This document shows positions 1-64,000 of a stretch of 64,000 nt of DNA, piece by piece. This DNA comes from Parcubacteria bacterium C7867-008. Its GTDB lineage: Bacteria > Patescibacteriota > Minisyncoccia > Phycocordibacterales > Phycocordibacteraceae. Below the pieces are notes generated by a model. The model did no database searches, was not told the DNA's origin, and saw only the letters and a list, made by a program, of their open reading frames with translations. Each line of letters opens with the position of its first letter. Positions within the stretch are counted from its first letter, which is position 1. Made by a program: the position numbers and the translations under genes. The DNA lies in assembly GCA_001189215.1 (NCBI GenBank), contig LFCR01000006.1, forward strand, positions 840 through 64,839. Direction: 5' to 3'.

Positions 1-376
1 AGGCTCAACCGAAGTGTTCCCAAGGCCCCCGACGGCCGGTGGCCAGGTTATGGTCCCCTGGATACGAGCAGCCAGTCCAGGTCCGGGTCTCGTTATTACA
101 GACAACCTATTGCCAGCACCAAGTGCCGATGATTCAGGATTGAAGGCGTGGCTCAGTAGCAACGGTAACGGAAGATATCCGATTTCATTGGAATCGAGTC
201 ACAGGCAGTACGCGCTTGAAGATACAACTCCTATCAAGAAATCAAGTGTATTGCTGGCCTCAGTTCTGGTCGCATCTTCGTGGGTCACTGGCCTCTGGGG
301 CAGTGTATGGTCTTGGATTCTATTAGTGCTGCACCTCTAACCCCCTGTATCGACAAGAGACGTAATCAATAAAATA

Positions 377-1207
377 CTATTTTGGGAACTCAGCAGTAAG
401 CAGATCTGAGTTGTAGAAGTCTGCGGCAAGACCACCAAATGAGAATGTCTTATCTCCTGCGGTAATAGCTGCACCACCTACCTGAGGATCAGGGTTGGGG
501 TTTGAGTGTGTAAAGCCAATGTTGTAGAGGGTTGAGAGTATCGCTACATTTCCATCAATAGGGAAGCCCGCAGTTCGCCACTGAGCCTCAATCTCTTTTA
601 TATAAAGACCTGCATAGAGATAGCTCCAGTAGTGATTATGCTGATCTGTCATGCGGGTAAAGCGCTCACCTTCAATATCTGACGTCTCGAAATCTAGAAG
701 ATGCTCATACTGTGGACCGGGATAGAACGGTGATGAAGGGTCTTTCAGGTACGCCTCAACTTTTATTGCGGTATTTTCTTTCATGCCCATAACACCCCAA
801 GAGAACTGCGTCTGAGAACCAAGGATCTTAAGAGGAGAAAAGAACTGTTTGTAGTACTCACGCTCTGTGAAAAAGAGACGAAGCTGTTCAGCTACAAGGT
901 TGGCTGCAATGAGACGAGCGGGAACGCCAGAATCATTTGCTGCCTTGTTTAAGGTTGCTTGATCACGGGTAAGTGCTGCAGACAGCACCTCCCATTCTTC
1001 AGATTCTTTCCAGGGTACCGCAGGACCAGCTTGCTTCTCAGGAACAACATGTATACCAAGGAACGCATCGCGCTGGGTATCAACGATCCCTTTTTCATTG
1101 GTGAGACCAAACTTTACTGCGAAGTATCCAGCCATGAGGAAGAGGCCGATTGCTGCAAAGATATAGACGACCACATTGAAGCTGATCTTAAAGAACTTCT
1201 TTGTCAT
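377..1207 (-). CDS. Hypothetical secreted/membrane-anchored protein. N-terminal signal anchor MTKKFFKISFNVVVYIFAAIGLFLMAGYF.
   Basis: The ORF-track frame is 377..1273, but its first 22 codons overlap the recG stop. The internal Met at 1207 begins a Lys-rich n-region followed by a TM helix. No recognizable catalytic motif. Confidence 0.45.
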   Translation of the reverse strand: MTKKFFKISFNVVVYIFAAIGLFLMAGYFAVKFGLTNEKGIVDTQRDAFLGIHVVPEKQAGPAVPWKESEEWEVLSAALTRDQATLNKAANDSGVPARLIAANLVAEQLRLFFTEREYYKQFFSPLKILGSQTQFSWGVMGMKENTAIKVEAYLKDPSSPFYPGPQYEHLLDFETSDIEGERFTRMTDQHNHYWSYLYAGLYIKEIEAQWRTAGFPIDGNVAILSTLYNIGFTHSNPNPDPQVGGAAITAGDKTFSFGGLAADFYNSDLLTAEFPK

Positions 1208-1250
1208 AATTACTCGTACTGTATCGTGCAGGACAGGCTCTGTAAATGAA

Positions 1251-3425
1251 CTACTCCATATGTAACCGTTCATCAGAACGGATGACGATAGCCTTAAGTA
1301 GAGGGTACTTAGATAACTCTGGATCCTCTTTAATCAGGCGTGCTGCTTCGGTGCGGGCTGCCTCAACAAGACGCATATTCTTTATAGCTTCCATAGCGAT
1401 ATCTGAGATACCCCATTGACGACCACCAACCAGCTCACCAGCTCCTCGCAGTGCAAGATCATACTCAGCGAGTTCGAAACCATCCTTTGCGGTTATAAGT
1501 GCCTTGAGACGATCCTTAGTTGCAGGGCCGTAGGATTCAGGCAGTGCAAAGCAGTATGCTTGGTGATTTGAGCGAATGACCCGACCCCGAAGCTGATGGA
1601 GTTGCGCTAAACCAAATCGCTCTGATCCTTCAATAAGAATCACGGTGGCATTCGGTACGTTTACACCAACCTCAACCACTGAGGTCGCAACGAGTATGTC
1701 TACCTCTCCGTTACTAAAGCGTTTCATCACGTCTTCTTTAGCGGCTGGGGTCATCTTGCTATGCAGGATGTCGATAGTAGCGTCTTGGAATACTTCTTTT
1801 TGTAGACGTTCTGCTTCTGCTTTCACACTCTTCGCTTGTACGGCCAGTTCCTTGGTTGGGTCTGGTTCATTAATGCGCGGACAAATCACATATGCCTGGC
1901 GACCGTTCTTCATCTCTTCTCGTACCCGTGTGTACGCAAGTTCACGTTTCTCTGGGCCAAGTATTTCCGTAATGATTGGCTTACGCCCTACTGGCATTTC
2001 ATCCAGAAGTGATACATCAAGGTCGCCATAGATAGTAAGTGCAAGGGTACGAGGTATCGGTGTTGCCGTCATAGAAAGCAGGTGTGGAGATGTTTCACCT
2101 TTGCGCGTTAGTTTCTGTCGGTGCATCTTTCCGAATCGGTGCTGTTCGTCGATGATGGCGTATGCAAGGTTCTGGAATTCCAGAGACTTATAGATGAGTG
2201 CATGAGTACCAATAACGATAGGAATCTCGCCATTTGCTACCCACTTTGCAAACTGTGCACGGGATACCTTTGCAGACTCCTCACCACGTATCTTGGAAGG
2301 AAACTTCCTACACTCACTGCCGGTCATAAGACCAATAGGAATAGGATGGTCTTTGAAATAAGAAACAAAGGTAGAGAAATGCTGCTTGGCGAGGATTTCT
2401 GTAGGGCACATATAGGCAACCTGCAGCGTGCCAGACTTTCGACCAGGAGGTTTTGAGGTTGCTACCGTATATGCGGTTGCTGCTGCTACGGCGGTCTTTC
2501 CGCTGCCCACATCTCCTTCAAGAAGACGTCGCATAGGATGAGTAAGTTCAAAGTTCTCAATGATGCTGTCTATTGAACGCTGTTGTGCTCCGGTTGGAGG
2601 GAAGGGGAATGATTTAATAAATGCATTCAAAGCATCTCTATCAACCTGCACTTGTAGCGCCTTCTCTTCAAGGGTTTGTGCACGCTCACGCTGCATAGCA
2701 AGCTGTATTGCAAACACTTCTTCAAAGGCAAACCGCTTCTTTGCCGCATCTGAATCATTCTTCTTAAGTGGCGCATGAATCCATACCAATGCTGTAGCGA
2801 GACTTGGTAGGTTGTACTTCTCAAGTATCTCCGCAGGAATCGGATCTTGTATAGCTTCGTGTACATGTGCTTCAAACAGTTTCTTCTGTGCATGTAACAA
2901 CCATAGAGAAGATATGCCGCGGCTTTCTGGATAGATTGCATAGAGTGCATCTTCAATAATTACTGGAGCATCTCCTGTTTTCTTGAAGAGGGTATCGTGT
3001 ACGTCTTCGGGAGTTGCAGGAGTCTTGTCTATTTCTGGATTAGCGAGATACATTTTCTTATCCGTACCCGCAATACGACCTGTTGCTTTCACCACCATCC
3101 CATCCGCAACCATCTTTGCCATATAGGGTTGTGAGAACCACATCAGTTTGATGCGTCCACTCGCATCTTCAAGCCACGCTTCCGCCATTGGCCGTTTGCT
3201 CTTCCAAGCCTTCTTTGTTTCAGGCTTTCGTATCGTTCCGTATAGCGTTACCTCAGTACCAGGGGTAACAGCAGCTACAGTACCGGTTGGGCCCGCTGCT
3301 TCGTAGCGAGCCGGGAAGTGATAGAGGAGATCACGGAGTGTGACGACACCAAGCCTTGTAAGGGCGGACTTCTGGTCTGCGCGCAGGCGTGTGAAATGTT
3401 TGGTGACCAGATCGGTTGGCTGCAT
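1251..3425 (-). CDS. recG: ATP-dependent DNA helicase RecG
   Basis: 724 aa. Walker A GDVGSGKT and DEQHRFG (DEAH-type box II) are present, with N-terminal wedge/OB region and a C-terminal helicase domain. Size and motif order are typical of RecG. Confidence 0.9.
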   Translation of the reverse strand: MQPTDLVTKHFTRLRADQKSALTRLGVVTLRDLLYHFPARYEAAGPTGTVAAVTPGTEVTLYGTIRKPETKKAWKSKRPMAEAWLEDASGRIKLMWFSQPYMAKMVADGMVVKATGRIAGTDKKMYLANPEIDKTPATPEDVHDTLFKKTGDAPVIIEDALYAIYPESRGISSLWLLHAQKKLFEAHVHEAIQDPIPAEILEKYNLPSLATALVWIHAPLKKNDSDAAKKRFAFEEVFAIQLAMQRERAQTLEEKALQVQVDRDALNAFIKSFPFPPTGAQQRSIDSIIENFELTHPMRRLLEGDVGSGKTAVAAATAYTVATSKPPGRKSGTLQVAYMCPTEILAKQHFSTFVSYFKDHPIPIGLMTGSECRKFPSKIRGEESAKVSRAQFAKWVANGEIPIVIGTHALIYKSLEFQNLAYAIIDEQHRFGKMHRQKLTRKGETSPHLLSMTATPIPRTLALTIYGDLDVSLLDEMPVGRKPIITEILGPEKRELAYTRVREEMKNGRQAYVICPRINEPDPTKELAVQAKSVKAEAERLQKEVFQDATIDILHSKMTPAAKEDVMKRFSNGEVDILVATSVVEVGVNVPNATVILIEGSERFGLAQLHQLRGRVIRSNHQAYCFALPESYGPATKDRLKALITAKDGFELAEYDLALRGAGELVGGRQWGISDIAMEAIKNMRLVEAARTEAARLIKEDPELSKYPLLKAIVIRSDERLHME

Positions 3426-3513
3426 CCTCTAATTATATAGAGAAACGTGCAAGCTGGTTAGTTTGCTGTATATGATCACCTATACTTCACGCAATTCGCT
3501 ATACTATTACTAC

Positions 3514-4713
3514 ATGAAGCGATCCGTCCTCACCCTTGCACTCCTCCTCGCATTATTTGTAAGTACAGTACCCGTACTTGCTAAGGCCCCTACTGGATTC
3601 GAATCAGGTGTCTCAACCTCTGAACTACAGCAGGCGTATGCCGATGGCACTATACACATCCTTATCGTGCCCGGTCATGAACCGATGTATGGTGGTGCGG
3701 TCTATCAAGGGGTCTATGAACGCGAGTTAACAGTGGAGATCTCCAATAAACTGAGTCAACTTCTAGAACAGAATCCACACTATGAAGTCACCGTTGCTCG
3801 TACGGGCGATGCTTGGAACCCTTCTCTCAATAATTACTTTGATCGAAATATGAAATCGATCAAGAAGTTTGTTGATACACAGAAGAAACTTATGAAGAAG
3901 CTTGTGCGAAAAGGAACGGTGGAGGAGCGGGGAGAAGAGGAGCAGGTCGATCATGCGACTGCTCCAGATGATGTAGCGCTTCGACTATATGGCATTAACA
4001 AGTGGGCAAACGAAAATGATGTTGATCTCGTTCTTAGTCTTCACATAAACGATGCACCAGACCATGGTGAAGACACCCCAAGCGCGTATGCAGGATTTGC
4101 AGCATATGTACCTGATCCGCAATACGGGAATGCAGGACCATCACGTGACATAGCAGAAGCAATTGTTCCGCGCCTTTCTGCACTTAACGCAGTATCAACG
4201 CTTCCTGGAGAGGGAGATGGTGTGGTGGAAGATCAAGAACTTATTGCCATTGGCTCCTACGGAACACTATTAGTTCCAAGCGTACTTCTTGAGTACGGAT
4301 ATATCACAGAGCCTAAGTTCACCAATACTGAAGTACGAAAGACCGTGGCTGATGATTATGCATATCAAACGTATCTTGGTCTGCAGGATTTCTTCAAGGC
4401 TCCGATATCAACGAAGTACCCAACACTTGCGCTTCCATATCAGTTTGCTGGTACGCCTGCGGTTGGTAGTTCAAGTCCTGCTGTCTATTCTCTACAGGCA
4501 GGTCTACATACACTCGGCTTTTATCCAGCAGCTACTTCCTCATCAGCTATTGCAACACATACACCGTCACTCGCACTGTGTTCTGTCTCAGGTCTAATGA
4601 ACGGATGCACGATAGATGCAATCAAAGCGTTTCAGAAAAAGAATAGTCTTGAACAGACCGGTGCGCTGGGGCCAAAGACACGTACACTACTCAATTCTCT
4701 TATCGGTATTTAA
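3514..4713 (+). CDS. N-acetylmuramoyl-L-alanine amidase (Amidase_3 type) with C-terminal peptidoglycan-binding domain
   Basis: Signal peptide MKRSVLTLALLLALFVSTVPVLA. The HILIVPGHEPMYGGAVYQG ... LVLSLHINDAPDHGE blocks match the Zn-amidase_3 pattern (GHGG...E...H.NA). The C-terminal LHTLGFY...DAIKAFQKKNSLEQTGALGPKT resembles PG_binding_1. I chose the start at the internal Met (3514) because it gives a clean signal peptide. Confidence 0.75.
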   Translation: MKRSVLTLALLLALFVSTVPVLAKAPTGFESGVSTSELQQAYADGTIHILIVPGHEPMYGGAVYQGVYERELTVEISNKLSQLLEQNPHYEVTVARTGDAWNPSLNNYFDRNMKSIKKFVDTQKKLMKKLVRKGTVEERGEEEQVDHATAPDDVALRLYGINKWANENDVDLVLSLHINDAPDHGEDTPSAYAGFAAYVPDPQYGNAGPSRDIAEAIVPRLSALNAVSTLPGEGDGVVEDQELIAIGSYGTLLVPSVLLEYGYITEPKFTNTEVRKTVADDYAYQTYLGLQDFFKAPISTKYPTLALPYQFAGTPAVGSSSPAVYSLQAGLHTLGFYPAATSSSAIATHTPSLALCSVSGLMNGCTIDAIKAFQKKNSLEQTGALGPKTRTLLNSLIGI

Positions 4714-4721
4714 ATTAAAAA

Positions 4722-4742
4722 CCCCCCGACAATGCCGGGGGG
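4722..4742 (-). terminator. Rho-independent terminator hairpin (cccccc-g/loop/c-gggggg). The T-run follows on the minus strand and an A-run precedes on the plus strand, so it is possibly bidirectional.
   Basis: Perfect 7-bp G/C stem with a 7-nt loop. It sits immediately between the convergent amidase (+) and RTX-like (-) genes. On the minus strand it is followed by TTTTTAATTT. Confidence 0.7.
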
Positions 4743-4771
4743 TCTGTGACGCGGGATGCGTCGGAAGGTGC

Positions 4772-5341
4772 TTAGCCGAAGATCCAGTCGCTGCTGAACC
4801 CGGGGCCGAGCACGACCAGCTGGGTCTCAGCTCCACGGAGGATGAGGCGACCGTTCAGTTCGAACAAGCTGTCGTAGTAGGGTTCGTTGAGGAACCTCAC
4901 TTCATCGCCTTCTCGTGGATTGTAGTCGACGAAGTTGACGAGACCACGGCTGCCCAGATCGAGATCGATGTAGACGATGTCGGCGCCCGTGCCACCGTGG
5001 ATGGTGGAATTGACGCCTGCGACGATGGTGTCGTCACCGGTGCCGCCAGACAGGGAATTCCTGCCACGGCCACCGTCGATGAAATCGTCGCCATCACCAC
5101 CGTCGATGGTGTCATTGCCGCCGCTGCCGAAGGCAATGTCATCATCCTGTTCGAGGAACATGCGGTCGTCACCCTCACCGCCAAAGGCGATGTCGTCACC
5201 TTCACCGCTGTGCAGGCTGATGTCGTCGTCCGGGGAATTCCGGTCGAGCTGGTTGTAGTCGAAGACGTCGTCCTTGGCGCTGCCTTGGTACAAGATCCTG
5301 GGATCGAATTCCGGAGGCCGAGGCGGGATGGGAGTGCTCAT
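4772..5341 (-). CDS. RTX-type (hemolysin-type) calcium-binding repeat protein, small, on a GC-rich foreign-looking segment
   Basis: Contains multiple GGxGxDxux nonapeptides (GGEGDDRMF, GSGGNDTIDGGDGDDFIDGGRGRNSLSGGTGDDTIVAG, GGTGADIVY). The start is assigned to the second Met because AAGGAG lies 7 nt upstream of it. GC is visibly about 60% against about 45% in the flanks. Confidence 0.6.
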   Translation of the reverse strand: MSTPIPPRPPEFDPRILYQGSAKDDVFDYNQLDRNSPDDDISLHSGEGDDIAFGGEGDDRMFLEQDDDIAFGSGGNDTIDGGDGDDFIDGGRGRNSLSGGTGDDTIVAGVNSTIHGGTGADIVYIDLDLGSRGLVNFVDYNPREGDEVRFLNEPYYDSLFELNGRLILRGAETQLVVLGPGFSSDWIFG

Positions 5342-5409
5342 CTGGAAGCTCCTTGTTGTTCCGTCCATAAAATAACATTTATATATAAAAAGTCAATAGT
5401 AGCATCGAG

Positions 5410-6579
5410 ATGCTCTATACTGAGGTTTCTAGCCCCATTTCCATGAAACAGACTAAAAAACGGATTGTTGCAGCATTTAAGAAAGCAGGTGCTCGTATAG
5501 AAACAAAAAGTCGCGTAAAGCTTAAGAATAAAGATGATATTTCACTTTGGTATACCCCGGGGGTAGGGGCAGCATCAGAGCACCTTGCTGCTCATCCAGA
5601 GGATGCACGCAGTATGTCCGTAAAGCGAAACTCAGTGGCAGTTGTTTCAGATGGTTCAGCAGTACTTGGTCTCGGAAATATCGGTCCCTATGGCGCACTT
5701 CCGGTTATGGAAGGGAAAGCACTTATCTTCCGAGAGATGGCAGGTATTGATGCGTGGCCCATTGTGCTTGATACTCAAGACCCTGATGAAATCATTCGCA
5801 CAGTACTCGCTATCGCTCCATCATTCGGTGGTATCAATCTAGAAGACATTAAAGCACCGCAGTGTTTTGCGGTTGAGAAGGCACTTATCGAGAAGCTTTC
5901 TATTCCTGTGATGCATGATGATCAGCACGGAACGGCAATCGTTACGCTTGCGGCACTTATAAACGCAGCGAAAGTAGTAAAGAAGAAGCTGCCTGCGCTT
6001 CGCGTGGTGATATCAGGTGCCGGTGCTGCTGGTACTGCAGTTGCTCTTCTGCTTCGCGCAGCTGGTATCACCGACATTATTGTGCTTGATCGTGCTGGAG
6101 CCCTCTATGTTGGTCGTCCTGATATGAACACAGACAAACAAGGACTCGCGCTTGTTACCAACCCACGCAAAGCCATAGGAGATCTAGCTACGGTTCTAAT
6201 GGGAGCAGATGTGTTTATTGGAGTATCTGGTCCGGATCTCCTTACCGCAGATCATATACGTAGCATGGCAGGCAAGGCTATTGTCTTTGCTCTTTCAAAT
6301 CCAGTTCCAGAGATCATGCCAGACGAAGCAAAGAAGGGTGGTGCGTTTATCGTGGGTACAGGACGATCTGACTTCCCAAACCAGATAAACAACGCCCTGG
6401 TATTTCCTGGTATTTTCCGTGGTGCCCTTGATAAGGGAGTAACGAGTATTACACAGGAGACAAAAGTACGTGCTGCCAAGGCCCTTGCTTCACTTGTTAC
6501 AAACCCTACCGCAAACAAGATTGTTCCCGATATCTTTGATAAGCGGGTGGTCCCCACAGTTGCAAAGGCAGTTCGCTAG
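5410..6579 (+). CDS. maeA: NAD(P)-dependent malic enzyme (short bacterial/archaeal type)
   Basis: LWYTPGVGAASEHLAAHPEDA, AVVSDGSAVLGLGNIGP, DAWPIVLDTQD, GINLEDIKAPQCF and the Rossmann stretch VISGAGAAGTAVA match malic-enzyme N- and NAD-binding domains. The real start may be the Met at 5443 (MKQTKK). Confidence 0.85.
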   Translation: MLYTEVSSPISMKQTKKRIVAAFKKAGARIETKSRVKLKNKDDISLWYTPGVGAASEHLAAHPEDARSMSVKRNSVAVVSDGSAVLGLGNIGPYGALPVMEGKALIFREMAGIDAWPIVLDTQDPDEIIRTVLAIAPSFGGINLEDIKAPQCFAVEKALIEKLSIPVMHDDQHGTAIVTLAALINAAKVVKKKLPALRVVISGAGAAGTAVALLLRAAGITDIIVLDRAGALYVGRPDMNTDKQGLALVTNPRKAIGDLATVLMGADVFIGVSGPDLLTADHIRSMAGKAIVFALSNPVPEIMPDEAKKGGAFIVGTGRSDFPNQINNALVFPGIFRGALDKGVTSITQETKVRAAKALASLVTNPTANKIVPDIFDKRVVPTVAKAVR

Positions 6580-6600
6580 TATCCGGTATACTGGGCGCAT

Positions 6601-7032
6601 ATGCACACCGCACGTCGCGTTTGTATTGGTTTCTATAACTTCTGTGTCCGGATTCCAGACTATCTGTATCCGTTCAGTGAACTCATAGAAGGGAAGCAAG
6701 TACGTTGGAAGGCAGCGTACGATCAAGCACTTACTCGTATGATTGATACACAAGGATTTGGTCACTATGGCGCCAGACTTATTGCGTACCGAAGCTTCTT
6801 TCATATACTCGGCTCCTTTCTCTTCATATTCTTTGCGACACTTGTATCTCAAGATCTGTTTGGTAGTCAGATAGCACTATATGTACTGCTTGGTATGGCA
6901 GCATTTGCATTGGTGTATCAGGAATTCTTTCTCCAGCCACGTACGTTTGGTCAGCTTCGTCTGCATGGAATCATTGATATCCTTTCATGGACAGTTCCAT
7001 TTGCCGTCTATGTATTTTTAACTATTCGTTAG
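6601..7032 (+). CDS. Hypothetical membrane protein (2-3 TM helices)
   Basis: Open frame with hydrophobic segments FLFIFFATLV and LLGMAAFALVY. No recognizable motif. Confidence 0.35.
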   Translation: MHTARRVCIGFYNFCVRIPDYLYPFSELIEGKQVRWKAAYDQALTRMIDTQGFGHYGARLIAYRSFFHILGSFLFIFFATLVSQDLFGSQIALYVLLGMAAFALVYQEFFLQPRTFGQLRLHGIIDILSWTVPFAVYVFLTIR

Positions 7033-7466
7033 TCTCGTTGTATAGCAAGACGAACCCGTTCAAACACCGTCACAAACCAGGCACGATCCTTTGCATCCTC
7101 AAGTGACTCGCTGGCGCGAGGCAATGGTACCCATATTGCCTTCTCGATCTCCATCGTTGGCGCAAGTTCTGCATGTGATTCTGCTGCAAAAAGATACATA
7201 TGGATATCTTTAATGACCGCATGATCATATCCACCTTCAGGCAAAATACGTGGCCTTTGATACGAACCAAGATCATCAATCAATTCTAAATTCTTAAGTC
7301 CGGTCTCTTCTTCTATTTCGCGTCGCGCAGCAATTTCATCAGTTTCTCCAGGTTCTACTTTTCCCTTCGGAAAAAACCACACTGTTCCACGACGGTTTCG
7401 TACCATTGCAATGGTGCCATGATCTCCAAGTACAATCCCGCCTGCTGCTTTCGTTACATTAGGCAT
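7029..7466 (-). CDS. NUDIX hydrolase
   Basis: Nudix box GKVEPGETDEIAARREIEEETGL (Gx5Ex7REUxEExGU). Start moved to the internal Met (MPNVTKAAGGIVL) to avoid overlapping the upstream gene. Confidence 0.75.
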   Translation of the reverse strand: MPNVTKAAGGIVLGDHGTIAMVRNRRGTVWFFPKGKVEPGETDEIAARREIEEETGLKNLELIDDLGSYQRPRILPEGGYDHAVIKDIHMYLFAAESHAELAPTMEIEKAIWVPLPRASESLEDAKDRAWFVTVFERVRLAIQRD

Positions 7467-7824
7467 GAGTTGATTTTGGTAGGAAGGCGAGTGTAAGCGC
7501 TGCAAGAGCAATAGAGACATCCCTAAAGAGAATAGGGAACTGGGCACCATTGAATACGACAATGGTTATCAGTAGTACCGCTGCAACAATAGAAGGAATA
7601 CGAATCTTCCAACCGGAAAGAATCCATACTGCAATCACCATCTCAAGTACACCGAATCCATGCAGAAGTAGCATTGGTTCTACAGGAAGGGAACTTACAA
7701 AGCTCGGGAAGTATCCAATCCATGAATTAGGATCAGAGAATGCATTGATCGGAGGATACAGGAATGAGAACGCAACTCCAACGCGCAGTAGAAGATGTCC
7801 TATTGTTTCAGGACTGCTGAACAT
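7459..7824 (-). CDS. DoxX-family small membrane protein (putative)
   Basis: 121 aa with 3-4 TM helices. The N-terminal LLLRVGVAFSFLYPPINAF resembles the DoxX signature. Confidence 0.45.
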   Translation of the reverse strand: MFSSPETIGHLLLRVGVAFSFLYPPINAFSDPNSWIGYFPSFVSSLPVEPMLLLHGFGVLEMVIAVWILSGWKIRIPSIVAAVLLITIVVFNGAQFPILFRDVSIALAALTLAFLPKSTHA

Positions 7825-7825
7825 A

Positions 7826-8341
7826 TTAGTTCGCTACCGTAACAGAACCGCTATCTGATGCACGAACGTGATTATGGTACTCGAAGGTACCAGCCTTTTT
7901 AAAGGTGAAGCTGTACTTAGTTCCAGATGGTGCAGGGTTACATTCATCGAACGTACCATTCGTATTTGCTCCCTTACTGCAGTGCTGCATGGTGTTAGTA
8001 CCGTCGTAGTCGGTGTGTGTTGGATGTGCGTCTGATGCTACCCACATGTCATGTGAAGAATTATTTACGAACGTTACGGTGTCACCCAGTTTCACACTCA
8101 CCGTCTTAGGAGAGAAGCCTGCATCGGTATAAGTGATCGTAGTTGCCTGGCCACCAGCAACGGTCATTACAGGACCGGTCATTGCGGTGCCTTCATCATG
8201 ATCCGCGTCCATAGTACCTGTGGTAGAAGGAGTCATGACCGCTTCTTGAGGTGCTGCTGCAGTTTGTGTAAATGCAAAGTAACCTATGCAACCAAGGATA
8301 AGTACAAAGATAATGGCAATGATGATTTTCGTGTGGGACAT
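7826..8341 (-). CDS. Membrane-anchored cupredoxin-fold (plastocyanin-like) domain protein (putative)
   Basis: N-terminal TM anchor. KTVSVKLGDTVTFVNNSSHDMW ... H.C ... EYHNH has a beta-sandwich-like pattern with His/Cys/Met candidate ligands in non-canonical spacing. Confidence 0.4.
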   Translation of the reverse strand: MSHTKIIIAIIFVLILGCIGYFAFTQTAAAPQEAVMTPSTTGTMDADHDEGTAMTGPVMTVAGGQATTITYTDAGFSPKTVSVKLGDTVTFVNNSSHDMWVASDAHPTHTDYDGTNTMQHCSKGANTNGTFDECNPAPSGTKYSFTFKKAGTFEYHNHVRASDSGSVTVAN

Positions 8342-8493
8342 GCAGGGTAAGTTAGCTTATGGATCTATTGTACTACTTTGTAGTATCTACAAATATAGAT
8401 GATATGTAGGTGAACTAACTTTTATCAATCGTTCCTGCTCGCTGTCCCGGGCACCCATCTAAGATTGAATATCCTAGTAATCATCGATTTGCA

Positions 8494-9591
8494 CTAATCA
8501 ATAGGACCACTTGAATAAAGTTCGAGATATTTCTCCACGATGCGAGACCAGTCGTGTGCGGTTGCCCAATTATATCCATTGGCAACTAATGCTTCTGCTC
8601 CGCTCTTATCAGCAAGCACCTGTACTATCTTTGCTGAGAGATCAGTCACATTATTCTCTTCAATCAACAATCCACTATACCCGTCCTTTATTGCTTGTTC
8701 TGCACCTGATCCTTTCATGCCAATTACCGGGATACCCACTGCATTAGCCTCAAGGAAAACCAATCCAAACCCCTCGAAGTCATTTTCAGTACTGACAGAA
8801 GTAAGTACGAATAGCGCTGCTTCAGAGTACAGTTCATGTAGTTTTTCTTCAGACAACTGGCCACATATCTGTACTGAATGGGTAAGACCTAGTTCAGCTA
8901 TGCGTTGCTGTAGCATACCAACATACTCTTTATTAGAATCGTCACCAACTAAGTAGTATGTTGCATCCGGAATAGCGCGTAGTACTTCTGGCATTGCATC
9001 AATAACCAGGTGGAATCCTTTTCGTTTCTTGAGTGCCCCAACTCCTAGAATTATTTGTTTGTTGCTTGTTCGTATTCTCTTCTTAAAAACAGAACTATTT
9101 ATTCCATTAGGGATTACTTCAGTGTTAGTAACATCAATTCGTTTCAATAACGCAGTCTGTGTGTAGGTGCTAACACAGAATATTTTTGCAGCTGCACGGT
9201 ATGCGTGACGCTGCATCATACCGAACCAATCATTCCCTAAGGTACGGACAGCATAGGAACCGTGGACTGTAATAAAGAATGGTATATGGAGTAAACGGCT
9301 CAGATACATTGCAAACGGAGCATAGGGTTCAACAAAACAATGGATCAAGTCGTACTGTTGTAACTTCTTCCTGTGTGTTAGGTAGAACAAAACCGCTTGT
9401 ATGTATGACGTACACCCAAGTCTGAAAAAGTTGGTCGGTACGCCGAGTTGTAATGAAAAATCTCGCTCCCCATCAGTTGCCATGACGTCGACGACATGGC
9501 CTTTGGCTCGAAGGGCCGTACGTAAATCAAGTGAGTACCTGTCCCACCCAGATGACACGCCAAGTCGCTCCGTTATTACAAGTATATTCAC
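8494..9591 (-). CDS. Glycosyltransferase family 4 (GT-B, group 1)
   Basis: The C-terminal EGFGLVFLEANAVGIPVIGMKGSGAEQAIKDGYSGLL is the classic GT4 E-x7-E region. The ORF-track start (9669) lies inside the tRNA-Ser gene. The start is therefore reassigned to the in-frame GTG at 9591, 5 nt past the tRNA, giving N-terminus NILVITERLGV. Confidence 0.65.
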   Translation of the reverse strand: MNILVITERLGVSSGWDRYSLDLRTALRAKGHVVDVMATDGERDFSLQLGVPTNFFRLGCTSYIQAVLFYLTHRKKLQQYDLIHCFVEPYAPFAMYLSRLLHIPFFITVHGSYAVRTLGNDWFGMMQRHAYRAAAKIFCVSTYTQTALLKRIDVTNTEVIPNGINSSVFKKRIRTSNKQIILGVGALKKRKGFHLVIDAMPEVLRAIPDATYYLVGDDSNKEYVGMLQQRIAELGLTHSVQICGQLSEEKLHELYSEAALFVLTSVSTENDFEGFGLVFLEANAVGIPVIGMKGSGAEQAIKDGYSGLLIEENNVTDLSAKIVQVLADKSGAEALVANGYNWATAHDWSRIVEKYLELYSSGPID

Positions 9592-9595
9592 AGTG

Positions 9596-9683
9596 CGGAG
9601 ACGGAGGGATTCGAACCCTCGAGGGGCTATTAACCCCTGCCTCGTTAGCAGTGAGGTACTTTCGACCACTCAGCCACGTCTCC
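9596..9683 (-). tRNA. tRNA-Ser (anticodon GCU), class II with long variable arm
   Basis: Read on the minus strand the sequence is GGAGACGTGGCTGAGTGGTCGAAAGTA-CCTCA-CT-GCT-AA-CGAGG-(long variable arm)-GAGGGTTCGAATCCCTC-CGTCTCCG. It has a 7-bp acceptor, a TPsiC loop GTTCGAATC, and no encoded CCA. Confidence 0.8.
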
Positions 9684-9739
9684 AATGTCGTATATTCAGC
9701 ACTCCTTCAGCAGTGGTTCTCTAGTGTTACAATGCAACC

Positions 9740-10825
9740 ATGTCGTTATTTTCAAACCTATTCGGCAGCAAGAAAAGCAGGAGTGTTCTTGGTGTCGATA
9801 TAGGATCTTCTTCACTTAAAGTTGTCCAGCTTCGTCGTGATGGGGAAACTGCAGTTTTAGAGACCTACGGTGAGTTAGCACTGGGTCCGTATGCCGGTGG
9901 AGAAATAGGTCAGGCAACAAACCTTCCTGCAGCAAAGATTGCAGAGACTCTCAAAGATCTAATTCAAGAATCAAGTGTCACCACTACTGACTCTGGTATC
10001 TCTATTCCATTCTCACGTTCACTTCTAACACTCGTAGAATTACCGTATCGAGAGAATCCAGAGGAACAGAAGACAATGATCGAACTTGAAGCTCGTAAGT
10101 ATATTCCAGTGCCGGTTTCTGAAGTGCAACTAGATTGGTTCATCGTTCCAGAACCAGCTGCACAAGGTGCACCAACACCAACCAAGATGAAGGTGCTTAT
10201 TGTGGCGGTGCACAATGATCAACTTACTCTCCTGCAAAGCGTAATTGCTGGAGCAGGTCTCACTGCTACGTTCTACGAGATTGAGATTTTCAGTACTATT
10301 CGCTCTGTAGTTGATGAGCCAGTACTTCCCGTACTAATACTTGATATAGGTGCATCGGCAACAAAGGTATATGTGGTAGAGCATGGCGTTGTTGCGCTTT
10401 CGCACAATATTCCACAAGGAGGACAGGATGTAACACGCAGTATTGCTACCGCACACGGCTATTCCGTATCTAAAGCAGAAGCACTTAAGAAAGAGCATGG
10501 TTTTGCAGATGGGAAGGGAGTATACGAACGTAAGACTATTGAATTAATATTCTCGCGTATCTTTGAAGAGACAAAGCGTGTACTTACGCAGTTTGAAACT
10601 ACTCATCAAAAGACGATTTCCTGCATTGTCCTTACTGGCGGTGGCGGTGTTACTCCTGAATTGGTTAAGTATGCAAAGGAATTCTTTGCTCTTGATGTGA
10701 AACTTGCTGATCCGTTCGCAAAAACTCAGGCACCAGCATTCATGCGCCCGGTACTTGAGCAAATTGGGCCTGAGTTTGCAGTGGCAGTGGGTGTTGCACT
10801 ACGCAAACTTGAAGAAACTGCCTAA
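9740..10825 (+). CDS. pilM: Type IV pilus assembly protein PilM (actin-like ATPase fold)
   Basis: N-terminus SRSVLGVDIGSSSLKVVQL plus two actin-like subdomains. It sits at the head of a pilMNOP-like block. Confidence 0.8.
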   Translation: MSLFSNLFGSKKSRSVLGVDIGSSSLKVVQLRRDGETAVLETYGELALGPYAGGEIGQATNLPAAKIAETLKDLIQESSVTTTDSGISIPFSRSLLTLVELPYRENPEEQKTMIELEARKYIPVPVSEVQLDWFIVPEPAAQGAPTPTKMKVLIVAVHNDQLTLLQSVIAGAGLTATFYEIEIFSTIRSVVDEPVLPVLILDIGASATKVYVVEHGVVALSHNIPQGGQDVTRSIATAHGYSVSKAEALKKEHGFADGKGVYERKTIELIFSRIFEETKRVLTQFETTHQKTISCIVLTGGGGVTPELVKYAKEFFALDVKLADPFAKTQAPAFMRPVLEQIGPEFAVAVGVALRKLEETA

Positions 10826-10885
10826 CTTCATCTTGTGTGTATAACAGGAGACGTAAAGTTGCAGTAAATATCGTATACTCATAAG

Positions 10886-11536
10886 GTGGCTATTTCTCCT
10901 GGCATCCCAACCTCATTTGTTCCAAAACTTCCTGTGCAGGCGCCAAAGCGTCGCATGAGTTTTGCGAACAATCTATTTCTTCTGGTATCACTCGGTATCG
11001 GAGGGCTCGCTATTCTTGCAGCAGTACTTGTTCTCGCGTATGCACAATTCCTAATGCATATAGAAGACACAAAAGCAGCAGAACTTCAGAAGGAACAAGA
11101 ATCCGTTAGTGCTGAGACCGTTAAAGAATACGTACGACTCAAAGACCGATTTAATTCAGGCCAACAACTTCTTTCAAACCACATCACACTGTCTCGATTC
11201 TTCGATGAGCTTGAGGTCCTTACACTTCAGAATGTGCAATTTAATTCACTCCGTCTCTCAGTAGCGGGGGATGGTGCTGCAAAAATCGAGCTTGATGGTG
11301 CAGCAAAGAACTTCAATGCACTTGCGGTGCAGTCTAATGCGGTGGCAAGTGATAAGAAGATAAAACGAGCAATATTCTCTGGTATTCGTTTTGATTCAAA
11401 TACTGAGAAGTCTTCACGTATCTTGTTCAAACTTACCGCAGACCTTGAACCAGACTTGGTGCACGGTGCAACACCAACTCCAGCTGCAGTTCCAGCTGCA
11501 CCGGTCGTGCCTAGTGCAACCACCACAACGCCATGA
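10886..11536 (+). CDS. pilN: PilN-like bitopic membrane protein
   Basis: Single TM (LFLLVSLGIGGLAILAAVLVLAY) followed by a coiled-coil and periplasmic domain, positioned immediately after pilM. The GTG start at 10886 is uncertain; an alternative Met lies at 10955. Confidence 0.55.
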   Translation: MAISPGIPTSFVPKLPVQAPKRRMSFANNLFLLVSLGIGGLAILAAVLVLAYAQFLMHIEDTKAAELQKEQESVSAETVKEYVRLKDRFNSGQQLLSNHITLSRFFDELEVLTLQNVQFNSLRLSVAGDGAAKIELDGAAKNFNALAVQSNAVASDKKIKRAIFSGIRFDSNTEKSSRILFKLTADLEPDLVHGATPTPAAVPAAPVVPSATTTTP

Positions 11537-12096
11537 TCACTCGTCTCTTACCATTCGTAGCACTGCTTGTTGCTGGAGCACTTATCTTCGGCTACATCGT
11601 CCCTACCTATAAAGGCACTATCACTGCAACACAGGGTCGTATACAGAGTTACGAAAATGCTCTTGCGGCAGCAAAGCGTTTTTCACAGAAAGAAGCAGAT
11701 CTCGCGCAGCAGAGAGCTGCTATCGATCCACAACAGCTTGCACGACTTGAAAACTTCCTCCCTGATGGAGTTAATAACGTGCAACTCATTCTTGATATGG
11801 ATGGTCTTGCTGCGCGTTCTGGTATGACACTTTCAAATTTCAATATCGATACCTCTTCGGTGACAAATGGATCAGCTCCATTAAACCCTAATGCACTCGT
11901 ACTTGAATCAGGAGATCCGGTTGATTCTATTGAACTTTCTGTTGAAGCAACAGGAACGTACTCAGAGTTCCGTACATTCCTTGATGGAATCGAGCGTAGT
12001 CTTCGTCCACTTGATATTGTTAATATCGAGGTCTCAAGCGGAGCGAATGGTGTCTATCGATATGTATTGACCATGCGCATCTACTGGCTCCACTAA
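11533..12096 (+). CDS. pilO: PilO-like bitopic membrane protein
   Basis: TM helix LLPFVALLVAGALIFGYIV followed by a coiled coil (QSYENALAAAKRF...) and periplasmic domain. Translationally coupled to pilN by a 4-nt overlap. Confidence 0.55.
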   Translation: MITRLLPFVALLVAGALIFGYIVPTYKGTITATQGRIQSYENALAAAKRFSQKEADLAQQRAAIDPQQLARLENFLPDGVNNVQLILDMDGLAARSGMTLSNFNIDTSSVTNGSAPLNPNALVLESGDPVDSIELSVEATGTYSEFRTFLDGIERSLRPLDIVNIEVSSGANGVYRYVLTMRIYWLH

Positions 12097-12102
12097 ACAC
12101 GT

Positions 12103-12408
12103 ATGCACTTAACTAAAAGCAACATCATACTCGCCATCGCTGCAGGCCTCACGCTTATTGCGGCAGTGTATTACTACTTCTTCTATAACCGCGATACGGG
12201 CCCTGCGGTGGTAGTAGCCGCTCCTGCAAGCGCTGCAGAACTCGACTTTGTGAATCTCGTAGTGCAAATCGACAGTATCTCTTTCAACACGGCTATCTTC
12301 TCTGATCCTCGTTTTACTTCTCTTGTTGATATTCACACTATCGTTGTTCCTGAAGCAGCAGGTCGTCGTGACCCCTTTGCTGCGCTCCCTGGAGCTATTG
12401 CACCGTAG
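12103..12408 (+). CDS. Small PilP-like protein (TM anchor plus C-terminal GRRDPF motif)
   Basis: 101 aa with N-terminal TM. The C-terminus ...PEAAGRRDPFAALP carries the RDPF motif seen in PilP-type pilus-assembly lipoproteins. Its position after pilMNO fits that role. Confidence 0.35.
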   Translation: MHLTKSNIILAIAAGLTLIAAVYYYFFYNRDTGPAVVVAAPASAAELDFVNLVVQIDSISFNTAIFSDPRFTSLVDIHTIVVPEAAGRRDPFAALPGAIAP

Positions 12409-12493
12409 TTGTTTTTCCTTGTCGCTGCGTACGCGCGGCAGCAAGGTATATGTATAATGGATACATGATGCGCATGCGCTGCACAGTCTCTGT

Positions 12494-14260
12494 ATGAACG
12501 TACTCTCCATTCTCACAGATGCGGGACTATTGAAAGCGGAAGACGCTACAGCAATTGCAGAAGAAGCACGTGCCACGCAAACACCAATCGAAACGATACT
12601 TGATAAGCGCGGCATCACGATAGAGCAAATCCTTGCGAAGGAGAGTGAAAAATACGGACTCCCAGCGCGCGCAGTCCCAAATGCTCCACGTGGTAGGGAG
12701 GTGCTTGATCATATTCCAGAGGAGTCAGCGCGGCACTACGGATTTGCACCACTCGCAGTGGTCGATGGTGCGCTTGAAGTGGGTATTATTGATCCTGACA
12801 ATATTGAAGCACTGGATGCGCTTCAGTTTATTTCAAGCAGAGTTGGACTTCCATACAAGTTGTTCCTCATAAGTCAGGCAGATTTTGATAAAGTTCTTGA
12901 AGAATATGGCAGTCTTTCTGAAGAGGTTGGAACGGCGCTATCTGAACTCGAACCAGCTGCTGAAACAGAAGAAGCTAAAGGTAAGGATGGGCAGGTAGAG
13001 ACGGTAATTAAAGAGGATGCGCCAGTTACGAAGATTGTTGCAACGATACTTAGGTACGCGGTAGAAGGGGGTGCCAGTGATATTCACATTGAGCCTGGTA
13101 TAGATAAAACTCATGTTCGCTTCCGTATGGATGGTGATCTGCACACATCACTGGAACTACCGGTGAAAGTGCACCCTGCAGTGGTTGCGCGTATCAAGAT
13201 TCTTTCGCAGATGCGTCTCGACGAGAAACGTAAGCCACAAGACGGTCGTTTCTCGGCACAAGTCGAAGGACGTCGTATCGATTTTCGTGTGTCTACCTTC
13301 CCAACCCAAGGAGGAGAGAAGGTGGTAATGCGTATCTTGGACCGTTCAAAATCAGTAGCAACACTAGAAAGCCTTGGTTTTTCAGAGAAGGATTTCCAAA
13401 TCATAAAGGAGTCACTTGATCGACCATACGGCATCATTCTTATCTCTGGACCTACCGGATCTGGTAAATCAACCACATTGTTCGCGATGCTTTCTGCCAT
13501 TGATCGTGAGACCCAGAACGTTGTCTCGCTTGAAGATCCGGTTGAGTATGAAGTCCCTGGTGTATCACAATCTCAAGTGCATCCTGAAATTGGCTATACT
13601 TTTGCTTCAGGTCTTCGTTCCATTCTTCGTCAGGACCCTGACGTGATCATGGTGGGAGAGATTCGCGATAAAGAGACGGCGCAGCTCGCCATTCAAGCTG
13701 CTCTTACAGGACACCTTGTGTTCTCAACTATTCACACGAATACTGCAGCGGGTGTAATTCCACGTCTCGTGGATATGGGTGTGGATCCCTATCTCATTGC
13801 GCCAACGCTTATTGCAGCTATTGGCCAGCGTTTGGTGCGCAAGCTCTGTCCTGGTGCAGGGGTACCTCAGCCTATTAGTCCAAGTATTAAACTGCTGCTT
13901 GAGAAGGAATTCTCAGATCTTCCACCTGAACATCGCCAGAACCTTCCTGCATTTGATACCGCATTTGAAGCTACCACCACCGCAGATTGTCCAAACGGTA
14001 CTCGTGGGCGTCTTGCGGTGTTTGAAATTCTTCGTATGGATAAGGATCTAGAACGCGTGGTGCTTGAAGACCCAGTAGAGGAAAAAGTATATGCAGCGGC
14101 ACGTGAGAAAGGCATGTTTACGATGCGTGAGGATGCTATCATGAAAGCACTCGCCGGTCAGATTCCGTTCGAGGAAGTGAACACGCTCGGTGGCGCGCTC
14201 CTTGCAGAAAGTGATCCGGAACCGGAAAACAATCCTGAAGCAGCTGCCGCAGCACCCTAG
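12494..14260 (+). CDS. pilB: Type IV pilus assembly ATPase PilB (GspE family)
   Basis: N-terminal GSPII_E_N-like domain, Walker A GPTGSGKSTT, Asp/His boxes, and a C-terminal CPxG...C region. Confidence 0.9.
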   Translation: MNVLSILTDAGLLKAEDATAIAEEARATQTPIETILDKRGITIEQILAKESEKYGLPARAVPNAPRGREVLDHIPEESARHYGFAPLAVVDGALEVGIIDPDNIEALDALQFISSRVGLPYKLFLISQADFDKVLEEYGSLSEEVGTALSELEPAAETEEAKGKDGQVETVIKEDAPVTKIVATILRYAVEGGASDIHIEPGIDKTHVRFRMDGDLHTSLELPVKVHPAVVARIKILSQMRLDEKRKPQDGRFSAQVEGRRIDFRVSTFPTQGGEKVVMRILDRSKSVATLESLGFSEKDFQIIKESLDRPYGIILISGPTGSGKSTTLFAMLSAIDRETQNVVSLEDPVEYEVPGVSQSQVHPEIGYTFASGLRSILRQDPDVIMVGEIRDKETAQLAIQAALTGHLVFSTIHTNTAAGVIPRLVDMGVDPYLIAPTLIAAIGQRLVRKLCPGAGVPQPISPSIKLLLEKEFSDLPPEHRQNLPAFDTAFEATTTADCPNGTRGRLAVFEILRMDKDLERVVLEDPVEEKVYAAAREKGMFTMREDAIMKALAGQIPFEEVNTLGGALLAESDPEPENNPEAAAAAP

Positions 14261-14266
14261 CAACTT

Positions 14267-14668
14267 TTGATATCTATTCTTATGGCCTCTCAGTATCGTA
14301 TCTTTCTCGTTGATGATGACCGTTTTCTTCTCGACATGTATGCCGTGAAGTTTAAGGCTGCTGGCCATGAAGTAACGGCATTCCAGGCGGGTATGCTTGC
14401 ACTTGAAGCGTTACGCACAGGTCCAGCACCTGACGCGCTTCTTCTTGATATCGTAATGCCTGAGATAGACGGGTTCGGTGTACTAGAGACTATTCGCAAA
14501 GAAAATCTTATCCCAACCACAAAGATCATCGTACTTTCGAATCAGGGACAGGAATCTGACATTGAACACGCTAACAAGCTTGGCGTTGCGGGGTACATCA
14601 TCAAGGCATCAGCTATTCCTTCCGAAGTATTCTCTGAAACTATTCGAATAATTGAGAAGCCCGCATGA
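14267..14668 (+). CDS. Stand-alone response-regulator receiver (CheY-like) protein
   Basis: YRIFLVDDD ... LLLDIVMPEIDGF ... KIIVLS ... YIIKA are canonical REC-domain blocks with no output domain. It sits between pilB and pilT and overlaps the pilT start by 4 nt. Confidence 0.7.
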   Translation: MISILMASQYRIFLVDDDRFLLDMYAVKFKAAGHEVTAFQAGMLALEALRTGPAPDALLLDIVMPEIDGFGVLETIRKENLIPTTKIIVLSNQGQESDIEHANKLGVAGYIIKASAIPSEVFSETIRIIEKPA

Positions 14669-15729
14669 GTGGAGCTACCTCCAAAATCGGACCGCTTCTA
14701 GATACCGTTATAAGCGAGGGTGGGTCAGACCTACACCTTTCTGTTGGATCACATCCAATCATCCGTGTGTCTGGTTCTCTCGTACCACTCTTGCAGCATC
14801 CTGTTCTTACAAAAGAAGACACCATGGAGATGTTGAATGCTATGGTGCCTCAAGAGCGTCTTGAGACGTTTGCAAAGGTTCAGTCGGTAGACTTTTCATA
14901 CTCCCATACTGAACAGTCTCGTTTCCGTGTGAACGGATATGTGGTGCAAGGACGTGTGACCATGGCGCTCCGTCTTATCCCACGCGAAACCTTCACTTTC
15001 GCAAACCTAAACCTACCGCCTATTCTTGAAGTGTTTACGCAGCGTACCCAAGGATTCTTCCTTATTGTGGGTCCAGTGGGGCAGGGAAAGTCCACAACGA
15101 TGGCAGCGATTATCGATCGCATCAATGAGACACGTGCAGAACACATCCTTACTATTGAAGATCCTGTGGAATATTTGTTCGAACAGAAGAAGTCTCTTAT
15201 TCATCAGCGTGAAGTACACGTAGATGCACCAGACTTCCAGAGCGCACTGCAGGCAGCATTCCGTGAAGATATGAACGTGATCATGGTGGGTGAGATGCGT
15301 GATCAGGAGACTATCTCTTCAGCCGTAACCGCTGCAGAAACTGGCCACCTTGTCCTTTCAACACTGCATACCAACAATGCAGCACAGACGATCGATCGTA
15401 TCATCGATATGTTCCCTGCAACACAGCAGGATCAGGTCCGTGTGCAGCTTGCAGCATCACTTGCAGGTATCTTCTCGCAGCGTCTTGTCCCACGCATCCA
15501 GGGAGGACTTATCCCTGCATACGAGCTTCTCATTAACAACAACGCCGTTGCTAACCTTATTCGTGAGGGGCGTACCCATGAGATCACCACGGTTGTACAA
15601 ACAAGCTCCCAGGAAGGAATGGTTGATATGGATCGTTCATTGGCCGAACTTGTGCGTCGTGGAGAAGTTACGATTGAACACGCATACGAACGCTCGCTCG
15701 ACCCTAAGACATTTGAACGTTATCTTTAG
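14665..15729 (+). CDS. pilT: Twitching-motility retraction ATPase PilT
   Basis: Walker A GPVGQGKSTT, plus the PilT hallmark AIREG-type motif (LIREGRTHEI) and ETGHLVLSTLHTN. Confidence 0.9.
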   Translation: MSGATSKIGPLLDTVISEGGSDLHLSVGSHPIIRVSGSLVPLLQHPVLTKEDTMEMLNAMVPQERLETFAKVQSVDFSYSHTEQSRFRVNGYVVQGRVTMALRLIPRETFTFANLNLPPILEVFTQRTQGFFLIVGPVGQGKSTTMAAIIDRINETRAEHILTIEDPVEYLFEQKKSLIHQREVHVDAPDFQSALQAAFREDMNVIMVGEMRDQETISSAVTAAETGHLVLSTLHTNNAAQTIDRIIDMFPATQQDQVRVQLAASLAGIFSQRLVPRIQGGLIPAYELLINNNAVANLIREGRTHEITTVVQTSSQEGMVDMDRSLAELVRRGEVTIEHAYERSLDPKTFERYL

Positions 15730-15732
15730 CCT

Positions 15733-16944
15733 ATGCTTTTTGCCTATCGCGCTCTTGATGCAGATGGACATGAACGCTCAGGAAGCGTTGAAGCGCTTTC
15801 ACAGGATGTTGCGGTATCAACACTGCAACGCCGTAACCTGATCGTCTCGTCTATCGAGCCGATGGTGAAAGAGAAGGGGTTGGCAATGAACCTCGACTTT
15901 ATCTTCAGTCACGTCTCTAACAAAGAGGTCGTGATTCTTTCACGTCAGATAGCAACACTCTTCGAGGCGCAGGTGTCTGCGCTCCGCATTTTCCGTCTCC
16001 TTGCTTCGGAGGTGGACAACAAGATACTTGGCGAGATCATGACCCAGGTTGCTGATGATCTTCAAGGCGGAAGTCCGATATCTAAAGCACTTGCACGACA
16101 TCCGAAGGTATTCACTGGTTTCTATGTGAACATGGTGCGATCCGGTGAAGAGTCTGGAAAGCTCTCTGAGACATTCGGGTACCTCGCAGACTATCTTGAT
16201 CGTACCTATGAAGTGATGAGTAAGGCACAAAACGCACTTATCTACCCTGCATTCGTTATCGGGGTGTTCTTTGTGGTTATGGGACTCATGCTCACTGTGG
16301 TTATTCCAAAGATCAGTGTGATTCTCCTTGAATCAGGCCAAGAAGTGCCTCTCTACACAAAGATTGTTATCGGGGTTTCTAATTTCTTGGTGCACTATGG
16401 CTTCCTCTTTATTCTTGCGATGGTTGCTGGGGTAGTGGTTGCCTACCGCATGCTTCAGACAGAGAACGGTAAACTTTTCTTCGATAGTCTCAAACTCGAC
16501 TTACCGTATATTGGTGATCTGTATTCAAAGCTCTATCTCTCACGAATTGCAGATAACTTTGCAACGATGCTTGTTTCCGGTGTGCCACCAGTGGAAGCCG
16601 TGGAAACAACTGCTGCGGTGGTCGGTAGTGCAACCTTCCAAGATCTTCTTCGTGAAGCTGCAGAAGAAGTGAAGGGAGGTGTACCTATATCTGAAGCCTT
16701 GGGTAAGCACCCAGAAATTCCAGGCATCATGGTGGCCATGATCCGTGTGGGTGAGGAAACAGGAGAACTTGGAAACATTCTAAATACTCTTGGTAAGTTC
16801 TATCGTCGTGAAGTGTCTAACTCTGTTGATACCTTGGTGGGTCTTATTGAGCCACTCATGATCGTTTTCCTTGGCCTTGGTGTTGGTACTTTGCTCGCAT
16901 CGGTGATGATTCCGATCTACAACCTTGCGGGTGCAATCAACTAA
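15733..16944 (+). CDS. pilC: Type IV pilus platform protein PilC (GspF family)
   Basis: Two GspF-like repeats (EAQVSALRIFRLLAS ... and DNFATMLVSGVPPVEA...) and 3 TM segments. Confidence 0.85.
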   Translation: MLFAYRALDADGHERSGSVEALSQDVAVSTLQRRNLIVSSIEPMVKEKGLAMNLDFIFSHVSNKEVVILSRQIATLFEAQVSALRIFRLLASEVDNKILGEIMTQVADDLQGGSPISKALARHPKVFTGFYVNMVRSGEESGKLSETFGYLADYLDRTYEVMSKAQNALIYPAFVIGVFFVVMGLMLTVVIPKISVILLESGQEVPLYTKIVIGVSNFLVHYGFLFILAMVAGVVVAYRMLQTENGKLFFDSLKLDLPYIGDLYSKLYLSRIADNFATMLVSGVPPVEAVETTAAVVGSATFQDLLREAAEEVKGGVPISEALGKHPEIPGIMVAMIRVGEETGELGNILNTLGKFYRREVSNSVDTLVGLIEPLMIVFLGLGVGTLLASVMIPIYNLAGAIN

Positions 16945-17047
16945 ATAAAGGCATTATCCACACGTTAGCGCATATGTATGTATTCTTCACGTACAATACA
17001 TATAGCGGAACATTACTCGTAACCCGCATAACTTACTTAATCAAACT

Positions 17048-17551
17048 ATGACATCTGTATCTTCTGCGGCACGACGCGGTTTCACTCTCATCGAGCTCCT
17101 CGTCGTTATCGCCATCATCGGTATTCTCTCTTCTGTAGTGCTCGCATCTCTCAACACAGCACGTAACAAGGGAGCTGACGCTTCAGTGAAATCAAACCTC
17201 GGCGAAGCACGCGCTCAGGCTGAACTTTTCTACGACGCAAACGGTAACAAGTACCTTGTCGCTGCAGGTGCAACTACTGACGTTTGTGCTCCTACTGGCC
17301 TCGTTGGCGGTGTTAAGGGTATTGCAACATCAGTAACTGCAGCAGCTGCTGCAACTGGCGCAACATACACCGGTACACTTGCTAACCCTAGTACCGCTAC
17401 TGTTGCTGCTTGTCACGCACTTGCTGACGGTAGCGCATGGGCAGCTTCTGCTCCTCTCAAGGCAACTACGGGTTACTACTGTGTTGACAGCACTGGTAAC
17501 GCTACCAGCACTGCAACAGCACTTGCTGGAGGTATTGCAGTTTGCAGCTAG
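17048..17551 (+). CDS. Type IV major pilin, paralog 1
   Basis: Class III signal RRG/FTLIELLVVIAIIGILSSVVLASL with Glu+5, and a C-terminal Cys pair. Confidence 0.85.
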   Translation: MTSVSSAARRGFTLIELLVVIAIIGILSSVVLASLNTARNKGADASVKSNLGEARAQAELFYDANGNKYLVAAGATTDVCAPTGLVGGVKGIATSVTAAAAATGATYTGTLANPSTATVAACHALADGSAWAASAPLKATTGYYCVDSTGNATSTATALAGGIAVCS

Positions 17552-17575
17552 TCTCCAACTGGCAACTCTTGTGCG

Positions 17576-17604
17576 GAAAGAAAGCGCCGAAAGGCGCTTT
17601 CTTC
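17576..17604 (+). terminator. Perfect 13-bp stem/GAAA tetraloop hairpin between pilin 1 and pilin 2 (attenuating terminator)
   Basis: GAAAGAAAGCGCC-GAAA-GGCGCTTTCTTC. U-rich 3' arm. Confidence 0.55.
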
Positions 17605-17625
17605 ATATACGTAATCCCCACGGAG

Positions 17626-17655
17626 TAGGAGGGGGTATAAAGTATCTCGTATACT
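17626..17655 (+). promoter_or_regulatory. Putative promoter TAGGAG-N18-TATACT, 7 nt before the pilin-2 ATG (leaderless-type)
   Basis: The same -35-like hexamer, spacer length and position relative to the ATG recur upstream of pilins 3 and 4. Confidence 0.45.
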
Positions 17656-17662
17656 GAAACGT

Positions 17663-18169
17663 ATGACTCCTTCGTGCGCTCATACGCGCGGTTTCACTCT
17701 CATCGAGCTCCTCGTCGTTATCGCCATCATCGGTATTCTCTCTTCTGTGGTGCTCGGGGCTCTTAATTCAGCGCGCAACAAAGCAGCCGATGCAGCCATA
17801 AAATCGAATCTAGAAAATGCACGAAAGCAAGCAGCACTTTTTTATGAAACGAACGGCGGTAGGTATGTTGGTGCTGCAGGTACTGCAACAGACGTTTGTT
17901 CGCCACTTGCTTCGGTCGGGAGCCCTGCGGTAAAAGGTATTTACGGTTATGTTTCTGCTGCTGCAACTGCAGCCGGCATCTCACCCACAGTAGTCATGAA
18001 TGGTACTGATAGTTCAGCAATCGCTGCTGCTTGTCATGCAAATGCTGCGGTGTGGGGAGCTGAGGTACCACTCAAATCCAATCCCTCACTTAATTTTTGC
18101 GTCGATAATTATGGGACTGCAACCATTACTCCAACGGTTCTTAATGGTGCTTTTGCTACGTGCAGCTAA
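17663..18169 (+). CDS. Type IV major pilin, paralog 2
   Basis: TRG/FTLIELLVVIAIIGILSSVVLGAL. The mature N-terminal 25 aa are near-identical to paralogs 1, 3 and 4; the C-terminal domain diverges. Confidence 0.85.
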   Translation: MTPSCAHTRGFTLIELLVVIAIIGILSSVVLGALNSARNKAADAAIKSNLENARKQAALFYETNGGRYVGAAGTATDVCSPLASVGSPAVKGIYGYVSAAATAAGISPTVVMNGTDSSAIAAACHANAAVWGAEVPLKSNPSLNFCVDNYGTATITPTVLNGAFATCS

Positions 18170-18181
18170 TCCACATGTACA

Positions 18182-18217
18182 TAGGAATGAATAGCAACAT
18201 ATACGTATAATACGTAT
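18182..18217 (+). promoter_or_regulatory. Putative promoter TAGGAA-N18-TATAAT plus tandem palindromes ATACGTAT-A-ATACGTAT abutting the pilin-3 ATG
   Basis: The -10 TATAAT (18206-18211) ends 6 nt before the ATG. Two copies of the self-complementary octamer ATACGTAT overlap the -10 and reach the start codon, consistent with an operator. Confidence 0.45.
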
Positions 18218-18718
18218 ATGACTTCACTACGCGTGTTCACACGCGGTTTCACTCTCATCGAGCTCCTCGTCGTTATCGCCATCATCGGTATTCTCTCTTC
18301 TGTGGTGCTCGCATCTCTCAACACAGCACGTAACAAGGGAGTTGATGCTGCGGTAAAGACAAATCTTGGTGAAGCACGTGGTCAAGCTGAACTTTTCTAC
18401 GACGCAAATAATTTTCACTATGTGGGGACAGCAGGTACGGTTGATGATGTTTGTTTCTCAGGTGCATCAGTAGGAGGTGTACGTGGTATCTATGGATCAG
18501 TATCTTTTGCAGGAACATCTAGCGGTGGTTCACCAACAGTTGCAATGACAGGTTCCCCGAGTTCTCCAACAGAAGCTGCGTGTCATGCGGACATGACTGC
18601 ATGGGCAGCATCAGCTCCTCTTCGTCATCAGGTGAATATGTATTACTGCGTAGATAGCACGGGTATTGCGACCGTTACACCAAACGTTCTTCCTGCAGGC
18701 CAGTTGTATTGCAGCTAA
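18218..18718 (+). CDS. Type IV major pilin, paralog 3
   Basis: MTSLRVFTRG/FTLIELLVVIAIIGILSSVVLASLNTARNKG. The 5' ~200 nt are nearly identical to paralog 1. Confidence 0.85.
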   Translation: MTSLRVFTRGFTLIELLVVIAIIGILSSVVLASLNTARNKGVDAAVKTNLGEARGQAELFYDANNFHYVGTAGTVDDVCFSGASVGGVRGIYGSVSFAGTSSGGSPTVAMTGSPSSPTEAACHADMTAWAASAPLRHQVNMYYCVDSTGIATVTPNVLPAGQLYCS

Positions 18719-18730
18719 TCCCCATATCGG

Positions 18731-18766
18731 TAGGAGGGAATACCTATATATACGTATAATACGTAT
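18731..18766 (+). promoter_or_regulatory. Putative promoter TAGGAG-N18-TATAAT plus tandem ATACGTAT palindromes abutting the pilin-4 ATG
   Basis: Same architecture as 18182-18217. The 47 nt upstream of the ATG and the first ~75 nt of the coding sequence are near-identical to the pilin-3 copy. Confidence 0.45.
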
Positions 18767-19306
18767 ATGACTTCACTACGCGTGTTCACACGCGGTTTCA
18801 CTCTCATCGAGCTCCTCGTCGTTATCGCCATCATCGGTGTACTCTCAAGTATTGTTCTTTCATCACTGAACCAAGCAAGGAATAAAGGTAATGACGCTGC
18901 AGTGAAATCAAACCTTGATAATGCGCGTGCACAGGCGCAGCTTTTCTATGACACCAATGGAAATCGTTTCGTGGTAACACCAGGAACCGCAACTGATGTG
19001 TGTGCAGCAACAGCGTCAGTCGGCTCCCCAGCGGTTTCTGGCGTCTTTAGTTTCGTAGCAGCAGCTGCGCGTGCAGCAGGCTATGGAACGGTAAATAACA
19101 CTATTACCGTTACGGGCGGGGCAGCAGTTGTAACGTGTCACGCGTGTTATACCGGTCAGGCCAGTACGGACTGCACGACAGAAGGACGCTGGGCAGCTGA
19201 AGCACCTCTCAAAACAACTGGTCAGGTGTATTGTGTGGACTCTTCTGGTTTAGCAAGTACTACCACTCAAACACTTGGTGCAGGTGATACTAAATGCGCT
19301 GGATAA
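18767..19306 (+). CDS. Type IV major pilin, paralog 4
   Basis: MTSLRVFTRG/FTLIELLVVIAIIGVLSSIVLSSL. Longer C-terminal domain with four Cys residues. Confidence 0.85.
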   Translation: MTSLRVFTRGFTLIELLVVIAIIGVLSSIVLSSLNQARNKGNDAAVKSNLDNARAQAQLFYDTNGNRFVVTPGTATDVCAATASVGSPAVSGVFSFVAAAARAAGYGTVNNTITVTGGAAVVTCHACYTGQASTDCTTEGRWAAEAPLKTTGQVYCVDSSGLASTTTQTLGAGDTKCAG

Positions 19307-19312
19307 GCTTTC

Positions 19313-20077
19313 GTGATTTCTCCACTCTTTATCTCATTCATCTTGTTCGTACTTGGGGCGCTCAGCGCTAGTTTTACTGGTGTTGTTGCAGAACGTATAC
19401 ATACGGGACAATCGTGGGTACGAGGAAGATCACGCTGTAATTCATGTGGAACCCTACTTGATGCGCGTGATCTTTTTCCCGTTATATCTTGGTTCCTGTA
19501 TCTGGGACGATGTCGTACCTGCCGTGCACGAGTGCCAATGACGTATGTCGTCACAGAGATTGCACTTGGTACATCATTTGTTCTTGCCTATACTACTATT
19601 GGACTCACATCGGTACTTCCATTCTTTCTCGTTGGTCTGACCGTCTTACTGTTCATAGTTCTCTATGATCTTCGGCATATGGTGGTCCCCACAGGATCAT
19701 CAAACAGTCTCATTGTGCTCTCTCTCATTATCGCGTTTCTTAGTGCGCACAGTAGTAAGGAATTTGGTCTTGTTCTAGTATCTTCTGGCGTAATTGCGCT
19801 CTTCTTTTTCCTTATGCATGTGCTTTCGAAGGGTAGGGCAATGGGGCTTGGAGACGCACCAGTTGCACTCGCACTTTCGCTAATGGTTGGTACATATGCC
19901 TTCGCTGGGGTGATGTTCTCTTTTTGGATTGGTGCGTTGTACGGCATAGTTGTATTGAGTACAAGGCGCGGAGGGCCTAGAATGGGTATAGAGGTTCCAT
20001 TCGTGCCGTTCTTGGCACTTGGCTATCTCCTCGCTTTCTTCTCTACATGGAATCCATTCGCACTCGTTCTCTGGTAG
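19313..20077 (+). CDS. pilD: Prepilin peptidase PilD (A24 family)
   Basis: N-terminal tetra-Cys CNSCG...CRTCR zinc motif and 6-8 TM helices. Confidence 0.85.
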   Translation: MISPLFISFILFVLGALSASFTGVVAERIHTGQSWVRGRSRCNSCGTLLDARDLFPVISWFLYLGRCRTCRARVPMTYVVTEIALGTSFVLAYTTIGLTSVLPFFLVGLTVLLFIVLYDLRHMVVPTGSSNSLIVLSLIIAFLSAHSSKEFGLVLVSSGVIALFFFLMHVLSKGRAMGLGDAPVALALSLMVGTYAFAGVMFSFWIGALYGIVVLSTRRGGPRMGIEVPFVPFLALGYLLAFFSTWNPFALVLW

Positions 20078-20733
20078 CACATCGGCCCCAAAAGCGACGT
20101 GGCTTTACTCTCGTAGAGCTTCTCGTGTCTCTTTCTATTGTTTTTCTTATCTCTGCCATTGCGATTACCGGACAATCAACCTTCAATCAAGGTATTCTTT
20201 TGAACGATACAGCGTATAGTCTTGCCCTTTCAACACGCCAAGCTCAATCACTTGGCCTTTCAAGTAGGAAGTTTGCAGGGGTGCAGAATGGTGGGTATGG
20301 CATCTATGTTACTAATAATGCACCTATCAACTCGTACATCATCTTTGCCGATATAAATAGTGTTCCAAGCGGCCCATCTTGGTGCACCGCAGTTGCATCA
20401 TCCACACCGGAATCAAAGTCAGGCAACTGTATGTATGATGGATTAGGCGAGACATTTCAGACTTATACCTTAACTCGCGGTTTCACTATCAGTGATTTCT
20501 GCGGGAAGACTCCCACGGGTTTGAAGTGTGCAAGTACTGATGATGTCGCATCGGTACATGCACTTTTCCTCCGTCCCAATACTAGCTCTGTTATCACGGG
20601 TGTATCACCAGGTGGTACTAAGATAGCCTTCTCTTGCCTCCAATTCTCATTACGTGCACCGGGAGGAACAGCCGTGCAAACAGTACGTGTGACACAGGTC
20701 GGTGAGATATCCGTTGGACAAATATGCTCATAA
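20047..20733 (+). CDS. Minor pilin / pseudopilin
   Basis: KRRG/FTLVELLVSLSIVFLISAIAI prepilin signal. Overlaps the pilD 3' end by 31 nt. Confidence 0.6.
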   Translation: MESIRTRSLVAHRPQKRRGFTLVELLVSLSIVFLISAIAITGQSTFNQGILLNDTAYSLALSTRQAQSLGLSSRKFAGVQNGGYGIYVTNNAPINSYIIFADINSVPSGPSWCTAVASSTPESKSGNCMYDGLGETFQTYTLTRGFTISDFCGKTPTGLKCASTDDVASVHALFLRPNTSSVITGVSPGGTKIAFSCLQFSLRAPGGTAVQTVRVTQVGEISVGQICS

Positions 20734-20735
20734 CT

Positions 20736-21281
20736 ATGAAATCATCACGCTCAGGTTTTTCCCTTATTGAACTTATCGTTTCGGTAGGTCTGTTTGCAGT
20801 GGTCATGCTTATCTCAACAGGCGCATACCTTTCGTTGGTAAGTCTCGATCGAAAAGCACGAGCAACCAACGATCTGGTGACTAATCTTTCCTTTGCCATA
20901 GATACTATGGAACGATCCCTTCGCACTGGCTCAGACTTTACCTGTACTGGCACTACTCCTGATACAGGCGGTGGTGGTGGAGAAGACTGTAGATACGGAA
21001 GCCACACTATTTCCTTCACCGATGATCTTTCACAATCTGTTACCTATAAACAACTTGAAGGTGCTGTGCAGCAATGTGTTGGGCTTTCGTGTAGCACGCT
21101 TACTGACCCACGTGTAAATGTTTCAGATGTAACGTTCTATGTGCGCGGACAAGGAACAACGGACAGCATACAACCGTGGGTTACCTATAGTGTGAAGGGG
21201 ACCATAACTCCTGATGCTGTAAACGGGCCAATTACATTTACTATTCAGAGCACGGCATCACAGCGTAAAATAGATCTATGA
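20736..21281 (+). CDS. Minor pilin / pseudopilin
   Basis: MKSSRSG/FSLIELIVSVGLFAVVML prepilin signal. Start taken at the internal Met after the upstream stop. Confidence 0.6.
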   Translation: MKSSRSGFSLIELIVSVGLFAVVMLISTGAYLSLVSLDRKARATNDLVTNLSFAIDTMERSLRTGSDFTCTGTTPDTGGGGGEDCRYGSHTISFTDDLSQSVTYKQLEGAVQQCVGLSCSTLTDPRVNVSDVTFYVRGQGTTDSIQPWVTYSVKGTITPDAVNGPITFTIQSTASQRKIDL

Positions 21282-21790
21282 TCAAACCTCGTTCAGGATT
21301 CACGTTGGTTGAAACGCTGGTGGCCATCGCTATCCTAACGATAAGTATTGTTGGCCCGTACTACTCCATCTATAAGGCAGTACAGACCACTTATATCGCA
21401 CGTGACAAACTTATCGCCACGTCACTTGCACAAGAGGGTGTTGAATATGTACGTAACACTCGTGACAGCAACTATCTCTATAATATTGCTAATCCTGGAT
21501 CTCCGGTGAATTGGATGTATACCCTTACTCCATGCAAGGGAATGAAGTGTACTGTTGATGTAACAGGATATCAGCCACCAACAGCATGTGCTACGACCTG
21601 TACGCCACTCAACCTTACTCCCAGCAACCTCTATAGTTACAGTAGCGGTACCGTAACGCGATATACACGCAGTGTAATAATCACTGACGTTACACCTACA
21701 GAGGTAGTCGTAGTAGTAACGGTTAGTTGGAAAAATGCACAGGTAAACAATTCACTAGTTGTTACGGAGCATCTCTATAATTGGCTATGA
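21278..21790 (+). CDS. Minor pilin / pseudopilin
   Basis: MIKPRSG/FTLVETLVAIAILTISIVG. 4-nt overlap with the upstream gene. Confidence 0.6.
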   Translation: MIKPRSGFTLVETLVAIAILTISIVGPYYSIYKAVQTTYIARDKLIATSLAQEGVEYVRNTRDSNYLYNIANPGSPVNWMYTLTPCKGMKCTVDVTGYQPPTACATTCTPLNLTPSNLYSYSSGTVTRYTRSVIITDVTPTEVVVVVTVSWKNAQVNNSLVVTEHLYNWL

Positions 21791-22998
21791 TTCGTACTCG
21801 AACACCAAAAGGCTTCACGCTTCTCATAGCAATTATTCTTTCAACCGTTGTTCTCTCGGTCGGCCTCTCATTGCTTGATGTGGCATATAAGCAAACCATT
21901 CTTGCTTCGACTGCAAAACAATCAGAGCTTGCTTTCTATAATGCAGACTCCGCACTTGAGTGTGCACTGTACTATGATCAGAAATTTAATGCCTTCGATT
22001 ATGACTCTCCTATAGGAGCAGGTGCAATTACCTGCAGCAGTACTCCTGTTACGAACTACACCAGAGATATAAGTGATCCGACAAAACACATCACCATCTT
22101 TGCACTCCCCTGTGCTGATGGAGGTTCCTACGCAACTACCACCATATATAAGTATCCAGGAGGAGCTACTGCACTCTATGCCAATGGTTTCAACACGTGT
22201 AATGCAGCTGACCCCGCACGCATTGAACGCGGCCTCAAAGCTACATATGGTGATCCTGCAGCAGCTCCTGGCCCAGGACCTGGTGGAAGTGCAAGTTATT
22301 TGATCGTAGGTGGCGGTGGTGGCGGTGGTGCAGGTGGCGGTGGTGGTGGCGGAGGCGGACAGGTTAATACCGGCTCACTCGCTCTGACAGGAGGTACTAC
22401 CTATCCGATTGTAGTTGGTACTGGGGGTGTAACGGGTGTTTCTGGTGGTCCTGCAGCAAACGGCACACTCAGTTCTGCCTTTTCGGTAACCTCTCTTGGT
22501 GGTCGTGGTGGAAGTCTGGTAGCTAGAGACGGTGGAGCGTCGGGTTCAGGTAATGCAGGTGGAGCAACAGGGCCTATTGGTAGCGGTGCTGGCGGTGGCG
22601 GTCAGGCTAGTGTGGGCCAAGATGGGCCTGTGATGGGTGGCGGTAATGGTGGTACAGGAGTAAATAACGCACTTTCTGGTGTGTCTGTTGGCTATGCAGG
22701 TGGTGGCGGTGGTGGTACCGGGCCGTCTGGTGGTCCGGCAGGATCTGCTACTCACGGCGCTGGCGCTGGCGGTGCAGCGGCAGTAGCAGGTGTTTCTGGA
22801 ACCGCAAATACGGGTGGCGGCGGTGGCGGCGGTGGAGGTAGTTTTGGTTCTGGACCGGGTGGTACTGGAGCCGATGGTGTGGTTATCGTGAGTTACCCAA
22901 CCGGCACTATCATAGGAGCAACAGGAGGCTCTAAAACTACGTCAGGCGGAAATACCATCCACACATTCGTCACAAGTGGCTCTCTCGTAATTCCATAG
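21781..22998 (+). CDS. PilX-like minor pilin with long Gly-rich C-terminal extension
   Basis: The N-terminus PKG/FTLLIAIILSTVV lacks Glu+5. It is followed by KQ..LAS.AKQSELAFYNADSALECALYY, matching PilX-like N-domains. Residues ~160-370 are poly-Gly and Gly/Ser/Thr/Ala low complexity. Confidence 0.55.
   Translation: MAMIRTRTPKGFTLLIAIILSTVVLSVGLSLLDVAYKQTILASTAKQSELAFYNADSALECALYYDQKFNAFDYDSPIGAGAITCSSTPVTNYTRDISDPTKHITIFALPCADGGSYATTTIYKYPGGATALYANGFNTCNAADPARIERGLKATYGDPAAAPGPGPGGSASYLIVGGGGGGGAGGGGGGGGGQVNTGSLALTGGTTYPIVVGTGGVTGVSGGPAANGTLSSAFSVTSLGGRGGSLVARDGGASGSGNAGGATGPIGSGAGGGGQASVGQDGPVMGGGNGGTGVNNALSGVSVGYAGGGGGGTGPSGGPAGSATHGAGAGGAAAVAGVSGTANTGGGGGGGGGSFGSGPGGTGADGVVIVSYPTGTIIGATGGSKTTSGGNTIHTFVTSGSLVIP
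22300..22372 (+). repeat. (GGY)n glycine-codon microsatellite inside the PilX-like gene
   Basis: An uninterrupted run of ggt/ggc/gga codons encoding about 24 consecutive Gly. A slippage-prone simple repeat. Confidence 0.6.
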
Positions 22999-23042
22999 AT
23001 TTGATAATTTCCTCATTCCGTATTTACGCATACAATAGATAG

Positions 23043-25058
<2,016 letters not shown>

Positions 25059-25070
25059 TAGAGTACCCGC

Positions 25071-25367
25071 ATGACCGCGCACGCAACGCCTGACGATGTA
25101 AAGAAGCTGGCTGCTCTTGCACGCCTTACGGTTTCTGAAGAAGAACTCCCAGCCTTTGTTGCTGAATTTGAAGCAATCCTTGGCTATGTGGGGCAGCTTG
25201 AAACACTTGATATTGCTGCAGGTAGCGATATCCTCCCTTATGCAAACACTTTCCGTACCGAGGGAACACCACATGAAAAAGGTGTCTGGACTCCAGATAT
25301 TGTTAAAGCCTTTCCAAATAGGGAAGGTGACGCTCTTTCGGTGAAGCAGATCATTGCGAACGACTAA
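25071..25367 (+). CDS. gatC: Asp/Glu-tRNA amidotransferase subunit C
   Basis: 98 aa. DVKKLAALARLTVSEEELPAFVAEFEAILGYVGQLETLD is the typical GatC signature. It overlaps the gatA start by 14 nt. Confidence 0.8.
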   Translation: MTAHATPDDVKKLAALARLTVSEEELPAFVAEFEAILGYVGQLETLDIAAGSDILPYANTFRTEGTPHEKGVWTPDIVKAFPNREGDALSVKQIIAND

Positions 25368-26787
25368 TATGGAATCAAATCTCGCCTCACTAACTATCAC
25401 AGAAGCCGCACGCAAACTCCGTGCAAAGGAGTGCACTGTACGTGAACTTTGGGGCGCCTGCCATGCCGCAGCTAAGACTGATGCAGTACATGCATATCTC
25501 GAAGTATTTGATGCGGATGATGCAGCCATAGATGCTGCCCAGGCACGTATTGATGCAGAAGGAGAAAACGCCTCGGTACTGTGTGGCATTCCATTGGCTA
25601 TCAAAGACAACATCCTTATTAAGGGAAAGGTTGCGAGTGCTGCATCCGAGATGCTTGAACATTATGAAGCTACGTATGATGCAACCGCTATCAAGAAACT
25701 ACGCAATGCAGGTGCACTCTTTCTTGGACGCACAAACATGGATGAGTTTGCACTCGGAGGTTCTACGGAGAACTCTGCATTTGGTCCAACAACGAACCCT
25801 CATGATACTGATCGAGTAGCAGGAGGAACATCAGGAGGTTCAGCTGCAGCAGTTGCTGCACATACCGCTATCGCTTCCCTTGGTTCAGATACGGGAGGTT
25901 CAGTTCGTAACCCCGCTAGCTACTGCGGCGTTGTGGGGTTCAAACCAACATACGGAAGTATTTCTCGTTCCGGTCTCATTGCTGCGGCATCTTCGTTTGA
26001 TCAGATTGGTCCAATTACGAAAACAGTTGCAGATGCAAAAGCACTCTTTGATGTACTAAGGGGAACTGATGTACTTGATTCCAGCACCGCGCCAGAAGGA
26101 AGTTACCCTGAGTTCACTCACGAAGTGAAGACTATTGGGGTGCCACGAAGTCTCCTTGAACAGGGACTTGATCCTTACGTAGTGCAGGCATTTAATACTG
26201 CGCTTGAAGCCACAGGCTGCAAGATAGTTGATATTGAGATTCCCTCCAACAAGCCAGCACTTGCTGCGTACTACATCATTAACTTCGCCGAGGTCTCTAC
26301 AAATCTCTCCCGCCTTGACGGTATTCGATATGGACACGCAGCACGTGGAGAAACTCTTCTAGACGATTATCTTCTTTCGCGCACTGAAGGATTTGGGAAA
26401 GAAACAAAGCGTCGTATCCTTCTCGGTACTTTTGTACTATCTGCAGGATATATTGATGCTTACTATCGAAAGGCAGTAGCTGCACGCAGCGCACTCATCC
26501 GTGAGTTTGATGAGGCATTTAAGACGGTGGACGTTATCGCAACACCAACTATGCCAACGCCAGCATTCAAGATAGGGGAGAAGTCCGATCCGCTATCGCT
26601 CTATCTCGAAGATGTGTTCACTGTCACAGCGAATCTTACGGGCATGCCTGCTATTTCTGTACCGATGGGAACCGTTGATCGCGAAGGTACCAAGCTTCCA
26701 ATAGGCATACAGTTCACCGCACCACGTGGTGCTGATGAACGCGTGTTTACAATCGCTGCTGCAGTTACCGGAGAGCAGCTATACTAA
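25354..26787 (+). CDS. gatA: Asp/Glu-tRNA amidotransferase subunit A
   Basis: Amidase signature GGSSGGSAAAVAA with the Ser-cisSer-Lys triad region. 477 aa. Confidence 0.9.
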   Translation: MRTTNMESNLASLTITEAARKLRAKECTVRELWGACHAAAKTDAVHAYLEVFDADDAAIDAAQARIDAEGENASVLCGIPLAIKDNILIKGKVASAASEMLEHYEATYDATAIKKLRNAGALFLGRTNMDEFALGGSTENSAFGPTTNPHDTDRVAGGTSGGSAAAVAAHTAIASLGSDTGGSVRNPASYCGVVGFKPTYGSISRSGLIAAASSFDQIGPITKTVADAKALFDVLRGTDVLDSSTAPEGSYPEFTHEVKTIGVPRSLLEQGLDPYVVQAFNTALEATGCKIVDIEIPSNKPALAAYYIINFAEVSTNLSRLDGIRYGHAARGETLLDDYLLSRTEGFGKETKRRILLGTFVLSAGYIDAYYRKAVAARSALIREFDEAFKTVDVIATPTMPTPAFKIGEKSDPLSLYLEDVFTVTANLTGMPAISVPMGTVDREGTKLPIGIQFTAPRGADERVFTIAAAVTGEQLY

Positions 26788-26791
26788 GTGC

Positions 26792-27403
26792 ATGGAGAGC
26801 ACTGGACCATCCGTCCATTTCATTAACGTTGAGTATTTCTTTCGCCTACTCTATGACCTTATCTTTGGTACCCATACGGTATCGGGAGTAACGGTTAGTG
26901 CTGGCAATCTCGGTGGTCTTGTTGCTCTTGCCGGGCAGATCTGGTTGTTTGTGAGCATCATTTCCTGGATCGCCGTATTTGCTGCCTGTTGGGCACTTGT
27001 CTACTACACCACCCGGTACTGGCAGGTATTAGCAGAGGATGATGAGCGATACAAGACTGTACCTGAGGCGCAGGAGCACATGGAGGTGGAGCGTTCTCGT
27101 TGGGAATATATTAAACAGCAGATTGAAAGTGCTCAGGAAAGTGACTGGCGCCAGGCAATTATCGAAGCAGACATCATGATGGATGAGATGCTCATTCGTA
27201 ATGGGTATCCGGGAGAGACGCTCGGTGAACGTCTTAAGGCGGGCAACCCTGCTCGGTTCACCACACTCAAGAATGCCTGGGATGCACATAGAGTACGTAA
27301 TGAGATTGCTCATGCAGGTTCTGCGTATCAGCTCACTAATCACATCGCATATCGCACGATCCAGAACTACGAAGCGGTATTTAGAGAGTTTAACGAAATC
27401 TAA
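26792..27403 (+). CDS. Hypothetical membrane protein
   Basis: Start taken at the Met just after the gatA stop. Two TM helices followed by a charged soluble C-terminal domain. No known motif. Confidence 0.35.
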   Translation: MESTGPSVHFINVEYFFRLLYDLIFGTHTVSGVTVSAGNLGGLVALAGQIWLFVSIISWIAVFAACWALVYYTTRYWQVLAEDDERYKTVPEAQEHMEVERSRWEYIKQQIESAQESDWRQAIIEADIMMDEMLIRNGYPGETLGERLKAGNPARFTTLKNAWDAHRVRNEIAHAGSAYQLTNHIAYRTIQNYEAVFREFNEI

Positions 27404-27474
27404 GTCACTCTTGCGTATTCAATAAAACGCCGTAGAATAGGGCGATAACGGTGCCGTGGCAACGTTTTACTAAT

Positions 27475-27545
27475 AGCGGGGTAGAGGAGTGGTACCTCGG
27501 GAGGCTCATAACCTCCAGACGCCGGTTCAATTCCGGCCCCCGCAA
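27475..27545 (+). tRNA. tRNA-Met (anticodon CAU). A1:A72 is unpaired, so it could be an initiator-type or lysidine-modified Ile2 tRNA.
   Basis: Cloverleaf: acceptor AGCGGGG/CCCCGCA, U8, D-stem GAGG/CCTC, anticodon stem GGAGG/CCTCC with loop CU-CAU-AA, T-arm GCCGG-TTCAATT-CCGGC. No encoded CCA. Confidence 0.7.
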
Positions 27546-27550
27546 CACGA

Positions 27551-28114
27551 TTGAGGATTATTGCTGATGGTATACTGGCTGCTATGAATGAAGGACTAGG
27601 AAACCATTTCAATAGGGCGCCGATAGCTGCATCTCATAAAGAGGAGTCGACAGGATTCTCTGAAGGACAGGGTGCGACTCTTGCTGCTGGAGAATTCGCA
27701 GCCGCTATGGGTCTAGATCAGGGAAAAACCATGCAAGAGATTGCGTTCACGAGCCCAGGAAGTGAGGGGCGTATGAAAGTAGTCGGTAGACTGTTCCGCA
27801 AGGCAGCCTCTGAGCGACCCTATGTTCCTGGAGACGCTATTCACTATCAAAAACTCGTTGTAGGTGCACTCGGTCTCGGCTACACGGCTATACTACCCTG
27901 GCCAGGCAATACATTCGATCCAAATCTTCACAACGATTCGTCGACCGCCATTAAGCAATGGGATCCGGTTACAGGGAAGGCGCTCGAGCCAAAAATATTT
28001 AAAGTCCTTATGCCAGGCATTTCTGGTCCTGAGGGCACGAGTGTCAAAAGCGAAATATCGACAAGTAGTAATAGTGCCAGCTCTCTCGATAGAGCTAGGG
28101 AAAATACTGTGTAG
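27551..28114 (+). CDS. Hypothetical protein
   Basis: 187-aa ORF immediately 3' of the tRNA. No recognizable motif. Confidence 0.3.
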   Translation: MRIIADGILAAMNEGLGNHFNRAPIAASHKEESTGFSEGQGATLAAGEFAAAMGLDQGKTMQEIAFTSPGSEGRMKVVGRLFRKAASERPYVPGDAIHYQKLVVGALGLGYTAILPWPGNTFDPNLHNDSSTAIKQWDPVTGKALEPKIFKVLMPGISGPEGTSVKSEISTSSNSASSLDRARENTV

Positions 28115-28184
28115 GTCCAGGGAGCCTTAGTGTGCTGTAGGATCAAATACTGTGGCAACATTGCCAACAAGTTATACTCACTCC

Positions 28185-28508
28185 ATGAAGTTACGAATAG
28201 TGGTATTGGTCATAATTCTGGGCATACTTCCATTTCTATACTTGAATTATATTCAGGCACCAGTGCCTGCTGATAGAATGAAGGATATGAGCTCCACTGA
28301 GAATGCAAAACAAATAGGAATAGAAACTCTAAAGGTACATGGGTACGATTGGGAGAAGTACGAGCTAGTAAGTGGACCCACTTATTTTCCCGAAGGAACT
28401 GGCTATGTGATGACCTTTGAAATCCCAAAAACTCTCGATACAGCAGTGATCATGAGTGTGGATGCCAACACTGGAAAGGTACTCATTTTTGAACCCAAAG
28501 GCGCTTAA
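28185..28508 (+). CDS. PepSY-domain small membrane-anchored protein (putative)
   Basis: TM anchor, then AKQIGIETLKVHGYDWEKYELVSG...VMTFEI...VIMSVDANTGKVLIFEPKG, which matches the PepSY pattern (..VDAnTGkvl..e). Confidence 0.45.
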   Translation: MKLRIVVLVIILGILPFLYLNYIQAPVPADRMKDMSSTENAKQIGIETLKVHGYDWEKYELVSGPTYFPEGTGYVMTFEIPKTLDTAVIMSVDANTGKVLIFEPKGA

Positions 28509-28567
28509 TTTCGCAGAAAACGACAATATCATCGTAATGTGAAGACAATGATAAACTCTTTTAATAA

Positions 28568-29704
28568 ATGGACTACGTACGGGTACTAGATGAGATATTC
28601 TCACAATTTACAGGCCCGAAGTTTTCAATTCGGTTTTGGAATGGAAAGGAGAATGAATATGGGAATGGATCAGAAAGCGCATTTACATTAGTTATTAATA
28701 GCAAGGCGGTTGTTCGCCGGTTTATAACCCAGGGTGCTATTGGATTTGGTGAATCCTATATGGACGGCAGTCTCCGTGTTGAAGGAGACCTCGAAGCGTA
28801 TCTTCGATTACGACACCAGTTTAAACATGTGCGCCGAACTTGGCGCCTTGTGTGTGCGACTCTTATCGCACTAGTCACAAGTCCCTTTGATCGTAAAAAA
28901 CAAATAGCACAGCATTACGATCTGGGTAATGAGTTCTTTGGCATGATCCTTGATGATGAGACGATGTCGTATTCGGCAGCAAAGTATGAAGGTACAGAAA
29001 CATTAGGTGAAGCACAAAAAAGCAAACTCTCCTATATATCTGATCTACTTACGCTGCCAGAGCATGCAGAGATTCTCGATCTTGGTTCAGGATGGGGAGG
29101 GTTCGCTACATTCGCTGCGAAGAATAAGAAATGGAACATTCTTGGATACACCTTAAGCAACGCACAACTTACGTATTGCCGTGAACTGATGAGGAAAGAG
29201 AAATTAGAAGATAGCGTCACGTTTGAATACCACGACATGTTAGGCCATCTTTCTCAGAAGCAATTCGATGCTGTTGTTGCAATAGAATCTATTGAACATG
29301 TGGGGAAGGGTAGGATAACGCGTTTCCTTACAGAAGTTGCCCAAGTGCTTAAACCAGGTGGATCACTATATATACAAACCACGGGAAGATATATTGCACG
29401 CGATGTTGACCCATGGACTCTTAAGTATGTGTTCCCAGGCGGGTATCTTCCGTCAAAGGATCAGCTTCTTAGCGCAGCTGCAACAGCAGGATTAACCGTG
29501 GAGGTTTTCCAAGATGATACTGAAGACTATATTCGAACTATGACTGCCTGGATTGAGCAGCTTGAGGCACGCCGGTCTGAAATCGAACACATGTTTAATC
29601 CAGCCTTTTATCGTCTCTGGGAACTATGGATGCACGGCGCAAAGGTAGCCTTTGAAGAGAATTCTATGAGTTTGTTCCGTATCTTGCTAAAACGTCCTAT
29701 GTAA
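28568..29704 (+). CDS. cfa: Cyclopropane-fatty-acyl-phospholipid synthase family SAM-dependent methyltransferase
   Basis: HYDLGNEFF, SAM motif I ILDLGSGWGGFATFAA, FDAVVAIESIEHVG and a C-terminal region typical of the CFA/mycolic-acid cyclopropane synthase family. Confidence 0.7.
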   Translation: MDYVRVLDEIFSQFTGPKFSIRFWNGKENEYGNGSESAFTLVINSKAVVRRFITQGAIGFGESYMDGSLRVEGDLEAYLRLRHQFKHVRRTWRLVCATLIALVTSPFDRKKQIAQHYDLGNEFFGMILDDETMSYSAAKYEGTETLGEAQKSKLSYISDLLTLPEHAEILDLGSGWGGFATFAAKNKKWNILGYTLSNAQLTYCRELMRKEKLEDSVTFEYHDMLGHLSQKQFDAVVAIESIEHVGKGRITRFLTEVAQVLKPGGSLYIQTTGRYIARDVDPWTLKYVFPGGYLPSKDQLLSAAATAGLTVEVFQDDTEDYIRTMTAWIEQLEARRSEIEHMFNPAFYRLWELWMHGAKVAFEENSMSLFRILLKRPM

Positions 29705-29758
29705 TAGGGTGGGGATAGATGAATTCACCTTTCTGTTGCGTAGTATTGTGAAGGTACT

Positions 29759-30844
29759 ATGAACCCACAGGAACCACTGCCATATATCCAGAAAGAACTT
29801 GCTGCTGGCGCTACAAAAGAAACCATTGAAGCCAACCTTCTTACTGAAGGGTGGTCTCCGGAAGTGATACAACAAGCATTCGTCACGATGCAGTCGTTAC
29901 CGACAGCACCACTAAGCACTGTTCCTGCGGAAATAATGCCAAAACCAAAGGAGGTACGGATCTTCGAATGGCTACTCTATGTTGGCTTTTTCTTTGAATT
30001 CCTAGCTAGCATGTCCAAGTACCTAGTACTAGTTGATACTAAAGACTTTGCTTCAACTGGAATTCTGTTTGCAGCTATGCCTGCGGGTATTTGGTTAGTT
30101 GTGCAGATTGCTTTTGCTTCTATAGCAATACGAAAGAAAATAAATTGGATGCGAATAGTAATTCTTATCCTATTTATGATTGGTTCAGTACAGACGATCG
30201 TTTTATTTGCACAAATCCTAATGGGGGGCTACGCGCAACGTACTATTGGTGGGTTAGGGATTGTCTATCCACTACTAGGTATTGCTGCGATCGCGATCCT
30301 TGGCGTTGCATTCCTATATGGTTTTTCAAAGACTTCAAATGATTGGTTTAGGGTCGCGGCTAATGTTCAGTTATTGGTAGGGGGCAAGAATGTGCTTTGG
30401 AAGAAAGGTATTCCACGATTAAACTTGATCCTACTGTTCATTTCCGCACTCTTAGTGTTTGGGCTTGATTTGTACATTCTCGTGTCTAGTGGTGGTGGTT
30501 TCAGTGGTTTCGGAGGACTCCTCCCGTTCTGGCTAGAGATGTTGGCTGCGTTTGTAGTGAATGCCGGCTTTGTACTTTATGAGAATTACAAACTTGCCCC
30601 AGGATTTGAAAAGACAACGTCGCCACTCGACAATCAAATTGCATCTCTAATCTTTATAAGGCATATTGCAGTCCTCCTTAACAGTGTGCCGGTAATACAA
30701 TTGTTCGGTGGTGCAGCAATTGTATTTGGCGGAATACCGTACCTAATATGCTATGTGATTTTTGTTCACAAGCGGAACAAAATTACAGACGCTCAGAATA
30801 GCTTGCTCACTTCTCCCATCACTAACTCAGCACCTGCTACATAA
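29759..30844 (+). CDS. Hypothetical polytopic membrane protein (soluble N-domain plus at least 8 TM helices)
   Basis: Hydropathy pattern only. Confidence 0.35.
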   Translation: MNPQEPLPYIQKELAAGATKETIEANLLTEGWSPEVIQQAFVTMQSLPTAPLSTVPAEIMPKPKEVRIFEWLLYVGFFFEFLASMSKYLVLVDTKDFASTGILFAAMPAGIWLVVQIAFASIAIRKKINWMRIVILILFMIGSVQTIVLFAQILMGGYAQRTIGGLGIVYPLLGIAAIAILGVAFLYGFSKTSNDWFRVAANVQLLVGGKNVLWKKGIPRLNLILLFISALLVFGLDLYILVSSGGGFSGFGGLLPFWLEMLAAFVVNAGFVLYENYKLAPGFEKTTSPLDNQIASLIFIRHIAVLLNSVPVIQLFGGAAIVFGGIPYLICYVIFVHKRNKITDAQNSLLTSPITNSAPAT

Positions 30845-31479
30845 TTAGTAGTGGTGTAAGAAGACAGTAGAGAGGATTCAATTGGTTTGCCATAAGTAAC
30901 CAGTATCTTAGGTCGTACCCGAAAGAATTGCTTGATGGTAATTCCCTCAAGTCCTTTGATTGATACTGGCACTATTTGAGCTCTAGTACTTTGAGAAAGG
31001 TATACAACACCTCCTTTGGGTTTTTGATCCGTTCCTTTCAGTACGATTCCTCCCATAGGGAAAATACCCACGCTTCCGCCACTCTCTAGAATTTGAATAT
31101 GGTGACGAAGTGCCTCTTCGTAATTATGTAAACCAGTGTATGCGGGATATGCACCAAGCATCTTAAACAACAGTCCACCATATACTAGATTACGTAGACC
31201 TTTCCCGTACTGTCCCTTCACTCGTGATACGTAAAAGAGAGGGAGATGTCGTGAGAAGAAGGGAATGCTAGCAACAATAAGTAACGGATCCAGTTCCGAG
31301 ACATGATTACTGGCAATGATTATTGGCCCTTTTGAGATTTGTAGATTCTCGATGCCTTTGACCTGTAGAGAACCAAACCATGAGAATAGTATCCGGAGCG
31401 GAAGCCAGGCAATACGCTGTAATAAGCTCGGGAAGAAGCTTTTTGGCTTTGGTTCTGGACCGGTTGTGCACAACACCAT
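30793..31479 (-). CDS. plsC: 1-acyl-sn-glycerol-3-phosphate acyltransferase (PlsC family)
   Basis: Acyltransferase HX4D motif IIASNHVSELDP, plus FPMGG and PVSIKG blocks. Confidence 0.65.
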   Translation of the reverse strand: MVLCTTGPEPKPKSFFPSLLQRIAWLPLRILFSWFGSLQVKGIENLQISKGPIIIASNHVSELDPLLIVASIPFFSRHLPLFYVSRVKGQYGKGLRNLVYGGLLFKMLGAYPAYTGLHNYEEALRHHIQILESGGSVGIFPMGGIVLKGTDQKPKGGVVYLSQSTRAQIVPVSIKGLEGITIKQFFRVRPKILVTYGKPIESSLLSSYTTTNYVAGAELVMGEVSKLF

Positions 31480-31542
31480 ATTGCAGATAATACTACCGTA
31501 TAATCTTTACATAGTGCATTTTTTATTTAATAAATTTCCCGT

Positions 31543-32205
31543 ATGAATCTCATGGTCATAGTTTTCTATGTACAGAACGTCCTCGCATCACTTCTCCTAG
31601 GTGGCAAATTTGCCATTCGCCGTGATCCAGTTTCGAAGAATTTCGGTATCGCTCTCTTGTTTGATGCAATCGCATTCGCTATTTGGTCTGCAGCAGTCAT
31701 CCTTAAGCCAGAAGCAATCCAAGAGTACATCTCATTCGGTACCATGGCCTTTGTGGTATCGCTATTCTTCCTGCTCGCATCTGGAGTTCAGCAGTTCCAG
31801 AAGAGTGCTCGAACAACCACACTTGTTATAGGTGCAATTGTTGGAATCGGTATTTTCTTCCTTGGGGGGCTTACCTCGTATCCGTCTCTTCCAGGATTCT
31901 CGCCTGAAGGATTCTTCTTCTTCAATGTGCATCCACTTCTACAAGCACTCTATGTGTTTGCCTTCATTATTGCTGCAATCCCAGCAATCGAAGCAATTTC
32001 ATCTAAGTTCCGTGGTAAATTCGCAACACTTATCCGTTATGGATTTATCCTTGAACTTGCAGGCGGTATTCTATTGATTACGTCAGTAAGTACAATGGCA
32101 AGTGCCGCAGCACTTTATCTCATTGGATGGGTGATTGGCATTGTGTACTTCGCACTTTGGACGACCATTCTATTCAACCGCAGTATTTGGGCAGAGGGTA
32201 ACTAA
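31543..32205 (+). CDS. Hypothetical polytopic membrane protein
   Basis: 6 predicted TM helices. No motif. Confidence 0.35.
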   Translation: MNLMVIVFYVQNVLASLLLGGKFAIRRDPVSKNFGIALLFDAIAFAIWSAAVILKPEAIQEYISFGTMAFVVSLFFLLASGVQQFQKSARTTTLVIGAIVGIGIFFLGGLTSYPSLPGFSPEGFFFFNVHPLLQALYVFAFIIAAIPAIEAISSKFRGKFATLIRYGFILELAGGILLITSVSTMASAAALYLIGWVIGIVYFALWTTILFNRSIWAEGN

Positions 32206-32265
32206 AACCATAGCTACTTTCTCGTTTCTTCTGCTCTACGATAGAGTAAGGACAACGCCTTACCT

Positions 32266-33216
32266 ATGAATCTATTGCTCACCGGAATCACCGGAAACGT
32301 GGGTCACGAAGTTGCTCTTGAACTCGACCGGCGTTCAATACATATCACCCCTCTTGTTAGAAAGGGCAGACAAGATCTCTCAGTTGGACCACTTCACTTT
32401 AATGAAGTGGTCCTTGCTGATCTGTTAAGTGATGACGATATTCAAATCATGGGAACTATAGATTGCATCATTCACTGCGCAGGTGCTGTGCATTTTCGAG
32501 ATGCAGGCACCAAAAATCAGGAAATGATGAATCGAATCGTGTCTCTAGCAAAGAAGTTAGACGTGCCAGTGTATTTCGCTAGTACTGCTTTTGTTTATAG
32601 ACCTGAAGGATCTTCCTTAATACCATCAAACAGTTACGAAGAAGACAAACTAAAGGCTGAAGAGATTCTAATAGAATCAGGTGTTGAGTATTGCATCTTA
32701 CGTCCTTCAGTCCTCGTCGGAAGCACTGCTACTGGTGCACTTCAAAACTACAGTGGGTACTATCAGATTGTAAAAGCATTCCTCGCTGCGGCTGAAGTTG
32801 CAAAGAAGCAGGGACGTACACTTAAGTTTCCTAAAGCGCAGGGCTTCTCACCCATACTTCCTATTGATCAAGCAGCTGAGTATCTTGTCTCATCAGCAGT
32901 AGAAGGAAGGAGAGGAATTGAATACATCACTAACTCAAACCCTCCTTCAACAGATTGGGTTCTCACCGAGACGTTAGAATTCTTTTCCATACAGGAGACC
33001 GTCGTTGGTATTGATTGTTCCTTTGAACAGTTCAGTACACGTACCCATACCGAAGAAGAGGCAACGTTATTCCATTTTATAGAAAACTTCAGTCCGTATT
33101 GGGCTTTGGACTATACTTTCCCACAATCCCAAATAATCGAGAACCTAATCAATCACGAGTACATGGTTAAGACATTAGAACGGTTTAGTGCAGATAATGA
33201 TATTGTCTATGCGTAA
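32266..33216 (+). CDS. NAD(P)-binding extended-SDR / NAD_binding_4-type reductase or epimerase
   Basis: N-terminal LLTGITGNVGHEV (GxxGxxG), an active-site YxxxK (SYEEDK), and IHCAGAVHF. First gene of a coupled seven-gene operon. Confidence 0.6.
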   Translation: MNLLLTGITGNVGHEVALELDRRSIHITPLVRKGRQDLSVGPLHFNEVVLADLLSDDDIQIMGTIDCIIHCAGAVHFRDAGTKNQEMMNRIVSLAKKLDVPVYFASTAFVYRPEGSSLIPSNSYEEDKLKAEEILIESGVEYCILRPSVLVGSTATGALQNYSGYYQIVKAFLAAAEVAKKQGRTLKFPKAQGFSPILPIDQAAEYLVSSAVEGRRGIEYITNSNPPSTDWVLTETLEFFSIQETVVGIDCSFEQFSTRTHTEEEATLFHFIENFSPYWALDYTFPQSQIIENLINHEYMVKTLERFSADNDIVYA

Positions 33217-34288
33217 TGATCGCATTAGCTACAGTCAGTGCTGGGAGGATCCTGAAGTACTTCAGGCGGCACTCATGGTTACTTCCGGAGATTCAGTCTT
33301 ATCTATTAGTTCGGGAGGAGATAATACACTGGCGCTTCTTTCAAAGGGACCAAAAAGAGTGGTGTCTATTGATCTCAACCCTGCACAGAACTATTTGCTT
33401 GAACTTAAACATGCTGCAGCAAGGCAGCTTTCATATGCGGAATATCTAGAATTTCTAGGGGTACGAGAATCAACGCAACGAGTTGATATATATAAAACCA
33501 TCAGCTCAAGTCTTTCAGCAGAAGCAGTAGTGTGGTGGGGAACGCACACCAACCTCATTAGAAACGGCATTATTCACTCAGGACGATTCGAGAAGTTCGT
33601 GCGATTCTTTGCTCGGTATGTGTTGCCATACATCCATTCACGAAAGACCATTACCTCCTTGCTTTCTTCCTCAGAGATTGAAGCTCAGAAGGAGTTCTAC
33701 GAGACAAAGTGGAATACGGCTCTTTGGAGACTCTTCTTCAGGATCGCATCAAGTCGTTTTCTGTTGGGTCGTGCGCGTCAACCCATAATGTTTACTCAAG
33801 CAGACACAGGGGGTGTTGCAGAAATATACCGACAGCGACTTGAACGACATCTACGTACTAAAACGGTGCGTGGTAATTTCTTTCTTGAGTACAACCTTAC
33901 CGGCAATTATGTACATGGATTACCACCGTACCTTGAAGAGAACTGTTATCAGTCTTTGAGAAAGCAGGACAAGGACTCTCTCTGCATTGTTTCTGATACG
34001 GTACTCGAATACTTTCGCTCTACCCCTGATACAACATTCTCTGCATACAATCTCTCAGACATATTTGAAGCGCTATCTGATTCTGAGCATGAATCTATGT
34101 GGCAGGAGATAGTTCGTACTGCAAAGCCAGGCGCGCGGATCGCATACTGGACTAATCTGGTACCACGAACTATTCCTATAACTGTTGCAGCTTCAGTCAC
34201 TGATGAGCACCTGTTTGCAGAGGACCTCCATGCAAAGGATCGTGTGTTTTTCTACGACACCTTTAAAGTTCACACTATTGTGAAATGA
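33209..34288 (+). CDS. DUF3419-family protein, BtaA-like (S-adenosylmethionine:diacylglycerol 3-amino-3-carboxypropyltransferase family)
   Basis: The N-terminal block ISYSQCWEDPEVLQAALMVTSGDSVLSISSGGDNTLALLSKGPKRVVSIDLNPAQNYLLELK matches my recollection of the DUF3419/BtaA N-terminal signature. The ATG at 33209 overlaps the upstream stop by 8 nt. Confidence 0.5.
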   Translation: MRNDRISYSQCWEDPEVLQAALMVTSGDSVLSISSGGDNTLALLSKGPKRVVSIDLNPAQNYLLELKHAAARQLSYAEYLEFLGVRESTQRVDIYKTISSSLSAEAVVWWGTHTNLIRNGIIHSGRFEKFVRFFARYVLPYIHSRKTITSLLSSSEIEAQKEFYETKWNTALWRLFFRIASSRFLLGRARQPIMFTQADTGGVAEIYRQRLERHLRTKTVRGNFFLEYNLTGNYVHGLPPYLEENCYQSLRKQDKDSLCIVSDTVLEYFRSTPDTTFSAYNLSDIFEALSDSEHESMWQEIVRTAKPGARIAYWTNLVPRTIPITVAASVTDEHLFAEDLHAKDRVFFYDTFKVHTIVK

Positions 34289-35169
34289 AACTAAATCTCC
34301 TAAAAAGAATACGAACATATCAGAAAGAGCGGTTCCCACTAGTGGTACTGCTCCTCAGTCTCGTACCCGCAATTCTTAGTTCTGGTGCAGTGGTTGGGGG
34401 AGTGGTGCACCTGGTTCCTCTACTCTGTGCCGTTGTTGTTTCAGTTGCATATTTAGCGCACATTCGAATCATTGATGAACAGCGCGACTATCTCCATGAC
34501 AATGAATACCACAAGACACGTCCTATTCAGGCAGGGGTGATAACGCTATCTGAGCTTCGTACGATAGATCTAGGTATTGTCGTACTAATTCTGGCAGTCT
34601 CTTTTTCGTTAGGACTAATTCCACTGATTACTTCGCTAGTGTTAATTGCGTATTCATACCTTGCCGGTAGGGAATTCTTCTTGGGTGAGAGGTTGCGATC
34701 TCATTTCTTTCTGTATAACAGCGTTAATCTGTTGCAGATGGTATTGATGCAGGTGTTGGTGTATGCCATGTTCGGATTATCAACACTACCTACTGCGCTT
34801 ATAGTACTACACTTCCTTTTCACCACCTCAGGAACACTCATCTTTGAGTTCCTACGAAAGGTAAAAATTCCTGGTGAAGATGGAACCGGCAAGGACACGT
34901 ATACCTGGTATGTCCCTTTTGGGAGAGCACTCTGGATATACTTCCTCCTTTTCTTGGTGACGGTATCACTCTTCTTCCTGCTTATTTTACATACTCAAAT
35001 AAATCAGTATTGGTGGATGTGGATAGGGATTATTGAGGTTTGTTCTGCTCTATTTTGGACGATCCTACACAGTACGCAAAAGACGCATAAGACAGAACAG
35101 GCCTTGCAAGGCTCCTTTCTCCTTAATTATGCGATTCTCAATATGATCATTTACTTTGCTATCATCTAG
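34285..35169 (+). CDS. UbiA-superfamily membrane prenyl/alkyl-transferase-like protein
   Basis: 8 TM helices. IIDEQRDYLHDNEYHKTRPIQAGVITLSE resembles the UbiA motif NDxxDxxxD...RPlxsG, with Ile replacing Asn. 4-nt overlap upstream. Confidence 0.45.
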   Translation: MKLNLLKRIRTYQKERFPLVVLLLSLVPAILSSGAVVGGVVHLVPLLCAVVVSVAYLAHIRIIDEQRDYLHDNEYHKTRPIQAGVITLSELRTIDLGIVVLILAVSFSLGLIPLITSLVLIAYSYLAGREFFLGERLRSHFFLYNSVNLLQMVLMQVLVYAMFGLSTLPTALIVLHFLFTTSGTLIFEFLRKVKIPGEDGTGKDTYTWYVPFGRALWIYFLLFLVTVSLFFLLILHTQINQYWWMWIGIIEVCSALFWTILHSTQKTHKTEQALQGSFLLNYAILNMIIYFAII

Positions 35170-35171
35170 GC

Positions 35172-37442
35172 ATGCGTGCCGGCGGGAAAGCAGATTCACT
35201 CAAGAAAATTAGAAGCGCTGGACTTAATGTCCCACCGTTTATTGTCTGTGGTCCAACATGGTCTTTAGATACGATACTCACTACCGTTCAGAAAGAACTG
35301 CCTGAAGTACAGTATTTTGCCGTTCGGTCTTCTGGTGCTCAGGAGGATTCAAAGAAGCAATCATTCGCTGGGCAATTCTATTCTGCAGTTGGTGTCTCGT
35401 TTTCAGATATATCGAATGAAGTTAGTAACGTGCGCACATCCTTTGGTGAAATGGAGGGCTCGGTCATTATTCAAGAGTTTATCGCTAGTGATTATGCTGG
35501 TGTTTTATTTACGAGAGTTGGTGGAGATGTATCAGTGCTTAATGCTATAGAAGGACTATGTCTGCCAGTGGTTAATGGTGAGTCTTGTGATGAATACATT
35601 TGTGCAGAGGACGGTACGCTACAGAGCGTAACGATTCCAGAAGAGAAAGAGGCTATGCGTTTCCGGGAGGGGAGGATGGTACACGAAAAACGATCAGGGC
35701 ACGCGCTTACTTCAGAACAGATTTCAAAGGTGCTTGTGATTGGCAGGCAACTGGAGCAGCTCTTTGGGTGCCCGCAAGATATTGAGTGGTGTTTCCGTGG
35801 AGAAGAACTCTATATATTGCAGTCTCGTCCTATAACTAAAGGATTCATAATTGAACAAGAGATTCATTTTGATAGTGCAAATATCGCTGAAAGTTATTCA
35901 GGTATTGTTCTCCCACTCACGTGTACATTTGCTAGCACGGTATACGAACAGGTATATAAAGACTTGCTGATTAAGTCTGGTATTTCAAGCCGGAAGGTTG
36001 AACAGCACTCAACCATATTTGAGAATCTGCTCGCGTTCTCCTACGGAAGGATGTACTACAACATGAATAATTGGTACCGGATGGCAGAATTTGCTCCCGG
36101 GTATAAGAGAAACAAACAGAACTTTGAGCGAATGATAACCAGCTCAATTCAGGAAGACGTGAGCAGGGCAATTCGTCCTCACTGGAGCTTTATAATTCTG
36201 TACCCTTGGATTATTGCCTGGAAGATCATGGGCTTTGACTATACGTGCTGGCAATTCAAAACAAAGGTTACTAAACATCTCCGTGATCTTCGAGTTCAAG
36301 ACTTTGAGAAACTTGAGTACGCATCCTGCATACAGCTATTTGATTCTATTAATCAGAATCTACTCAGACGCTGGTATGTAACGGTGGAGAATGATTTCTT
36401 TGTTATGACGTATTTAGGAATACTCGGAAAGCTCCTTAATGAAAAAGAACTCCAAGAATCAATTATCTTTCCAAGCAAGGCGACAGAACAGATTCAAGCT
36501 CTTGTAGAACTAAGTAACACGTTAAGCGGAAACAGTGAGGCGTGGAAGGCAGTTGAATCTAACGACCCAAATAGTTTTGGATCGGTACTGCAGGCTAACC
36601 CTGAACTTCAGAAGTCTCTTGATGAATATCTTGATATCTTTGGCGGTAGATTTGCGAATGAATTGAAACTTGAATCGGTTGATGTTGATGAGGATGTTAC
36701 CAGGTTGTTTGCCCTACTTAAAGCATATCGTACTCACGAGCTTAAAACAGAACAGCAAGCTCTAGCTACCCCTAAAAGTCTAATTGTGCGCATGGTGCTT
36801 TCCGTGTTTAAAAAGCATGCCGGTAGACGAGAAGAATTTCGGCTACTGCGTTCTAATACATTTGCGATGGCTCGGAAACTATTTAAACGGATGGGACATA
36901 TTCTTACTGAGGAGCGAGTTCTTTTAGATGAGAAAGATGTGTTTTATCTCCACCTTAGTGAACTCATGTCAGCTGAGGCACCATCCAACTATCATTTGAA
37001 AGATGTGGTTGCTAAACGTAAAGACGAGTACTCACAGTATGCAGATGTGCACCCACCTGCGTACTTTTCAAGTAGGGGAGGTAGGCCACCGGCAATGGAA
37101 ATACAGAATACAACTCAACCTAATGACAAAACGATATACGGTAAGCCAGCATCTCCAGGAATCGTTTCAGGCAAGGTGCGCGTCTTTGGTGACTTTCATA
37201 TCCCGAATGAAATTGATTTTGATATTCTCATAACGTCTCATACCGATCCTGGATGGACTCCACTCATTGCGCTGTCTAAAGGTCTCATTATCGAGCACGG
37301 AGGCGTGCTCTCGCATGCTTCTATTGTTGCTCGTGAGTTGGGTGTCCCTGCGGTGATTGGTATTAGCAATGCCATGCAGATCTTCAAGGATGGTCAGGAA
37401 GTGCGCATAGATGGATCTACTGGCAGTATTACCGTCCTATAG
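35172..37442 (+). CDS. PEP-utilizing phosphotransferase (PPDK-N-type ATP-grasp plus C-terminal phospho-His swivel domain), PEP-synthase/rifampicin-phosphotransferase-like
   Basis: N-terminal GGKADSLKKIRSAGLNVPPFIV (PPDK_N nucleotide-binding domain). The C-terminal TDPGWTPLIALSKGLIIEHGGVLSHASIVARELGVPAVIG carries the PEP-utilizer catalytic His motif. Confidence 0.7.
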   Translation: MRAGGKADSLKKIRSAGLNVPPFIVCGPTWSLDTILTTVQKELPEVQYFAVRSSGAQEDSKKQSFAGQFYSAVGVSFSDISNEVSNVRTSFGEMEGSVIIQEFIASDYAGVLFTRVGGDVSVLNAIEGLCLPVVNGESCDEYICAEDGTLQSVTIPEEKEAMRFREGRMVHEKRSGHALTSEQISKVLVIGRQLEQLFGCPQDIEWCFRGEELYILQSRPITKGFIIEQEIHFDSANIAESYSGIVLPLTCTFASTVYEQVYKDLLIKSGISSRKVEQHSTIFENLLAFSYGRMYYNMNNWYRMAEFAPGYKRNKQNFERMITSSIQEDVSRAIRPHWSFIILYPWIIAWKIMGFDYTCWQFKTKVTKHLRDLRVQDFEKLEYASCIQLFDSINQNLLRRWYVTVENDFFVMTYLGILGKLLNEKELQESIIFPSKATEQIQALVELSNTLSGNSEAWKAVESNDPNSFGSVLQANPELQKSLDEYLDIFGGRFANELKLESVDVDEDVTRLFALLKAYRTHELKTEQQALATPKSLIVRMVLSVFKKHAGRREEFRLLRSNTFAMARKLFKRMGHILTEERVLLDEKDVFYLHLSELMSAEAPSNYHLKDVVAKRKDEYSQYADVHPPAYFSSRGGRPPAMEIQNTTQPNDKTIYGKPASPGIVSGKVRVFGDFHIPNEIDFDILITSHTDPGWTPLIALSKGLIIEHGGVLSHASIVARELGVPAVIGISNAMQIFKDGQEVRIDGSTGSITVL

Positions 37443-37444
37443 CT

Positions 37445-38446
37445 ATGGAACTAAGAATGTACTCTCCTGACGATCCATCAGCATTCTTTGCACTACTTAC
37501 AAAGAAATATATCCAACATGAGAACTTCGAGTACTTCCTAAAGGATTCTGAGATTGCATATACATTCTGTACTCAAAGCACATCTATAACCTTTATTCCG
37601 ATTGCTGCATTTGAAGATGGTATATGTGTTGCACACATTGCACTCATACTTGATAGCAGACTTCCAAAAGGTGAGGCCTTCTTTGGCTTTCTCGAAGTAC
37701 CTAATGATGCATCCTGTTTTGATAAGCTCTGGGACGCTCTCCTTAGGGAATCTCAGCATCACGGCATAACTACGCTTAAAGGGCCCGTTAATGGTAGTAT
37801 CTGGCATCAGTATCGTTGTATAGAAGAAACAGATGGTTCGGAATTCTTCACTGCAGAACCGATAACAGAAACCTATTACTACCATCTGCTTACTGAGAAG
37901 CGTCCGAGTTCTGAAATACAGTATTTCTCTGCTTATCGCACTCGTTACAGCATGATTCTTACGCTCCTGGGTGCCGCATCATATACTCGTCTTTCTCTCA
38001 CCGGATTTTCCATTAAGGAAGCAACAGAGGTCAGTATTGAAGAAATGCGAACCATTGCAGACATATCAAAGAAGACGTTCCATTCAAATTGGGGCTATAC
38101 AGAACTAACAGAGCAAGAATTCCTACAACTCTATTCTCCTCAGAAACTGAATGCACATCTCAATAGTTTGTATCTTCTCTATAAAGGTGAGGCGATTATA
38201 GGATTCCTTAGTACAGCAAAAGAGAATGATTCAACATTAATTTGTAAGACGATTTGTATTGTACCCGAGTACCAAGGACAAGGGCTCGGAAATGCGCTTG
38301 CATACAAGTTACATCAAGATGCAGAAAATAATGGCATTACCAAAATTGTGTATGCCCTTATACGAGAAGGGAATGCCATAAAGAAATTTCCAAAAGAGCA
38401 CGCAGTTATCTTTCGTAAATACGCTGCATTTGAATTCACGCTATAA
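37445..38446 (+). CDS. GNAT-family N-acyltransferase (two-lobed)
   Basis: C-terminal acyl-CoA binding motif VPEYQGQGLGNALAYKL (Q/R-x-x-G-x-G/A). The N-terminal half is also GNAT-like in size. Confidence 0.55.
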   Translation: MELRMYSPDDPSAFFALLTKKYIQHENFEYFLKDSEIAYTFCTQSTSITFIPIAAFEDGICVAHIALILDSRLPKGEAFFGFLEVPNDASCFDKLWDALLRESQHHGITTLKGPVNGSIWHQYRCIEETDGSEFFTAEPITETYYYHLLTEKRPSSEIQYFSAYRTRYSMILTLLGAASYTRLSLTGFSIKEATEVSIEEMRTIADISKKTFHSNWGYTELTEQEFLQLYSPQKLNAHLNSLYLLYKGEAIIGFLSTAKENDSTLICKTICIVPEYQGQGLGNALAYKLHQDAENNGITKIVYALIREGNAIKKFPKEHAVIFRKYAAFEFTL

Positions 38447-38449
38447 CAT

Positions 38450-39067
38450 ATGGAACTTTTAGGACTTATTTTCGCTTCATCTATTTGCATCCTTATAACA
38501 GAAGTGTTGAAACGAAGGTTTTCTCTCCCTGCCTCAATAACAAGAAGGGTAGTGCATGTGCTAACAGCAGTAGTTGCAGCAGCAGCCCCGCTGTTTGTAT
38601 CTGAGAGGGAGATAATTATAGTAAGTCTCTTATTTGCTGCAGTCTTATGGTGGAGTCATTCACGTGGACTCCTCTCATCTATTCATTCTGTTGAGCGCAA
38701 GACATTCGGAGAAGTATGGCTCCCAATTGGTATAGCCATAACTGCTTTCTTGTTCCTCCCAAACTCAGTTGCCTCGTTCCAGTTTGGAGTACTTATCATG
38801 GGTATTTCAGACCCTATAGCAGGCTTCGTTGGAGAAACCCGAGGGAAGCGACGATTAGCATTTCTTGGATCAACTAAAAGTATTGAAGGATCAGCTGCTT
38901 TCTTTACTTCAAGTATGCTTCTCACAGCTCTCCTCATACCAGTATTTGGGTGCCATCTCCTTCTTATACCGTTACTGCTTACTATTCTAGAATTTGTACT
39001 GATCTTCGGATTAGATAATCTATTTCTCCCTATTGCAGGAGCTTTTCTTGCGCAGATGTTCCTTTGA
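38450..39067 (+). CDS. CTP_transf_1-superfamily membrane protein (dolichol/phytol-kinase or CDP-diglyceride-synthase-like)
   Basis: 6 TM helices. ISDPIAGFVGETRGKRR...GSTKSIEGSAAFF resembles the conserved K-T/S-x-EG block of the dolichol kinase / phytol kinase / CdsA family. Confidence 0.45.
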   Translation: MELLGLIFASSICILITEVLKRRFSLPASITRRVVHVLTAVVAAAAPLFVSEREIIIVSLLFAAVLWWSHSRGLLSSIHSVERKTFGEVWLPIGIAITAFLFLPNSVASFQFGVLIMGISDPIAGFVGETRGKRRLAFLGSTKSIEGSAAFFTSSMLLTALLIPVFGCHLLLIPLLLTILEFVLIFGLDNLFLPIAGAFLAQMFL

Positions 39068-39176
39068 CTGGTGGTGTAACGTATTACTGGCTTGCTGTTT
39101 AGATCCGAATATGGGGAAAGGAAACACGCATGAAGTTTACGTGATGCTACTATATACATAGTTCTGCACTCACCAC

Positions 39177-40211
39177 ATGAGAAGTGATATCTTTCTTTCG
39201 CGTCCGGGACCTCGAGTATCTTCGAGGTATTTAGTAATTCCCAACCGATATTCCTTCAAGTTGGTTCGTAGTGTCCGTCAGCCAAAGGAGGCGCCTGCAG
39301 TGTCTTCTGAGTTTGCTCCAGCAACTATCCGTGAATCTGTAGTTGCTGAAGTAGTAGCACAGGTTGTTCTAGATGCGGAAGTACGTGAAGTGGTACGTGT
39401 TCCAGGAAAAGGCAGCAAAAAGAATAAAAAGGAGGTTTCTGAACGAGTTGATGAGAGCAAACGACTATTCCTTCGTTTAGCTGGTATTGCAGGTCTCGGT
39501 GTAGTGGCATCAACGGTCCTCCCTAAAAATGCTCAGGCATATGTAATGGGAAGCTCACCAACCTCTGGAGTAGTGGGTCTAAAGAATGGATCTAATGTAC
39601 GTGTCGATCCTGCTACCGAAGGAGGTAACCTGGCTTCAATAAAGACCAATACAGATCCGCTTGTATCTTCTGGCGGAGGTGGGTATGTGCGCCAGGACTC
39701 TACCGCAACCATTGCAAAAGAGACGGGAGGTAATCTTGCCACAATAGCAGGAAAGGATTTTGCTACGGAAGCAACTCTCGCAGAGATTAAGGCACAAACT
39801 GACAAGTTCACCTTCAGTGGCAGTAACCTTCTTACGTCAGGTGGGGGAGGGGGCGGCGGTGCTGTTACGGTTAACGACACCACTGACACACAGATCAATC
39901 CAGCCACTGATGAGGGAGTCACGCTCTTACGTAGGCTTGTTAAGCAATCTGATTCGTTGGCGGTGGTGGATTCAGCACAGCGTCAGAAGGTAACCATCGA
40001 TTCAATCAGTGGATCACTCACTCTTGGTACGATAACAACCGTGGGTACAGTGACGGCAGTTACCACGGTTTCTACCGTAACCACCGTTGGTACCGTTACT
40101 TCTGCTACCAACCTGGTTGCTCTAGGAGGTGTTGATGGAAGATATCTACATATAGATACGGCGAGGAACATGTATGCTAATGGTATACGGAGCAATTTGG
40201 CATTCTCCTAA
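39177..40211 (+). CDS. Secreted Thr/Gly-rich repeat protein with internal twin-Arg-like (KR) signal
   Basis: ...SERVDESKRLFLRLAGIAGLGVVASTVLPKNAQA/Y has n-region KR-x-F-L-R, an h-region and AQA cleavage site, like a Tat signal. It lies about 95 codons into the ORF, so the true start is probably an internal GTG near 39.39-39.41 kb. Features include GGGGG linkers, repeated NLA(S/T)I motifs and a C-terminal (T-V-G)n tract. Confidence 0.4.
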   Translation: MRSDIFLSRPGPRVSSRYLVIPNRYSFKLVRSVRQPKEAPAVSSEFAPATIRESVVAEVVAQVVLDAEVREVVRVPGKGSKKNKKEVSERVDESKRLFLRLAGIAGLGVVASTVLPKNAQAYVMGSSPTSGVVGLKNGSNVRVDPATEGGNLASIKTNTDPLVSSGGGGYVRQDSTATIAKETGGNLATIAGKDFATEATLAEIKAQTDKFTFSGSNLLTSGGGGGGGAVTVNDTTDTQINPATDEGVTLLRRLVKQSDSLAVVDSAQRQKVTIDSISGSLTLGTITTVGTVTAVTTVSTVTTVGTVTSATNLVALGGVDGRYLHIDTARNMYANGIRSNLAFS

Positions 40212-40217
40212 TTCTGT

Positions 40218-43055
40218 ATGGCACTTACCAACAACCTTAAACCGCAAGTAGATCTCCCCGTCTGGGAGTGGTGTCGCTTTGCGCCTACGGCATCAGTGGC
40301 CTTGTCTGCATTCGCTACGGCTGATGATGGTAGTGCTCGACATATCTACTACATCTCTGCTTCAACCTTCTATCGCTATGATACGTATGCAGATTCTTGG
40401 CAGCAGCTTGCAACCCCTAACGTAGCACCGCTCACCACTCTCGCACTCAGGTACACCGGATATCGCGGGTACCATGGTCGAATTCTCAGTGCCGGCGCAA
40501 CAAGTGTTCAGATAGGTGGTCTTCGCGGGAACACCCTCAACGGAAAAACAATCAGAATACTCAGTGGCTCTGGTATCGGACAAGACCGTGTCCTTACTTC
40601 CACGGGTGAGACGGTACACGACATGGGGGTTATCACAGGAACTACCACACTCACCCTTGCTGACTCCACTAAGAAATGGAAATTCAATCAATGGTCTGGA
40701 TATACCGTTGGTATTACGTTCGGAACAGATGCCACACAGTATAAGAAGATCCTGTATAACGACACCACGACGCTCTATATAGGTGATGCAAACCTACAGC
40801 CTCATGATCCATGGAATAATCAGGCATTTGCTGCTGTGGCACCATATGCGGTACCAGTTACCACCGCCGGTTCGCAAGCGCACTATCAGATTCTTTCTAT
40901 GAGTTACTCGGTTGCTGCGTGGGACACTACACCTGATTATCGTTCGAACTACACAACGGCAACAGGTGGACTGTATCTCATTTCTTCTTCAGCATCAGCA
41001 CCTTTCTTTACTCTGCAGTACTACGACATCATTCATGATTCCTGGCAGACCAAGACGTGTAACCAAGGACTACTTGCAGCGGCATTGGGTACAGACTGTA
41101 CCTTTGAACGTTTGGCAAAAACGGGAACAGCCTTTCTAAGCTCGACCGCTACGGCGGGTGCCGCACGTACTCTTACTGATACGGTGCAGACTATGACAGT
41201 CGATAGATACTCGAATTATCGACTTCTCATTACAGGAGGTACAGGCGTGGGACAAAGTAGGAGAATAATTTGTAATACAGCAACTGTCTTCACACTAAAC
41301 AAAGCCTGGGATACCAACCCAGACAACACTTCAACCTATGAAATATGGGGTGATTATGACAAAGCATTCCTCGCTGGAGGTGCAGCGGGTGCCATGTATC
41401 AATATTCCCCAAGCAACGATTTCTGGATGCAGGGTAGCAGTTTTGATGATGGTGTGGTTGCAAACATAGCCGTTAAGATGAATGGTTGGGAGGCATTAGG
41501 TGTAACAACTGGCGCCAGAATTGCAGCCGGTGTTACCGCCGTTAACGCAACACCAACAGCAGGCGGTACGGGTTATCTAGTAGGGGACATCCTGACTTGT
41601 TCTGTCGGTGGTACTGGTGCACGTGTGATTGTTACCGCAATTGCACCCACGGGTATTGTTTCGACAATAGAACTTGTGGCATCGGGTACGGTGACGGGCT
41701 TTACAACGGGTACTGGAAAGGCGACCACGGGTGGTACTGGATCAGGTTGTACGATTGAAATAACATCGATTGGTGCAACCTGTCTTATTACAACCGCATC
41801 AGCAAGCTGGTTTAAGACAGGAGATTCAGTAACATTCTCAGGATGTTCTGATGGTGCATACAATGCGGCACACACTATCCTTGGTGCAGGCTCAACCACC
41901 ACATTTGATGTTGCAACCTCTGCAGCAGGTTCTATGGCCGCATCTAACTCACAATCAACAACGGTTATTGTGGACCCAACGAAGAGCTGGACGGTAAACG
42001 AACATGTGGGTAAGCTTGTGCATCTCTCGGTTGCGGGTACTGCTCCTACCGCTCAGATTCGTTGGATAACGGCTAACACTGCAACCACCCTCACGGTGGC
42101 AACCATCGTTGCTGGTGTAAACGGAACATCGAAGTACGCTATCTATGACTCAAAGGTCTTTGGAACAGATAACCAGTTCAAGCCTGCTAACCAGCAGAAC
42201 TGGGGTCATGCATCTGGTGGTTCAACTACAACACTCGCAGACTCCTCGAAGAGTTGGGTTGTTAACTCTTGGGCAGGGTATAAGTTACGTATTGAGTCTG
42301 GAACTGGTTTTGCATCAGGAATAATCTCAATAACCTCCAATACTGCAACGACACTTACGTATACAACACAGTCATTCACACCAGATGCAACTACTCATTA
42401 CGAGATTGCGGATAGCTGGGGTCTAATGACAGCAGCATCAACAACAACGGTAACTGAGACAGCAACTAAAAACTGGACGGTGAACATGTGGGCAGGTAAG
42501 AGGATCCGTATTAGTGGGGGAACTTCTCCTGGACAAGAGGTCTCTATTACTTCAAATACTGCCACTGTCCTAACAACGGCAACATTAACGCTTCCTGATA
42601 CCACCTCAACGTATGCCATCTTGGGTATACCGGCCCGTGGTGCGGGTACACAGCTCTTATGGATCTGGGGGAATACCGATGCCACAACAAAAGGAAAGTA
42701 TGTTCTTTTGCCAAGAGGTGGCGCATCAAACAGCGCGGATCTTTACGATGTTACGACAGCACGTTGGTTATACGGTTACTTCTTCTCACCTCAAGCTGAA
42801 ACATTCACGACCGGTTCTATGTATGCGTATGACGGTGTGAATACTATATATATGCAGAAGGATGCAACAGGTAGGGTGATGGCGTATGACTTCTCAACAA
42901 ATGCAATCACAACACTAGGCACCATACCGTATGGTCACTCAACGGCGATAATAGGGAACCGCATGGAGATTATAGAAACAACAGACGGTCTGAAGTATTT
43001 GTACATGATGCGACACACAGGATCTGAAGTCTGGCGTATGTTGATATTCTTTTAA
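40218..43055 (+). CDS. Large (945 aa) Thr/Gly-rich protein with five copies of a ~50-aa K(S/N)W-x-VN-x-WAG-x7-GTG-x-GQ-x3-I-x-SNTAT-x-LT repeat
   Basis: Five repeat instances in the translation: TKKWKFNQWSGYTVGI..., SNYRLLITGGTGVGQSRRIICNTATVFTLN, TKSWTVNEHVGKLVHL...ANTATTLTVA, SKSWVVNSWAGYKLRIESGTGFASGIISITSNTATTLTYT, TKNWTVNMWAGKRIRISGGTSPGQEVSITSNTATVLTTA. I recognise no domain. Start 7 nt after the upstream stop. Confidence 0.5.
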   Translation: MALTNNLKPQVDLPVWEWCRFAPTASVALSAFATADDGSARHIYYISASTFYRYDTYADSWQQLATPNVAPLTTLALRYTGYRGYHGRILSAGATSVQIGGLRGNTLNGKTIRILSGSGIGQDRVLTSTGETVHDMGVITGTTTLTLADSTKKWKFNQWSGYTVGITFGTDATQYKKILYNDTTTLYIGDANLQPHDPWNNQAFAAVAPYAVPVTTAGSQAHYQILSMSYSVAAWDTTPDYRSNYTTATGGLYLISSSASAPFFTLQYYDIIHDSWQTKTCNQGLLAAALGTDCTFERLAKTGTAFLSSTATAGAARTLTDTVQTMTVDRYSNYRLLITGGTGVGQSRRIICNTATVFTLNKAWDTNPDNTSTYEIWGDYDKAFLAGGAAGAMYQYSPSNDFWMQGSSFDDGVVANIAVKMNGWEALGVTTGARIAAGVTAVNATPTAGGTGYLVGDILTCSVGGTGARVIVTAIAPTGIVSTIELVASGTVTGFTTGTGKATTGGTGSGCTIEITSIGATCLITTASASWFKTGDSVTFSGCSDGAYNAAHTILGAGSTTTFDVATSAAGSMAASNSQSTTVIVDPTKSWTVNEHVGKLVHLSVAGTAPTAQIRWITANTATTLTVATIVAGVNGTSKYAIYDSKVFGTDNQFKPANQQNWGHASGGSTTTLADSSKSWVVNSWAGYKLRIESGTGFASGIISITSNTATTLTYTTQSFTPDATTHYEIADSWGLMTAASTTTVTETATKNWTVNMWAGKRIRISGGTSPGQEVSITSNTATVLTTATLTLPDTTSTYAILGIPARGAGTQLLWIWGNTDATTKGKYVLLPRGGASNSADLYDVTTARWLYGYFFSPQAETFTTGSMYAYDGVNTIYMQKDATGRVMAYDFSTNAITTLGTIPYGHSTAIIGNRMEIIETTDGLKYLYMMRHTGSEVWRMLIFF

Positions 43056-43057
43056 TT

Positions 43058-43927
43058 ATGAATATTGACTACCTTACACAGCTCCTCACGAACCGACTTG
43101 CAGCGCTCGCACTCGCAAAGGACCAGGCATTTCAGTCTGGAGACCTTGAGCGTATCAATACGGTTGATATTGAGATTGCTGATGTAACCAATACCCTTGG
43201 ACAGCTTCGTCTTCTGTCAAATATAAATATTGCTGCAGCAGCAACGAACACGACCGCAGCTCAGATTGTTTCAACAGGACTTGATGCTGTGCAAAATGTT
43301 GTTCAGGGGCCATCGGCAGGAGCAATCATAAATGGATACGACATTTCTGCGTATGCAACGGACCCCCTCTATGAACAGAAAGTGCAGAACATACTTGATG
43401 CCATGCCACTCTTTGTGACGGCTGATGATATTGACCAGTACATTCAGACCACAGCAGCAGGGAGTTCTGTAACTGGAGCCATGATACTCACGTCAGCTGC
43501 ACAGTACGCAATTGATTCGAGACTCATGATCGCAATCATGCAGAATGATTCACAGTTCGGTACCCAGGGAGTAGGGGCACGAACCAATAATCCAGGAAAC
43601 GTTGGCAATACAGGTACGGCGGAACAAATGTTCCCTTCTTGGGAAGAGGGTGTTGGTGCGGTAGCCAGCTGGCTAAGTAGACACCGAGCAGTAGTTATCG
43701 CCGAAGCGCCAATAGTCGTTGAACCTGTTGTCGAACCTGTTGTCGAACCAGCACCTGCTCCAAAGAAAGTTCGAAAACCAAAGGTAGTACCTGAACCAGT
43801 GGAAGAAATTGTAGTTGACGTACCACCTCCTGTTGAAGAAATACCCCTTCCTGTAGAAGTACCTCTTCCAACGGCGACCACAACCCCCACAGGAACTGAT
43901 GATATTACCACCACTACGCCTGCATAG
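43058..43927 (+). CDS. Hypothetical secreted protein with peptidoglycan-hydrolase-like motifs and Pro/Val/Glu-rich C-terminal tail
   Basis: SAYATDPLYEQKV resembles the YATDPxYxxK block of glucosaminidase/FlgJ-type muramidases. IAIMQNDSQFGTQGVGARTNNPGNVGN resembles their N-x-FG block, but the order is inverted relative to canonical. C-terminal (VEPV)3, PAPKKVRKPKVVPEP and TTTPTGT. Confidence 0.4.
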   Translation: MNIDYLTQLLTNRLAALALAKDQAFQSGDLERINTVDIEIADVTNTLGQLRLLSNINIAAAATNTTAAQIVSTGLDAVQNVVQGPSAGAIINGYDISAYATDPLYEQKVQNILDAMPLFVTADDIDQYIQTTAAGSSVTGAMILTSAAQYAIDSRLMIAIMQNDSQFGTQGVGARTNNPGNVGNTGTAEQMFPSWEEGVGAVASWLSRHRAVVIAEAPIVVEPVVEPVVEPAPAPKKVRKPKVVPEPVEEIVVDVPPPVEEIPLPVEVPLPTATTTPTGTDDITTTTPA

Positions 43928-43949
43928 CCTCTCGTGAGATACTTGGGCC

Positions 43950-44681
43950 ATGGAGGAGATTGATGTATATGTTGCAGAATACGGCGACTACCTAGAAGAA
44001 ATACGTAAGCGACTCTATCGTGTCGTGATAGTGTTTATTGTTTCATTCCTGATTGGCCTTTTCTCCACAAACCTGTTCGTCCACTTCTTCTTAACCTTCC
44101 TTAAGGTTAAGGACGTAATTATAGTTGCCACGTCACCGTTCCAGCTTTTGGATCTTGCCATGACCACAGGATTCTTCCTGGCAACACTTATTACGATACC
44201 GTTTGCTATACAGCAGACTTATACATTCTTGAGTGGGGGGCTGTTGCCACAAGAGCGGAAGATATTCTTCACGCTCATTCCGCTCACGGTCGTCTTGTTC
44301 TGTATTGGATTTACCTACGGATTCACCGTCATGTACTACGCGGTGCAGGTTATTGCCCAAGTGAACATTGGATTTGGTATAGCCAACCTGTGGAATGTTA
44401 CCCAGTTTATCTCGCAAATACTCCTCACCTCAGCTCTACTAGGTCTGATATTTGAATTTCCAATCATATTAACGCTTCTTATACGGCTAGGGGTCTTTCC
44501 GGTGTCATTTCTACGAGCAAAAAGAAGGGTGGCTATTGCCATAATTGTCATTTTTGTTGCTTTACTTCCCCCAACTGATGGACTATCCTTTATGGTAATG
44601 TCCTTGCCGTTGGTGGGCATCTATGAGCTGACGATATTCCTCAACTCATTCTACAAACGGAAAGTACCCTTAGAAAAATAA
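43950..44681 (+). CDS. tatC: Sec-independent protein translocase TatC
   Basis: 243 aa with 6 TM helices. Conserved N-terminal amphipathic region (HLEELRKRL-like: YLEEIRKRLYRVVIV) and typical loop lengths. Confidence 0.8.
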   Translation: MEEIDVYVAEYGDYLEEIRKRLYRVVIVFIVSFLIGLFSTNLFVHFFLTFLKVKDVIIVATSPFQLLDLAMTTGFFLATLITIPFAIQQTYTFLSGGLLPQERKIFFTLIPLTVVLFCIGFTYGFTVMYYAVQVIAQVNIGFGIANLWNVTQFISQILLTSALLGLIFEFPIILTLLIRLGVFPVSFLRAKRRVAIAIIVIFVALLPPTDGLSFMVMSLPLVGIYELTIFLNSFYKRKVPLEK

Positions 44682-44692
44682 CTCTCGCATCT

Positions 44693-44860
44693 ATGTTTGG
44701 ACTCGGATCAAATGAACTGATAATAATTGCAGTCATACTCGTGCTCCTCTTCGGTGCAACTCGCATCCCAGCACTCACCAAAGGTATTGCTGAAGCGATT
44801 CGCGAACTTCGCGGAGCGTTCAAGGACGAAGAGTTTACAGACGGCAAGAAGAAATCCTAA
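44693..44860 (+). CDS. tatA: Sec-independent translocase TatA/E (55 aa, absent from ORF track because it is under 60 aa)
   Basis: Manual translation gives MFGLGSNELIIIAVILVLLFGATRIPALTKGIAEAIRELRGAFKDEEFTDGKKKS. This has the canonical TatA TM helix, hinge (LFG) and amphipathic helix. Confidence 0.75.
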   Translation: MFGLGSNELIIIAVILVLLFGATRIPALTKGIAEAIRELRGAFKDEEFTDGKKKS

Positions 44861-44999
44861 TCTCGCAACGAGACGGATACGGCCTCTAAATCAGTCAGAA
44901 ATGACGGGTATAGGGGCCTTCTTCATGCATTCCTAATGGTAGAATTACAAGAACAGTGACTTTTCCGTAGGGATGAGTATCTGGGGCATAGCGTGTGAT

Positions 45000-47900
45000 A
45001 TGAATCTACATTTTCCCTACAAAGCCTCCAATCACATTCCTGCCTGGCGGGCTTTTCTACTGATACTTACATTTCTCTCACTACCGCTCATAACCTTTGC
45101 TGCATATCAAGAATTTCTCCCGGGCGCTCAAGTGCAAATAGGGGAGTTTGTATACGATGACGACTTCCAAGCAACCACAACGGCAAATTGTACTGTAACG
45201 GTATACGACCCAACAGGAGCGGTTGCGGTAAATGCAGCATCTATGACGGCAACAGCGAACAGCTGGTATTCATACTCATTCACCCCTGATTCTATTGAGG
45301 GTACCTGGCCTGCAATTATGTCTTGCGGGTCTCAACTAAGCGGAGATCTTATAAAAGGCGATAAAACATTTATTGTTACTTCAAACATTGTTTCCTCTAC
45401 ATCAGTAGCAGCACTCGTTAATGCAAACACAGCAACGGTGGTAGCTTCAGCAAGTTCCTCTCTCGCTGCCACATTACCGGTTTCGATATGGGGGTACTCA
45501 GCGCGAACGCTGACATCTTTTGGCACACTCGTGAACGACATCTGGTCTAACGGCACACGATCCCTCACATCAGGGGTCGCAATAGCTAATGATATTTGGG
45601 CTGCAACAACACGCACCCTTACTGGTGCAGGTCTCGACTCAGGTTCACTCGCAGTCCAGTCTGATGTAACAACCGCCTCATCGTCACTAGGCGCTGCAAT
45701 AACAAACTCTCAGACAGCAATTAATGCCAACACCAATGCGACGGTACTCACTGCCACTACGTCTCTTGCAGCGATCATAAATGCTAATACCAATACGATT
45801 GTGGGCACTGCATCAAGTTCAATCGGAAGTTCGCTTGCATCTATTGCGTCATCAATCGTTTCGATCCCAACCAATGTCTGGGCAGCAGCAACACGTACCC
45901 TCACGTCAGGCACGAGTATTGCGGCAGACATTTGGGCTTCAACAACAAGAACCCTCACGGGAGCGGGACTTGATACTGGATCACTTGCGGTACAGTCTGA
46001 CGTAAGTACCGCATCATCATCTCTTGGCGCGGCCATCACAAATAGTCAAGGTGCTATTAATACAAATACAAATACGATAGTAGGTAATGCATCAACCTCA
46101 CTCGGAATTTCACTTACTTCGATCGCGTCATCAATTACTTCCATTCCTGCTAACGTCTGGGCAGCGGGCACACGCACACTCACTGGCTTCGGTACGTTGG
46201 CAGCGGATGTCTGGACGAATGGTACTCGCACCCTTACTGGTGCAGGTCTCGACTCAGGTTCACTCGCTACACTGGGTGATCTAAATACAGCATCCTCATC
46301 GATAACCGCTTCTGTAAACGCAAACACTAATAGCGCTATCCTTACTGCAACATCTTCAATAGCGTCAGTAGTAAATGCAAACACTAATACGATAGTAGGG
46401 AATGCCTCATCATCCCTTGGTACCTCTATTGCAAGCGTGGCATCTTCAATTGCCTCTATCCCAACCAATGTCTGGGCAGCAGCAACCCGTACTCTAACTT
46501 CAGGCACGAGTATTGCAGCAGATATCTGGGCTTCAACAACAAGAACCCTCACGGGAGCAGGCCTAAGTTCAGGCTCACTCGCCGTACAATCTGACGTAAC
46601 CACTGCGTCATCATCTCTCGGTGCTGCGATCACAAACTCTCAGACAGTAATAAACAGCAACACCAACAGTGCCGTACTTGGTGCGTCAACATCACTTGCA
46701 GCAGTGGTTAACGCTAACACCAACACTATTGTTGGGAATGCTTCAACCTCACTCGGCACGACACTTACTTCAATTGCTTCTTCCATCACATCAATACCAA
46801 CCAATGTCTGGGCAGCTGGCACACGTACCCTCACCGGATTTGGCACACTTGCAGCGGATGTATGGACATCAGGAACACGCACTCTCACGGGAGCAGGCCT
46901 AAGTTCAGGCTCACTCGCCGTACAATCTGACGTAACCACCGCTTCGTCATCACTAGGTGCTGCGATCACAAACTCTCAGACAGCAATTAACGCAAACACT
47001 AATGCGACTGCACTCACCGCGAGTACGTCACTTGCAGCTGTTGTAAATGCAAATACGAATACAGTAGTGGGTAACGCATCTACTTCACTTGGCGCATCGC
47101 TTACTTCAATAACATCTTCTATCGCAGCACTACCTGCATCAGTCTGGAACGTTGCTACCAGCACTCTCAATACCGCCGGCTCAATCGGCAAGCAGCTTGC
47201 ACTCAATGTTGACGCTGCAATTTCTAGTGTCACGGGAGGGGTTGGTTCACTTTCAGCTGCCGATGTCTGGGGCTATTCAACACGTACTCTCACCGGAGCT
47301 GGTCTCTCATCAGGATCTCTCGCCGTACAGTCTGACGTAACCACCGCTTCGTCATCACTAGGTGCTGCGATCACAAACTCTCAGACTGCCGTAAATGCAA
47401 ACACAAATAGCGCAGTCCTAACTGCATCAAGCTCGGTAGCTGCAGTTGTTAACGCAAATACCAACACTATTGTTGGTAACGCATCTACATCACTCGGCAC
47501 CTCAATTGCTAGTGTTGCCTCATCAATTGCTTCAATACCTACTAACGTCTGGGCAGCAGGTACGCGCACACTCACTGGCTTCGGAACACTAGCTGCTGAT
47601 GTTTGGGTCAGTGGTACTCGCACACTCACCGGCGCTGGTCTAAGTTCAGGCTCACTCGCAGTCCAGTCTGATGTAACAACTGCATCATCATCTATTGGCT
47701 CAGCCATCACAAACTCTCAGACTGCAATTAATGCGAATACGAACTCTGCCGTACTAACTTCAAGTACATCACTCGCTGCAGTCATTAATGCGAACACTAA
47801 TACTCAGGTACTGAACGCTTCCACGTCTCTTGGAACGACCCTTACTTCAATTGCCTCGTCCATTACGTCTATCCCAACAAACGTATGGGCTGCAGCAACC

Positions 47901-49187
47901 CGTACTCTAACTTCAGGAACAAGTATCGCAGCAGATATCTGGGCCTCTACAACCAGAACCCTTACAGGCGCTGGTCTCTCATCAGGCTCACTCGCCGTAC
48001 AGTCTGACGTAACCACCGCGTCCTCATCTATTGGAGCAGCAATAACAAATAGCCAAACAGCTATCAATGCGAATACCAACTCGCAAGTATCAGCAGGAAC
48101 AGCAAGTGTTAACTCAAACACCAATACCAGTATTAGTACGGCATCATCTTCACTAGGTGCATCTATAGCACTTGTACCAGCTAGCGTGTGGGCATACTCA
48201 ACTCGCACACTGAGTAGCTTCGGTGCGCTAGCAACAGATGTTTGGAGTGCCACTACACGAACTCTCACCTCGCTCACACTTTCTTCTCAGAGTCCGTGGA
48301 CCGTGAACATGTCTGACTTCGGAGCAATATCAGCAGGAGACACGTATCGGGCAACGGTAACAACAATCTATAACGGTACACTTACCGATTCAGCGAGCCT
48401 ACCACTTATCACGGTCTATGACCCAACCCGTAACGTTGTGGTCTCTGCGGCAGCAATGACGCGCACAGGAGTAGGAACCTACGAGTACTCGTATGTAACA
48501 AGCCCAACTGCAGAGGGCGGTGTATGGGAAAGTATTATTTCTGCGACGGTTGAAACCGGAAAGACTCTGCCAGGAAATGACTACTGGAATGTCACTACAG
48601 CTCCTGCACAGGTGGTCATCACAAGTATTGGTTCAACGCAGGTACCTAATATAAGTGCAAATGTACGTATCACGAACGAAGGTGACATACCGTACGAATA
48701 CTCGTATGAGTGGTGTGTTGTATCAGACCCAAGTAATGCTTGTGGCGGGGGAGACGATACCTACTATGGTTCTGCAGCGAAGCTCATCTCACCGGGAGTA
48801 GACTTTGATACAACCCTCACTGCAACCGTGCCAGTACCAGGTGTCTACTACTTCAAACTCGCCGTGTATTACGGAACGGAGATATCGCGTGCATCACGTC
48901 TGTTCACTGCTACTGCTGCAACAACAGGCGGAGGGGGTAGTGGTGGCGGAAGTGGGGGAGGTAGTGGTGGAAGCGGAGGAACACGACCCTCTACTCCCGG
49001 CTCTTGTTCAGATAGTCGTATTGCAGACATTAACTGTGATGGACGAGTTAATGGTATAGACTTCTCAATCCTTCTTGCGTTCTGGAAGACCAACCCACCA
49101 TTCGCTAATCCACGCGTCGACCTTAATGCAGATGGTCACGTTGATTCGGTGGACTTCTCAATTCTTCTCTACAACTGGGCTCGCTAA
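45000..49187 (+). CDS. Giant secreted fibrillar repeat protein (~1,395 aa) with C-terminal dockerin module
   Basis: Signal peptide MNLHFPYKASNHIPAWRAFLLILTFLSLPLITFAA. An N-terminal beta-sandwich-like domain is followed by ~10 tandem ~93-112-aa repeats (WAAxTRTLTxGxxIAADIWxSTTRTLTGAGLSSGSLAVQSDVTTASSSLGAAITNSQTAINANTN...GNASTSLGTSLTSIASSITSIPTNV). A second beta-sandwich-like domain and a Gly/Ser linker lead to the dockerin, a duplicated Ca-binding segment DINCDGRVNGIDFSILLAFW...DLNADGHVDSVDFSILLYNW. The ORF-track start at 44973 is also possible. Confidence 0.7.
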   Translation: MNLHFPYKASNHIPAWRAFLLILTFLSLPLITFAAYQEFLPGAQVQIGEFVYDDDFQATTTANCTVTVYDPTGAVAVNAASMTATANSWYSYSFTPDSIEGTWPAIMSCGSQLSGDLIKGDKTFIVTSNIVSSTSVAALVNANTATVVASASSSLAATLPVSIWGYSARTLTSFGTLVNDIWSNGTRSLTSGVAIANDIWAATTRTLTGAGLDSGSLAVQSDVTTASSSLGAAITNSQTAINANTNATVLTATTSLAAIINANTNTIVGTASSSIGSSLASIASSIVSIPTNVWAAATRTLTSGTSIAADIWASTTRTLTGAGLDTGSLAVQSDVSTASSSLGAAITNSQGAINTNTNTIVGNASTSLGISLTSIASSITSIPANVWAAGTRTLTGFGTLAADVWTNGTRTLTGAGLDSGSLATLGDLNTASSSITASVNANTNSAILTATSSIASVVNANTNTIVGNASSSLGTSIASVASSIASIPTNVWAAATRTLTSGTSIAADIWASTTRTLTGAGLSSGSLAVQSDVTTASSSLGAAITNSQTVINSNTNSAVLGASTSLAAVVNANTNTIVGNASTSLGTTLTSIASSITSIPTNVWAAGTRTLTGFGTLAADVWTSGTRTLTGAGLSSGSLAVQSDVTTASSSLGAAITNSQTAINANTNATALTASTSLAAVVNANTNTVVGNASTSLGASLTSITSSIAALPASVWNVATSTLNTAGSIGKQLALNVDAAISSVTGGVGSLSAADVWGYSTRTLTGAGLSSGSLAVQSDVTTASSSLGAAITNSQTAVNANTNSAVLTASSSVAAVVNANTNTIVGNASTSLGTSIASVASSIASIPTNVWAAGTRTLTGFGTLAADVWVSGTRTLTGAGLSSGSLAVQSDVTTASSSIGSAITNSQTAINANTNSAVLTSSTSLAAVINANTNTQVLNASTSLGTTLTSIASSITSIPTNVWAAATRTLTSGTSIAADIWASTTRTLTGAGLSSGSLAVQSDVTTASSSIGAAITNSQTAINANTNSQVSAGTASVNSNTNTSISTASSSLGASIALVPASVWAYSTRTLSSFGALATDVWSATTRTLTSLTLSSQSPWTVNMSDFGAISAGDTYRATVTTIYNGTLTDSASLPLITVYDPTRNVVVSAAAMTRTGVGTYEYSYVTSPTAEGGVWESIISATVETGKTLPGNDYWNVTTAPAQVVITSIGSTQVPNISANVRITNEGDIPYEYSYEWCVVSDPSNACGGGDDTYYGSAAKLISPGVDFDTTLTATVPVPGVYYFKLAVYYGTEISRASRLFTATAATTGGGGSGGGSGGGSGGSGGTRPSTPGSCSDSRIADINCDGRVNGIDFSILLAFWKTNPPFANPRVDLNADGHVDSVDFSILLYNWAR
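45470..48300 (+). repeat. Intragenic tandem repeat array (~280-340-bp units, about 10 copies, many more than 90% identical at DNA level)
   Basis: For example, ccaaccaatgtctgggcagcagcaac(a/c)cgtac(c/t)ct(c/a)ac(g/t)tcaggcacgagtattgc(g/a)gcaga(c/t)at(t/c)tgggcttcaacaacaagaaccctcacgggagc recurs at about 45.87, 46.46, 47.87 kb. Sister variants occur at 46.80 and 47.55 kb. Confidence 0.8.
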
Positions 49188-49198
49188 CGATTACACGT

Positions 49199-50047
49199 AT
49201 GAAACCTTTCTTCCTTTTCGCTCTTATATCACTCACGGTACTTGCACCAACAATGGTGCATGCTGCAGTGTTACAGATGGTTCCATCGCCCGCCACTGAA
49301 GGACAGGAATTCTCAGTACGAGTACAACTTCTTCCGGAAGGAGAGGCGCTTAATGCAGTGGAAGGGAACATACATATACCAGAGGATCTACAAGTGACTC
49401 GAATTAGCACAGGAGGATCAGCGCTCACCTTGTGGCCAGCACAGCCAGCATTCTCACATGCTAGTGGAGAAATATCATTTGCAGGTGGTACTCCAGATGT
49501 GCTCTCTTCAGGCGCTTCCGCACAATTGTTCACTATCTATCTAAAAGGCGACACACAAGGATCCTATAAAATCACCCCTGAAGATATTGCAGTCTTTAGG
49601 GCAGACGGTACCGGTACACGAATAAGCGCATCTGCTCCTGTTGTTTCTATAGCGCTTGGGACAGAAGTAGTTCCTGCTGAGAATTTAACTGATAGGAGTG
49701 CACCATATGACGTTACTGCGGCAATTGGAACGGACCCATCACTATTTGATGGGGCACCATTTGTATATGTATATGGTCGAGACGAAGGTACCGGTATCGC
49801 ATCATATCAAGTAAAAGATGGGTGGTTTGCACGCTATCAAACGGTTGGACAATACTACGTTCTCACCGCTCCTCAGAATACTCAGCCAATATGGGTACGT
49901 GCAGTTGATGGGGTAGGGAATATACGTGCTGTGCATGTACCCCACACCGGAGGAGTCTTGTACTACGGAGTATTTGTTCTTGCAGCACTTCTTATGATCC
50001 TTCTGGTACTCCTAGCAGTACGGTATCGCAAACGATTAATCTCCTGA
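49199..50047 (+). CDS. Cohesin-domain protein with C-terminal transmembrane anchor
   Basis: Signal peptide MKPFFLFALISLTVLAPTMVHA. The cohesin-like beta-sandwich signature is AVLQMVPSPATEGQEFSVRVQLLPEGEALNAVEGNIHIPEDLQVTRIS...GEISFAGG...AQLFTIYLKG. C-terminal TM VLYYGVFVLAALLMILLVLLAV plus RYRKR. Confidence 0.6.
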   Translation: MKPFFLFALISLTVLAPTMVHAAVLQMVPSPATEGQEFSVRVQLLPEGEALNAVEGNIHIPEDLQVTRISTGGSALTLWPAQPAFSHASGEISFAGGTPDVLSSGASAQLFTIYLKGDTQGSYKITPEDIAVFRADGTGTRISASAPVVSIALGTEVVPAENLTDRSAPYDVTAAIGTDPSLFDGAPFVYVYGRDEGTGIASYQVKDGWFARYQTVGQYYVLTAPQNTQPIWVRAVDGVGNIRAVHVPHTGGVLYYGVFVLAALLMILLVLLAVRYRKRLIS

Positions 50048-51489
50048 TGAAAAAGAATACTCATCAATTCCTGTTCCTCTTCATCCTGCTGGTACTGCCA
50101 GGGGTATCGAGCGCAGCAACGATGAGTCTTTCGCCGTCCTCTACCTCAATCAACACTGGAGATATTGTCACCGTGCGCGTTGTGGTAAACCCGACAGGAA
50201 CGGCAATAAATAATGCAGAAGGTATTGTTCGGTTCCCCCCAGATATGCTTAAGGTGCTGTCGGTGAGTAAATCAAGTTCCATATTTCCTCTATGGGTAGA
50301 GGAACCATACTTCTCAAACAGTGCAGGTACCATATCGTTCAATGGAGGTGTGCCTAATCCGGGAGTAAGTTCTCCAGGAACTACACTATCTATCTCTTTC
50401 AATGCATTACGACCTGGTACAGCAACTCTCAGTATTTCTGATTCAGCCGTACGTGCAAATGATGGTTTTGGTACCAACGTTCTTACAAATTCCTATGGAA
50501 CACAACTCACCATAACCTCAGCTGTAGCAGTACCTACTCCAACGCCAACCAAGCCGGTAGAGAGCGGTACTAAGACTCCTTCAAGCGGACCGATTCAAAT
50601 CACCTCAAGTACTCATCCTGATCAATCGGTCTGGTATGCAAATGCGAACCCATCCTTTACCTGGGATCTACCAAAAGGTGCAACTTCAGTTCAGTTAGGC
50701 ATTGATCAATCATCAAGCGCTGTTCCAACCGTAACGTATGCGAAGCCAATTGAAGAAAAGACCATAGATACCGTCGAAGACGGCATATCGTACTTTGCTC
50801 TTAGATATCGATCGGGCTCAACATGGAGTGAGGTGAGTCGATATCAAGTCCGAATCGATACGGTAGCACCGGTAATTACGAGCCATGACTTCCTCTATGA
50901 TCAGAGTCAGGATGCAGTACTCGTACGCGCTACTGGTATGGACAGTGGTTCAGGTATATCAACCTATGAGATAGCAGTTGATGGAGCAGAACCGATTGTC
51001 ATTCAAGGGAATACCTTTGCAGAACACTCACAGTCCATCAAGGTACGTGGTGCAGGCATACACAGCATTACCTTGACCGCCTTAGATGCTGCCGGTAACC
51101 GTACCCGTGTTGATGGATCTATCTCAGTACCACCATCGCTTAGTACTCAAATACTCTTCCGCATCGGTCCGATAGCATTCAATCTCCTCTCGGTACTCAT
51201 CATCATGAGCCTGCTCCTCATACTTGCCCTCATGGCAGCGCTTCTTGAGTGGCGCACTATTCTCGGATATAAGTCTCGTCGTGATCCAAACATTCCACTA
51301 ATCCGTAAGGATATGCACCGAGGCTTCCTTAAGATGAAAGAGAATATGGCAAAGGATATTCGCGCACTGGATCGTGCGCGCACCAAGAGAGATCTCTCTC
51401 GAGAAGAGCTCGCGCTCTACAGGCGACAAATGGAGAATATGACAGCACTTGAGCGTCATATTGCTAAGCAGCTTACAGACGCTGAATAA
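50047..51489 (+). CDS. Cohesin-domain protein with Ig-like middle region, C-terminal TM anchor and charged cytoplasmic tail
   Basis: Signal peptide ...LVLPGVSSA. Cohesin-like block ATMSLSPSSTSINTGDIVTVRVVVNPTGTAINNAEGIVRFPPDMLKVLSV...GTISFNGG...TLSISFNALRPG. A Pro/Thr linker precedes the TM LLSVLIIMSLLLILALMAALL and a ~90-aa cytoplasmic tail. Start codon overlaps the upstream stop. Confidence 0.6.
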   Translation: MKKNTHQFLFLFILLVLPGVSSAATMSLSPSSTSINTGDIVTVRVVVNPTGTAINNAEGIVRFPPDMLKVLSVSKSSSIFPLWVEEPYFSNSAGTISFNGGVPNPGVSSPGTTLSISFNALRPGTATLSISDSAVRANDGFGTNVLTNSYGTQLTITSAVAVPTPTPTKPVESGTKTPSSGPIQITSSTHPDQSVWYANANPSFTWDLPKGATSVQLGIDQSSSAVPTVTYAKPIEEKTIDTVEDGISYFALRYRSGSTWSEVSRYQVRIDTVAPVITSHDFLYDQSQDAVLVRATGMDSGSGISTYEIAVDGAEPIVIQGNTFAEHSQSIKVRGAGIHSITLTALDAAGNRTRVDGSISVPPSLSTQILFRIGPIAFNLLSVLIIMSLLLILALMAALLEWRTILGYKSRRDPNIPLIRKDMHRGFLKMKENMAKDIRALDRARTKRDLSREELALYRRQMENMTALERHIAKQLTDAE

Positions 51490-51493
51490 GGAT

Positions 51494-51955
51494 ATGGCAG
51501 ACACGGTTATTGACTTTGTTGCTCGCATTCTCCGACCGTTGTTAGTTGGACCCGCTCGATTCCTTGCTAACCCAAAACGTACCAAGACTTGGCAGGTTGA
51601 AGCTGCTTTTGTTGCAGCGGTGCTGTTGGTAGTCTCAGCACTCACAACCCCACCAATTCCTTCAACATTCTCTGATCTGGAAGCGATTAAAGCGTTCTTA
51701 ATAATTTGGCTCTCAGCTGCTGCGGTATTTGGATCCTTTCTTCACGCACAAGTGGGTACATATATGGCGGAAGATATGAGTAGCACAGAAAAGCCCCTCA
51801 CTGAGTGTTATCACAAGCTTGGACAGTACTGGGTATATAAGGAACTATTCTGGTTTTTGGTATTTCTTCTAAGTGGAGCGTATCCAGCCATAGCAGGTAA
51901 TGTTATTTTCCTCGTATATCCCGCTTGGAGGAAGATTTATAAGAGCTTTAGATAG
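51494..51955 (+). CDS. Hypothetical 4-TM membrane protein
   Basis: Start at the Met after the upstream stop. Hydropathy only. Confidence 0.3.
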   Translation: MADTVIDFVARILRPLLVGPARFLANPKRTKTWQVEAAFVAAVLLVVSALTTPPIPSTFSDLEAIKAFLIIWLSAAAVFGSFLHAQVGTYMAEDMSSTEKPLTECYHKLGQYWVYKELFWFLVFLLSGAYPAIAGNVIFLVYPAWRKIYKSFR

Positions 51956-51973
51956 GCACGCTATACTTACTCT

Positions 51974-52507
51974 ATGACCTCACTTAACCCCACCGTCATT
52001 GTGGTTGTGGCGATACTCGCCCTATTTCTCATAAGTATTACAGTTTCCAAGTACGCGATACACGATAACTTCACTCGTACACGCTTCGTTATGAGTGCAT
52101 TGTTTGCATTCATAGTTGCTACGCTCACCATTTCATTCTGGCGGTTTGCATTTATGACACTCCCATATACCATACCCGCAATGCTTGCCGGTATTTTACT
52201 CGGATACCTTATCGGCGTACGTACTGAGCAACAGAAGATCGTAACCAACGGTATTGAGCACTATATGGAACGGTTTGCACATATTGAACACAAGGACGTG
52301 AAGAACCTAACCTGGTGGAGTGTTATCAACTTCTATTCAATCATGTGCGGTCTTGTCCTCATCAACCTTATCGGTTTCACCAATGTAATCCTTCAAGGAT
52401 CACCAGGGTTCATTATTGGAACGAGTGTCGTGGGGGCTGCATTTATTGGTTCTATTCTTCCGTACCTATATCACCTCTGGACACTTCCTTGTGGTGAACG
52501 TTGCTAA
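51974..52507 (+). CDS. Hypothetical 5-TM membrane protein
   Basis: Hydropathy only. Confidence 0.3.
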   Translation: MTSLNPTVIVVVAILALFLISITVSKYAIHDNFTRTRFVMSALFAFIVATLTISFWRFAFMTLPYTIPAMLAGILLGYLIGVRTEQQKIVTNGIEHYMERFAHIEHKDVKNLTWWSVINFYSIMCGLVLINLIGFTNVILQGSPGFIIGTSVVGAAFIGSILPYLYHLWTLPCGERC

Positions 52508-53346
52508 GAGAGTGCAATTGCTAGACTGAATCCGACCAACAGAATAAGAGAGTAGAAGAACGTCTTTCGTGCCCATCGGGCATCGTTTTGTACAAAGAAT
52601 CCTGCGCCCGCAATAGAAACCCATCCAATGGTGAGAATGGTCATAGGAATTGTATAGATGAGACCAAGAGTATTAACGAGATACAGTGCGTACACAGCAA
52701 CAGCAAATAAGACTGCATGCACAAACATTAATACTTTCGTTGGCAGTATCCCCATAGACACGGGCATCACCGGAAGCTTTGCATTGCGATAGTCCTCTAA
52801 GCGGAAGATTGCGATAGCAAAGAAATGCGTCATCTGCCAACACACAAGAATGATAAAGAGGAGAACAGCTGTTTCATTCAATACATTCATAACCGCCACA
52901 TATCCCACTACCGGCGGCACAGCACCCGCTGCAGCTCCGATAATCGTACTGTGTACCGTCAGACGTTTTGCGGGAGTATAGAGTGCAATGTATGCGAACA
53001 CTCCTAAGAGCGTAATAAGGAAGGTGAGGAGGTTGGTAAAGAAGTAGAGCGAACCAAGACCGATCACAATGAGTACTGCACCAAATATAAGTGCACCACG
53101 TACAGGGATCCTTCCATTTGGAATAGCACGTCCTTGGGTACGTTTCATGTGCACATCAATATCCCGATCCATCACGTTATTTACTACGCATGCTCCAGCA
53201 ATAGAAAGGGAAAGACCAAGTATGGTGGCTACTAGAAGAGGGAAGGATACCGCTACTCCAGCAGCAAAGACGAAGGCAGCAAGCGCCGTCATCGCATTTC
53301 CATATACCATTCCTGGCTTTGTGAGGCGATAGTATTCTTTCATCAA
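52504..53346 (-). CDS. cyoE: Protoheme IX farnesyltransferase (heme O synthase)
   Basis: UbiA-family motif NNVMDRDIDVHMKRTQGRAIPNGRI with 8-9 TM. Last gene of the oxidase operon. Confidence 0.85.
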   Translation of the reverse strand: MMKEYYRLTKPGMVYGNAMTALAAFVFAAGVAVSFPLLVATILGLSLSIAGACVVNNVMDRDIDVHMKRTQGRAIPNGRIPVRGALIFGAVLIVIGLGSLYFFTNLLTFLITLLGVFAYIALYTPAKRLTVHSTIIGAAAGAVPPVVGYVAVMNVLNETAVLLFIILVCWQMTHFFAIAIFRLEDYRNAKLPVMPVSMGILPTKVLMFVHAVLFAVAVYALYLVNTLGLIYTIPMTILTIGWVSIAGAGFFVQNDARWARKTFFYSLILLVGFSLAIALS

Positions 53347-53717
53347 TGTAGTTCGTGTGCGGGTGACACCATACCATCCTCATACAGCTCCTGCGTGGTG
53401 AGGGGCATCATATGGAGATGTTCAAGATTACTCATGATCCAAAGGGTACCCACTATAACAATCGCAATGATTAGTCCTGTTATCGAGAAGATAACGAGGT
53501 TCCATCGCGGCTTTGATTCTGAACCAAGATGAAGAAAGAATATCAACTGAACAAACAGCTGAATGAGCGCGGTGATAACAATCGCAGGAACAGCTAACGT
53601 ACCCAGCTGCGGTGCTACCCAAAATGCTAAGAGAGTGAGGAATATCGAAAGAGCAAAGCCCAGTACATATGAGCCCAGTGTTCCGTGCGGTATATCCGTG
53701 TGTGCGTGTTTGGTCAT
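53343..53717 (-). CDS. cyoD: Quinol oxidase subunit IV (CyoD/QoxD-like)
   Basis: 3 TM helices. N-terminus MTKHAHTDIPHGTLGSYVLGFALSIFLTLLAF resembles CyoD. Start at the internal Met to abut cyoC. Confidence 0.65.
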   Translation of the reverse strand: MTKHAHTDIPHGTLGSYVLGFALSIFLTLLAFWVAPQLGTLAVPAIVITALIQLFVQLIFFLHLGSESKPRWNLVIFSITGLIIAIVIVGTLWIMSNLEHLHMMPLTTQELYEDGMVSPAHELH

Positions 53718-54283
53718 AGGGAGCCAAGTAAGTATACGAGGGAGAACAGACAGATCCATACAATATCGAGGAAGTGCCAGAAGAGAGAGAAGTACACAAT
53801 CCTCTTACTCATCTTAGGTGTAAGGCCACGAATGCCTAGATAGATGAATAGGGCAATGAGCCACGAGAGTCCAACAAAGATATGTAGTCCGTGTGTCCCA
53901 ACGAGCGTAAAGAATGATGAAAGGAAGGCACTTGCTGCCCAGCTGTGTCCTTCGGACACAAGCATACCGAACTCGCTCAACTCCATACCAAGGAATGTGG
54001 CACCAAGAGCAAACGTAGCGAGAAGAGAGAGCCATACGCCGACAGTATTCTTTGCCCGAGCTGCCAGTAGTGCAAGACCGCACGTAAAACTGCTTGTTAG
54101 AAGAATAAGAGTCTCAATCAATACGAATGAACGATCGAAGAGTTCAGCACCGCCAGCACCACCAGCCGTCTGTGTGTGCAGTACCGCATACGCAGCAAAC
54201 AGGGAAGCAAAGAGAATACAGTCACTCATGATGTATACCCACAGTCCAAATGAAACCTGTTCGTGTGTGTCGTGTTTCTTCAT
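53714..54283 (-). CDS. cyoC: Quinol oxidase subunit III
   Basis: 189 aa with 5 TM helices. FGLWVYIMSDCILFASLF...HWHFLDIVW (the W-HFVD-VVW-like C-terminal motif of subunit III). Confidence 0.8.
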   Translation of the reverse strand: MKKHDTHEQVSFGLWVYIMSDCILFASLFAAYAVLHTQTAGGAGGAELFDRSFVLIETLILLTSSFTCGLALLAARAKNTVGVWLSLLATFALGATFLGMELSEFGMLVSEGHSWAASAFLSSFFTLVGTHGLHIFVGLSWLIALFIYLGIRGLTPKMSKRIVYFSLFWHFLDIVWICLFSLVYLLGSL

Positions 54284-54285
54284 AC

Positions 54286-56253
54286 CTATTTATGGTGACG
54301 TTGCTCCGTCGCTTTCACGAGGTGCGCAGGGACTACATATTCTGTTTCATCAGCAAAGGAACGAACAACAATGGTAACGAATATACCGATGAGTGAAACA
54401 GGGAGTAACCACCACATGTGCCACACCATGCCGAATCCGAACAGGAATGAGAACCCTGCGATTAGGAGGCCAACGCAACTATTCTTTGGAAGGAGTATGT
54501 CCTGATACCCAGCTTCATGTGTCTGCTTCTTCTCTTTCATGGTCCACCACGCATCCCGACCATGTACGGTTGGGATATGTGCAAAGTTATAGAACGGGGC
54601 AGGTGATGGTACAGACCATTCAAGTGTTCGTCCATTCCAATAGTCACCCGTACGATCCATATGGCGCTTACGTTCAAACGTACTTACTGCATAGCATATG
54701 AATTGTGCTGCAGCGCCAAGCGCTATGATTCCTGCACCAACCGCAGCTAGTACCAAGAGCGGATGATAGCCACTTGCTGCATCCACGAAATCAAGACGAC
54801 GTGTCATACCCATCATGCCGAGTATGTATAGCGGTATGAATGCCATAGCAAATCCAACGATCCAGAGCCAGTACGAAACCTTACCCAGCATCTCGTTCAG
54901 ACCAAAGCCAAAGATCTTGGGGAACCAGTATGCAAATCCACAGAAGTATCCAAAGAGTACTCCACCAATAACCATGTTATGGAAGTGTGCAACAAGGAAG
55001 AGACTGTTGTGCAACTGGAAGTCCACTGCCGGCACAGACATAAGTACACCGGTCATGCCACCCAAGATGAAACTGAATAGGAAGCCCATGAACCAGAGCA
55101 TGGGCACAGTGTATTTAATACGTCCACGGAACATAGTAAAGATCCAATTGAATACTTTTACACCCGTTGGTATGGCGATAACCATCGTTGCAATACCAAA
55201 GAATGCGTTAACATTGGCTCCAGCACCCATGGTAAAGAAGTGGTGTACCCACACACCAAAGGAGAGTAAAACAATGGCCATGGTCGCTACCACCATAGAG
55301 GTGTATCCAAACAATCGTTTCTGTGAGAAGACAGGAACGATCTCAGAGAAGATACCAAATGCAGGAAGGATAAGAATGTACACCTCCGGGTGACCCCATG
55401 CCCAAATAAGGTTTACATACATCATCGCGTTACCCCCAAGATCGGTACTAAAGAAATGCATACCAAGCACACGATCAAGTGCAAGCATTGTCATGGTGCC
55501 GGTAAGGATGGGGAAGGCAAAGAGCACGAGTAGCATTGAACCTAGCACAGTCCAGACAAAGATCGGCATGCGCATGAGCGTCATGCCTGGTGCTCGTTCC
55601 TTTATAATTGTCACAATAAAATTCACGGCAGCAAGAAGCGTTCCGATACCGGAGATCTGGAGTGCCCAGATGTAGTAATCAACTCCAACACCGGGACTGT
55701 ATGCGATCTCAGAAAGAGGAGGATAGGCAAGCCAGCCCGTCGCAGCAAATGCGCCAACCACAAGAGAAAGATTCACTAGCACCGCACCGGTAGCGGTAAG
55801 CCAGAAACTGATGGAGTTTAGAAGAGGGAAGGAAACATCACGTGTACCAATCTGAAGAGGGAGAATGCAGTTGATGAGACCAAACATGAATGTCATGGCC
55901 ACAAAGAAGATCATAATCACACCATGTGCAGTGAATACTTGCGCAAAATGGTCAGGAGAGAGATAGCCTGTCCCTGCACCAACCGCGACAGCCTGCTGGC
56001 TACGCATCATGAGCGCATCAACGCCACCGCGTGCAAGCATGAGACCTGCAAGAATCAGATACATGATACCGATTCTCTTAGCGTCTAGAGAGGTGAGCCA
56101 TTCAGTCCACAACCATTTCCAGCGTTTCGTAATAGTAAGGAGAAGCACTACAGAAAGTGCACCGCCCACCACAATGAGCTGTGCGCCAGTTTCTATTGGG
56201 CCATGTATAAAAGCTTCGGGGGTAAGGATACCGAACATATTAGTGGTGCTCAA
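54286..56253 (-). CDS. cyoB: Heme-copper quinol oxidase subunit I
   Basis: 655 aa. WAWGHPEVYILILPAFGIFSEIV, HHFFTMG, the VAHFHNMVIGG His ligands and 14+ TM helices are unmistakable. Confidence 0.95.
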   Translation of the reverse strand: MSTTNMFGILTPEAFIHGPIETGAQLIVVGGALSVVLLLTITKRWKWLWTEWLTSLDAKRIGIMYLILAGLMLARGGVDALMMRSQQAVAVGAGTGYLSPDHFAQVFTAHGVIMIFFVAMTFMFGLINCILPLQIGTRDVSFPLLNSISFWLTATGAVLVNLSLVVGAFAATGWLAYPPLSEIAYSPGVGVDYYIWALQISGIGTLLAAVNFIVTIIKERAPGMTLMRMPIFVWTVLGSMLLVLFAFPILTGTMTMLALDRVLGMHFFSTDLGGNAMMYVNLIWAWGHPEVYILILPAFGIFSEIVPVFSQKRLFGYTSMVVATMAIVLLSFGVWVHHFFTMGAGANVNAFFGIATMVIAIPTGVKVFNWIFTMFRGRIKYTVPMLWFMGFLFSFILGGMTGVLMSVPAVDFQLHNSLFLVAHFHNMVIGGVLFGYFCGFAYWFPKIFGFGLNEMLGKVSYWLWIVGFAMAFIPLYILGMMGMTRRLDFVDAASGYHPLLVLAAVGAGIIALGAAAQFICYAVSTFERKRHMDRTGDYWNGRTLEWSVPSPAPFYNFAHIPTVHGRDAWWTMKEKKQTHEAGYQDILLPKNSCVGLLIAGFSFLFGFGMVWHMWWLLPVSLIGIFVTIVVRSFADETEYVVPAHLVKATEQRHHK

Positions 56254-57118
56254 TATGATCCATCACTGGCATGGACATGAATGAATTTAGGATAGCTGAG
56301 AATGGCATGGTCACGCTTCCATAATACCGTACCGGCCCTGTATCGCTTGGCTCTGCAAGTACGGCATAGGTCTCGGGAGTAAGTGCAGCCCCTGATGCTT
56401 TAGCGTCTTTTACCCAATTTTCAAAGTCATCGTCTTCAAGTGCACGTGCGGTAAAGGTCATTTGTGAAAATCCTTCACCGCTGTAGTTGGCAGAACGACC
56501 AGCGAAATCTCCTGGTTCAGGAGCAATAAGGTGTAGGGATGTGCTCATGCCGGTCATTGCATACATCTGACCTCCAAGAGCAGGAATCCAGAATGAGTTC
56601 ATGGGTGCATCTGCCGTGATATGAAATTCAATAGGTGCATCTGCAGGGAATGCCACTTCATTCACGCTAGCAATTCCTTGTTCTGGGTATATGAACAACC
56701 ACTTCCAAGGTAATGCGACCACCTCGACCACCACCGGATCCTTTGGATGGTTGAGGGCACGCATTGGATCTAGTTCATGCGTACTACTCCAAGTGAGAGC
56801 AGCAAGAACCAGTACGATTTCGAGTGGTACAGACCACCAGATCAATTCCTCCATTGCGGAGTTTTCCCAGTTTGGGGTGTACTTCGCTTTGGTGTTTTCA
56901 GCACGGTAGAACCAACCAACAAATATAATCAGTATGAATACCGGTATTACAACGATAAGCATCAGGAATACCGTGCGCACCATAAGATCTCGCTCTAGAA
57001 GACCAATAGTGCCAGCTGGATCTAGTAGCGGAAATTGACCTCCGTGTGCAACTACCGTTAGCAGCACAACAAATCCTATGATGCCGAGAGACAGGGGAAT
57101 GAGTAACCGGGACTTCAT
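56240..57118 (-). CDS. cyoA: Quinol oxidase subunit II (CuA-less CyoA type)
   Basis: Signal/TM, then VVEVVALPWKWLFIYPEQGIASVNEVAFPADAPIEFHITADAPMNSFWIPALGGQ. CuA Cys/His ligands are absent, as in quinol oxidases. Confidence 0.85.
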   Translation of the reverse strand: MKSRLLIPLSLGIIGFVVLLTVVAHGGQFPLLDPAGTIGLLERDLMVRTVFLMLIVVIPVFILIIFVGWFYRAENTKAKYTPNWENSAMEELIWWSVPLEIVLVLAALTWSSTHELDPMRALNHPKDPVVVEVVALPWKWLFIYPEQGIASVNEVAFPADAPIEFHITADAPMNSFWIPALGGQMYAMTGMSTSLHLIAPEPGDFAGRSANYSGEGFSQMTFTARALEDDDFENWVKDAKASGAALTPETYAVLAEPSDTGPVRYYGSVTMPFSAILNSFMSMPVMDHIEHH

Positions 57119-57973
57119 CTAGTTCATTGTAACGGTCAGTAGGCTATCTAGGAATGCACTAAAATCCTCAGGATCAGCGGTTGCGTTCTTGAGAACCTGA
57201 TCTTTATAGGAAGTGAGTTCGAAATGATTACGTGTTGTTTCTTGGGTGCCTTCCACCAGCTTAATAAAACCTTGTTCCATAAGGTATTGATCTGCATACC
57301 CAGTGAGGTTCCAAGAGATGTTGTACGGAAGAGTTTTAGGAGCAAGATCATTCACAATATGAGCCAATGCATTAGTGCAGTTCTCAGTGAGAGTGTTGTA
57401 GAACCGAGGACGCGTAGCAAGTTCATTTGTTTGATTCACGCTGCCACGGAACAACGCTTCAGACATAGTTGAAGTGATAGCAAGAGGGTATCTACGTACC
57501 GGATGATCAAGATAGAGCATACGGCGGGTTATAAAATCACGTTCCGTACCCCATTGGTAGCTTAGCTCGTATGATTTGAAGAGACCTCGTATTGCTGAAT
57601 AGTCTTCTCCCGCCTCACGACGTGCTTCGATTGAAAAGGAGAGTGTTGTTCCATCTTTGAATTCAAAACTAAGGAATGTGTGTCCAACCGCTTTCCATTG
57701 CGAGAATGGTTCCGTAACAAACCAAACCTTCTTTATTGCTTTAGGGTCTACCTCCACTGTTCGCCATTCCTTCGAAGTGATGGTGCCATTGCCGTAGGTC
57801 CAATCCCGTACATTCGAGAGTGCAATATGTCCGTTTGAGAGGGTGGTTGCTGTTGCGGTGCGCGAGAATTCTTCAGACCAGTTCCGATCGGTGCGTGGTT
57901 GAATGCTCAGGAAAAAGAGAAGAGCAGCTATAACTGCCAGTACGAGTGTCCATTTTAAAACCCTTTTACTCAT
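57119..57973 (-). CDS. Hypothetical secreted/periplasmic protein, co-directional and abutting the cyoA start
   Basis: Signal anchor MSKRVLKWTLVLAVIAALLFFLSI. No motif I can name with confidence. Confidence 0.35.
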   Translation of the reverse strand: MSKRVLKWTLVLAVIAALLFFLSIQPRTDRNWSEEFSRTATATTLSNGHIALSNVRDWTYGNGTITSKEWRTVEVDPKAIKKVWFVTEPFSQWKAVGHTFLSFEFKDGTTLSFSIEARREAGEDYSAIRGLFKSYELSYQWGTERDFITRRMLYLDHPVRRYPLAITSTMSEALFRGSVNQTNELATRPRFYNTLTENCTNALAHIVNDLAPKTLPYNISWNLTGYADQYLMEQGFIKLVEGTQETTRNHFELTSYKDQVLKNATADPEDFSAFLDSLLTVTMN

Positions 57974-58027
57974 TACTGGTTATTGTATCGCATGTATGGT
58001 GGTATTCTGATGGCATAACACCTGTCT

Positions 58028-58426
58028 TTGACTACTATGGCTGAATATATTCCGGGCGTCTGTAACATCGGGGAAGAGGAAGTAAAAGGACGTATCGTGT
58101 CCGGTTGGTTGGGACTCATCCTCACCATTGTCATAGCTGCCATCCTTGTTTATCTACAAGCAACTAAATGGACGTATCTCGTTCTCTTCTTTCCAGCTTT
58201 TATCGGTGCACTTGGCTTCCTACAAGGAGCATTCCATTTCTGTGTTGCTTTTGGTACGCAGGGTCTCTTTAATGTTTCGCAGGGAATGGGGCATACTGAG
58301 TCCGTCTCGCAGGCAGAGTATCGTAGTAAAGATCAAAAGAAGGTGGTGTTGATTTTGGTGTATTCGGGAATAATTGCAGTAATCATAGCCGGTGCCAGTT
58401 TACTTTCCTTGAGCACTTTTTCTTAA
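58028..58426 (+). CDS. Hypothetical 3-TM membrane protein
   Basis: Hydropathy only. Confidence 0.3.
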   Translation: MTTMAEYIPGVCNIGEEEVKGRIVSGWLGLILTIVIAAILVYLQATKWTYLVLFFPAFIGALGFLQGAFHFCVAFGTQGLFNVSQGMGHTESVSQAEYRSKDQKKVVLILVYSGIIAVIIAGASLLSLSTFS

Positions 58427-60385
58427 AAGTGGGAGTTTTACAGTAAAGATGGTGCCTCGATTTATTACGCTGCTAACCCAAATACTCCCACCTTCTAGCT
58501 CAACAAGTTGCTTTACAATCGCAAGACCTAAACCACTACCCGGAATGTTTTGCTGATGATCCTTGCTCCTGTAAAAACGGTCAAATATTTTATTCAGTGC
58601 GGATTGTTCTATGCCACAACCACTGTCTTGAATAATTATTTCAGCATTTGAATATAAAACACGAAGAGAAATATTAATCTTGCGAATTTTTCGTTTCCCA
58701 ATATATTTGAGCGAATTACTTATTAAATTAATTACTACCGTACGGATTTGTCGTGGATCACCAAATATTGTTATATTTTCTTCTATTTCTTTTACAATCT
58801 GAATTGACCTACTTGCAGCAATTACTTCAATTTCTTCACAAAGATCTTGTATAACTTCATCGAGTTTATAGTAATCTTTTTCAGTGTTTGTCACTTGTTC
58901 TAGGTGTGCCAGTTGGAGCAAGTCCTTTATATATAAAGAAATATTATTTATTGTTCTCTCTAGGCTTTGAAAATCAGTATCTTTTAAGTTCCTTCCACGT
59001 AATCCTTCAAGTTTTATTTTAAAAATAGTTATTGGTGTCTGTAGTGTATGAGATATGTCTAGAATCATTTCTTTTTGTTGTTCGTGCAGAGAATATATTT
59101 CTTGTGTCCTTTCCTTTACTTTATCCTCTAGTTCCTCAGTATATTTTTCTACCTGCTGATGAAGCCTAACTCGAGCAAGCGCAGTAGACGCCTGGTATAC
59201 AAATGTATTAAGTAGCTTAATATCTACAGCTTTATATTGTTCTCCGGACCGCTTTAGACCAACTTCTATATAACCTATGGTTTGTGTCTCAGATAGTATT
59301 GGGAATATTAGATGTCCGGGCAATGCTTCAATCATGTCAATTTCTTCATCGAGTAATATGATTCTTACCTTCTCTGAACGAAGGATTGAAGACAAGTTTT
59401 TCTCAATCTGACTAATTAACTCGCCAGGAGTTTTTGCAGTATAAAGAATCCCGCTTAATATATGCATTGCATCTGCATACTCATACTTATCTTTGAAAAA
59501 TAAAGCATCAGTTACTCTTTTTAAATACCGATCAAGATATGGAATCGAAAAAGTACCTATAAGCACTGAGACCCCACTACTTATATAGATACCCATATTA
59601 GTAACACTACCCAAGACTGTTGTTAGAATATAAAGTACTACTAAATAGATAAGTATTACGCTAAGAAATAAAGATGTATAGACCAAACCAAGTTGGAAAA
59701 TAGCCTTTACTTCAAAAAGATGATGTCGAACTGTTGCATACCCAACGCAAACAGCAAAAAAGATTGAACAGATTGGTCCTAATTCAAAAAATCTTAGTTC
59801 ACCGAAGATTGGGAGAATAATATCAAACAGTACTTGACTAGTAATAGTTATCAATAAACCACTTAATACAAGGAGTATTTGCATCCGCTTTGTATTTTCA
59901 TGGATGTAATTAAGCGAGTATATTAGTCGACTTGAGCCGTATGCAAGGCATGCCAAAAGAAGAACGGCAGCTACATTATAAATAACCCCAGGTACGATTT
60001 GAGCAGGTGCATTTTGTGGGAATATTACACCCGCAACACCCAGATCACTAAAAGCTAGTGGAGTAATAGCTAATGTTAATACGCCATAGATACTGAGGCG
60101 ATGTATTGGCGGAATCCTCTCTTCAACAACGAGATCAATTACAATTAAGGAAATGAATAAGTTTATACCGCCAGCAATAAAGGCAAGTCCACTTGAAATA
60201 ATCAACCAGTCACTTGTATATGAAATATCTGCTACCACGTTTGACTCAATCCAGACCGCAGTGCTTATGAGATAAAATCCCAATGTTGTATCAAGACTTT
60301 TTGAATTCCTAAACAACAGAAGTAATGCGCCACATATAAAGTAAATAATCCCGAATATCGATGCGATATAGGTAAGAAAGAACAT
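58400..60385 (-). CDS. Sensor histidine kinase with N-terminal ~10-TM integral-membrane sensor domain
   Basis: H-box DISHTLQTPIT. HATPase N/G boxes: INLISNSLKY, DSGCGIEQSALNKIFDRFYR, GSGLGLAIVKQL. The gene is markedly AT-rich, about 33% GC. Confidence 0.75.
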   Translation of the reverse strand: MFFLTYIASIFGIIYFICGALLLLFRNSKSLDTTLGFYLISTAVWIESNVVADISYTSDWLIISSGLAFIAGGINLFISLIVIDLVVEERIPPIHRLSIYGVLTLAITPLAFSDLGVAGVIFPQNAPAQIVPGVIYNVAAVLLLACLAYGSSRLIYSLNYIHENTKRMQILLVLSGLLITITSQVLFDIILPIFGELRFFELGPICSIFFAVCVGYATVRHHLFEVKAIFQLGLVYTSLFLSVILIYLVVLYILTTVLGSVTNMGIYISSGVSVLIGTFSIPYLDRYLKRVTDALFFKDKYEYADAMHILSGILYTAKTPGELISQIEKNLSSILRSEKVRIILLDEEIDMIEALPGHLIFPILSETQTIGYIEVGLKRSGEQYKAVDIKLLNTFVYQASTALARVRLHQQVEKYTEELEDKVKERTQEIYSLHEQQKEMILDISHTLQTPITIFKIKLEGLRGRNLKDTDFQSLERTINNISLYIKDLLQLAHLEQVTNTEKDYYKLDEVIQDLCEEIEVIAASRSIQIVKEIEENITIFGDPRQIRTVVINLISNSLKYIGKRKIRKINISLRVLYSNAEIIIQDSGCGIEQSALNKIFDRFYRSKDHQQNIPGSGLGLAIVKQLVELEGGSIWVSSVINRGTIFTVKLPLLRKSAQGK

Positions 60386-60505
60386 GACAATTTAAGTATC
60401 TTTTAAAGATTAATTATCCGAAATAGAACTATTAGCAAAATAAATTAAATTTAAATTTTTACTGAAGAAAATATTTTGCATAAATTGCTGCTCATATATA
60501 AGGTT

Positions 60506-61018
60506 TCAATGTTTCTTTACAATCCTCCACTCTCTCCAAATAAAATACATAACCACAATATCAAAGAGGGTAATGGCAATAACCGCTATCGAATGCTGTG
60601 TAGCAATTTGATAAAACTGATACACAAGGAACCCAGACAACACCACTAATGATGCTGGATATGCCCACAGCCAATTCTTCAGAAGCGCACCAATGAGCAC
60701 TGATTTAATAAGACCACGTGAGAGTAGGTAAATAGCAAGAAAGAGGGCAGTGCCGGCACCATATGCTCCTATCTCAGAAACGAGATGTTCATGAATATAG
60801 GGGATTGATGATGTGGTCTCAATAAGGAGTGACAAAAGTGAGATAAACAGGCTGGTAGGGATAATGAGGAGAAATATACCCACGATCACCTCTGCAACAG
60901 AGATTGCGCCCTTTAATAGGACGCTTATAAGAAAGAATTCGTATATCTGTTTCTCTTCTGCAGGGCTTTCCACAGTGGGCTCCATGGCTGAAGTATACTG
61001 TACCCATGCTTCTTCCAA
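60506..61018 (-). CDS. Hypothetical 4-TM membrane protein
   Basis: Hydropathy only. The start may be the Met at 60985. Confidence 0.3.
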   Translation of the reverse strand: MEEAWVQYTSAMEPTVESPAEEKQIYEFFLISVLLKGAISVAEVIVGIFLLIIPTSLFISLLSLLIETTSSIPYIHEHLVSEIGAYGAGTALFLAIYLLSRGLIKSVLIGALLKNWLWAYPASLVVLSGFLVYQFYQIATQHSIAVIAITLFDIVVMYFIWREWRIVKKH

Positions 61019-62349
61019 CCCGGAGCACTGTGGTACGACCGTACTTCTGGCTCACCATGCTCCTTATAGCAGTGGTGGGAATTGCTGTTTCTGCCTACGT
61101 GTATGCACAGGTAGACACGACGGGACGCAGTCATATTATTGAGCGCGCTAATACGCTTGCCACGGCGATACCGGTTGCTGAACTCCAGGCACTCAGTGGT
61201 TCAAGTGAAGACCTCTATCGTCCTGAATATCAGGTACTCAAGACACTTCTCATGCGCGAGCATGAGGTGAGTTCAGATGTTCGCTTCATATACCTTATTG
61301 GTAAGGCGTCGAATGATGAACTCTTCTTTTATGTAGACTCTGAAGATCCAACGTCAGAAGATTATTCACCGCCAGGTGAGTTCTATCCCGAGGCTACACC
61401 ACTCATGTATGAGTTCTTTTCAAATGGAAAAAGCGCTTCAGAAGGACCAGACCGTGATCGTTGGGGAATCTGGGTCTCTGCTTATGCCCCCGTACGTGAT
61501 GCTAACGGAAACCTTATCGCCATGTTGGGTATGGATGTGCCTGCTGCGCCATACATAACAGACCTTGTGGTATATGCAGCACTGCCACTTCTATTTGCAC
61601 TCCTTATAATTGTCCTTTTGATATCAGATCGCACACGTCGTAGACGTAAGGAGGATGTGCTGGCACAACGTGCCGAATTCCTTTCAATTGCATCTCATCA
61701 GATTCGTACTCCGCTCACCGGTATGCGCTGGGCTCTTGAGCAGCTCCTTGATTCAAAGACCTCGACCTGGAGTGAAGGAGATCGCACCATTCTTTCTCTA
61801 ACACATGAAAGCAGTTCAGATCTTATCGCTCGTGTTAACAATCTCCTTGATGTAACAACGATCGAGCATCGTGGTGGAGTAACCGAACCGAATCAGTCGG
61901 TACTTATGCACCCGCTGTTCGAATCGATTGTTGAAAGTCTTATGCTGAGCGCAAAGCGCAAAGGCATAACAATCACCCTTGATAGCACTCTCCCAAATGA
62001 TCTTGAGATTGTGTGTGACCGTCAGTCAATCCAGCACGTATTCTTTAACCTCATTGGTAACGCAGTGAAATACACCAAACCAGACACAGAGGTGACGGTT
62101 TCATATGGGTGGACACCAGAAGGCCACCAGTTCTCTATACGAGATCGAGGTATGGGTATTGCTGCATCTGAACAGACACTTATCTTCGAGGGATATCATC
62201 GTACACAGCAAGCTATGGAAAGTGGAGAAGCAGGTAGCGGCCTTGGTCTCTATCTAACAAAACAACTCGTAGAACTTCAGCACGGCACCATTAGTGTTCA
62301 TTCAACGGTAGGGGAAGGATCAACCTTCACCGTCACACTCCCGAACTAA
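61006..62349 (+). CDS. Sensor histidine kinase with periplasmic sensor domain between two TM helices
   Basis: H-box ASHQIRTPLTGM. N box FNLIGNAVKYT. G boxes DRGMGI and GSGLGLYLTKQL. The start may be the Met at 61057. Confidence 0.75.
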   Translation: MLLPTRSTVVRPYFWLTMLLIAVVGIAVSAYVYAQVDTTGRSHIIERANTLATAIPVAELQALSGSSEDLYRPEYQVLKTLLMREHEVSSDVRFIYLIGKASNDELFFYVDSEDPTSEDYSPPGEFYPEATPLMYEFFSNGKSASEGPDRDRWGIWVSAYAPVRDANGNLIAMLGMDVPAAPYITDLVVYAALPLLFALLIIVLLISDRTRRRRKEDVLAQRAEFLSIASHQIRTPLTGMRWALEQLLDSKTSTWSEGDRTILSLTHESSSDLIARVNNLLDVTTIEHRGGVTEPNQSVLMHPLFESIVESLMLSAKRKGITITLDSTLPNDLEIVCDRQSIQHVFFNLIGNAVKYTKPDTEVTVSYGWTPEGHQFSIRDRGMGIAASEQTLIFEGYHRTQQAMESGEAGSGLGLYLTKQLVELQHGTISVHSTVGEGSTFTVTLPN

Positions 62350-62732
62350 GAATCTGCAGGCTTTGGCTTTGAAAGGTGCTCCTTTATAAGATTCACCACT
62401 GCGGTGATCTGAGGATCAGACTTAATAAGGTATGCGATAACACCACTGTCTGCAGCGCGTGCCACATGTTCCAACTCATTCGAGTTACTTAGTACAACAA
62501 ACGGAGTGGCTGCAAGAGGAGCCATGGTGCGGATTTCTTCCATCATCTCGAGACCACTCTTTTTTGGCATCATCACATCGAGCACCACTGCATCAGGTTT
62601 CTCTGAAAAGTATTTCTCAACTCCTTCCTCACCATCCTGTGCGGTTATAACCTCGAATCCAGATAGTGCGAACTGGTTAGCCAGTACCGTACGCAGGAGA
62701 GTATCGTCTTCAGCGATCAGGATCTTTTTCAT
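62346..62732 (-). CDS. Stand-alone response-regulator receiver domain protein
   Basis: KILIAEDD ... AVVLDVMMPKKSG ... VVLSN ... YLIKS with no output domain. Convergent with the kinase and overlapping it by 4 nt. Confidence 0.75.
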   Translation of the reverse strand: MKKILIAEDDTLLRTVLANQFALSGFEVITAQDGEEGVEKYFSEKPDAVVLDVMMPKKSGLEMMEEIRTMAPLAATPFVVLSNSNELEHVARAADSGVIAYLIKSDPQITAVVNLIKEHLSKPKPADS

Positions 62733-62800
62733 GAGCAGAGTATAGCACCAACTAGGTATTCAATTCATGAAAAGGTCAAAATGCTAGAATGATACGTATT

Positions 62801-64000
62801 ATGGTCACAACCGAGGAAGAATCTATCTCATTTCCCGCAAAGCTCCGGATTTTCTGGCGTCACGTTGGCCAGTATAAAGGCGTTCTCATACTGGTCTCGT
62901 TCCTTGGGGTCTTGTCTGCAGTAGCTAATGGTGTGGTTCCGCTTGTGATGGGACGGTTCTTTGATTCCTTGGTACAGACCAGCCAGGTGACACTTCCTGT
63001 GGTAGGTGAAGTAATGAATTGGCAGTTCCTCTTAGGATTGTGGGTGTTCGTGCAACTGGTAGCAAATACTATTGATTGGCTTATTAGTCAGCAGAGTCGT
63101 TCCTTAACAACAACGATTGAAGCACGGTATACCGTGGATGCGTTTAGTCGTCTTCTTAAACTTCCCGTTGGTTTCTTTAAACAGCAGAAGGCAGGTGAGC
63201 TTGTAAACAAGATCAGTCGCACCAGCTCACAAATAGGATGGATACTCGGAAGTGTTCTCATTGGTCTCGCACCTTCATTCCTTTCAATTGTGGTTGGTCT
63301 AGGAATTGTGTTCTGGCTCCGTCCGGTCCTTGCATTGGTGCTGGTAGTTGGACTTCTTTTCTATGGCCTATGCTGGTTCTTCTTCCTACGCCCTGTGGGA
63401 AAGCTTCAAGAAGAATATTTAAAGAAATGGAGTGATGCCTATGGTGAGGTGTATGACTCCTATGCAAACCTCCAGACTGTAAAGCAGTCTGGAGCAGAAT
63501 TCCTTCAAGCTGAGAAAGCGAACGAAGGATTCTTTGGTACCGGTCGCACGGTATGGCTTTGGAACAAGTTGGAATTTGCTTGGAACAATATGAATGCGCT
63601 GCAGCGTATTCTCGTTGTTGCTACCCAGCTCATCATATTCCTCATATCAGTCGCATTCATCACTCGTGGAGAGATGACCATCGGAGAACTTATTACGTTC
63701 AACGCTTATGCAGCATTGGTGTTTGGACCATTCGTACAGCTTGCGAACCAATGGCAGAACGTACAAAACGGTCTCACGGCTGCAGCACAATCTGAAATCA
63801 TCTTCGCAACAGAAACTGAACCGTACGATCCGCCCGATGCCGTAGCACTTGATCCATTTAACGGTTCAGTTGTATTCAATGACGTTCATTTTGCATATGA
63901 AGAAGGGCAACCGGAAATATTAAAGGGCGTCTCTTTCGAAGCAAACCCAGGACAGGTTATTGCATTTGTTGGAGAGACCGGTGCAGGTAAGAGCACTTCT
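62801..64000 (+). CDS. ABC transporter permease/ATP-binding fusion (MsbA/exporter type), 3'-truncated at window end
   Basis: Manual translation from ATG 62801 gives a 6-TM ABC_membrane domain followed by ...GSVVFNDVHFAYEEGQPEILKGVSFEANPGQVIAFVGETGAGKST (Walker A). The frame is open to the last base. Confidence 0.75.
   Translation, partial: MVTTEEESISFPAKLRIFWRHVGQYKGVLILVSFLGVLSAVANGVVPLVMGRFFDSLVQTSQVTLPVVGEVMNWQFLLGLWVFVQLVANTIDWLISQQSRSLTTTIEARYTVDAFSRLLKLPVGFFKQQKAGELVNKISRTSSQIGWILGSVLIGLAPSFLSIVVGLGIVFWLRPVLALVLVVGLLFYGLCWFFFLRPVGKLQEEYLKKWSDAYGEVYDSYANLQTVKQSGAEFLQAEKANEGFFGTGRTVWLWNKLEFAWNNMNALQRILVVATQLIIFLISVAFITRGEMTIGELITFNAYAALVFGPFVQLANQWQNVQNGLTAAAQSEIIFATETEPYDPPDAVALDPFNGSVVFNDVHFAYEEGQPEILKGVSFEANPGQVIAFVGETGAGKSTS

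Follow-up and report, generated by a model that had tools for sequence, protein, structure and literature searches.

The window analysed here is a 64-kb stretch of the genome of Parcubacteria bacterium C7867-008, a groundwater Parcubacterium, and it carries on its minus strand, at 4772-5341, an open reading frame (ORF) of 189 amino acids plus stop, with its ATG at 5341 in the ORF list. This is a real gene for a small RTX (HemolysinCabind) repeat protein, with a GC of 0.60, a GC3 of 0.75 and a third-position C of 0.61 (ORF list, Pfam and codon statistics); the product matched Pfam HemolysinCabind (PF00353) with E = 8.7e-13 and 48.4 bits against a cutoff of 23, and the identical protein is present in the JGI and NCBI records (KND49148.1, with a 198-aa start). 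Its neighbours encode an Amidase_3/PG_binding_1 protein and malic enzyme (Pfam). The first-pass annotation had described an RTX-type calcium-binding repeat gene with its own Shine-Dalgarno sequence and terminator, set between two unrelated housekeeping genes, the amidase and malic enzyme; ORF, Pfam match, AAGGAG and terminator scan bear this out, the sole correction being that the gene lies on the minus strand. The public annotation of the gene in C7867-008, 'alkaline phosphatase', is a mislabel.

A promoter scan placed a near-consensus sigma-70-type promoter, TTGACT-16-TATTTT with a TG extension, at 5369-5396 (minus strand); it consists of a -35 TTGACT, a 16-nt AT-rich spacer and the extended -10 element TGTTATTTT. 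The Shine-Dalgarno sequence AAGGAG, read from the sequence at 5349-5354 (minus strand), lies 7 nt 5' of the ATG, and the block around it, CTCCTTGTTGTTCCG, is unchanged in the sister genome C7867-007. Beyond the stop codon, a 3' untranslated stretch (4746-4771, minus strand) with 69% GC contains a small hairpin, GACGC-GGGAT-GCGTC, at 4748-4762, and is followed by an intrinsic terminator at 4709-4745 (minus strand), a G/C hairpin and then a T-run, whose stem at 4745-4719 has 12 pairs, 8 of them G-C, in the terminator scan. The RNA fold of the 3' end of the gene was -29.4 kcal/mol (z = -4.5 versus shuffles), and the terminator hairpin is kept in C7867-007 via changes on both arms. Read from these signals, segment 4714-5409 would form a self-contained transcription unit with a strong host-type promoter, AAGGAG, the 189-aa ORF and a double-hairpin terminator. 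The same promoter architecture stands 5' of the orthologues in three other genomes (L002, L163 and L165, the last being C7867-007); however, a near-identical promoter also precedes an unrelated secreted-protein gene in L099, which weakens promoter conservation as proof of orthology, and the likeness owes as much to a strong promoter type that is usual in the clade as to shared ancestry.

The N-terminal 44 residues of the protein (5210-5341, minus strand) comprise, in translation, a proline-rich start, PIPPRPPEF, and then a DDxFD[YF] motif; the proline-rich start and D-D-x-F-D-[FY] motif are common to the L002 and L163 proteins, model confidence was lower in this part (pLDDT 72-91) and no signal peptide was seen by eye at this N-terminus. 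Residues 45-124 (4970-5209, minus strand) make up nine nonapeptide units, six or seven of them canonical GGxGxDxUx, which are predicted to form a calcium-binding beta-roll. Here the AlphaFold model has short strands every 9 residues (pLDDT 94-98), Asp and Gly are present at the calcium-ligand positions, from which calcium binding is predicted, and the DNA forms a repeat family with 27/54-nt spacing and 62-75% identity. The repeats match CyaA RTX blocks, lipase LipA, AlgE R-modules and PrtC. The C-terminal 65 residues (4775-4969, minus strand) are a non-repeat module, VDYNPREGDEV...LVVLGPGFSSDWIFG, that caps the roll, with predicted beta strands (pLDDT 63-93), and it has 34-38% identity to a module (DFNxAEGDRV...LVGV...GWIFG) of many longer RTX calcium-binding proteins. 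The model as a whole had a pLDDT of 88.5 and a pTM of 0.82, and all significant or top PDB matches to it in Foldseek were RTX beta-rolls. The protein is predicted to adopt a parallel beta-roll fold, in which about nine putative calcium-binding nonapeptide turns would be capped by the C-terminal beta module.

Pore-forming RTX toxins have a length of about 900 amino acids or more and contain a hydrophobic pore-forming region as well as acylation sites, and an HlyA/CyaA-type toxin is ruled out by the 189-aa size and by a sub-threshold score to NCBIfam NF033943 RTX_toxin (37.1 bits versus a cutoff of 1000), the match being confined to the repeat region. Serralysin-type metalloproteases have an N-terminal M10 zinc protease domain ahead of the RTX roll; this assignment was likewise rejected, as NF035945 gave 17.3 bits versus a cutoff of 500 and Pfam found no peptidase domain. 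Of the solved structures, RTX block V of Bordetella CyaA with its C-terminal cap (PDB 5cvw, 9p0c, 6sus, 7rah) matched best by sequence (E = 8.9e-18 and 1.6e-15) and also gave the top Foldseek matches to the model, with TM-scores that were low (0.2-0.37) because the repeat registers differ. The CyaA beta-roll of nonapeptide turns needs its C-terminal cap to fold. CyaA, however, is an acylated toxin of 1706 amino acids that also has enzymatic and pore-forming parts, whereas here roll and cap are the whole protein. The R-modules of the Azotobacter AlgE mannuronan epimerases (PDB 2agm, 2ml1-3) are of similar size (150-180 residues) and also combine an RTX roll with a C-terminal part (Foldseek TM 0.32-0.45; phmmer E about 1e-5), but they are appended to a catalytic A-module and help to bind alginate, whereas the protein described here has no partner domain.

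There is also a likeness in overall layout to small stand-alone RTX calcium-binding proteins of Proteobacteria and Cyanobacteria (for example P0335 of Pseudorhodobacter and P0340 of Phenylobacterium), in which HemolysinCabind repeats lead into the same C-terminal module (DFNxAEGD.V...LVGV...WIFG), and which lack both an N-terminal signal peptide and an enzymatic domain, at 33-38% identity; the classical example of a small RTX protein that is secreted is NodO of Rhizobium. By comparison with these proteins, the one encoded in the window is shorter (189 versus 250-350 amino acids), has a proline-rich N-terminus and is confined to one clade and one chromosomal position, with codon usage decoupled from the genome; its host is a CPR Parcubacterium, and no ABC/MFP/TolC genes accompany it in the 33 ORFs examined.

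Type I substrates carry an uncleaved C-terminal signal and depend on a dedicated ABC transporter, a membrane-fusion protein and an outer-membrane factor, and a CPR Parcubacterium is presumed to lack an outer membrane. The search for a type I set that had been proposed with the first description found no ABC, HlyD or TolC family member among the 33 ORFs scanned within the 64-kb window, which represents that much of a genome of about 0.8 Mb. The further remark that no secretion-signal domain was visible carries little weight, because type I signals are C-terminal and poorly conserved; the last 70 residues of the protein in fact match the C-terminal module common to many RTX proteins. Export, if any, would be post-translational, via the C-terminus and by a transporter encoded outside the window.

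The composition of the segment is foreign to its genome. GC is 57.6% in 4714-5409 and 60.0% in the ORF, by comparison with 46.3% in the window and 46-48% in the flanking genes, in agreement with the roughly 60% first noted; in sliding-window and tetranucleotide analyses no other part of the 64 kb had a higher GC than the segment (z = 3.8), and none deviated more in its tetranucleotides once base composition had been normalised (z = 4.5). The borders had been called AT-rich, which holds for the promoter side only (5342-5409, 34% GC versus 62% on the terminator side); the GC rise ends at the 5' end of the ORF, yet continues through the 3'UTR and terminator. The GC-rich left edge of the window (1-120), suggested as a possible second patch, turned out to be ordinary coding sequence in a beta-helix/NosD-like gene with an overall GC of 0.50 and a GC3 of 0.46.

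Almost all of the GC excess of the RTX gene sits at third codon positions, and it is C-specific. GC3 is 0.75 versus 0.40 ± 0.07 for 58 ORFs (z = 5.3) and versus 0.36 expected for the same amino acid sequence under host codon usage, and third-position C stood at z = +13 against simulation; GC1 (0.64) and GC2 (0.41) are ordinary, so that amino acid composition was rejected as the cause. A glycine-rich gene at 21781-22998, unlike the RTX gene, has its GC excess at codon position 2. The GC3 excess is even along the RTX gene (0.67-0.90 per 30 codons), with the non-repeat ends equal to the repeats. At four-fold sites of the gene in the window and in L165, C reaches 0.57-0.59 versus 0.15-0.20 in the host, G 0.16-0.22 versus 0.13-0.16 and A 0.05 versus 0.32-0.33 (the window gene itself having C at 0.57 and G at 0.16), while two-fold Y-ending codons are C-ending at 0.81-0.88 versus 0.38-0.45; the purine-ending codons of Q, K and E had no consistent bias. 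Glu is encoded by GAA in 7 of 9 cases and neither GCG (Ala) nor TCG (Ser) is ever used, by comparison with 0.73 GAG, 0.52 GCG and 0.33 TCG in the high-GC relatives examined. The codon table of these relatives nevertheless fits the gene better than that of the host (-1.47 versus -1.90 log2 likelihood per codon), and given this fit an ancestry in a high-GC genome is possible. A FYMINK/GARP ratio, tried as a residence clock, had the window gene leaning towards AT-coded residues (1.48 versus 0.84 and 1.03), and was set aside as the counts are too small for significance.

C7867-007 has an orthologue at the same site, with conserved flanks, 47% protein identity and a GC3 of 0.83. This gene is unannotated, being hidden beneath a spurious opposite-strand call of a 610-aa malic enzyme. 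Between the two genomes, RecG is 94.8% and malic enzyme 90.5% identical, with dS from 1.5 to saturated, and nine neighbouring genes have 57-95% protein identity, dS from 1.45 to saturated and GC3 of 0.34-0.48. Under neutral change a foreign composition would be lost by the time synonymous sites are saturated, and the high GC3 of the RTX gene therefore appears, from this comparison of sequences, to be maintained. Promoter, ribosome-binding site, 3'UTR and terminator are common to both genomes; identity of the DNA is 60% in the interior of the gene, 81% across terminator and 3'UTR and 76% across promoter and 5'UTR, with near-identical blocks of 30-48 nt at both ends of the ORF, of which a block of about 48 nt spanning the stop codon is about 94% identical in alignment. 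Other intergenic regions of the two genomes range in conservation from 0.26 to 0.95. The dN/dS between the sisters is 0.46 for the RTX gene versus 0.02-0.22 for its neighbours.

In the distant relatives L002 and L163 the RTX gene again stands head-to-head with the malic-enzyme gene behind a similar promoter, and the arrangement in L002, L163 and L165 comes from three assemblies other than that of the window. Gene and host backbone GC3 are 0.75 and 0.39 in the window, 0.83 and about 0.42 in L165, 0.82-0.84 and 0.55 in L002, and 0.76 and about 0.81 in L163; in this last, high-GC host the codon usage of the gene is host-typical (all |z| < 1). The four-fold C/G ratio of the gene is 3.6 and 2.7 in the two low-GC hosts and 1.4 in L163, by comparison with about 1.1-1.4 for host genes. 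The insertion, which was to be looked for in sister genomes, is thus present in C7867-007 but absent from at least nine related loci that are more distant than the sister. The junctions in the window are too diverged from the 'empty' sites of L090 and L117 for an alignment that would define insertion ends. The interval between recG and the malic-enzyme gene is a spot of gene turnover, at which many relatives have other genes or none, and its cargo in L083 and L084 lies about 0.1 above or below the backbone in GC3. From the identity matrices of RecG and malic enzyme came a star-like picture, which does not order gains and losses.

A profile search of 5.8 billion proteins returned three members only (295-328 bits); the next match, P0369 at 176 bits, is unrelated, as it has another architecture and adjoins transposase genes, and was rejected as a family member. 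Orthologues share 37-47% identity, barely above generic proteobacterial RTX proteins (bit scores of 74 for P0350 and 77 for the L163 protein). The nearest donor lineage asked for at the outset did not emerge, since no close homologue was found: the best matches outside the sister genome have 37-40% identity and belong to the same clade, and outside the clade, proteins of Rhodobacterales and Caulobacterales are among the nearest homologues. A HMMER search of 1.84 billion representatives was uninformative on orthologues or donors, its 79,452 matches being swamped by giant multi-repeat RTX proteins at the level of the repeat. A JGI contig (L001) that is identical to the window over 9673 bases comes from the same sample and adds no population information. 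The genome paper does not mention the gene, and no relevant literature on RTX proteins in CPR/Patescibacteria was found. On present sequences the family appears to be very small, restricted to one Parcubacteria clade and always head-to-head with the malic-enzyme gene; the gene presumably goes back to the ancestor that C7867-008 and C7867-007 share, and probably to a much earlier time.

The explanation that we favour, with reasonable though far from full assurance, is that this is an accessory gene that is old, confined to its clade, fast-evolving and probably expressed at a high level, with actively maintained C-ending codons. Under this explanation the protein sequence would evolve fast while synonymous sites would be held at C-ending, and less so T-ending, codons whatever the host GC; the gene would stand out here as a GC island only on account of the genome of this lineage, whose GC is the lowest in the clade. 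The maintaining force would most likely be codon-choice selection in a strongly expressed, Asp/Gly-rich gene, and hints of expression come from the near-consensus promoter with its extended -10, the strong ribosome-binding site and the strong terminator. Among 59 ORFs examined, a marked two-fold NNC preference was found in only 2, the RTX gene and the first pilin gene (17048-17551, N_methyl motif; 0.81 versus 0.42 ± 0.10), which is presumed to be highly expressed. The pilin yardstick accounts for no more than the two-fold half of this bias in the RTX gene, because pilin four-fold sites prefer T and A (GGT 11, GGC 4; GCT 17, GCA 19, GCC 1). CPR bacteria are expected to grow slowly and to be under weak translational selection.

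The first-pass annotation had instead read the segment as a recent horizontal acquisition from a high-GC donor; spelled out, this would be an import by this genome from a distant donor, such as a member of the Proteobacteria or Actinobacteria, that has not yet ameliorated. The segment does resemble genomic islets that are read as recent transfers, in that a lone accessory gene with its own signals, set between housekeeping genes, has atypical GC and codons (GC3 0.75 versus 0.40, and a tetranucleotide outlier) and is absent from many relatives, nine related loci lacking it; RTX proteins with this C-terminal module are also typical of diderm bacteria with type I secretion, and Rhodobacterales and Caulobacterales proteins are among the nearest non-clade homologues. 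It differs from such islets in being shared with a sister species across saturated dS at the same flanks, and two distant relatives have the gene in the same position behind a similar promoter, which is of the host clade's own type. The bias is C-ending rather than towards G and C, and therefore a high-GC donor would not give this pattern, as is also seen in the use of GAA and the avoidance of GCG and TCG. No mobility genes and no flanking direct or inverted repeats were found at the locus, only a 27-nt periodicity and the terminator palindrome, and the tRNA genes closest to it lie at 9595 and 27475. Of the marks of a recent island, atypical composition was found, and absence from the closest relatives, mobility signatures and a donor lineage were not; orthologues of the same GC at the same position, named at the outset as evidence against a recent arrival if present in all relatives, occur in C7867-007 and also in L002 and L163, but not in all relatives, and thus largely count against it. 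We consider such a transfer very improbable. An unameliorated import from a higher-GC relative was dropped as the main explanation on account of the same anomaly in the sister genome across saturated dS. An ancient acquisition by the clade ancestor is possible, of which the GC signal cannot be the record.

Alternatively, recombination may maintain the gene as a hypervariable ORF cassette between conserved end blocks, with alleles swapped within the population or from higher-GC clade members, and GC-biased heteroduplex repair or donor composition keeping GC3 high strictly inside the variable part. The divergent interior between near-identical end blocks, the GC rise that stops at the 5' end of the ORF and extends through the 3'UTR and terminator, the varying contents of the recG-to-malic-enzyme interval with its off-backbone cargo in L083 and L084, the closeness of the codon usage to high-GC relatives and the native composition of the gene in L163 are all in keeping with this. 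Biased conversion or high-GC donors, however, predict G and C alike, not four-fold C/G ratios of 3.6 and 2.7; the conservation of the flanks does not exceed that of some other intergenic regions, donors that match them would necessarily be close relatives and also of low GC, no closer allele was found among the 5.8 billion proteins, and the non-repeat ORF ends share the GC3 of the repeats. On balance we think this unlikely. Avoidance of third-position A could also serve to keep the in-register antisense frame open, if a plus-strand protein co-directional with the amidase and malic-enzyme genes were read as well. This frame is stop-free in 4 of 4 orthologues, whereas 1-11 stops interrupt the other four frames in the three genes examined for them, and about 7 antisense stops are expected under host codon usage; in the window the TGA that closes the antisense ORF (4616-5446) overlaps the start codon of the malic-enzyme gene (ATGA), and in C7867-007 this ORF is in frame with malic enzyme, as in the annotated 610-aa protein. 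NNC/NNY codons nevertheless open the antisense frame automatically, with only TTA, CTA and TCA, rather than every A-ending codon, needing to be avoided; the product would be a low-complexity V/A/D/E/G sequence, in L002 and L163 the antisense ORF ends far short of the malic-enzyme gene, and the Pfam match and conserved motifs are on the sense strand, so that dual coding is hardly credible. Metagenome-assembled data and an abrupt change of composition could finally suggest that a high-GC fragment of another organism was joined into a Parcubacteria contig, but with gene boundaries, promoter and terminator intact, the identical sequence in a separate JGI record of the same sample and the same arrangement in three other genomes from three other assemblies, the chance of an artefact is negligible.

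Returning to an old gene with maintained codons, a segment that looks like a textbook 'GC island', promoter and terminator included, would here be an old resident whose codon usage is decoupled from the genome, and composition-based island callers would mislabel it. For CPR biology the finding points to a small, clade-specific, fast-evolving RTX protein with strong expression signals. Translational selection is usually thought negligible in ultra-small CPR bacteria. We suggest, tentatively and with less conviction than doubt, that a C-ending GC3 of about 0.8 kept through saturated divergence in Parcubacteria with a GC3 of about 0.4 may signify unusually strong codon selection and very high expression of the RTX gene, which would imply export without a classical type I system and a major, rapidly diversifying, calcium-dependent surface or secreted factor, with a plausible part in cell-to-cell contact. 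If expression data confirmed its abundance, the gene would provide evidence for strong codon selection in reduced CPR genomes, and its product would become a candidate for a factor that is secreted or sits at the cell surface, in organisms about whose interactions little is understood.

The interval 4714–5409 holds a single whole transcription unit on the minus strand, comprising an open reading frame for an RTX protein of 189 amino acids (ATG at 5341, stop at 4772–4774), a Shine–Dalgarno sequence, AAGGAG, 7 nt 5′ of the ATG (5354–5349), a sigma-70-type promoter from the promoter scan (5396–5369; TTGACT, 16 nt, TATTTT, with TG before the −10) and, from the terminator scan, a hairpin of 12 mostly G/C pairs followed by a T-run (4745–4719). 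RNA folding of the 3′ end gave −29.4 kcal/mol (z = −4.5), with a second small hairpin, GACGC-loop-GCGTC, in the 3′UTR (4748–4762, minus strand). By Pfam, the neighbours are an Amidase_3/PG_binding_1 protein ending at 4713 (plus strand) and malic enzyme, the true start of which, judged by its relatives, is probably ATG 5443 and not 5410. The first-pass annotation had described a self-contained gene with its own Shine–Dalgarno sequence and terminator between an amidase and malic enzyme, and these features bear it out. Public annotation starts the gene at ATG 5368, giving a 198-amino-acid product (KND49148.1) named 'alkaline phosphatase'; that codon adjoins the −10 box and is without a ribosome-binding site.

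The product matches the Pfam family HemolysinCabind (E = 8.7e-13; 48.4 bits, cutoff 23), and none of the curated NCBIfam families was above threshold, with RTX toxin at 37 bits against 1000 and serralysin at 17 against 500. A confident AlphaFold model (30 homologues; pLDDT 88.5, pTM 0.82) has short strands spaced at nine-residue intervals from 41 to 125 (pLDDT 94–98), followed by a C-terminal beta module. Its significant matches among solved structures were RTX rolls without exception: CyaA blocks IV–V, the lipases LipA and PML, AlgE R-modules and the C-terminal domains of PrtC/serralysin. The last 70 residues (...VDYNPREGDEV...LVVLGPGFSSDWIFG) share 34–38% identity with the C-terminal module found in many RTX 'calcium-binding proteins', which are longer and end ...GWIFG. 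The N-terminus is proline-rich and no signal peptide was seen there by eye. Signals for type I secretion lie at the C-terminus and show little conservation, so sequence cannot decide whether the protein is secreted; no ABC exporter, HlyD or TolC was found in the 33 window ORFs scanned, and a type IV pilus cluster and TatC are present in the window.

The C7867-008 genome comes from Hanford groundwater (808 kb, 48% GC), and the RTX gene is unmentioned in the genome paper (PMC4508563). The same CPR genome carries a cytochrome oxidase cluster in the window (52504–57973, minus strand; COX1 54286–56253, E = 1.7e-144), which the literature already describes, for C7867-007 as well as C7867-008, as a cytochrome bo3 ubiquinol oxidase (PMC4508563). 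Protein and profile searches of 5.8 billion proteins recovered two further RTX family members only, below which the score falls from ~300 to 176 bits, the latter belonging to a protein outside the family. Both are from distant relatives, with the gene orders NUDIX, malic enzyme, RTX, PG_binding_1 protein, RecG in L002 (GCA_964446735.1) and malic enzyme, RTX, RecG in L163 (a 1.6-kb Logan contig). A fourth copy surfaced through a malic-enzyme cluster look-up, in the sister genome C7867-007 (contig L165, LFCQ01000006.1). This unannotated gene (L165:8019–8594; 191 amino acids, ending ADWIFG) lies antisense to an annotated 610-amino-acid 'malic enzyme' (KND50346.1, L165:8001–9833), the first 221 residues of which are the RTX gene read antisense. 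Each of the four genomes has its RTX gene head-to-head with that for malic enzyme, behind a common promoter layout of TTGAC(T/G), AT-rich spacer and TGTTAT. A near-copy of this promoter (ATTGACTTTATATATACAAATGTGATATAAT, L099:228–262) stands 5′ of an unrelated gene for a 192-amino-acid secreted protein in another relative, which suggests that this promoter, with its AT-rich spacer and extended −10, is a strong type typical of the clade.

The RTX antisense frame contains zero stops in all four orthologues. In the window it forms an ORF of 276 amino acids (4616–5446, plus strand) whose terminal TGA overlaps the malic-enzyme ATG at 5443; in C7867-007 it is fused to malic enzyme, and in L002 and L163 it stops well before the malic-enzyme gene. 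The scarcity of A-ending RTX codons explains this openness, which is thus no evidence for a second gene.

As first described, the RTX gene exceeds its surroundings in GC: 60.0% for the ORF and 57.6% for 4714–5409 against 46.3% for the window, of which the region is the GC peak (z = 3.8) and, once base composition is normalised, the top tetranucleotide outlier (z = 4.5). GC at codon positions 1 and 2 (0.64 and 0.41) is ordinary, which rules out amino-acid content as the source. GC at position 3 (GC3) is 0.75 against 0.40 ± 0.07 for 58 ORFs (z = 5.3), the value expected for this amino-acid sequence under host codon usage being 0.36, and the rise is uniform from one end of the gene to the other, extending to the parts outside the repeats (0.67–0.90 per 30 codons). 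Just one other stretch exceeds 54% GC (22001–23160); it corresponds to a glycine-rich-domain gene (PF21722; 21781–22998, plus strand), which ranks first among raw tetranucleotide outliers (z = 6.0) and where GC2 of 0.65 and GC3 of 0.33 show the excess to be explained by amino-acid composition. The left edge (1–120, 61% GC), suggested earlier as a second such patch, encodes the Pro/Gly/Ala-rich portion of a beta-helix/NosD-like protein whose gene has only 50% GC and GC3 0.46 overall, and that suggestion falls. A GAF/HisKA/HATPase_c histidine kinase (58400–60385, minus strand; GC 0.35, GC3 0.26, tetranucleotide z = 4.3), the window's low-GC outlier, is by composition a likelier candidate for a foreign gene than this edge. 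Two very large plus-strand ORFs, 40218–43055 (945 amino acids) and 44973–49187 (1404 amino acids), have high GC2, the latter with a C-terminal dockerin type I domain, likewise calcium-binding; between them lie a glucosaminidase-like gene and tatC (43950–44681), whose GC3 of 0.50 is second only to that of the RTX gene.

The first-pass annotation took this composition as the mark of a recent import from a high-GC donor, a reading that comparison with C7867-007 contradicts. The sister genomes share 94.8% protein identity in RecG, 93.4% in PilM and 90.5% in malic enzyme, their synonymous sites have reached saturation (dS from 1.45 to infinite across nine neighbouring genes) and backbone GC3 is ~0.37–0.48 in both, yet the RTX orthologue of C7867-007 has GC3 0.83. 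Given saturated synonymous turnover and neighbours at GC3 0.4, a donor's composition cannot have persisted neutrally in the RTX gene. Between the sisters, DNA identity is 60% over the RTX ORF (protein identity 47%; dN/dS 0.46 versus 0.02–0.22 in neighbours), 76% over the promoter and 5′UTR, and 81% over the terminator and 3′UTR, with the hairpin retained and both its arms changed. A ~48-nt block (4746–4793, minus strand; L165:7992–8041) covering the stop codon, the last six codons and the small 3′UTR hairpin is ~94% identical, and may represent either a conserved RNA element or just a terminator region under constraint. Against backbone GC3 of 0.39 in the window, ~0.42 in L165, 0.55 in L002 and ~0.81 in L163, RTX GC3 is 0.75, 0.83, 0.82–0.84 and 0.76 respectively; its third positions thus hold while genomes move, and in the high-GC host L163 its codon usage is host-typical (all |z| < 1). 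Backbone GC3 spans 0.39 to 0.78 over the eleven syntenic loci computed, and being lowest in the window genome it makes the RTX gene most conspicuous here.

Related loci were retrieved with malic enzyme and the amidase as queries. A backbone of RecG, amidase, malic enzyme, h143, NUDIX, DoxX and cupredoxin recurs in L004, L083–L088, L090 and L117, where the amidase–malic enzyme interval encodes large secreted proteins (L004, L083–L085, L087 and L088; plus strand) or membrane proteins (L086), or is empty (L090 and L117). Where the interval is occupied, it holds unrelated proteins of 0.1–2.8 kb; with content differing in this way, it is a gene-turnover spot. RTX is an accessory gene there, in 4 of 13 syntenic loci, and no repeats or mobility genes were found flanking it. 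RecG and malic-enzyme identities among the main lineages (72–78%) are star-like, so its gains and losses cannot be ordered. The early reading is partly supported: the gene is accessory and self-contained, deviates in composition and occupies a variable slot, but it is not recent. In L083 and L084, orthologous cargo proteins of 623 and 625 amino acids have GC3 of 0.70 and 0.80 against backbones of 0.78 and 0.69, so that cargo composition is decoupled from that of the backbone, downwards in one and upwards in the other. RecG is 93–95% identical among L083, L084 and L085, yet backbone GC3 is 0.78, 0.69 and 0.78; shifts of ~0.1 between close genomes indicate that genomic GC moves fast relative to protein divergence in this Parcubacteria group. 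L002 has two further genes of high GC3 against a background of 0.55, one of 176 amino acids (L002:5282–5812; 0.90) and a 477-amino-acid MGS/amidohydrolase gene (14720–16153; 0.75), and its recG (12355–14556) is split into ORFs of 523 and 158 amino acids by a frameshift or assembly error.

What maintains RTX GC3 was considered from codon choice. At four-fold sites in the two low-GC hosts, RTX uses C at 0.57–0.59 (host 0.15–0.20), G at 0.16–0.22 (0.13–0.16), T at 0.14–0.22 (0.33–0.38) and A at 0.05 (0.32–0.33), and two-fold pyrimidine codons end in C at 0.81–0.88 versus 0.38–0.45. No consistent bias was found at the purine-ending codons of Gln, Lys and Glu; of 9 Glu codons 7 are GAA, of 13 Ser codons 9 are AGC, and Ala never uses GCG. 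A high-GC donor or GC-biased gene conversion would lift G and C alike, whereas the C/G ratio of 2.7–3.6 favours selection acting on specific codons. Among 59 ORFs, the preference for NNC at two-fold codons is shared only with the first type IV pilin gene (17048–17551, plus strand; 0.81 against 0.42 ± 0.10), and pilins are expected to be abundant. This first gene, with an N_methyl motif, heads four tandem pilin-like genes (17048–19306, plus strand) 3′ of PilM, PilB, PilT and PilC and 5′ of a prepilin peptidase (19313–20077). Taken with a promoter close to consensus, a strong ribosome-binding site and a terminator of two hairpins, the shared NNC preference points to a gene that may be highly expressed and under codon selection. 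The weak point of this expression-based reading is that the pilin gene favours T and A rather than C at four-fold sites, leaving the RTX preference there with no internal precedent. A less probable but live alternative is a process tied to recombination, acting on a variable cassette whose ends are conserved.

The RTX gene is therefore old, and what its GC records is a C-specific codon bias that has been maintained, not a donor fingerprint. Ancient acquisition by the clade ancestor from a diderm bacterium is plausible, and the GC content is no evidence for it. Codon usage decoupled from four host genomes is the gene's single unusual feature; its product adds a new small protein, restricted to this clade, to a well-known family, and by analogy would function as a calcium-dependent extracellular or surface module.

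Follow-up and report, generated by a model that had tools for sequence, protein, structure and literature searches.

For attachment to hosts, for movement, and probably for DNA uptake, CPR/Patescibacteria rely mainly, as far as is known, on type IV pili; because most of these lineages are uncultured, almost nothing is known about the expression of their pilus genes. Multiple pilins are known from several bacteria: Thermus thermophilus PilA4 and PilA5 make wide and narrow pili, respectively, and in Neisseria pilE/pilS antigenic variation proceeds by gene conversion. In the monoderm Streptococcus sanguinis, the adjacent major pilins PilE1 and PilE2 co-assemble into a heteropolymeric type IV pilus (PMC6497953, PMC10628169). 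The Saccharibacteria member TM7x has two type IV pilus systems, with PilA1 and PilA2 as major pilins, and roles of its pili in host binding and motility have been demonstrated (PMC11623550, PMC9894109).

The window considered here, the whole 64-kb stretch of DNA that was analysed, comes from an uncultured Parcubacteria-type bacterium (Paceibacteria/Parcubacteria, CPR) and contains four complete type IV pilin genes at 17048–19306, flanked by pilC and pilD. The gene order of the pilus locus is pilM, pilB, a CheY-like gene, pilT, pilC, p1–p4, pilD, and minor pilins, a genomic association typical of pilins, with PilM, PilB, PilT, and PilC encoded upstream and PilD directly downstream. The platform protein PilC (15733–16944, + strand) served as the anchor for retrieval of 66 orthologous loci from relatives, while the gene for the prepilin peptidase PilD (19313–20077, + strand; Pfam A24_N_bact and Peptidase_A24) starts 6 nt past the p4 stop. 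Related genomes carry one (24 genomes), two (29), or three (6) pilin copies; four are found only in the window. This section is probably the major-pilin part of a type IV pilus locus, composed of a leadered p1 and probably leaderless duplicates p2–p4 that share a cassette homogenized by gene conversion. The array itself is an ordinary variant of multi-pilin loci and does not overturn current views; novel here is a conserved, previously unremarked DnaA-box-like promoter box at pilin genes.

All four genes lie on the + strand. The conserved primary major pilin, p1 (17048–17551, 167 aa), has a predicted leadered mRNA, and in every relative the gene that directly follows pilC is its ortholog. The accessory paralog p2 (17663–18169, 168 aa) is predicted to be leaderless, and sequence comparison identifies p3 (18218–18718, 166 aa) as a mosaic. 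Alignment shows that p4 (18767–19306, 179 aa) contains a 12-residue insertion bearing two extra Cys, and it is nearest to second-type pilins from other genomes. Pfam N_methyl matches all four above its curated cut-off (E = 5e-9 to 3e-7), and each contains the pilin signature ...RG|FTLIELLVVIAIIG, with a short basic leader closed by Gly(-1), with Phe(+1) and Glu(+5), and with a hydrophobic stretch of some 20 residues. The best solved-structure matches are type IV pilins such as 8tum PilA (residues 12–134, E = 3e-6), the only match to reach residue 134; Thermus PilA 6xxd is also among them. An AlphaFold2 model of low confidence (mean pLDDT 63) has a helix at residues 14–64 and three short C-terminal strands. 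Together, these sequence features support the assignment of p1–p4 as major-type pilin paralogs, in agreement with the four tandem pilin paralogs proposed by the first-pass annotation.

That annotation further described one leader and N-terminal helix fused to divergent C-terminal domains. The helix is indeed common to the four, but the leader is not (outside the p3/p4 pair only 3/8 residues agree), and the common part begins at Arg-Gly-Phe. Similarly, the C-terminal domains do diverge but are homologous rather than unrelated, sharing four conserved Cys. In the proposed scheme, p2–p4 would be lineage-specific tandem duplicates of the pilin gene, with surface-exposed C-terminal domains that diverge fast while the cassette stays fixed. 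The C-terminal domain of p1 is 57% identical to that of its ortholog in the closest relative, L002, versus 89% for PilC. As major pilins make up the pilus shaft, not the tip, the suggestion that the paralogs switch the chemistry of the pilus tip was abandoned.

The likeness to S. sanguinis lies in several complete, adjacent major-pilin paralogs within a single pil locus, in cells that have no outer membrane, and in a common N-terminal helix combined with a differing globular surface. Unlike in that species, there are four copies, 57–63% identical across their full length, with separate predicted promoters and with p1 probably insulated by a terminator, and they have next to no sequence similarity to PilE1 (8pfb, E = 0.48). 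By analogy, PilE1/PilE2 is the likeliest functional model for p1–p4. TM7x is likewise a CPR bacterium that has numerous pilin genes and major pilins of the type IVa-like "lollipop" kind; however, its major pilins are encoded at separate loci with separate ATPases, whereas p1–p4 are four paralogs served by one machinery, and the TM7x papers include no promoter or conversion analysis (PMC11623550, PMC9894109). Host binding and motility, as in TM7x, are the likely biological role of pili built from p1–p4. With Thermus, this locus shares the principle that a single assembly machinery can build filaments of different function from alternative major pilins, but the Thermus genes do not form a tandem array with homogenized 5' ends, and their similarity to the pilins here is limited to the N-terminal helix. 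Several shaft subunits would be accepted by one assembly machinery and packed into one kind of filament core while displaying different surfaces, and these variants may be either mixed within one filament or used alternatively.

Pilin promoters and the DnaA-box-like element

The predicted -10 hexamer of p1, TACAAT (16992–16997, + strand), is located 50 nt before the ATG and is nearly invariant among 34 aligned orthologous promoters. The box TTATCCACA (16954–16962, + strand) lies 29 nt upstream of it and matches the DnaA-box 9-mer consensus, TTATCCACA, at 9/9 positions. Variants of the box occur on the + strand at each of the other pilin promoters: TAATCCCCA at p2 (17612–17620; 7/9, 29 nt before the -10), TAATCCACA at p3 (18167–18175; 8/9, 30 nt before the -10, overlapping the p2 stop), and again TAATCCCCA at p4 (18716–18724; 7/9, 30 nt before the -10, overlapping the p3 stop). 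The pattern TWATCCMCA has only four matches in 64 kb, every one at a pilin promoter. In 54 of 59 related genomes the box likewise precedes the first pilin gene. The spacer between box and -10 is 29 nt in 41 cases, 30 nt in 15, and 33 nt in three, while the distance from the -10 to the ATG in the same promoters varies from 6 to 76 nt. Elsewhere in 1.05 Mb of related loci there are only nine copies. The arrangement box-N29-TATAAT-N7-ATG also occurs at the third pilin of L002 and at about 12 further CPR pilin genes. In the proposed mechanism, p2–p4 would each have kept a copy of the box 29–30 nt from a TATAMT hexamer.

The p1 box resembles a DnaA box in its perfect match to the 9-mer and is kept in more than 50 genomes; unlike the DnaA-box clusters of origins, the pilin box is single, strictly oriented, and fixed at 29–30 nt from the -10. 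Neither dnaA nor oriC lies within the 64-kb window. It is conceivable, though doubtful, that the box is a true DnaA site or that of a dedicated regulator, tying transcription of the major pilins to replication or cell-cycle state. If so, four pilin promoters would answer one signal in ultra-small, host-dependent cells, and the homogenized cassettes would let unequal recombination yield new shaft variants. A deeply conserved, pilin-specific box could also offer a handle for finding the regulator. The TAATCCCCA variants at p2 and p4 may instead be what is left of one arm of a terminator; in many more distant CPR accessory pilins, AAATCCCCAGC...GCTGGGGATTT terminators adjoin a leaderless -10 hexamer.

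The core promoters of p2–p4, all on the + strand, are TAGGAG-N18-TATACT for p2 (17626–17655, with the -10 at 17650–17655, 7 nt before the ATG), TAGGAA-N18-TATAAT for p3 (18182–18211, -10 at 18206–18211, 6 nt before), and TAGGAG-N18-TATAAT for p4 (18731–18760, -10 at 18755–18760, 6 nt before). The combined pattern TAGGAR-N18-TATAMT, which had been reported upstream of three of the four genes, has exactly three matches in the window versus 0.01 expected, each 6–7 nt before the ATG of p2, p3, or p4. TAGGAR was not found as a common -35 element in this genome or at related pilin promoters. The three promoters had also been called individually conserved. The pattern itself holds for p2–p4, but p3 and p4 are identical along 91 nt (-19 to +72 relative to the ATG), so that their promoters count as one observation, not two.

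Within this tract, a 23-bp perfect palindrome, CATATACGTAT-A-ATACGTATATG (18198–18220, unstranded; repeat I17), covers the -10 and the p3 ATG, and a 21-bp perfect palindrome (18748–18768, unstranded; repeat I23) covers the -10 and the p4 start; both are centred on TATAAT and include the ATG. They had been described as two abutting copies of the octamer ATACGTAT and as a candidate operator. The octamers do overlap the -10, but 1 nt separates them and they form a single palindrome. We consider it unlikely that a dimeric repressor uses this palindrome as an operator to control p3 and p4 specifically. Perfect palindromes of 21–23 bp that overlap both the -10 hexamer and the start site would suit such a role, as would the over-representation of ATACGTAT (six copies in the window versus 0.82 expected, four of them in the p3 and p4 promoters) and the fact that five of these six have a -10-like hexamer on one side and a start codon on the other. 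However, the palindrome is absent from all 78 other loci, the closest relative included, an outcome that the first-pass annotation had itself named as refuting, and the p3 and p4 copies derive from the one identical tract, a single conversion event in this reading of the two genes. The TATAAT is formed where the two units of a 9-bp tandem repeat (ATACGTATA twice) meet, so that the repeat may have given rise to the symmetry incidentally. Furthermore, the locus encodes no DNA-binding regulator, and the fifth copy of ATACGTAT precedes the start of an unrelated ABC-transporter gene.

The shared 5' cassette and pilin variation

An exact 48-nt core, CGCGGTTTCACT...CATCGGT, is common to p1–p4, as nucleotide alignment of the four genes confirmed. 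It spans codons Arg-2 to Gly+14 and occurs on the + strand at 17075–17122 (p1), 17687–17734 (p2), 18242–18289 (p3), and 18791–18838 (p4). The perfect run extends to 62–70 nt among p1, p2, and p3, and p1 and p3 have a single mismatch over 90 nt. The p3 gene is a mosaic of three donors whose promoter, leader, and core equal those of p4; its cassette positions 49–70 equal p2, and positions 71–105 equal p1. Repeated short-tract gene conversion would keep Arg-Gly|Phe and the hydrophobic alpha-1 helix segment identical in the four genes, a form of concerted evolution. Identical direct repeats of 48–90 nt would also predispose the array to gain or lose copies and to form chimeric genes.

The locus resembles Neisseria pilE/pilS in having non-reciprocal recombination among pilin copies with common conserved segments. 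In Neisseria, however, silent donors that have no promoter and a truncated 5' end pass their variable 3' part into a single expression locus, whereas p1–p4 are complete, each has a promoter, and it is the constant 5' part that is homogenized. It is therefore improbable on these grounds that the array is a programmed pilin-variation device, in which identical 5' cassettes would serve RecA-mediated switching of the expressed, variable C-terminal domain. Switching in such a device would proceed by deletion, duplication, or chimera formation, with a purpose analogous to that of pilE/pilS. Several features are compatible with this idea: the identical direct repeats of 48–91 nt are longer than homologous recombination minimally requires, p3 is chimeric, copy number ranges from one to four among relatives, and the C-terminal domain evolves very fast compared with PilC, as seen against L002. 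Yet no silent donor copies were found, all four genes having an ATG, a leader peptide, a conserved N-terminus, and a -10 hexamer, and because silent cassettes are absent the locus is not Neisseria-like. No transfer of variable 3' segments was seen; the homogenized tracts are confined to the constant 5' part, so exchange leaves the protein unchanged, and the 3' parts are divergent. In addition, there is no G-run in 16945–17047 upstream of p1 that could form a G-quadruplex-type initiation element, nor any other such element there, the locus encodes no recombinase or invertase, and a search for strain-level variants found none. The layout had at first been likened to that used for antigenic variation of pilins, a comparison that does not apply, because none of the four copies is truncated or lacks a promoter or signal peptide, and what is exchanged is the constant 5' segment, not the variable 3' one. 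Gene conversion that maintains a constant filament core remains the preferred reading.

Predicted leaderless transcripts and possible read-through

Leaderless transcription and translation are established in Mycobacterium and Deinococcus. As in leaderless genes of these genera, which begin with A/GTG, p2–p4 have a -10 hexamer 6–7 nt before the start codon and lack a Shine-Dalgarno motif; in the Parcubacteria lineage, by comparison, the design is predicted from sequence alone. Leaderless transcription and translation were treated by Cortes et al. 2013, as cited in PMC12641261, and a literature search for leaderless design in Patescibacteria found no paper. A -10-like hexamer stands 5–9 nt before the start of 13 of the 59 genes in the window, versus 0.5 expected, while a Shine-Dalgarno-like 4-mer precedes one of 59, versus 4.9 expected. 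A leaderless geometry (a -10 placed 6–8 nt before the start, without a Shine-Dalgarno motif) is found at p2–p4, not at p1, where the distance is 50 nt. Transcription of p2–p4 thus most likely starts at the ATG, giving leaderless mRNAs, and this design is predicted to be the norm for first genes in this genome rather than a peculiarity of pilins. The earlier proposal of leaderless pilin transcripts is consequently retained for p2–p4 and withdrawn for p1. Sequence evidence for leaderless, Shine-Dalgarno-free expression is relevant to gene calling and to genetic tools.

The predicted p1 leader, about 50 nt long, is kept in relatives. The alignment of orthologous promoters revealed a conserved element, AGCGGA...CCCGC (17004–17027, + strand), where the p1 mRNA is predicted to begin, and this element may form a 4-bp stem: RNAalifold returned a 4-pair stem, the fold z-score is -1.6, and because the four pairs never vary there is no covariation. 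A hairpin with a GAAA loop follows p1 (17578–17603, + strand, arms at 17578–17588 and 17593–17603; repeat I14). Its stem has 11 perfect pairs (fold z-score -4.1), not the 13 first reported, and a stem of at least 8 bp, in comparable A-tract/U-tract hairpins, follows 46 of 59 p1 orthologs. The U-rich stretch, CUUUCUU, is the 3' arm itself and is not downstream of the stem, and a simple terminator scan did not call the hairpin; it is likely an intrinsic terminator that insulates p1. The first gene would then be a self-contained unit made up of the TTATCCACA box, a 29-nt spacer, TACAAT, a conserved leader of about 50 nt, the ORF, and a hairpin terminator.

A terminator scan and a stem search found no terminators between p2, p3, p4, and pilD, so polycistronic read-through along p2-p3-p4-pilD is possible, and PilD is probably co-transcribed with the accessory pilins. 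The leaderless transcripts of p2–p4 would run on through pilD into the minor pilin genes. Such read-through raises the idea that the p3/p4 palindrome acts in RNA, where a 10-bp hairpin in read-through transcripts from p2 would bury the AUG and restrict translation to the genes' own leaderless transcripts, which would be without the 5' arm. As RNA, the palindrome has a predicted energy of -10.2 kcal/mol and a z-score of -4.3 with the AUG inside the hairpin; p2, p3, and p4 lack separating terminators, and internal genes here lack Shine-Dalgarno motifs. Nevertheless, we hold this role to be highly improbable, as the element is conserved in no relative, its stem is AU-rich, and a tandem-repeat by-product accounts for the symmetry equally well.

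Codon evidence for gene conversion

To quantify homogenization, we counted codons that differ at identical amino acids and compared the cassette with the remaining gene by Fisher test. Differences in the cassette amount to 1/31 codons for p1/p3, 5/28 for p1/p2, and 4/28 for p2/p3, versus 33/69, 38/63, and 37/65, respectively, in the rest of the gene (p = 3e-6 to 2e-4). Synonymous sites of the cassette are thus nearly frozen; drift at these sites had been named in advance as an argument against gene conversion, and the result favors conversion instead.

The related genomes show the same signature. Among 52 within-genome paralog pairs from 59 genomes, 10 have 0/29 codon differences, while their remaining sequence is 29–59% identical. 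Between genomes, none of 5099 pairs is codon-identical over the 29 codons, and a median of 52% of codons differ. At codons 1–16, 43% of positions differ between orthologs, and identity over this stretch is found in 1 of 1711 ortholog pairs versus 21 of 52 paralog pairs. Because pairs within a genome can be codon-identical and pairs between genomes never are, we infer that the 5' cassette is homogenized by gene conversion. The homogenized cassette is missing in about half of the related genomes with at least two pilins, and more distant CPR pilin arrays show no homogenization of the cassette, or even the reverse pattern.

That there was no conversion at all, the genes being recent duplicates whose 5' identity reflects purifying selection on nucleotides or strong codon bias, is extremely improbable: the N-terminal amino-acid sequence is almost invariant clade-wide and between-genome synonymous change is somewhat lower at codons 1–16 (43%) than at codons 17–29 (61%), but outside the cassette synonymous sites are near saturation (48–69% of conserved codons differ), so the duplications are old, synonymous sites of the cassette vary freely in orthologs, as the single identical pair in 1711 indicates, and the mosaic breakpoints vary by pair.

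Gene conversion here represents a clear, quantified case of concerted evolution limited to the filament-core segment, and it would explain how pilins with new surfaces can still be handled by a single assembly machine. In the p1/p4 pair, 8/27 cassette codons differ, which is not significantly below the rest of the gene (p = 0.066), so conversion of p4 appears restricted to the 48-nt core and the tract that it has in common with p3.

The multi-pilin type IV pilus locus and its relatives

A type IV pilus locus, delineated by ORF calls, Pfam and homology, spans positions 9740–23000 of the window. It encodes PilM (9740–10825), two unassigned ORFs, PilB (12494–14260), a receiver-only, CheY-like response regulator (14267–14668), PilT (14665–15729), PilC (15733–16944), four tandem pilins, p1 (17048–17551), p2 (17663–18169), p3 (18218–18718), and p4 (18767–19306), the prepilin peptidase PilD (19313–20077), and, downstream of PilD and up to 22998, three or four minor pilins. 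All four tandem pilins contain the class III signal motif ...RG/FTLIELLVVIAIIG, match Pfam N_methyl above cut-off, and share four Cys residues at a full-length identity of 57–63%. Of the solved structures, type IV major pilins match them best; an AlphaFold2 model from the four-sequence pilin alignment was of low confidence, too low for a fold search. Type IV pilus loci with several pilin genes are already known as a kind, and this is one of them. Pfam and homology revealed no DNA-binding domain in it, the CheY-like receiver being its sole regulator-type protein, and an Rfam scan of the whole window returned two tRNAs only, with no match near the pilins. The last pilin-like gene (21781–22998, + strand) codes for 405 residues that include a long glycine-rich domain (Pfam Gly_rich_2); its product may be a tip or adhesin subunit.

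A PilC search retrieved 66 orthologous loci (57–89% identity), all from Parcubacteria/Paceibacteria-type CPR genome bins, the closest being RYN_391 (locus L002). Major-type pilins number one in 24 of the related genomes, two in 29, and three in six; four occur only in the window. The C-terminal domain of p1 is 57% identical to that of its L002 ortholog, compared to 89% for PilC; pilin C-terminal domains evolve fast. As p2 and p3 are nearest to p1 and to each other, they are local duplicates, while p4 clusters with second-type pilins from other genomes. Part of the array is also present on another contig, L001 (JGI 3300001199), which may share its sample with the window and does not independently confirm the assembly. 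When metagenome contigs were searched for strain variants by exact 41-mer matching, nothing was returned; the search missed even the sequence-bearing L001, so this null is not evidence of absence.

Gene conversion of the shared 5' cassette

The first-pass annotation described four genes with a common leader and N-terminal helix, near-identical in nucleotide sequence. Sharing at the 5' end is confirmed: the four genes have an exact 48-nt core in common, p1, p2, and p3 match perfectly over 62–70 nt, and p1 and p3 differ by one mismatch in 90 nt. The similarity holds from the Arg-Gly-Phe codons onward, but the leader peptides upstream are not common to the four, save in p3 and p4.

Across the clade, the first 29 mature residues are almost invariant in amino acid sequence, so protein identity alone is uninformative and the synonymous sites carry the information. 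Within the cassette, codons differing at identical amino acids number 1/31 (p1/p3), 5/28 (p1/p2), and 4/28 (p2/p3), compared to 33/69, 38/63, and 37/65, respectively, in the remainder of each gene pair (Fisher p 3e-6 to 2e-4). The duplications are thus old, and the 5' end is young. The related genomes display the same pattern. Ten of their 52 within-genome paralog pairs have no codon differences over the 29 codons, with the remaining protein 29–59% identical, while none of 5099 between-genome pairs is identical over this stretch (median 52% of codons differing). Codons 1–16 alone are identical in 21/52 paralog pairs versus 1/1711 ortholog pairs, which rules out that selection on the nucleotide sequence or codon bias produced the cassette identity. 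Finally, p3 is a mosaic: a 91-nt stretch that begins 19 nt ahead of its ATG and runs to the end of the core is identical to p4, the next 22 nt are identical to p2, and a stretch 33/35 identical to p1 follows. The synonymous-site contrast, the paralog and ortholog counts, and this mosaic together bear out the gene conversion suggested by the first-pass annotation.

Homogenization of the cassette is frequent in the PilC-defined clade but not universal, and more distant CPR arrays lack it or display the reverse. In one of these, L097, two tandem pilins have C-terminal domains 94% identical and N-terminal cassettes differing at 24/87 nt. We found no literature report on concerted evolution of pilin paralogs, and its quantification here is a modest addition.

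Four subunits that combine an identical filament-core helix with different exposed domains would all fit a single machinery and perhaps one another, allowing co-assembly. Conversion in short tracts, seeded by the strongly conserved helix-coding sequence, could maintain this identity, and the same repeats would make the array prone to unequal recombination. PilE1 and PilE2 of S. sanguinis offer a model for such mutual compatibility (PMC10628169). In contrast to a Neisseria-type system, the window locus contains no silent cassettes, no variable-segment transfer, and no G-rich initiation element.

Leaderless geometry, transcription units, and the promoter palindrome

TAGGAR-N18-TATAMT occurs three times in the window (0.01 expected), each 6–7 nt before the ATG of p2, p3, or p4, and the promoter architecture described in the first-pass annotation is to this extent present. 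It is not, however, a pilin speciality. A -10-like hexamer lies 5–9 nt, mostly exactly 6 nt, before the start codon of 13/59 window genes (0.5 expected), so TATAMT-N6/7-ATG is this genome's normal first-gene design. Only one of the 59 genes has a Shine-Dalgarno motif (4.9 expected), and the genome appears to do without such motifs. Their scarcity, with a -10 hexamer 6 nt before about one-fifth of starts, is relevant to gene calling in this lineage. No TTGACA-type promoter was detected by a sigma-70 consensus scan of 16800–19500. We found no literature report of leaderless expression in Patescibacteria, and its prediction here is a modest addition.

The p1 promoter is of a different form, its ATG lying about 50 nt downstream. 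In 34 aligned genomes, p1 orthologs have TACAAT, 7–8 nt, AGCGGA...CCCGC, and then the ATG at this distance, and the leader, which begins AGCGGA...CCCGC (within 16992–17047 of the window), is conserved in sequence across the orthologs. Only sequence conservation is claimed for it; a structured leader was dropped, as its possible 4-bp stem is invariant, with neither covariation nor statistical support. In a sister clade, the leader is about 27 nt long with ATTAGCC/ATTAACC. A strong hairpin follows p1 and 46/59 of its orthologs; in the window it has a GAAA loop and 11 perfect pairs, not the 13 reported earlier. Between p2, p3, p4, and pilD, which starts 6 nt after p4, no terminator was found, and hairpins in the p2–p4 intergenic regions are no better than those of shuffled sequence (z -0.4 to +0.4). 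The probable arrangement is a p1 unit that is insulated and highly expressed and, downstream of it, an operon in which the accessory pilins, pilD, and the minor pilins are joined and which has as many as three leaderless promoters inside it. Promoter geometry and the conversion signature are observed here, whereas transcription starts, co-assembly, and regulation are inferred from them.

In the paralogous promoters of p2, p3, and p4, TAGGAR is conserved, while the sequence on either side of it has diverged. It cannot be taken for a canonical -35 element, and it is absent from the -35 position both in other window promoters and in box-bearing related pilin promoters (see below). Nor is TAGGAGG a Shine-Dalgarno sequence: some 31 nt separate it from the ATG, no in-frame ATG/GTG/TTG follows 5–12 nt downstream, and the window contains AGGAGG 31 times but never in Shine-Dalgarno position.

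The self-complementary octamer ATACGTAT occurs six times in the window (0.82 expected), five of them between a -10-like hexamer and a start codon. At p3 and p4, two copies overlie the -10 as first described; they are 1 nt apart rather than abutting, and jointly form one perfect palindrome (23 bp at p3, 21 bp at p4) that has TATAAT at its centre and also takes in the ATG. The proposal that ATACGTAT is an operator is weakened by its own criterion of conservation, as the palindrome is absent from every related locus and is common to p3 and p4 via one identical tract. Alternatively, the palindrome might act in RNA (dG -10.2 kcal/mol), masking the AUG on read-through transcripts. Another reading is that of a 9-bp sequence repeated in tandem, with TATAAT arising where the two copies meet. 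An 11-nt half-site of the p3/p4 palindrome, TCATATACGTA, lies at 17603–17613 between the p1 hairpin and the p2 box; it may be left over from the duplication unit, or it may match by chance. The fifth ATACGTAT copy, within TAGAAT-g-ATACGTAT-t-ATG (62785–62803), precedes an unrelated ABC-transporter gene that starts at 62801 and runs off the window.

The DnaA-box-like element and other genes of the window

A further promoter element was missed by the first-pass annotation. Across the 64 kb, TWATCCMCA matches at four sites, which are all on the + strand (16954–16962, 17612–17620, 18167–18175, and 18716–18724), one per pilin promoter, each 29 or 30 nt upstream of a pilin -10 hexamer. The element is DnaA-box-like (gTTATCCACA), and its p1 copy is TTATCCACA, the textbook DnaA-box 9-mer; dnaA and oriC are located outside the window. 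Among relatives (loci L002–L067), the box lies upstream of the first pilin in 54/59, and only nine other copies occur in 1.05 Mb of related loci. Of the spacers from box to -10, 41 measure 29 nt, 15 measure 30 nt, and 3 measure 33 nt, while the distance from -10 hexamer to ATG in the same promoters ranges from 6 to 76 nt; this fixed spacing independently supports the -10 assignments of p2–p4. Including metagenome contigs, the arrangement is found in 112 distinct pilin promoters, 12 of them leaderless. We found no literature report of TTATCCACA at pilin promoters or near pilus genes, and the element is a modest addition.

A caveat is that the terminator hairpin adjoining the -10 hexamer of numerous distant accessory pilins has ATCCCCA as one of its arms, and the TAATCCCCA found at p2 and p4 may be what is left of such an arm; the p2–p4 intergenic regions themselves fold no better than shuffled sequence. 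In L084, L097, L123, L129, and about 25 other metagenome loci from more distant CPR lineages, the terminator hairpin AAATCCCCAGC...GCTGGGGATTT is fused directly to the leaderless TATACT promoter of accessory pilins.

Elsewhere, the window encodes a heme-copper oxidase subunit I (COX1, E = 2e-144; 54286–56253, - strand) and a cupredoxin-like protein (7826–8341, - strand). Respiratory genes are unusual in CPR bacteria; one Parcubacterium is reported to be capable of respiration (PMC5220378). A 1404-aa protein (44973–49187, + strand) has a dockerin type I domain at its C terminus, an unexpected feature for a CPR genome.

Follow-up and report, generated by a model that had tools for sequence, protein, structure and literature searches.

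Gene content of the locus

The window examined here, which is the whole 64,000-nucleotide stretch of Parcubacteria bacterium C7867-008 DNA, carries six co-directional genes between positions 32266 and 39067, as judged by ORF calling on its sequence. The initial annotation had described a seven-gene operon, but this range holds six genes, and the list given in that annotation also names six. If translation of the DUF3419 gene starts at the ATG at 33209, the successive junctions measure -8, -4, +2, +2 and +3 nt, which bears out the spacing proposed earlier and supports the view of one tightly coupled gene unit. The DUF3419 frame opens at a GTG at 33188; nevertheless, ATG 33209 is the likely start, because homologues align best there. 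Dozens of distant genomes carry the arrangement as well, so it is far beyond chance.

Table 1. Predicted genes of the operon and of the region upstream of it, in positions counted from the first nucleotide of the window
Feature	Position	Strand	Product length	Remarks
CFA-synthase-like methyltransferase	28568-29704	+		PF02353 E 4.3e-60, plus N-terminal DUF7884
Polytopic membrane protein (h246/h361)	29759-30844	+		Translation rich in hydrophobic segments
PlsC-type lysophospholipid acyltransferase	30793-31479	-		PF01553 E 6.2e-13
Multi-pass membrane protein m220	31543-32205	+	220 aa	Immediately upstream of the operon
SDR reductase	32266-33216	+	316 aa	
DUF3419 protein	33188/33209-34288	+	366/359 aa	
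UbiA-like transferase	34285-35169	+	294 aa	
Dikinase	35172-37442	+	756 aa	
Tandem GNAT	37445-38446	+	333 aa	
CTP-transferase-like membrane protein	38450-39067	+	205 aa	Polytopic

A further co-directional gene, encoding the membrane protein m220, ends 60 nt upstream of this range and may be the seventh gene originally counted. In 25 loci the next gene after it is the SDR or the DUF3419 one; its product gave no family match in Pfam and NCBIfam searches and no relation to the other cluster families with hhalign. Both a CFA-synthase-like gene and a PlsC gene had been reported upstream of the operon, and profile matches confirmed the two of them. The first product aligns over its full length with CFA synthases 7qos (7.6e-49), 5z9o and E. 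coli 6bqc (1.6e-42), its PDB matches to this family spanning E 1e-42 to 1e-49, and the gene keeps its position in 15 loci, including the candidate phyla radiation (CPR) loci L004, L006, L010 and L014; it is an add-on to the core in CPR genomes. The PlsC gene, divergent from the operon and found at the same position in 21 loci, encodes the NHxxxxD motif as 'NHVSELD' (H(X)4D), and its TIGR00530 match falls below the cut-off of that model. Between them lies the h246/h361 gene, which converges on the PlsC gene and shares 52 nt with it at its 3' end. Its product had no match in Pfam or NCBIfam searches; 17 loci have a homologue at this place, with weak conservation among the CPR ones.

Assignment of the encoded enzymes

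The first gene of the operon was correctly recognised as encoding an NAD-binding reductase. Its product matches PF01370 (E 7.6e-13), PF07993 (E 7.8e-10) and PF13460, shows TGxxGxxG and YxxxK motifs, and reaches the thioester-reductase model TIGR01746 at E 1.1e-07, far below its cut-off; we predict an extended SDR, an NAD(P)-dependent reductase with features of thioester reductases and FAR.

The DUF3419 protein matches PF11899, the profile by which the BtaA-like call was to be checked, over its full length (E 1.7e-78). The family assignment therefore stands, but orthology to validated BtaA does not: identity to the BtaA of S. meliloti, R. leguminosarum and Chondrinema is 24-27%, and in the phylogeny cluster-type DUF3419 proteins fall outside the canonical BtaA clade. 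Both groups share the N-terminal WED, the SAM-binding SxGxN, D55 and several other invariant residues, so transfer of the aminocarboxypropyl group of S-adenosylmethionine (SAM) to a lipid oxygen is likely to be their common chemistry. Canonical btaA genes all have btaB immediately downstream, whereas neither the window nor any of 89 related loci holds a homologue of this N-methyltransferase. Because of this absence and of the position outside the BtaA clade, classical DGTS synthesis by a BtaA/BtaB pathway, as in Rhodobacter sphaeroides, Sinorhizobium meliloti and Agrobacterium, seems unlikely. Representative clusters matching the protein at E<=1e-30 number 548, and 433 species-level genomes encode its subfamily.

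The third product scores 28.7 bits against PF01040, below the Pfam cut-off of 34.2, but its homologues pass, and the family profile matches the archaeal DGGGP synthase 6m31 over its full length (E 3.1e-10). We predict a divergent UbiA-fold membrane transferase, with DGGGP synthase as its nearest relative of solved structure. The family has as invariant residues R61, D64, E65, D68, D72, R79, P80, E188, R191, K192, T205 and Y206; the second Asp-rich motif is degenerate in the window protein. UbiA-fold enzymes normally need allylic diphosphates, yet the cluster showed neither a prenyl-diphosphate synthase nor a GGGP synthase.

The fourth protein had been described as a PEP-utilizing His-swivel phosphotransferase. 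The PPDK_N and PEP-utilizers domains are there (PF01326 E 7.8e-27, profile positions 91-311 only; PF00391 E 6.5e-23), but profile searches found no PEP/pyruvate-binding domain. Because of this, and because its nearest match of known structure is Listeria rifampin phosphotransferase (5hv1-3 and 5fbs, E 1e-50), the enzyme is predicted to be an ATP dikinase of the rifampin-phosphotransferase/PigC type, not a PEP-driven one. Like Rph, PigC and RedH, PpsA-like dikinases that also lack the PEP-binding domain, it combines a (here partial) ATP-grasp, a central domain with a precomputed Rph_4th substrate-domain match on record and a C-terminal swivel-His domain, and it keeps the motifs 'FAVRSS', 'QDIEWC..QSRPIT' and, around the catalytic His, 'GGVLSHASIVARE'. 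It differs from them in scoring far below each equivalog cut-off; its best NCBIfam match, NF004881, reaches 452 bits, also below cut-off, and the Rph and PigC/RedH models match too. The substrate is probably lipidic.

The fifth product matches PF00583 (E 2.5e-10) and is a tandem GNAT, a predicted N-acetyltransferase with a pseudo-GNAT N-domain and a putatively active C-domain. GNAT membership thus holds, but the suggested role of acyl-CoA N-acyltransferase needs revising, since it is nearest in kind to small-molecule N-acetyltransferases and not to known long-chain N-acyltransferases. The last, 205-aa protein had been assigned to CTP_transf_1. It has no Pfam match of its own; its top structural match is TmCdsA (Foldseek E 0.5), some homologues match PF01148, and source databases label it phytol kinase or dolichol kinase. 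Together, these point faintly to a distant relationship with the CTP-transferase family (CdsA, phytol kinase, dolichol kinase).

Conservation and variants of the cluster

Is this gene set peculiar to one genome? Where the DUF3419 gene is flanked by 7 kb or more on each side, as it is in 44 loci, a dikinase gene accompanies it in 43, a UbiA-like gene in 41, a GNAT gene in 40 and all three in 39. The combination, which the initial annotation had not met before, is therefore conserved elsewhere: its core, consisting of the genes for DUF3419, the dikinase, the UbiA-like protein and the GNAT, spans many phyla and occurs in two cultured bacteria with type II clusters, Brevibacillus laterosporus B9 and Roseinatronobacter sp. 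S2, in DPANN archaea (L067 and L081) and in one complete plasmid-borne copy. A literature search found no paper describing it. Gene order is kept in CPR contigs, and the full block occurs on a Crystal Geyser Parcubacteria contig (L014). The core genes, counting the lipid-kinase-type gene among them, are inherited together across many phyla.

Two steps are occupied by unrelated enzymes that replace one another. The 205-aa gene is found in 27 of the 44 loci and a DAGK_cat kinase in 7, never both, and hhalign shows the two families to be unrelated. Likewise, the SDR occurs in 18 and an HMG-CoA reductase in 10, with no locus carrying the two; the latter, class-I-type in some variants (TIGR00533 E 2.6e-101), adjoins the UbiA-like gene in type II and III clusters. 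Other variants, as read from gene orders and, by eye, from representative sequences, carry a DAGK_cat kinase, a PS-decarboxylase-like protein, MMPL or FtsX/ABC exporters (DAGK_cat, MacB/FtsX and ABC being confirmed by Pfam annotation in L097).

Fusions tie the DUF3419 domain to the dikinase (P0364, 1336 aa), to the GNAT (P0385), to a PEMT/ICMT-like membrane methyltransferase (P0391, P0397) and to an MFS protein (P0355). In different variants two unrelated types of decarboxylase, PSD-like and PLP-dependent Orn/DAP/Arg decarboxylase, adjoin the DUF3419 gene, and in Deefgea SpeD is next to a DUF3419 gene.

A candidate lipid pathway and its alternatives

What might such an operon make? With about as much reason for as against, we propose that a widespread, undescribed operon, seen here in its Parcubacteria version, makes or remodels a membrane lipid whose polar head derives from SAM. 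A lipid or head-group pathway, as suggested at the outset, is the best reading because of the membrane enzymes, the lipid-related neighbours and the fusions. We infer two branches, together with their step order, acceptor and donor. In the tail branch, a lipid alcohol (prenol, alkanol or glycerolipid), produced first by the SDR where needed, would be phosphorylated by the 205-aa protein; elsewhere HMG-CoA reductase, with or without an acyl-CoA ligase, would take the place of the SDR, and the DAGK-type enzyme that of the kinase. The mutual exclusion with DAGK_cat, the CdsA match and the PF01148 homologues all argue for a kinase role. The dikinase, by means of ATP and its swivel histidine, would add a further phosphate, and the UbiA-fold enzyme would move the activated chain to a hydroxyl acceptor; its kinship with DGGGP synthase suggests that an ether bond may result. 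In the head branch, the DUF3419 protein would transfer the 3-amino-3-carboxypropyl group of SAM to a lipid hydroxyl or phosphate oxygen, a chemistry favoured by the motifs common with BtaA and by the decarboxylases and SpeD adjoining DUF3419 genes. The tandem GNAT would then N-acetylate the new alpha-amine, and in other lineages an added decarboxylase would turn aminocarboxypropyl into aminopropyl. In CPR genomes PlsC may re-acylate, and CFA synthase cyclopropanate, scavenged acyl lipids. The predicted product is an N-acetyl-homoserine-type glycerolipid, possibly ether-linked or prenylated, and not DGTS.

A similar logic is found in microcin C tailoring by MccD and MccE, where aminocarboxypropyl transfer, decarboxylation and a GNAT are combined. 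The transferase families are nevertheless unrelated, the microcin C substrate is a peptidyl-nucleotide and not a lipid, and the operon of the window lacks a decarboxylase. For the enzymes, see also the list in a preprint (bioRxiv 10.1101/2024.11.12.622736).

Several observations count against the lipid reading, besides the UbiA score below cut-off with its degenerate motif, the lack of synthase genes in the cluster and the weak CTP-transferase assignment: i) the CPR dikinase lacks the first ~90 positions of the ATP-grasp profile, and the 530-aa CPR homologue in L006 has no PPDK_N match; ii) relatives of the tandem GNAT act on soluble amines; and iii) a P450, a class III aminotransferase and an MFS transporter accompany the core in some variants, which look more like specialised-metabolite clusters. 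Also, the simple linear scheme accounts incompletely for type III clusters, which have both reductase and decarboxylase. There is a minor but real chance that the product is an amino-acid metabolite derived from SAM, prenylated and N-acetylated, whose phosphorylation would serve activation or self-resistance and which would be exported as a signal, antibiotic or host-interaction factor. The characterised relatives of the dikinase (Rph and the prodigiosin ligases PigC and RedH) have small hydrophobic molecules as substrates, and the MFS fusion and the plasmid copy fit as well. However, of the core enzymes two or three span the membrane several times, their partners (PlsC, CFA synthase, DAGK_cat, PSD-like, PEMT-like, MMPL, FtsX/ABC) are lipid enzymes and exporters, and the cluster persists in CPR and DPANN genomes that are extremely reduced and rarely keep dispensable secondary metabolism.

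The 205-aa protein and the dikinase could instead turn scavenged prenols back into prenyl (di)phosphate, as a supply for carrier lipids or prenylated cofactors, with the UbiA-like enzyme using it and the DUF3419 and GNAT proteins decorating the carrier or acting on an unrelated substrate. In plants and cyanobacteria a prenol kinase (VTE5/FOLK) and then a prenyl-phosphate kinase (VTE6) feed a UbiA-type transferase such as VTE2 or ChlG (PMC9782597), and here too the operon unites a second phosphotransferase and a UbiA-fold enzyme with a small polytopic, kinase-like member of the CTP-transferase family. The database labels, the HMG-CoA reductase neighbours and the reliance of CPR bacteria on scavenging (PMC7242380) agree with such salvage. 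We give it a small chance: the second phosphotransferase is an Rph-type dikinase and not VTE6/COG1836, the kinase assignment is weak, its gene occurs in only 27 of the 44 loci and the DAGK alternative in 7, the module is firmly joined to the aminocarboxypropyl transferase and the GNAT, which with the dikinase form the tightest links, fusions included, and decarboxylases, the PEMT-like fusion and exporters are left unaccounted for.

An archaeal-style ether phospholipid branch, to which we would give a slender chance, would have the DGGGP-synthase-like enzyme form an isoprenoid ether, the CdsA/CarS-like protein make a CDP-activated lipid, and DUF3419 add homoserine in place of the serine-synthase step, with decarboxylation in some lineages. 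The closest relatives of the two membrane proteins, the HMG-CoA reductase and PSD-like decarboxylase of variants, and the DPANN copies are consistent with it. Against it, a non-exhaustive look at the conserved neighbours noticed no GGGP synthase, G1P dehydrogenase or CDP-alcohol phosphatidyltransferase, replacement by a DAGK-type enzyme favours a kinase over a cytidylyltransferase, and the lipids of the Crystal Geyser CPR fraction are all acylglycerols (PMC7242380).

In those CPR-enriched fractions the lysolipids all have betaine-type head groups (lyso-DGTS, lyso-DGTA, lyso-DGCC) and correlate with Parcubacteria and Kaiserbacteria, their source being unexplained (PMC7242380). Like the full block on the Crystal Geyser contig L014, this fits the membrane-lipid operon proposed above. 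Even so, it is very improbable that a true BtaA makes diacylglyceryl-homoserine from scavenged diacylglycerol for trimethylation by another methyltransferase, such as the CFA-synthase-like one, the remaining genes being incidental: the full-length PF11899 match, the common catalytic-looking residues and a CMAS fold that includes plant N-methyltransferases, though weakly matched (6gkv, 4.8e-11), are outweighed by the separate clade, the missing BtaB, a CMAS-like protein that is a full-length CFA-synthase homologue confined to the CPR-type block, and the dikinase, GNAT and UbiA-like genes, absent from canonical btaAB operons, to which the DUF3419 gene is almost always linked and sometimes fused.

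The operon, a tightly packed gene set in a tiny, metabolically poor genome, recurs across many bacterial phyla.

A gene set shared across phyla

The core genes of the operon are inherited together, are sometimes fused to one another and lie embedded among lipid enzymes and exporters. The closest relatives of its DUF3419 protein are nearly all from Patescibacteria, and their contigs share one order: CFA synthase, a membrane protein, PlsC on the opposite strand and a ~215-aa membrane protein, and then SDR, DUF3419, UbiA-like, dikinase, GNAT and the 205-aa protein. With one genome scanned per species, the cluster-type DUF3419 subfamily turned up in 433 genomes; the best 80 of these 433 loci, which were fetched, span Patescibacteria, Bacteroidales, Dehalococcoidia, Verrucomicrobiota, Planctomycetota, Ignavibacteria, Nitrospiraceae, Zixibacteria, WOR-3, Rickettsiales-labelled MAGs and DPANN archaea, and include Gammaproteobacteria (Thiodiazotropha, Sedimenticolaceae). 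Co-occurrence across genomes, a check proposed in the initial annotation, was followed with neighbourhood-family HMMs in the 44 loci that have at least 7 kb on each side of the DUF3419 gene. The core set does recur: the dikinase is found in 43 of the 44, the UbiA-like protein in 41 and the GNAT in 40, with all three together in 39. The same loci carry a CTP-transferase-like protein (27/44), an SDR (18/44), an acyl-CoA ligase-like, AMP-binding protein (15/44), an HMG-CoA reductase (HMGR; 10/44), a DAGK_cat-type kinase (7/44) and a PS-decarboxylase-like protein (7/44).

Some of these families exclude each other. In the 44 loci, the CTP-transferase-like protein is never found with the DAGK_cat kinase, the SDR never with the HMG-CoA reductase and the acyl-CoA ligase-like never with the PS-decarboxylase-like protein. 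Because the members of each of the first two pairs are unrelated by hhalign, these pairs look like cases of non-orthologous displacement, one at a putative lipid kinase step and the other at a putative reductase step. Three gene orders can be distinguished. Type I (CPR, Bacteroidales) runs [CFA synthase, h246 (a membrane protein), PlsC, m220 (the 220-aa membrane protein), SDR], DUF3419, UbiA, (radical SAM), dikinase, GNAT, CTP-transferase-like; type II runs HMGR, UbiA, dikinase, DUF3419, CTP-transferase-like, GNAT, AMP-ligase; and type III runs (HMGR or SDR), DAGK, UbiA, dikinase, GNAT, PSD-like, DUF3419, FtsX, ABC. When 1.84 billion representatives were searched exhaustively with HMMER, 548 clusters matched at E<=1e-30; among them the DUF3419 domain is naturally fused to the dikinase, to PEP-utilizers, to the GNAT, to an MFS protein and to a PEMT/ICMT-like membrane methyltransferase. 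Co-conservation and fusions together rule out a chance juxtaposition.

The HMG-CoA reductase that opens many type II and III clusters (loci L038, L064, L070, L072 and L091) is of class-I type (PF00368, E 5.9e-120; TIGR00533, 339 bits, below the cut-off of 442). No other mevalonate-pathway gene was seen near these genes, and the enzyme may act as a 'lone' HMGR on another physiological substrate. A fourth cluster type, at locus L097, consists of a DAGK_cat kinase, a PEMT/ICMT-like::DUF3419 fusion, a 371-aa protein without a family name, a PLP-dependent Orn/DAP/Arg decarboxylase, a class II aldolase and a MacB/FtsX-ABC exporter; dikinase, UbiA and GNAT are all missing from it, and its contig also encodes Por_Secre_tail proteins. 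The CPR-type block was also seen in MAGs labelled Gammaproteobacteria, Bdellovibrionales and Rhabdochlamydiaceae (loci L016, L023, L025, L026 and L008/L009). L016, L023, L025 and L026 keep the CPR order in full, and on the Rhabdochlamydiaceae contigs a variant order places the 204-aa membrane gene between UbiA and dikinase. The DUF3419 proteins of all these loci branch inside the CPR clade; the pattern suggests mis-binning, mislabelling or recent transfer.

The operon had been counted as seven genes. Its interval holds six plus-strand ORFs, as many as the initial annotation itself lists, and a seventh co-directional gene, for the 220-aa membrane protein, lies 60 nt upstream, outside that interval. 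The close spacing described there is reproduced exactly (-8, -4, +2, +2 and +3 nt) with the ATG start of DUF3419 given in the table, which fits the homologue alignment best. An exact-sequence look-up of the longer, 366-aa DUF3419 ORF returned no record because gene callers choose later starts, and that of the dikinase was successful. The same block is also present on a JGI contig and on a Logan contig. A scan for regulatory sites was uninformative, promoter-like sites being rarer than in shuffled sequence and terminator-like sites about as frequent as expected.

The ten-gene block has a lower G+C content than its flanks and starts ~0.5-1 kb downstream of a tRNA-Met gene; it may be a horizontally acquired island. 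Downstream lie three consecutive genes for proteins that have no Pfam family and contain much Thr, Gly and Val, in runs like 'TVTAVTTVSTVTTVGTVT', and then TatC and TatA genes. This trio adjoins the lipid block only in the contigs of C7867-008 itself and is absent from the other CPR loci. Within the block, the genes for PlsC and for a 361-aa membrane protein are convergent and overlap at their 3' ends by 52 nt. The counterparts of the 361-aa protein in other CPR loci have 215-246 aa, and its long C-terminal tail may reflect either an error of ORF calling or an extension specific to the lineage.

Coordinates of the features discussed, in the window and in fetched homologous loci (L handles)
Feature	Locus	Coordinates	Strand
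Flank, G+C 0.47-0.50 per kb	window	24000-28000	
tRNA-Met	window	27475-27546	
Ten-gene block region, G+C 0.41-0.445 per kb	window	28000-39000	
CFA-synthase-like gene	window	28568-29704	
3' overlap of 361-aa membrane-protein and PlsC genes	window	30793-30844	
PlsC acyltransferase gene	window	30793-31479	-
220-aa membrane-protein gene	window	31543-32205	+
Six-gene operon	window	32266-39067	+
DUF3419 start ATG	window	33209	+
Dikinase gene	window	35172-37442	+
Flank, G+C 0.47-0.50 per kb	window	39000-44000	
Genes for 344-, 945- and 289-aa proteins	window	39177-43927	+
Dikinase homologue, 530 aa	L006	9959-11551	
HMG-CoA reductase gene	L070	5079-6365	
HMG-CoA reductase gene	L091	3839-5302	
Distant DUF3419 gene upstream of speD	L096	4980-6466	
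Fourth cluster type	L097	7132-15367	

Enzyme families of the operon

The DUF3419 assignment made from the sequence stands on a full-length match to PF11899 (E 1.7e-78, residues 11-361 against profile positions 8-382 of 385). The window protein shares the WED, SxGxN and D55 motifs with canonical BtaA, and residues Y8, W12, E13, D14, S35, G37, N39, D55, W110, W173, N223, P239, D284 and Y349 are invariant in cluster-type and canonical BtaA proteins. Is it then a BtaA? Its identity to canonical BtaA of S. meliloti, R. leguminosarum and Chondrinema is 24-27%, and phmmer gives 80-91 bits to canonical BtaA versus more than 200 bits inside the cluster-type subfamily. In the phylogeny that had been proposed as a check, the protein does not group with the BtaA of species having validated function: in a neighbour-joining tree, the Rhizobium, Sinorhizobium and Chondrinema sequences branch outside the cluster-type clade. 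At the canonical loci of S. meliloti, R. leguminosarum and Chondrinema, the class I methyltransferase gene btaB lies directly downstream of btaA. With three BtaB queries, tblastn found no BtaB in the window, where the lone match was a generic similarity at the SAM-binding site of the CFA-synthase-like protein (E 6.6e-4), and a single weak match in 89 related loci (L073, E 4e-4). Judged by these comparisons, the window protein is a predicted BtaA-family enzyme and not a BtaA orthologue; given the low identity, the separate clade and the missing BtaB, classical DGTS synthesis is unsupported. That the CFA-synthase-like protein could be a hidden BtaB was rejected as the main reading, since it is a full-length CFA-synthase homologue. 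As originally annotated, this upstream gene encodes a CFA-synthase-like protein, with DUF7884 and CMAS domains and matches to 7qos (E 7.6e-49, residues 56-376), 5z9o (E 7.7e-46, 19-375) and 6bqc (E 1.6e-42, 33-376).

What group would the DUF3419 enzyme transfer? In differing variants its neighbours include two unrelated types of decarboxylase, PSD-like and PLP-dependent. We infer that these decarboxylases, together with SpeD, fit an aminocarboxypropyl or aminopropyl chemistry rather than methyl transfer. The speD gene (SAM decarboxylase) lies directly downstream of a distant DUF3419 gene on a plasmid of Deefgea piscis (NZ_CP054144.1, locus L096), a pair that adjoins an iron-containing redox enzyme and a monooxygenase; this linkage is a hint that another DUF3419 branch may have a role in aminopropyl transfer. 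The DUF3419 family profile matched no PDB sequence, and the aminocarboxypropyl transferase of bursatellin, considered as a precedent, is actually an isonocardicin-synthase homologue and so inapplicable. Among the canonical loci, the btaA region of CP090106.1 (L090) matches in two pieces without a listed CDS and may be a frameshift or pseudogene in that assembly; the record is labelled S. meliloti pSymB and, at 3.72 Mb, is chromosome-sized rather than pSymB-sized.

The UbiA-like call held in part. The window protein scores 28.7 bits with PF01040, below the cut-off of 34.2, which is passed by homologues in L070 (58.7 bits) and L040 (47.8 bits), and at profile level the family matches a solved UbiA-fold enzyme: its profile aligns full-length with the DGGGP synthase of M. 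jannaschii (6m31, E 3.1e-10, query 39-289 against chain 35-278), followed by chlorophyll synthase (E 2.5e-3). The first Asp-rich motif, (N/D)DxxDxxxD then RP, is present, with R61, D64, E65, D68, D72, R79 and P80 in 91-100% of 59 members. At the position of the second, the family has E188-x-x-R191-K192 ... T205-Y206 instead, and the intervening acidic residues shift position.

The phosphotransferase had been described as PEP-driven, a claim that does not survive, as only PPDK_N and the mobile His domain were detected and no PEP/pyruvate-binding TIM-barrel domain. Where PEP synthase and PPDK models match, they reach no further than the PPDK_N and His parts and score far under the cut-off. The domains found are a partial PPDK_N ATP-grasp (profile positions 91-311), a precomputed Rph_4th in the centre and, at the C-terminus, the swivel-His domain PEP-utilizers (E 6.5e-23). 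The nearest solved relatives are the Listeria rifampin phosphotransferase structures (E 1e-50); in the alignment with Listeria Rph, 'GGVLSHASIVARE' stands opposite 'GGLMTHGAVIARE', and the catalytic-His and ATP-grasp motifs are kept, the conserved His being the H of 'GGVLSHAS'. Scores lie below the equivalog cut-offs of Rph (211.8 versus 999), PigC (170.4 versus 1300) and RedH (162.2 versus 1350). Because it has no PEP/pyruvate domain, has Rph relatives and retains these motifs, gene 4 is by its domain content a predicted ATP dikinase of the Rph/PigC type. In the CPR dikinases, the PPDK_N ATP-grasp profile has no counterpart for roughly its first 90 positions, the homologue in L006 is just 530 aa long with no PPDK_N match, and that in L011 is apparently split into two ORFs.

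Gene 1 is, as proposed, a reductase: an extended SDR with TGxxGxxG and YxxxK motifs that matches Epimerase, NAD_binding_10 and NAD_binding_4 and, weakly, thioester reductase. The GNAT has two GNAT folds in one chain, with the acetyl-CoA motif in the active domain, and belongs to the MshD-like tandem-repeat class. Against PDB, the SDR profile gave generic NAD-binding matches only, the GNAT profile weak generic GNAT matches only and the 205-aa family profile nothing. PF01148 has no match at E<=10 to the 205-aa protein of the window and is matched by 4 of its 41 homologues (best E 9e-5). For this protein a kinase role is suggested by its mutual exclusivity with the DAGK_cat kinase (27 versus 7 loci, none with both). 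The upstream PlsC is likewise as annotated, an acyltransferase with the H(X)4D motif. By hhalign, m220 is unrelated to the other cluster families; the idea that this CPR-specific protein is the split-off counterpart of the C-terminal extension seen in the long (~440 aa) CTP-transferase-like proteins of other phyla was discarded at an hhalign probability of 0.2%.

A candidate lipid pathway

How could these enzymes work together? In a possible scheme, a reductase (the SDR in CPR, HMGR with or without the acyl-CoA ligase elsewhere) would supply a lipid alcohol, which the CTP-transferase-like protein or DAGK would phosphorylate. The dikinase would add a second phosphate via its swivel His, and the DGGGP-synthase-like enzyme would move the chain to a hydroxyl acceptor. 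The kinase, dikinase and UbiA-like steps resemble prenol salvage, which proceeds from VTE5 through VTE6 to a UbiA-transferase (PMC9782597). The BtaA-like DUF3419 protein would then put the aminocarboxypropyl group of SAM on a lipid hydroxyl or, alternatively, on a lipid phosphate oxygen, and the tandem GNAT would N-acetylate the new amine; some lineages would decarboxylate or methylate the group instead or additionally. In CPR, PlsC and the CFA synthase would remodel scavenged acyl chains.

A role in lipid synthesis in general, counting in archaeal-style and salvage sub-variants, is probable, and two or three of the core enzymes are polytopic membrane proteins. The specific scheme has an even chance at best. 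Its weak points are that the cluster holds no prenyl-diphosphate source, that the second Asp-rich motif is degenerate in the UbiA-like family, that the ATP-grasp is shortened in CPR dikinases, that GNAT relatives use soluble amines and that some variants resemble natural-product clusters. Rather doubtful is the fullest reading, in which the core genes, here DUF3419, Rph-type dikinase, UbiA-like, tandem GNAT and a lipid kinase, make up a new multi-phylum lipid pathway whose product, a lipid class of its own, is a glycerolipid with an N-acetylated head, either the SAM-derived 3-amino-3-carboxypropyl group or its decarboxylated form, aminopropyl; such a glycerolipid would possibly be ether-linked or prenylated.

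Implications for CPR membranes and bacterial lipids

CPR/Patescibacteria are thought to be incapable of making membrane lipids and to depend on a host for them. The conserved ten-gene block in such minimal genomes suggests that they actively rebuild scavenged lipids and add a head group of their own. According to Probst et al. 2020 (PMC7242380), lysolipids made up 31% of the intact polar lipids in the CPR-enriched fraction of Crystal Geyser, which passed a 0.2 um filter, and all of these lysolipids had betaine head groups. Parcubacteria, Kaiserbacteria and Falkowbacteria were the groups with which lyso-DGTS, lyso-DGTA and lyso-DGCC correlated; none of the CPR genomes had a complete known lipid pathway, and the origin of these unusual lysolipids with betaine-type head groups is still to be explained. 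A Parcubacteria contig from Crystal Geyser (L014, CG08_land_8_20_14_0_20_48_21) carries the full ten-gene block. By calculation, the head-group ion of an N-acetyl-homoserine lipid (m/z 236.113) is nearly isobaric with that of DGTS (236.149), the mass shifts being +42.011 Da for acetyl and +42.047 Da for trimethyl. The block could be a source of the 'betaine-type' lysolipids in CPR-enriched fractions, which is a lead and not evidence. If true, the pathway would be among the very few lipid-building capacities kept by CPR, with a bearing on the membrane building and host interaction of these epibionts.

The enzyme families are known, as are lipid head-group and tail operons as a kind; new is their undescribed and widely conserved combination. 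The cluster ties together poorly understood families, namely non-BtaA DUF3419 proteins, lone HMG-CoA reductases and Rph-like dikinases, which to our knowledge have no known physiological substrate. Two organisms available in culture have complete type II clusters, Brevibacillus laterosporus B9 at about 463.5-474.7 kb of NZ_CP011076.1 and Roseinatronobacter sp. S2 at about 128.2-136.7 kb of plasmid NZ_CP121116.1, which makes genetics and lipidomics feasible. The plasmid with the Roseinatronobacter copy (L092) belongs to an isolate from the alkaline Ney Springs; we take the window organism (C7867 bin) to come from The Cedars, also a hyperalkaline spring. No paper describing the cluster came up in full-text literature searches directed at it, and the RefSeq names of its genes in Roseinatronobacter are generic or hypothetical only. 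With its core present in ~430 species-level genomes of many phyla beyond CPR, the cluster therefore marks a sizeable gap in bacterial lipid biochemistry.
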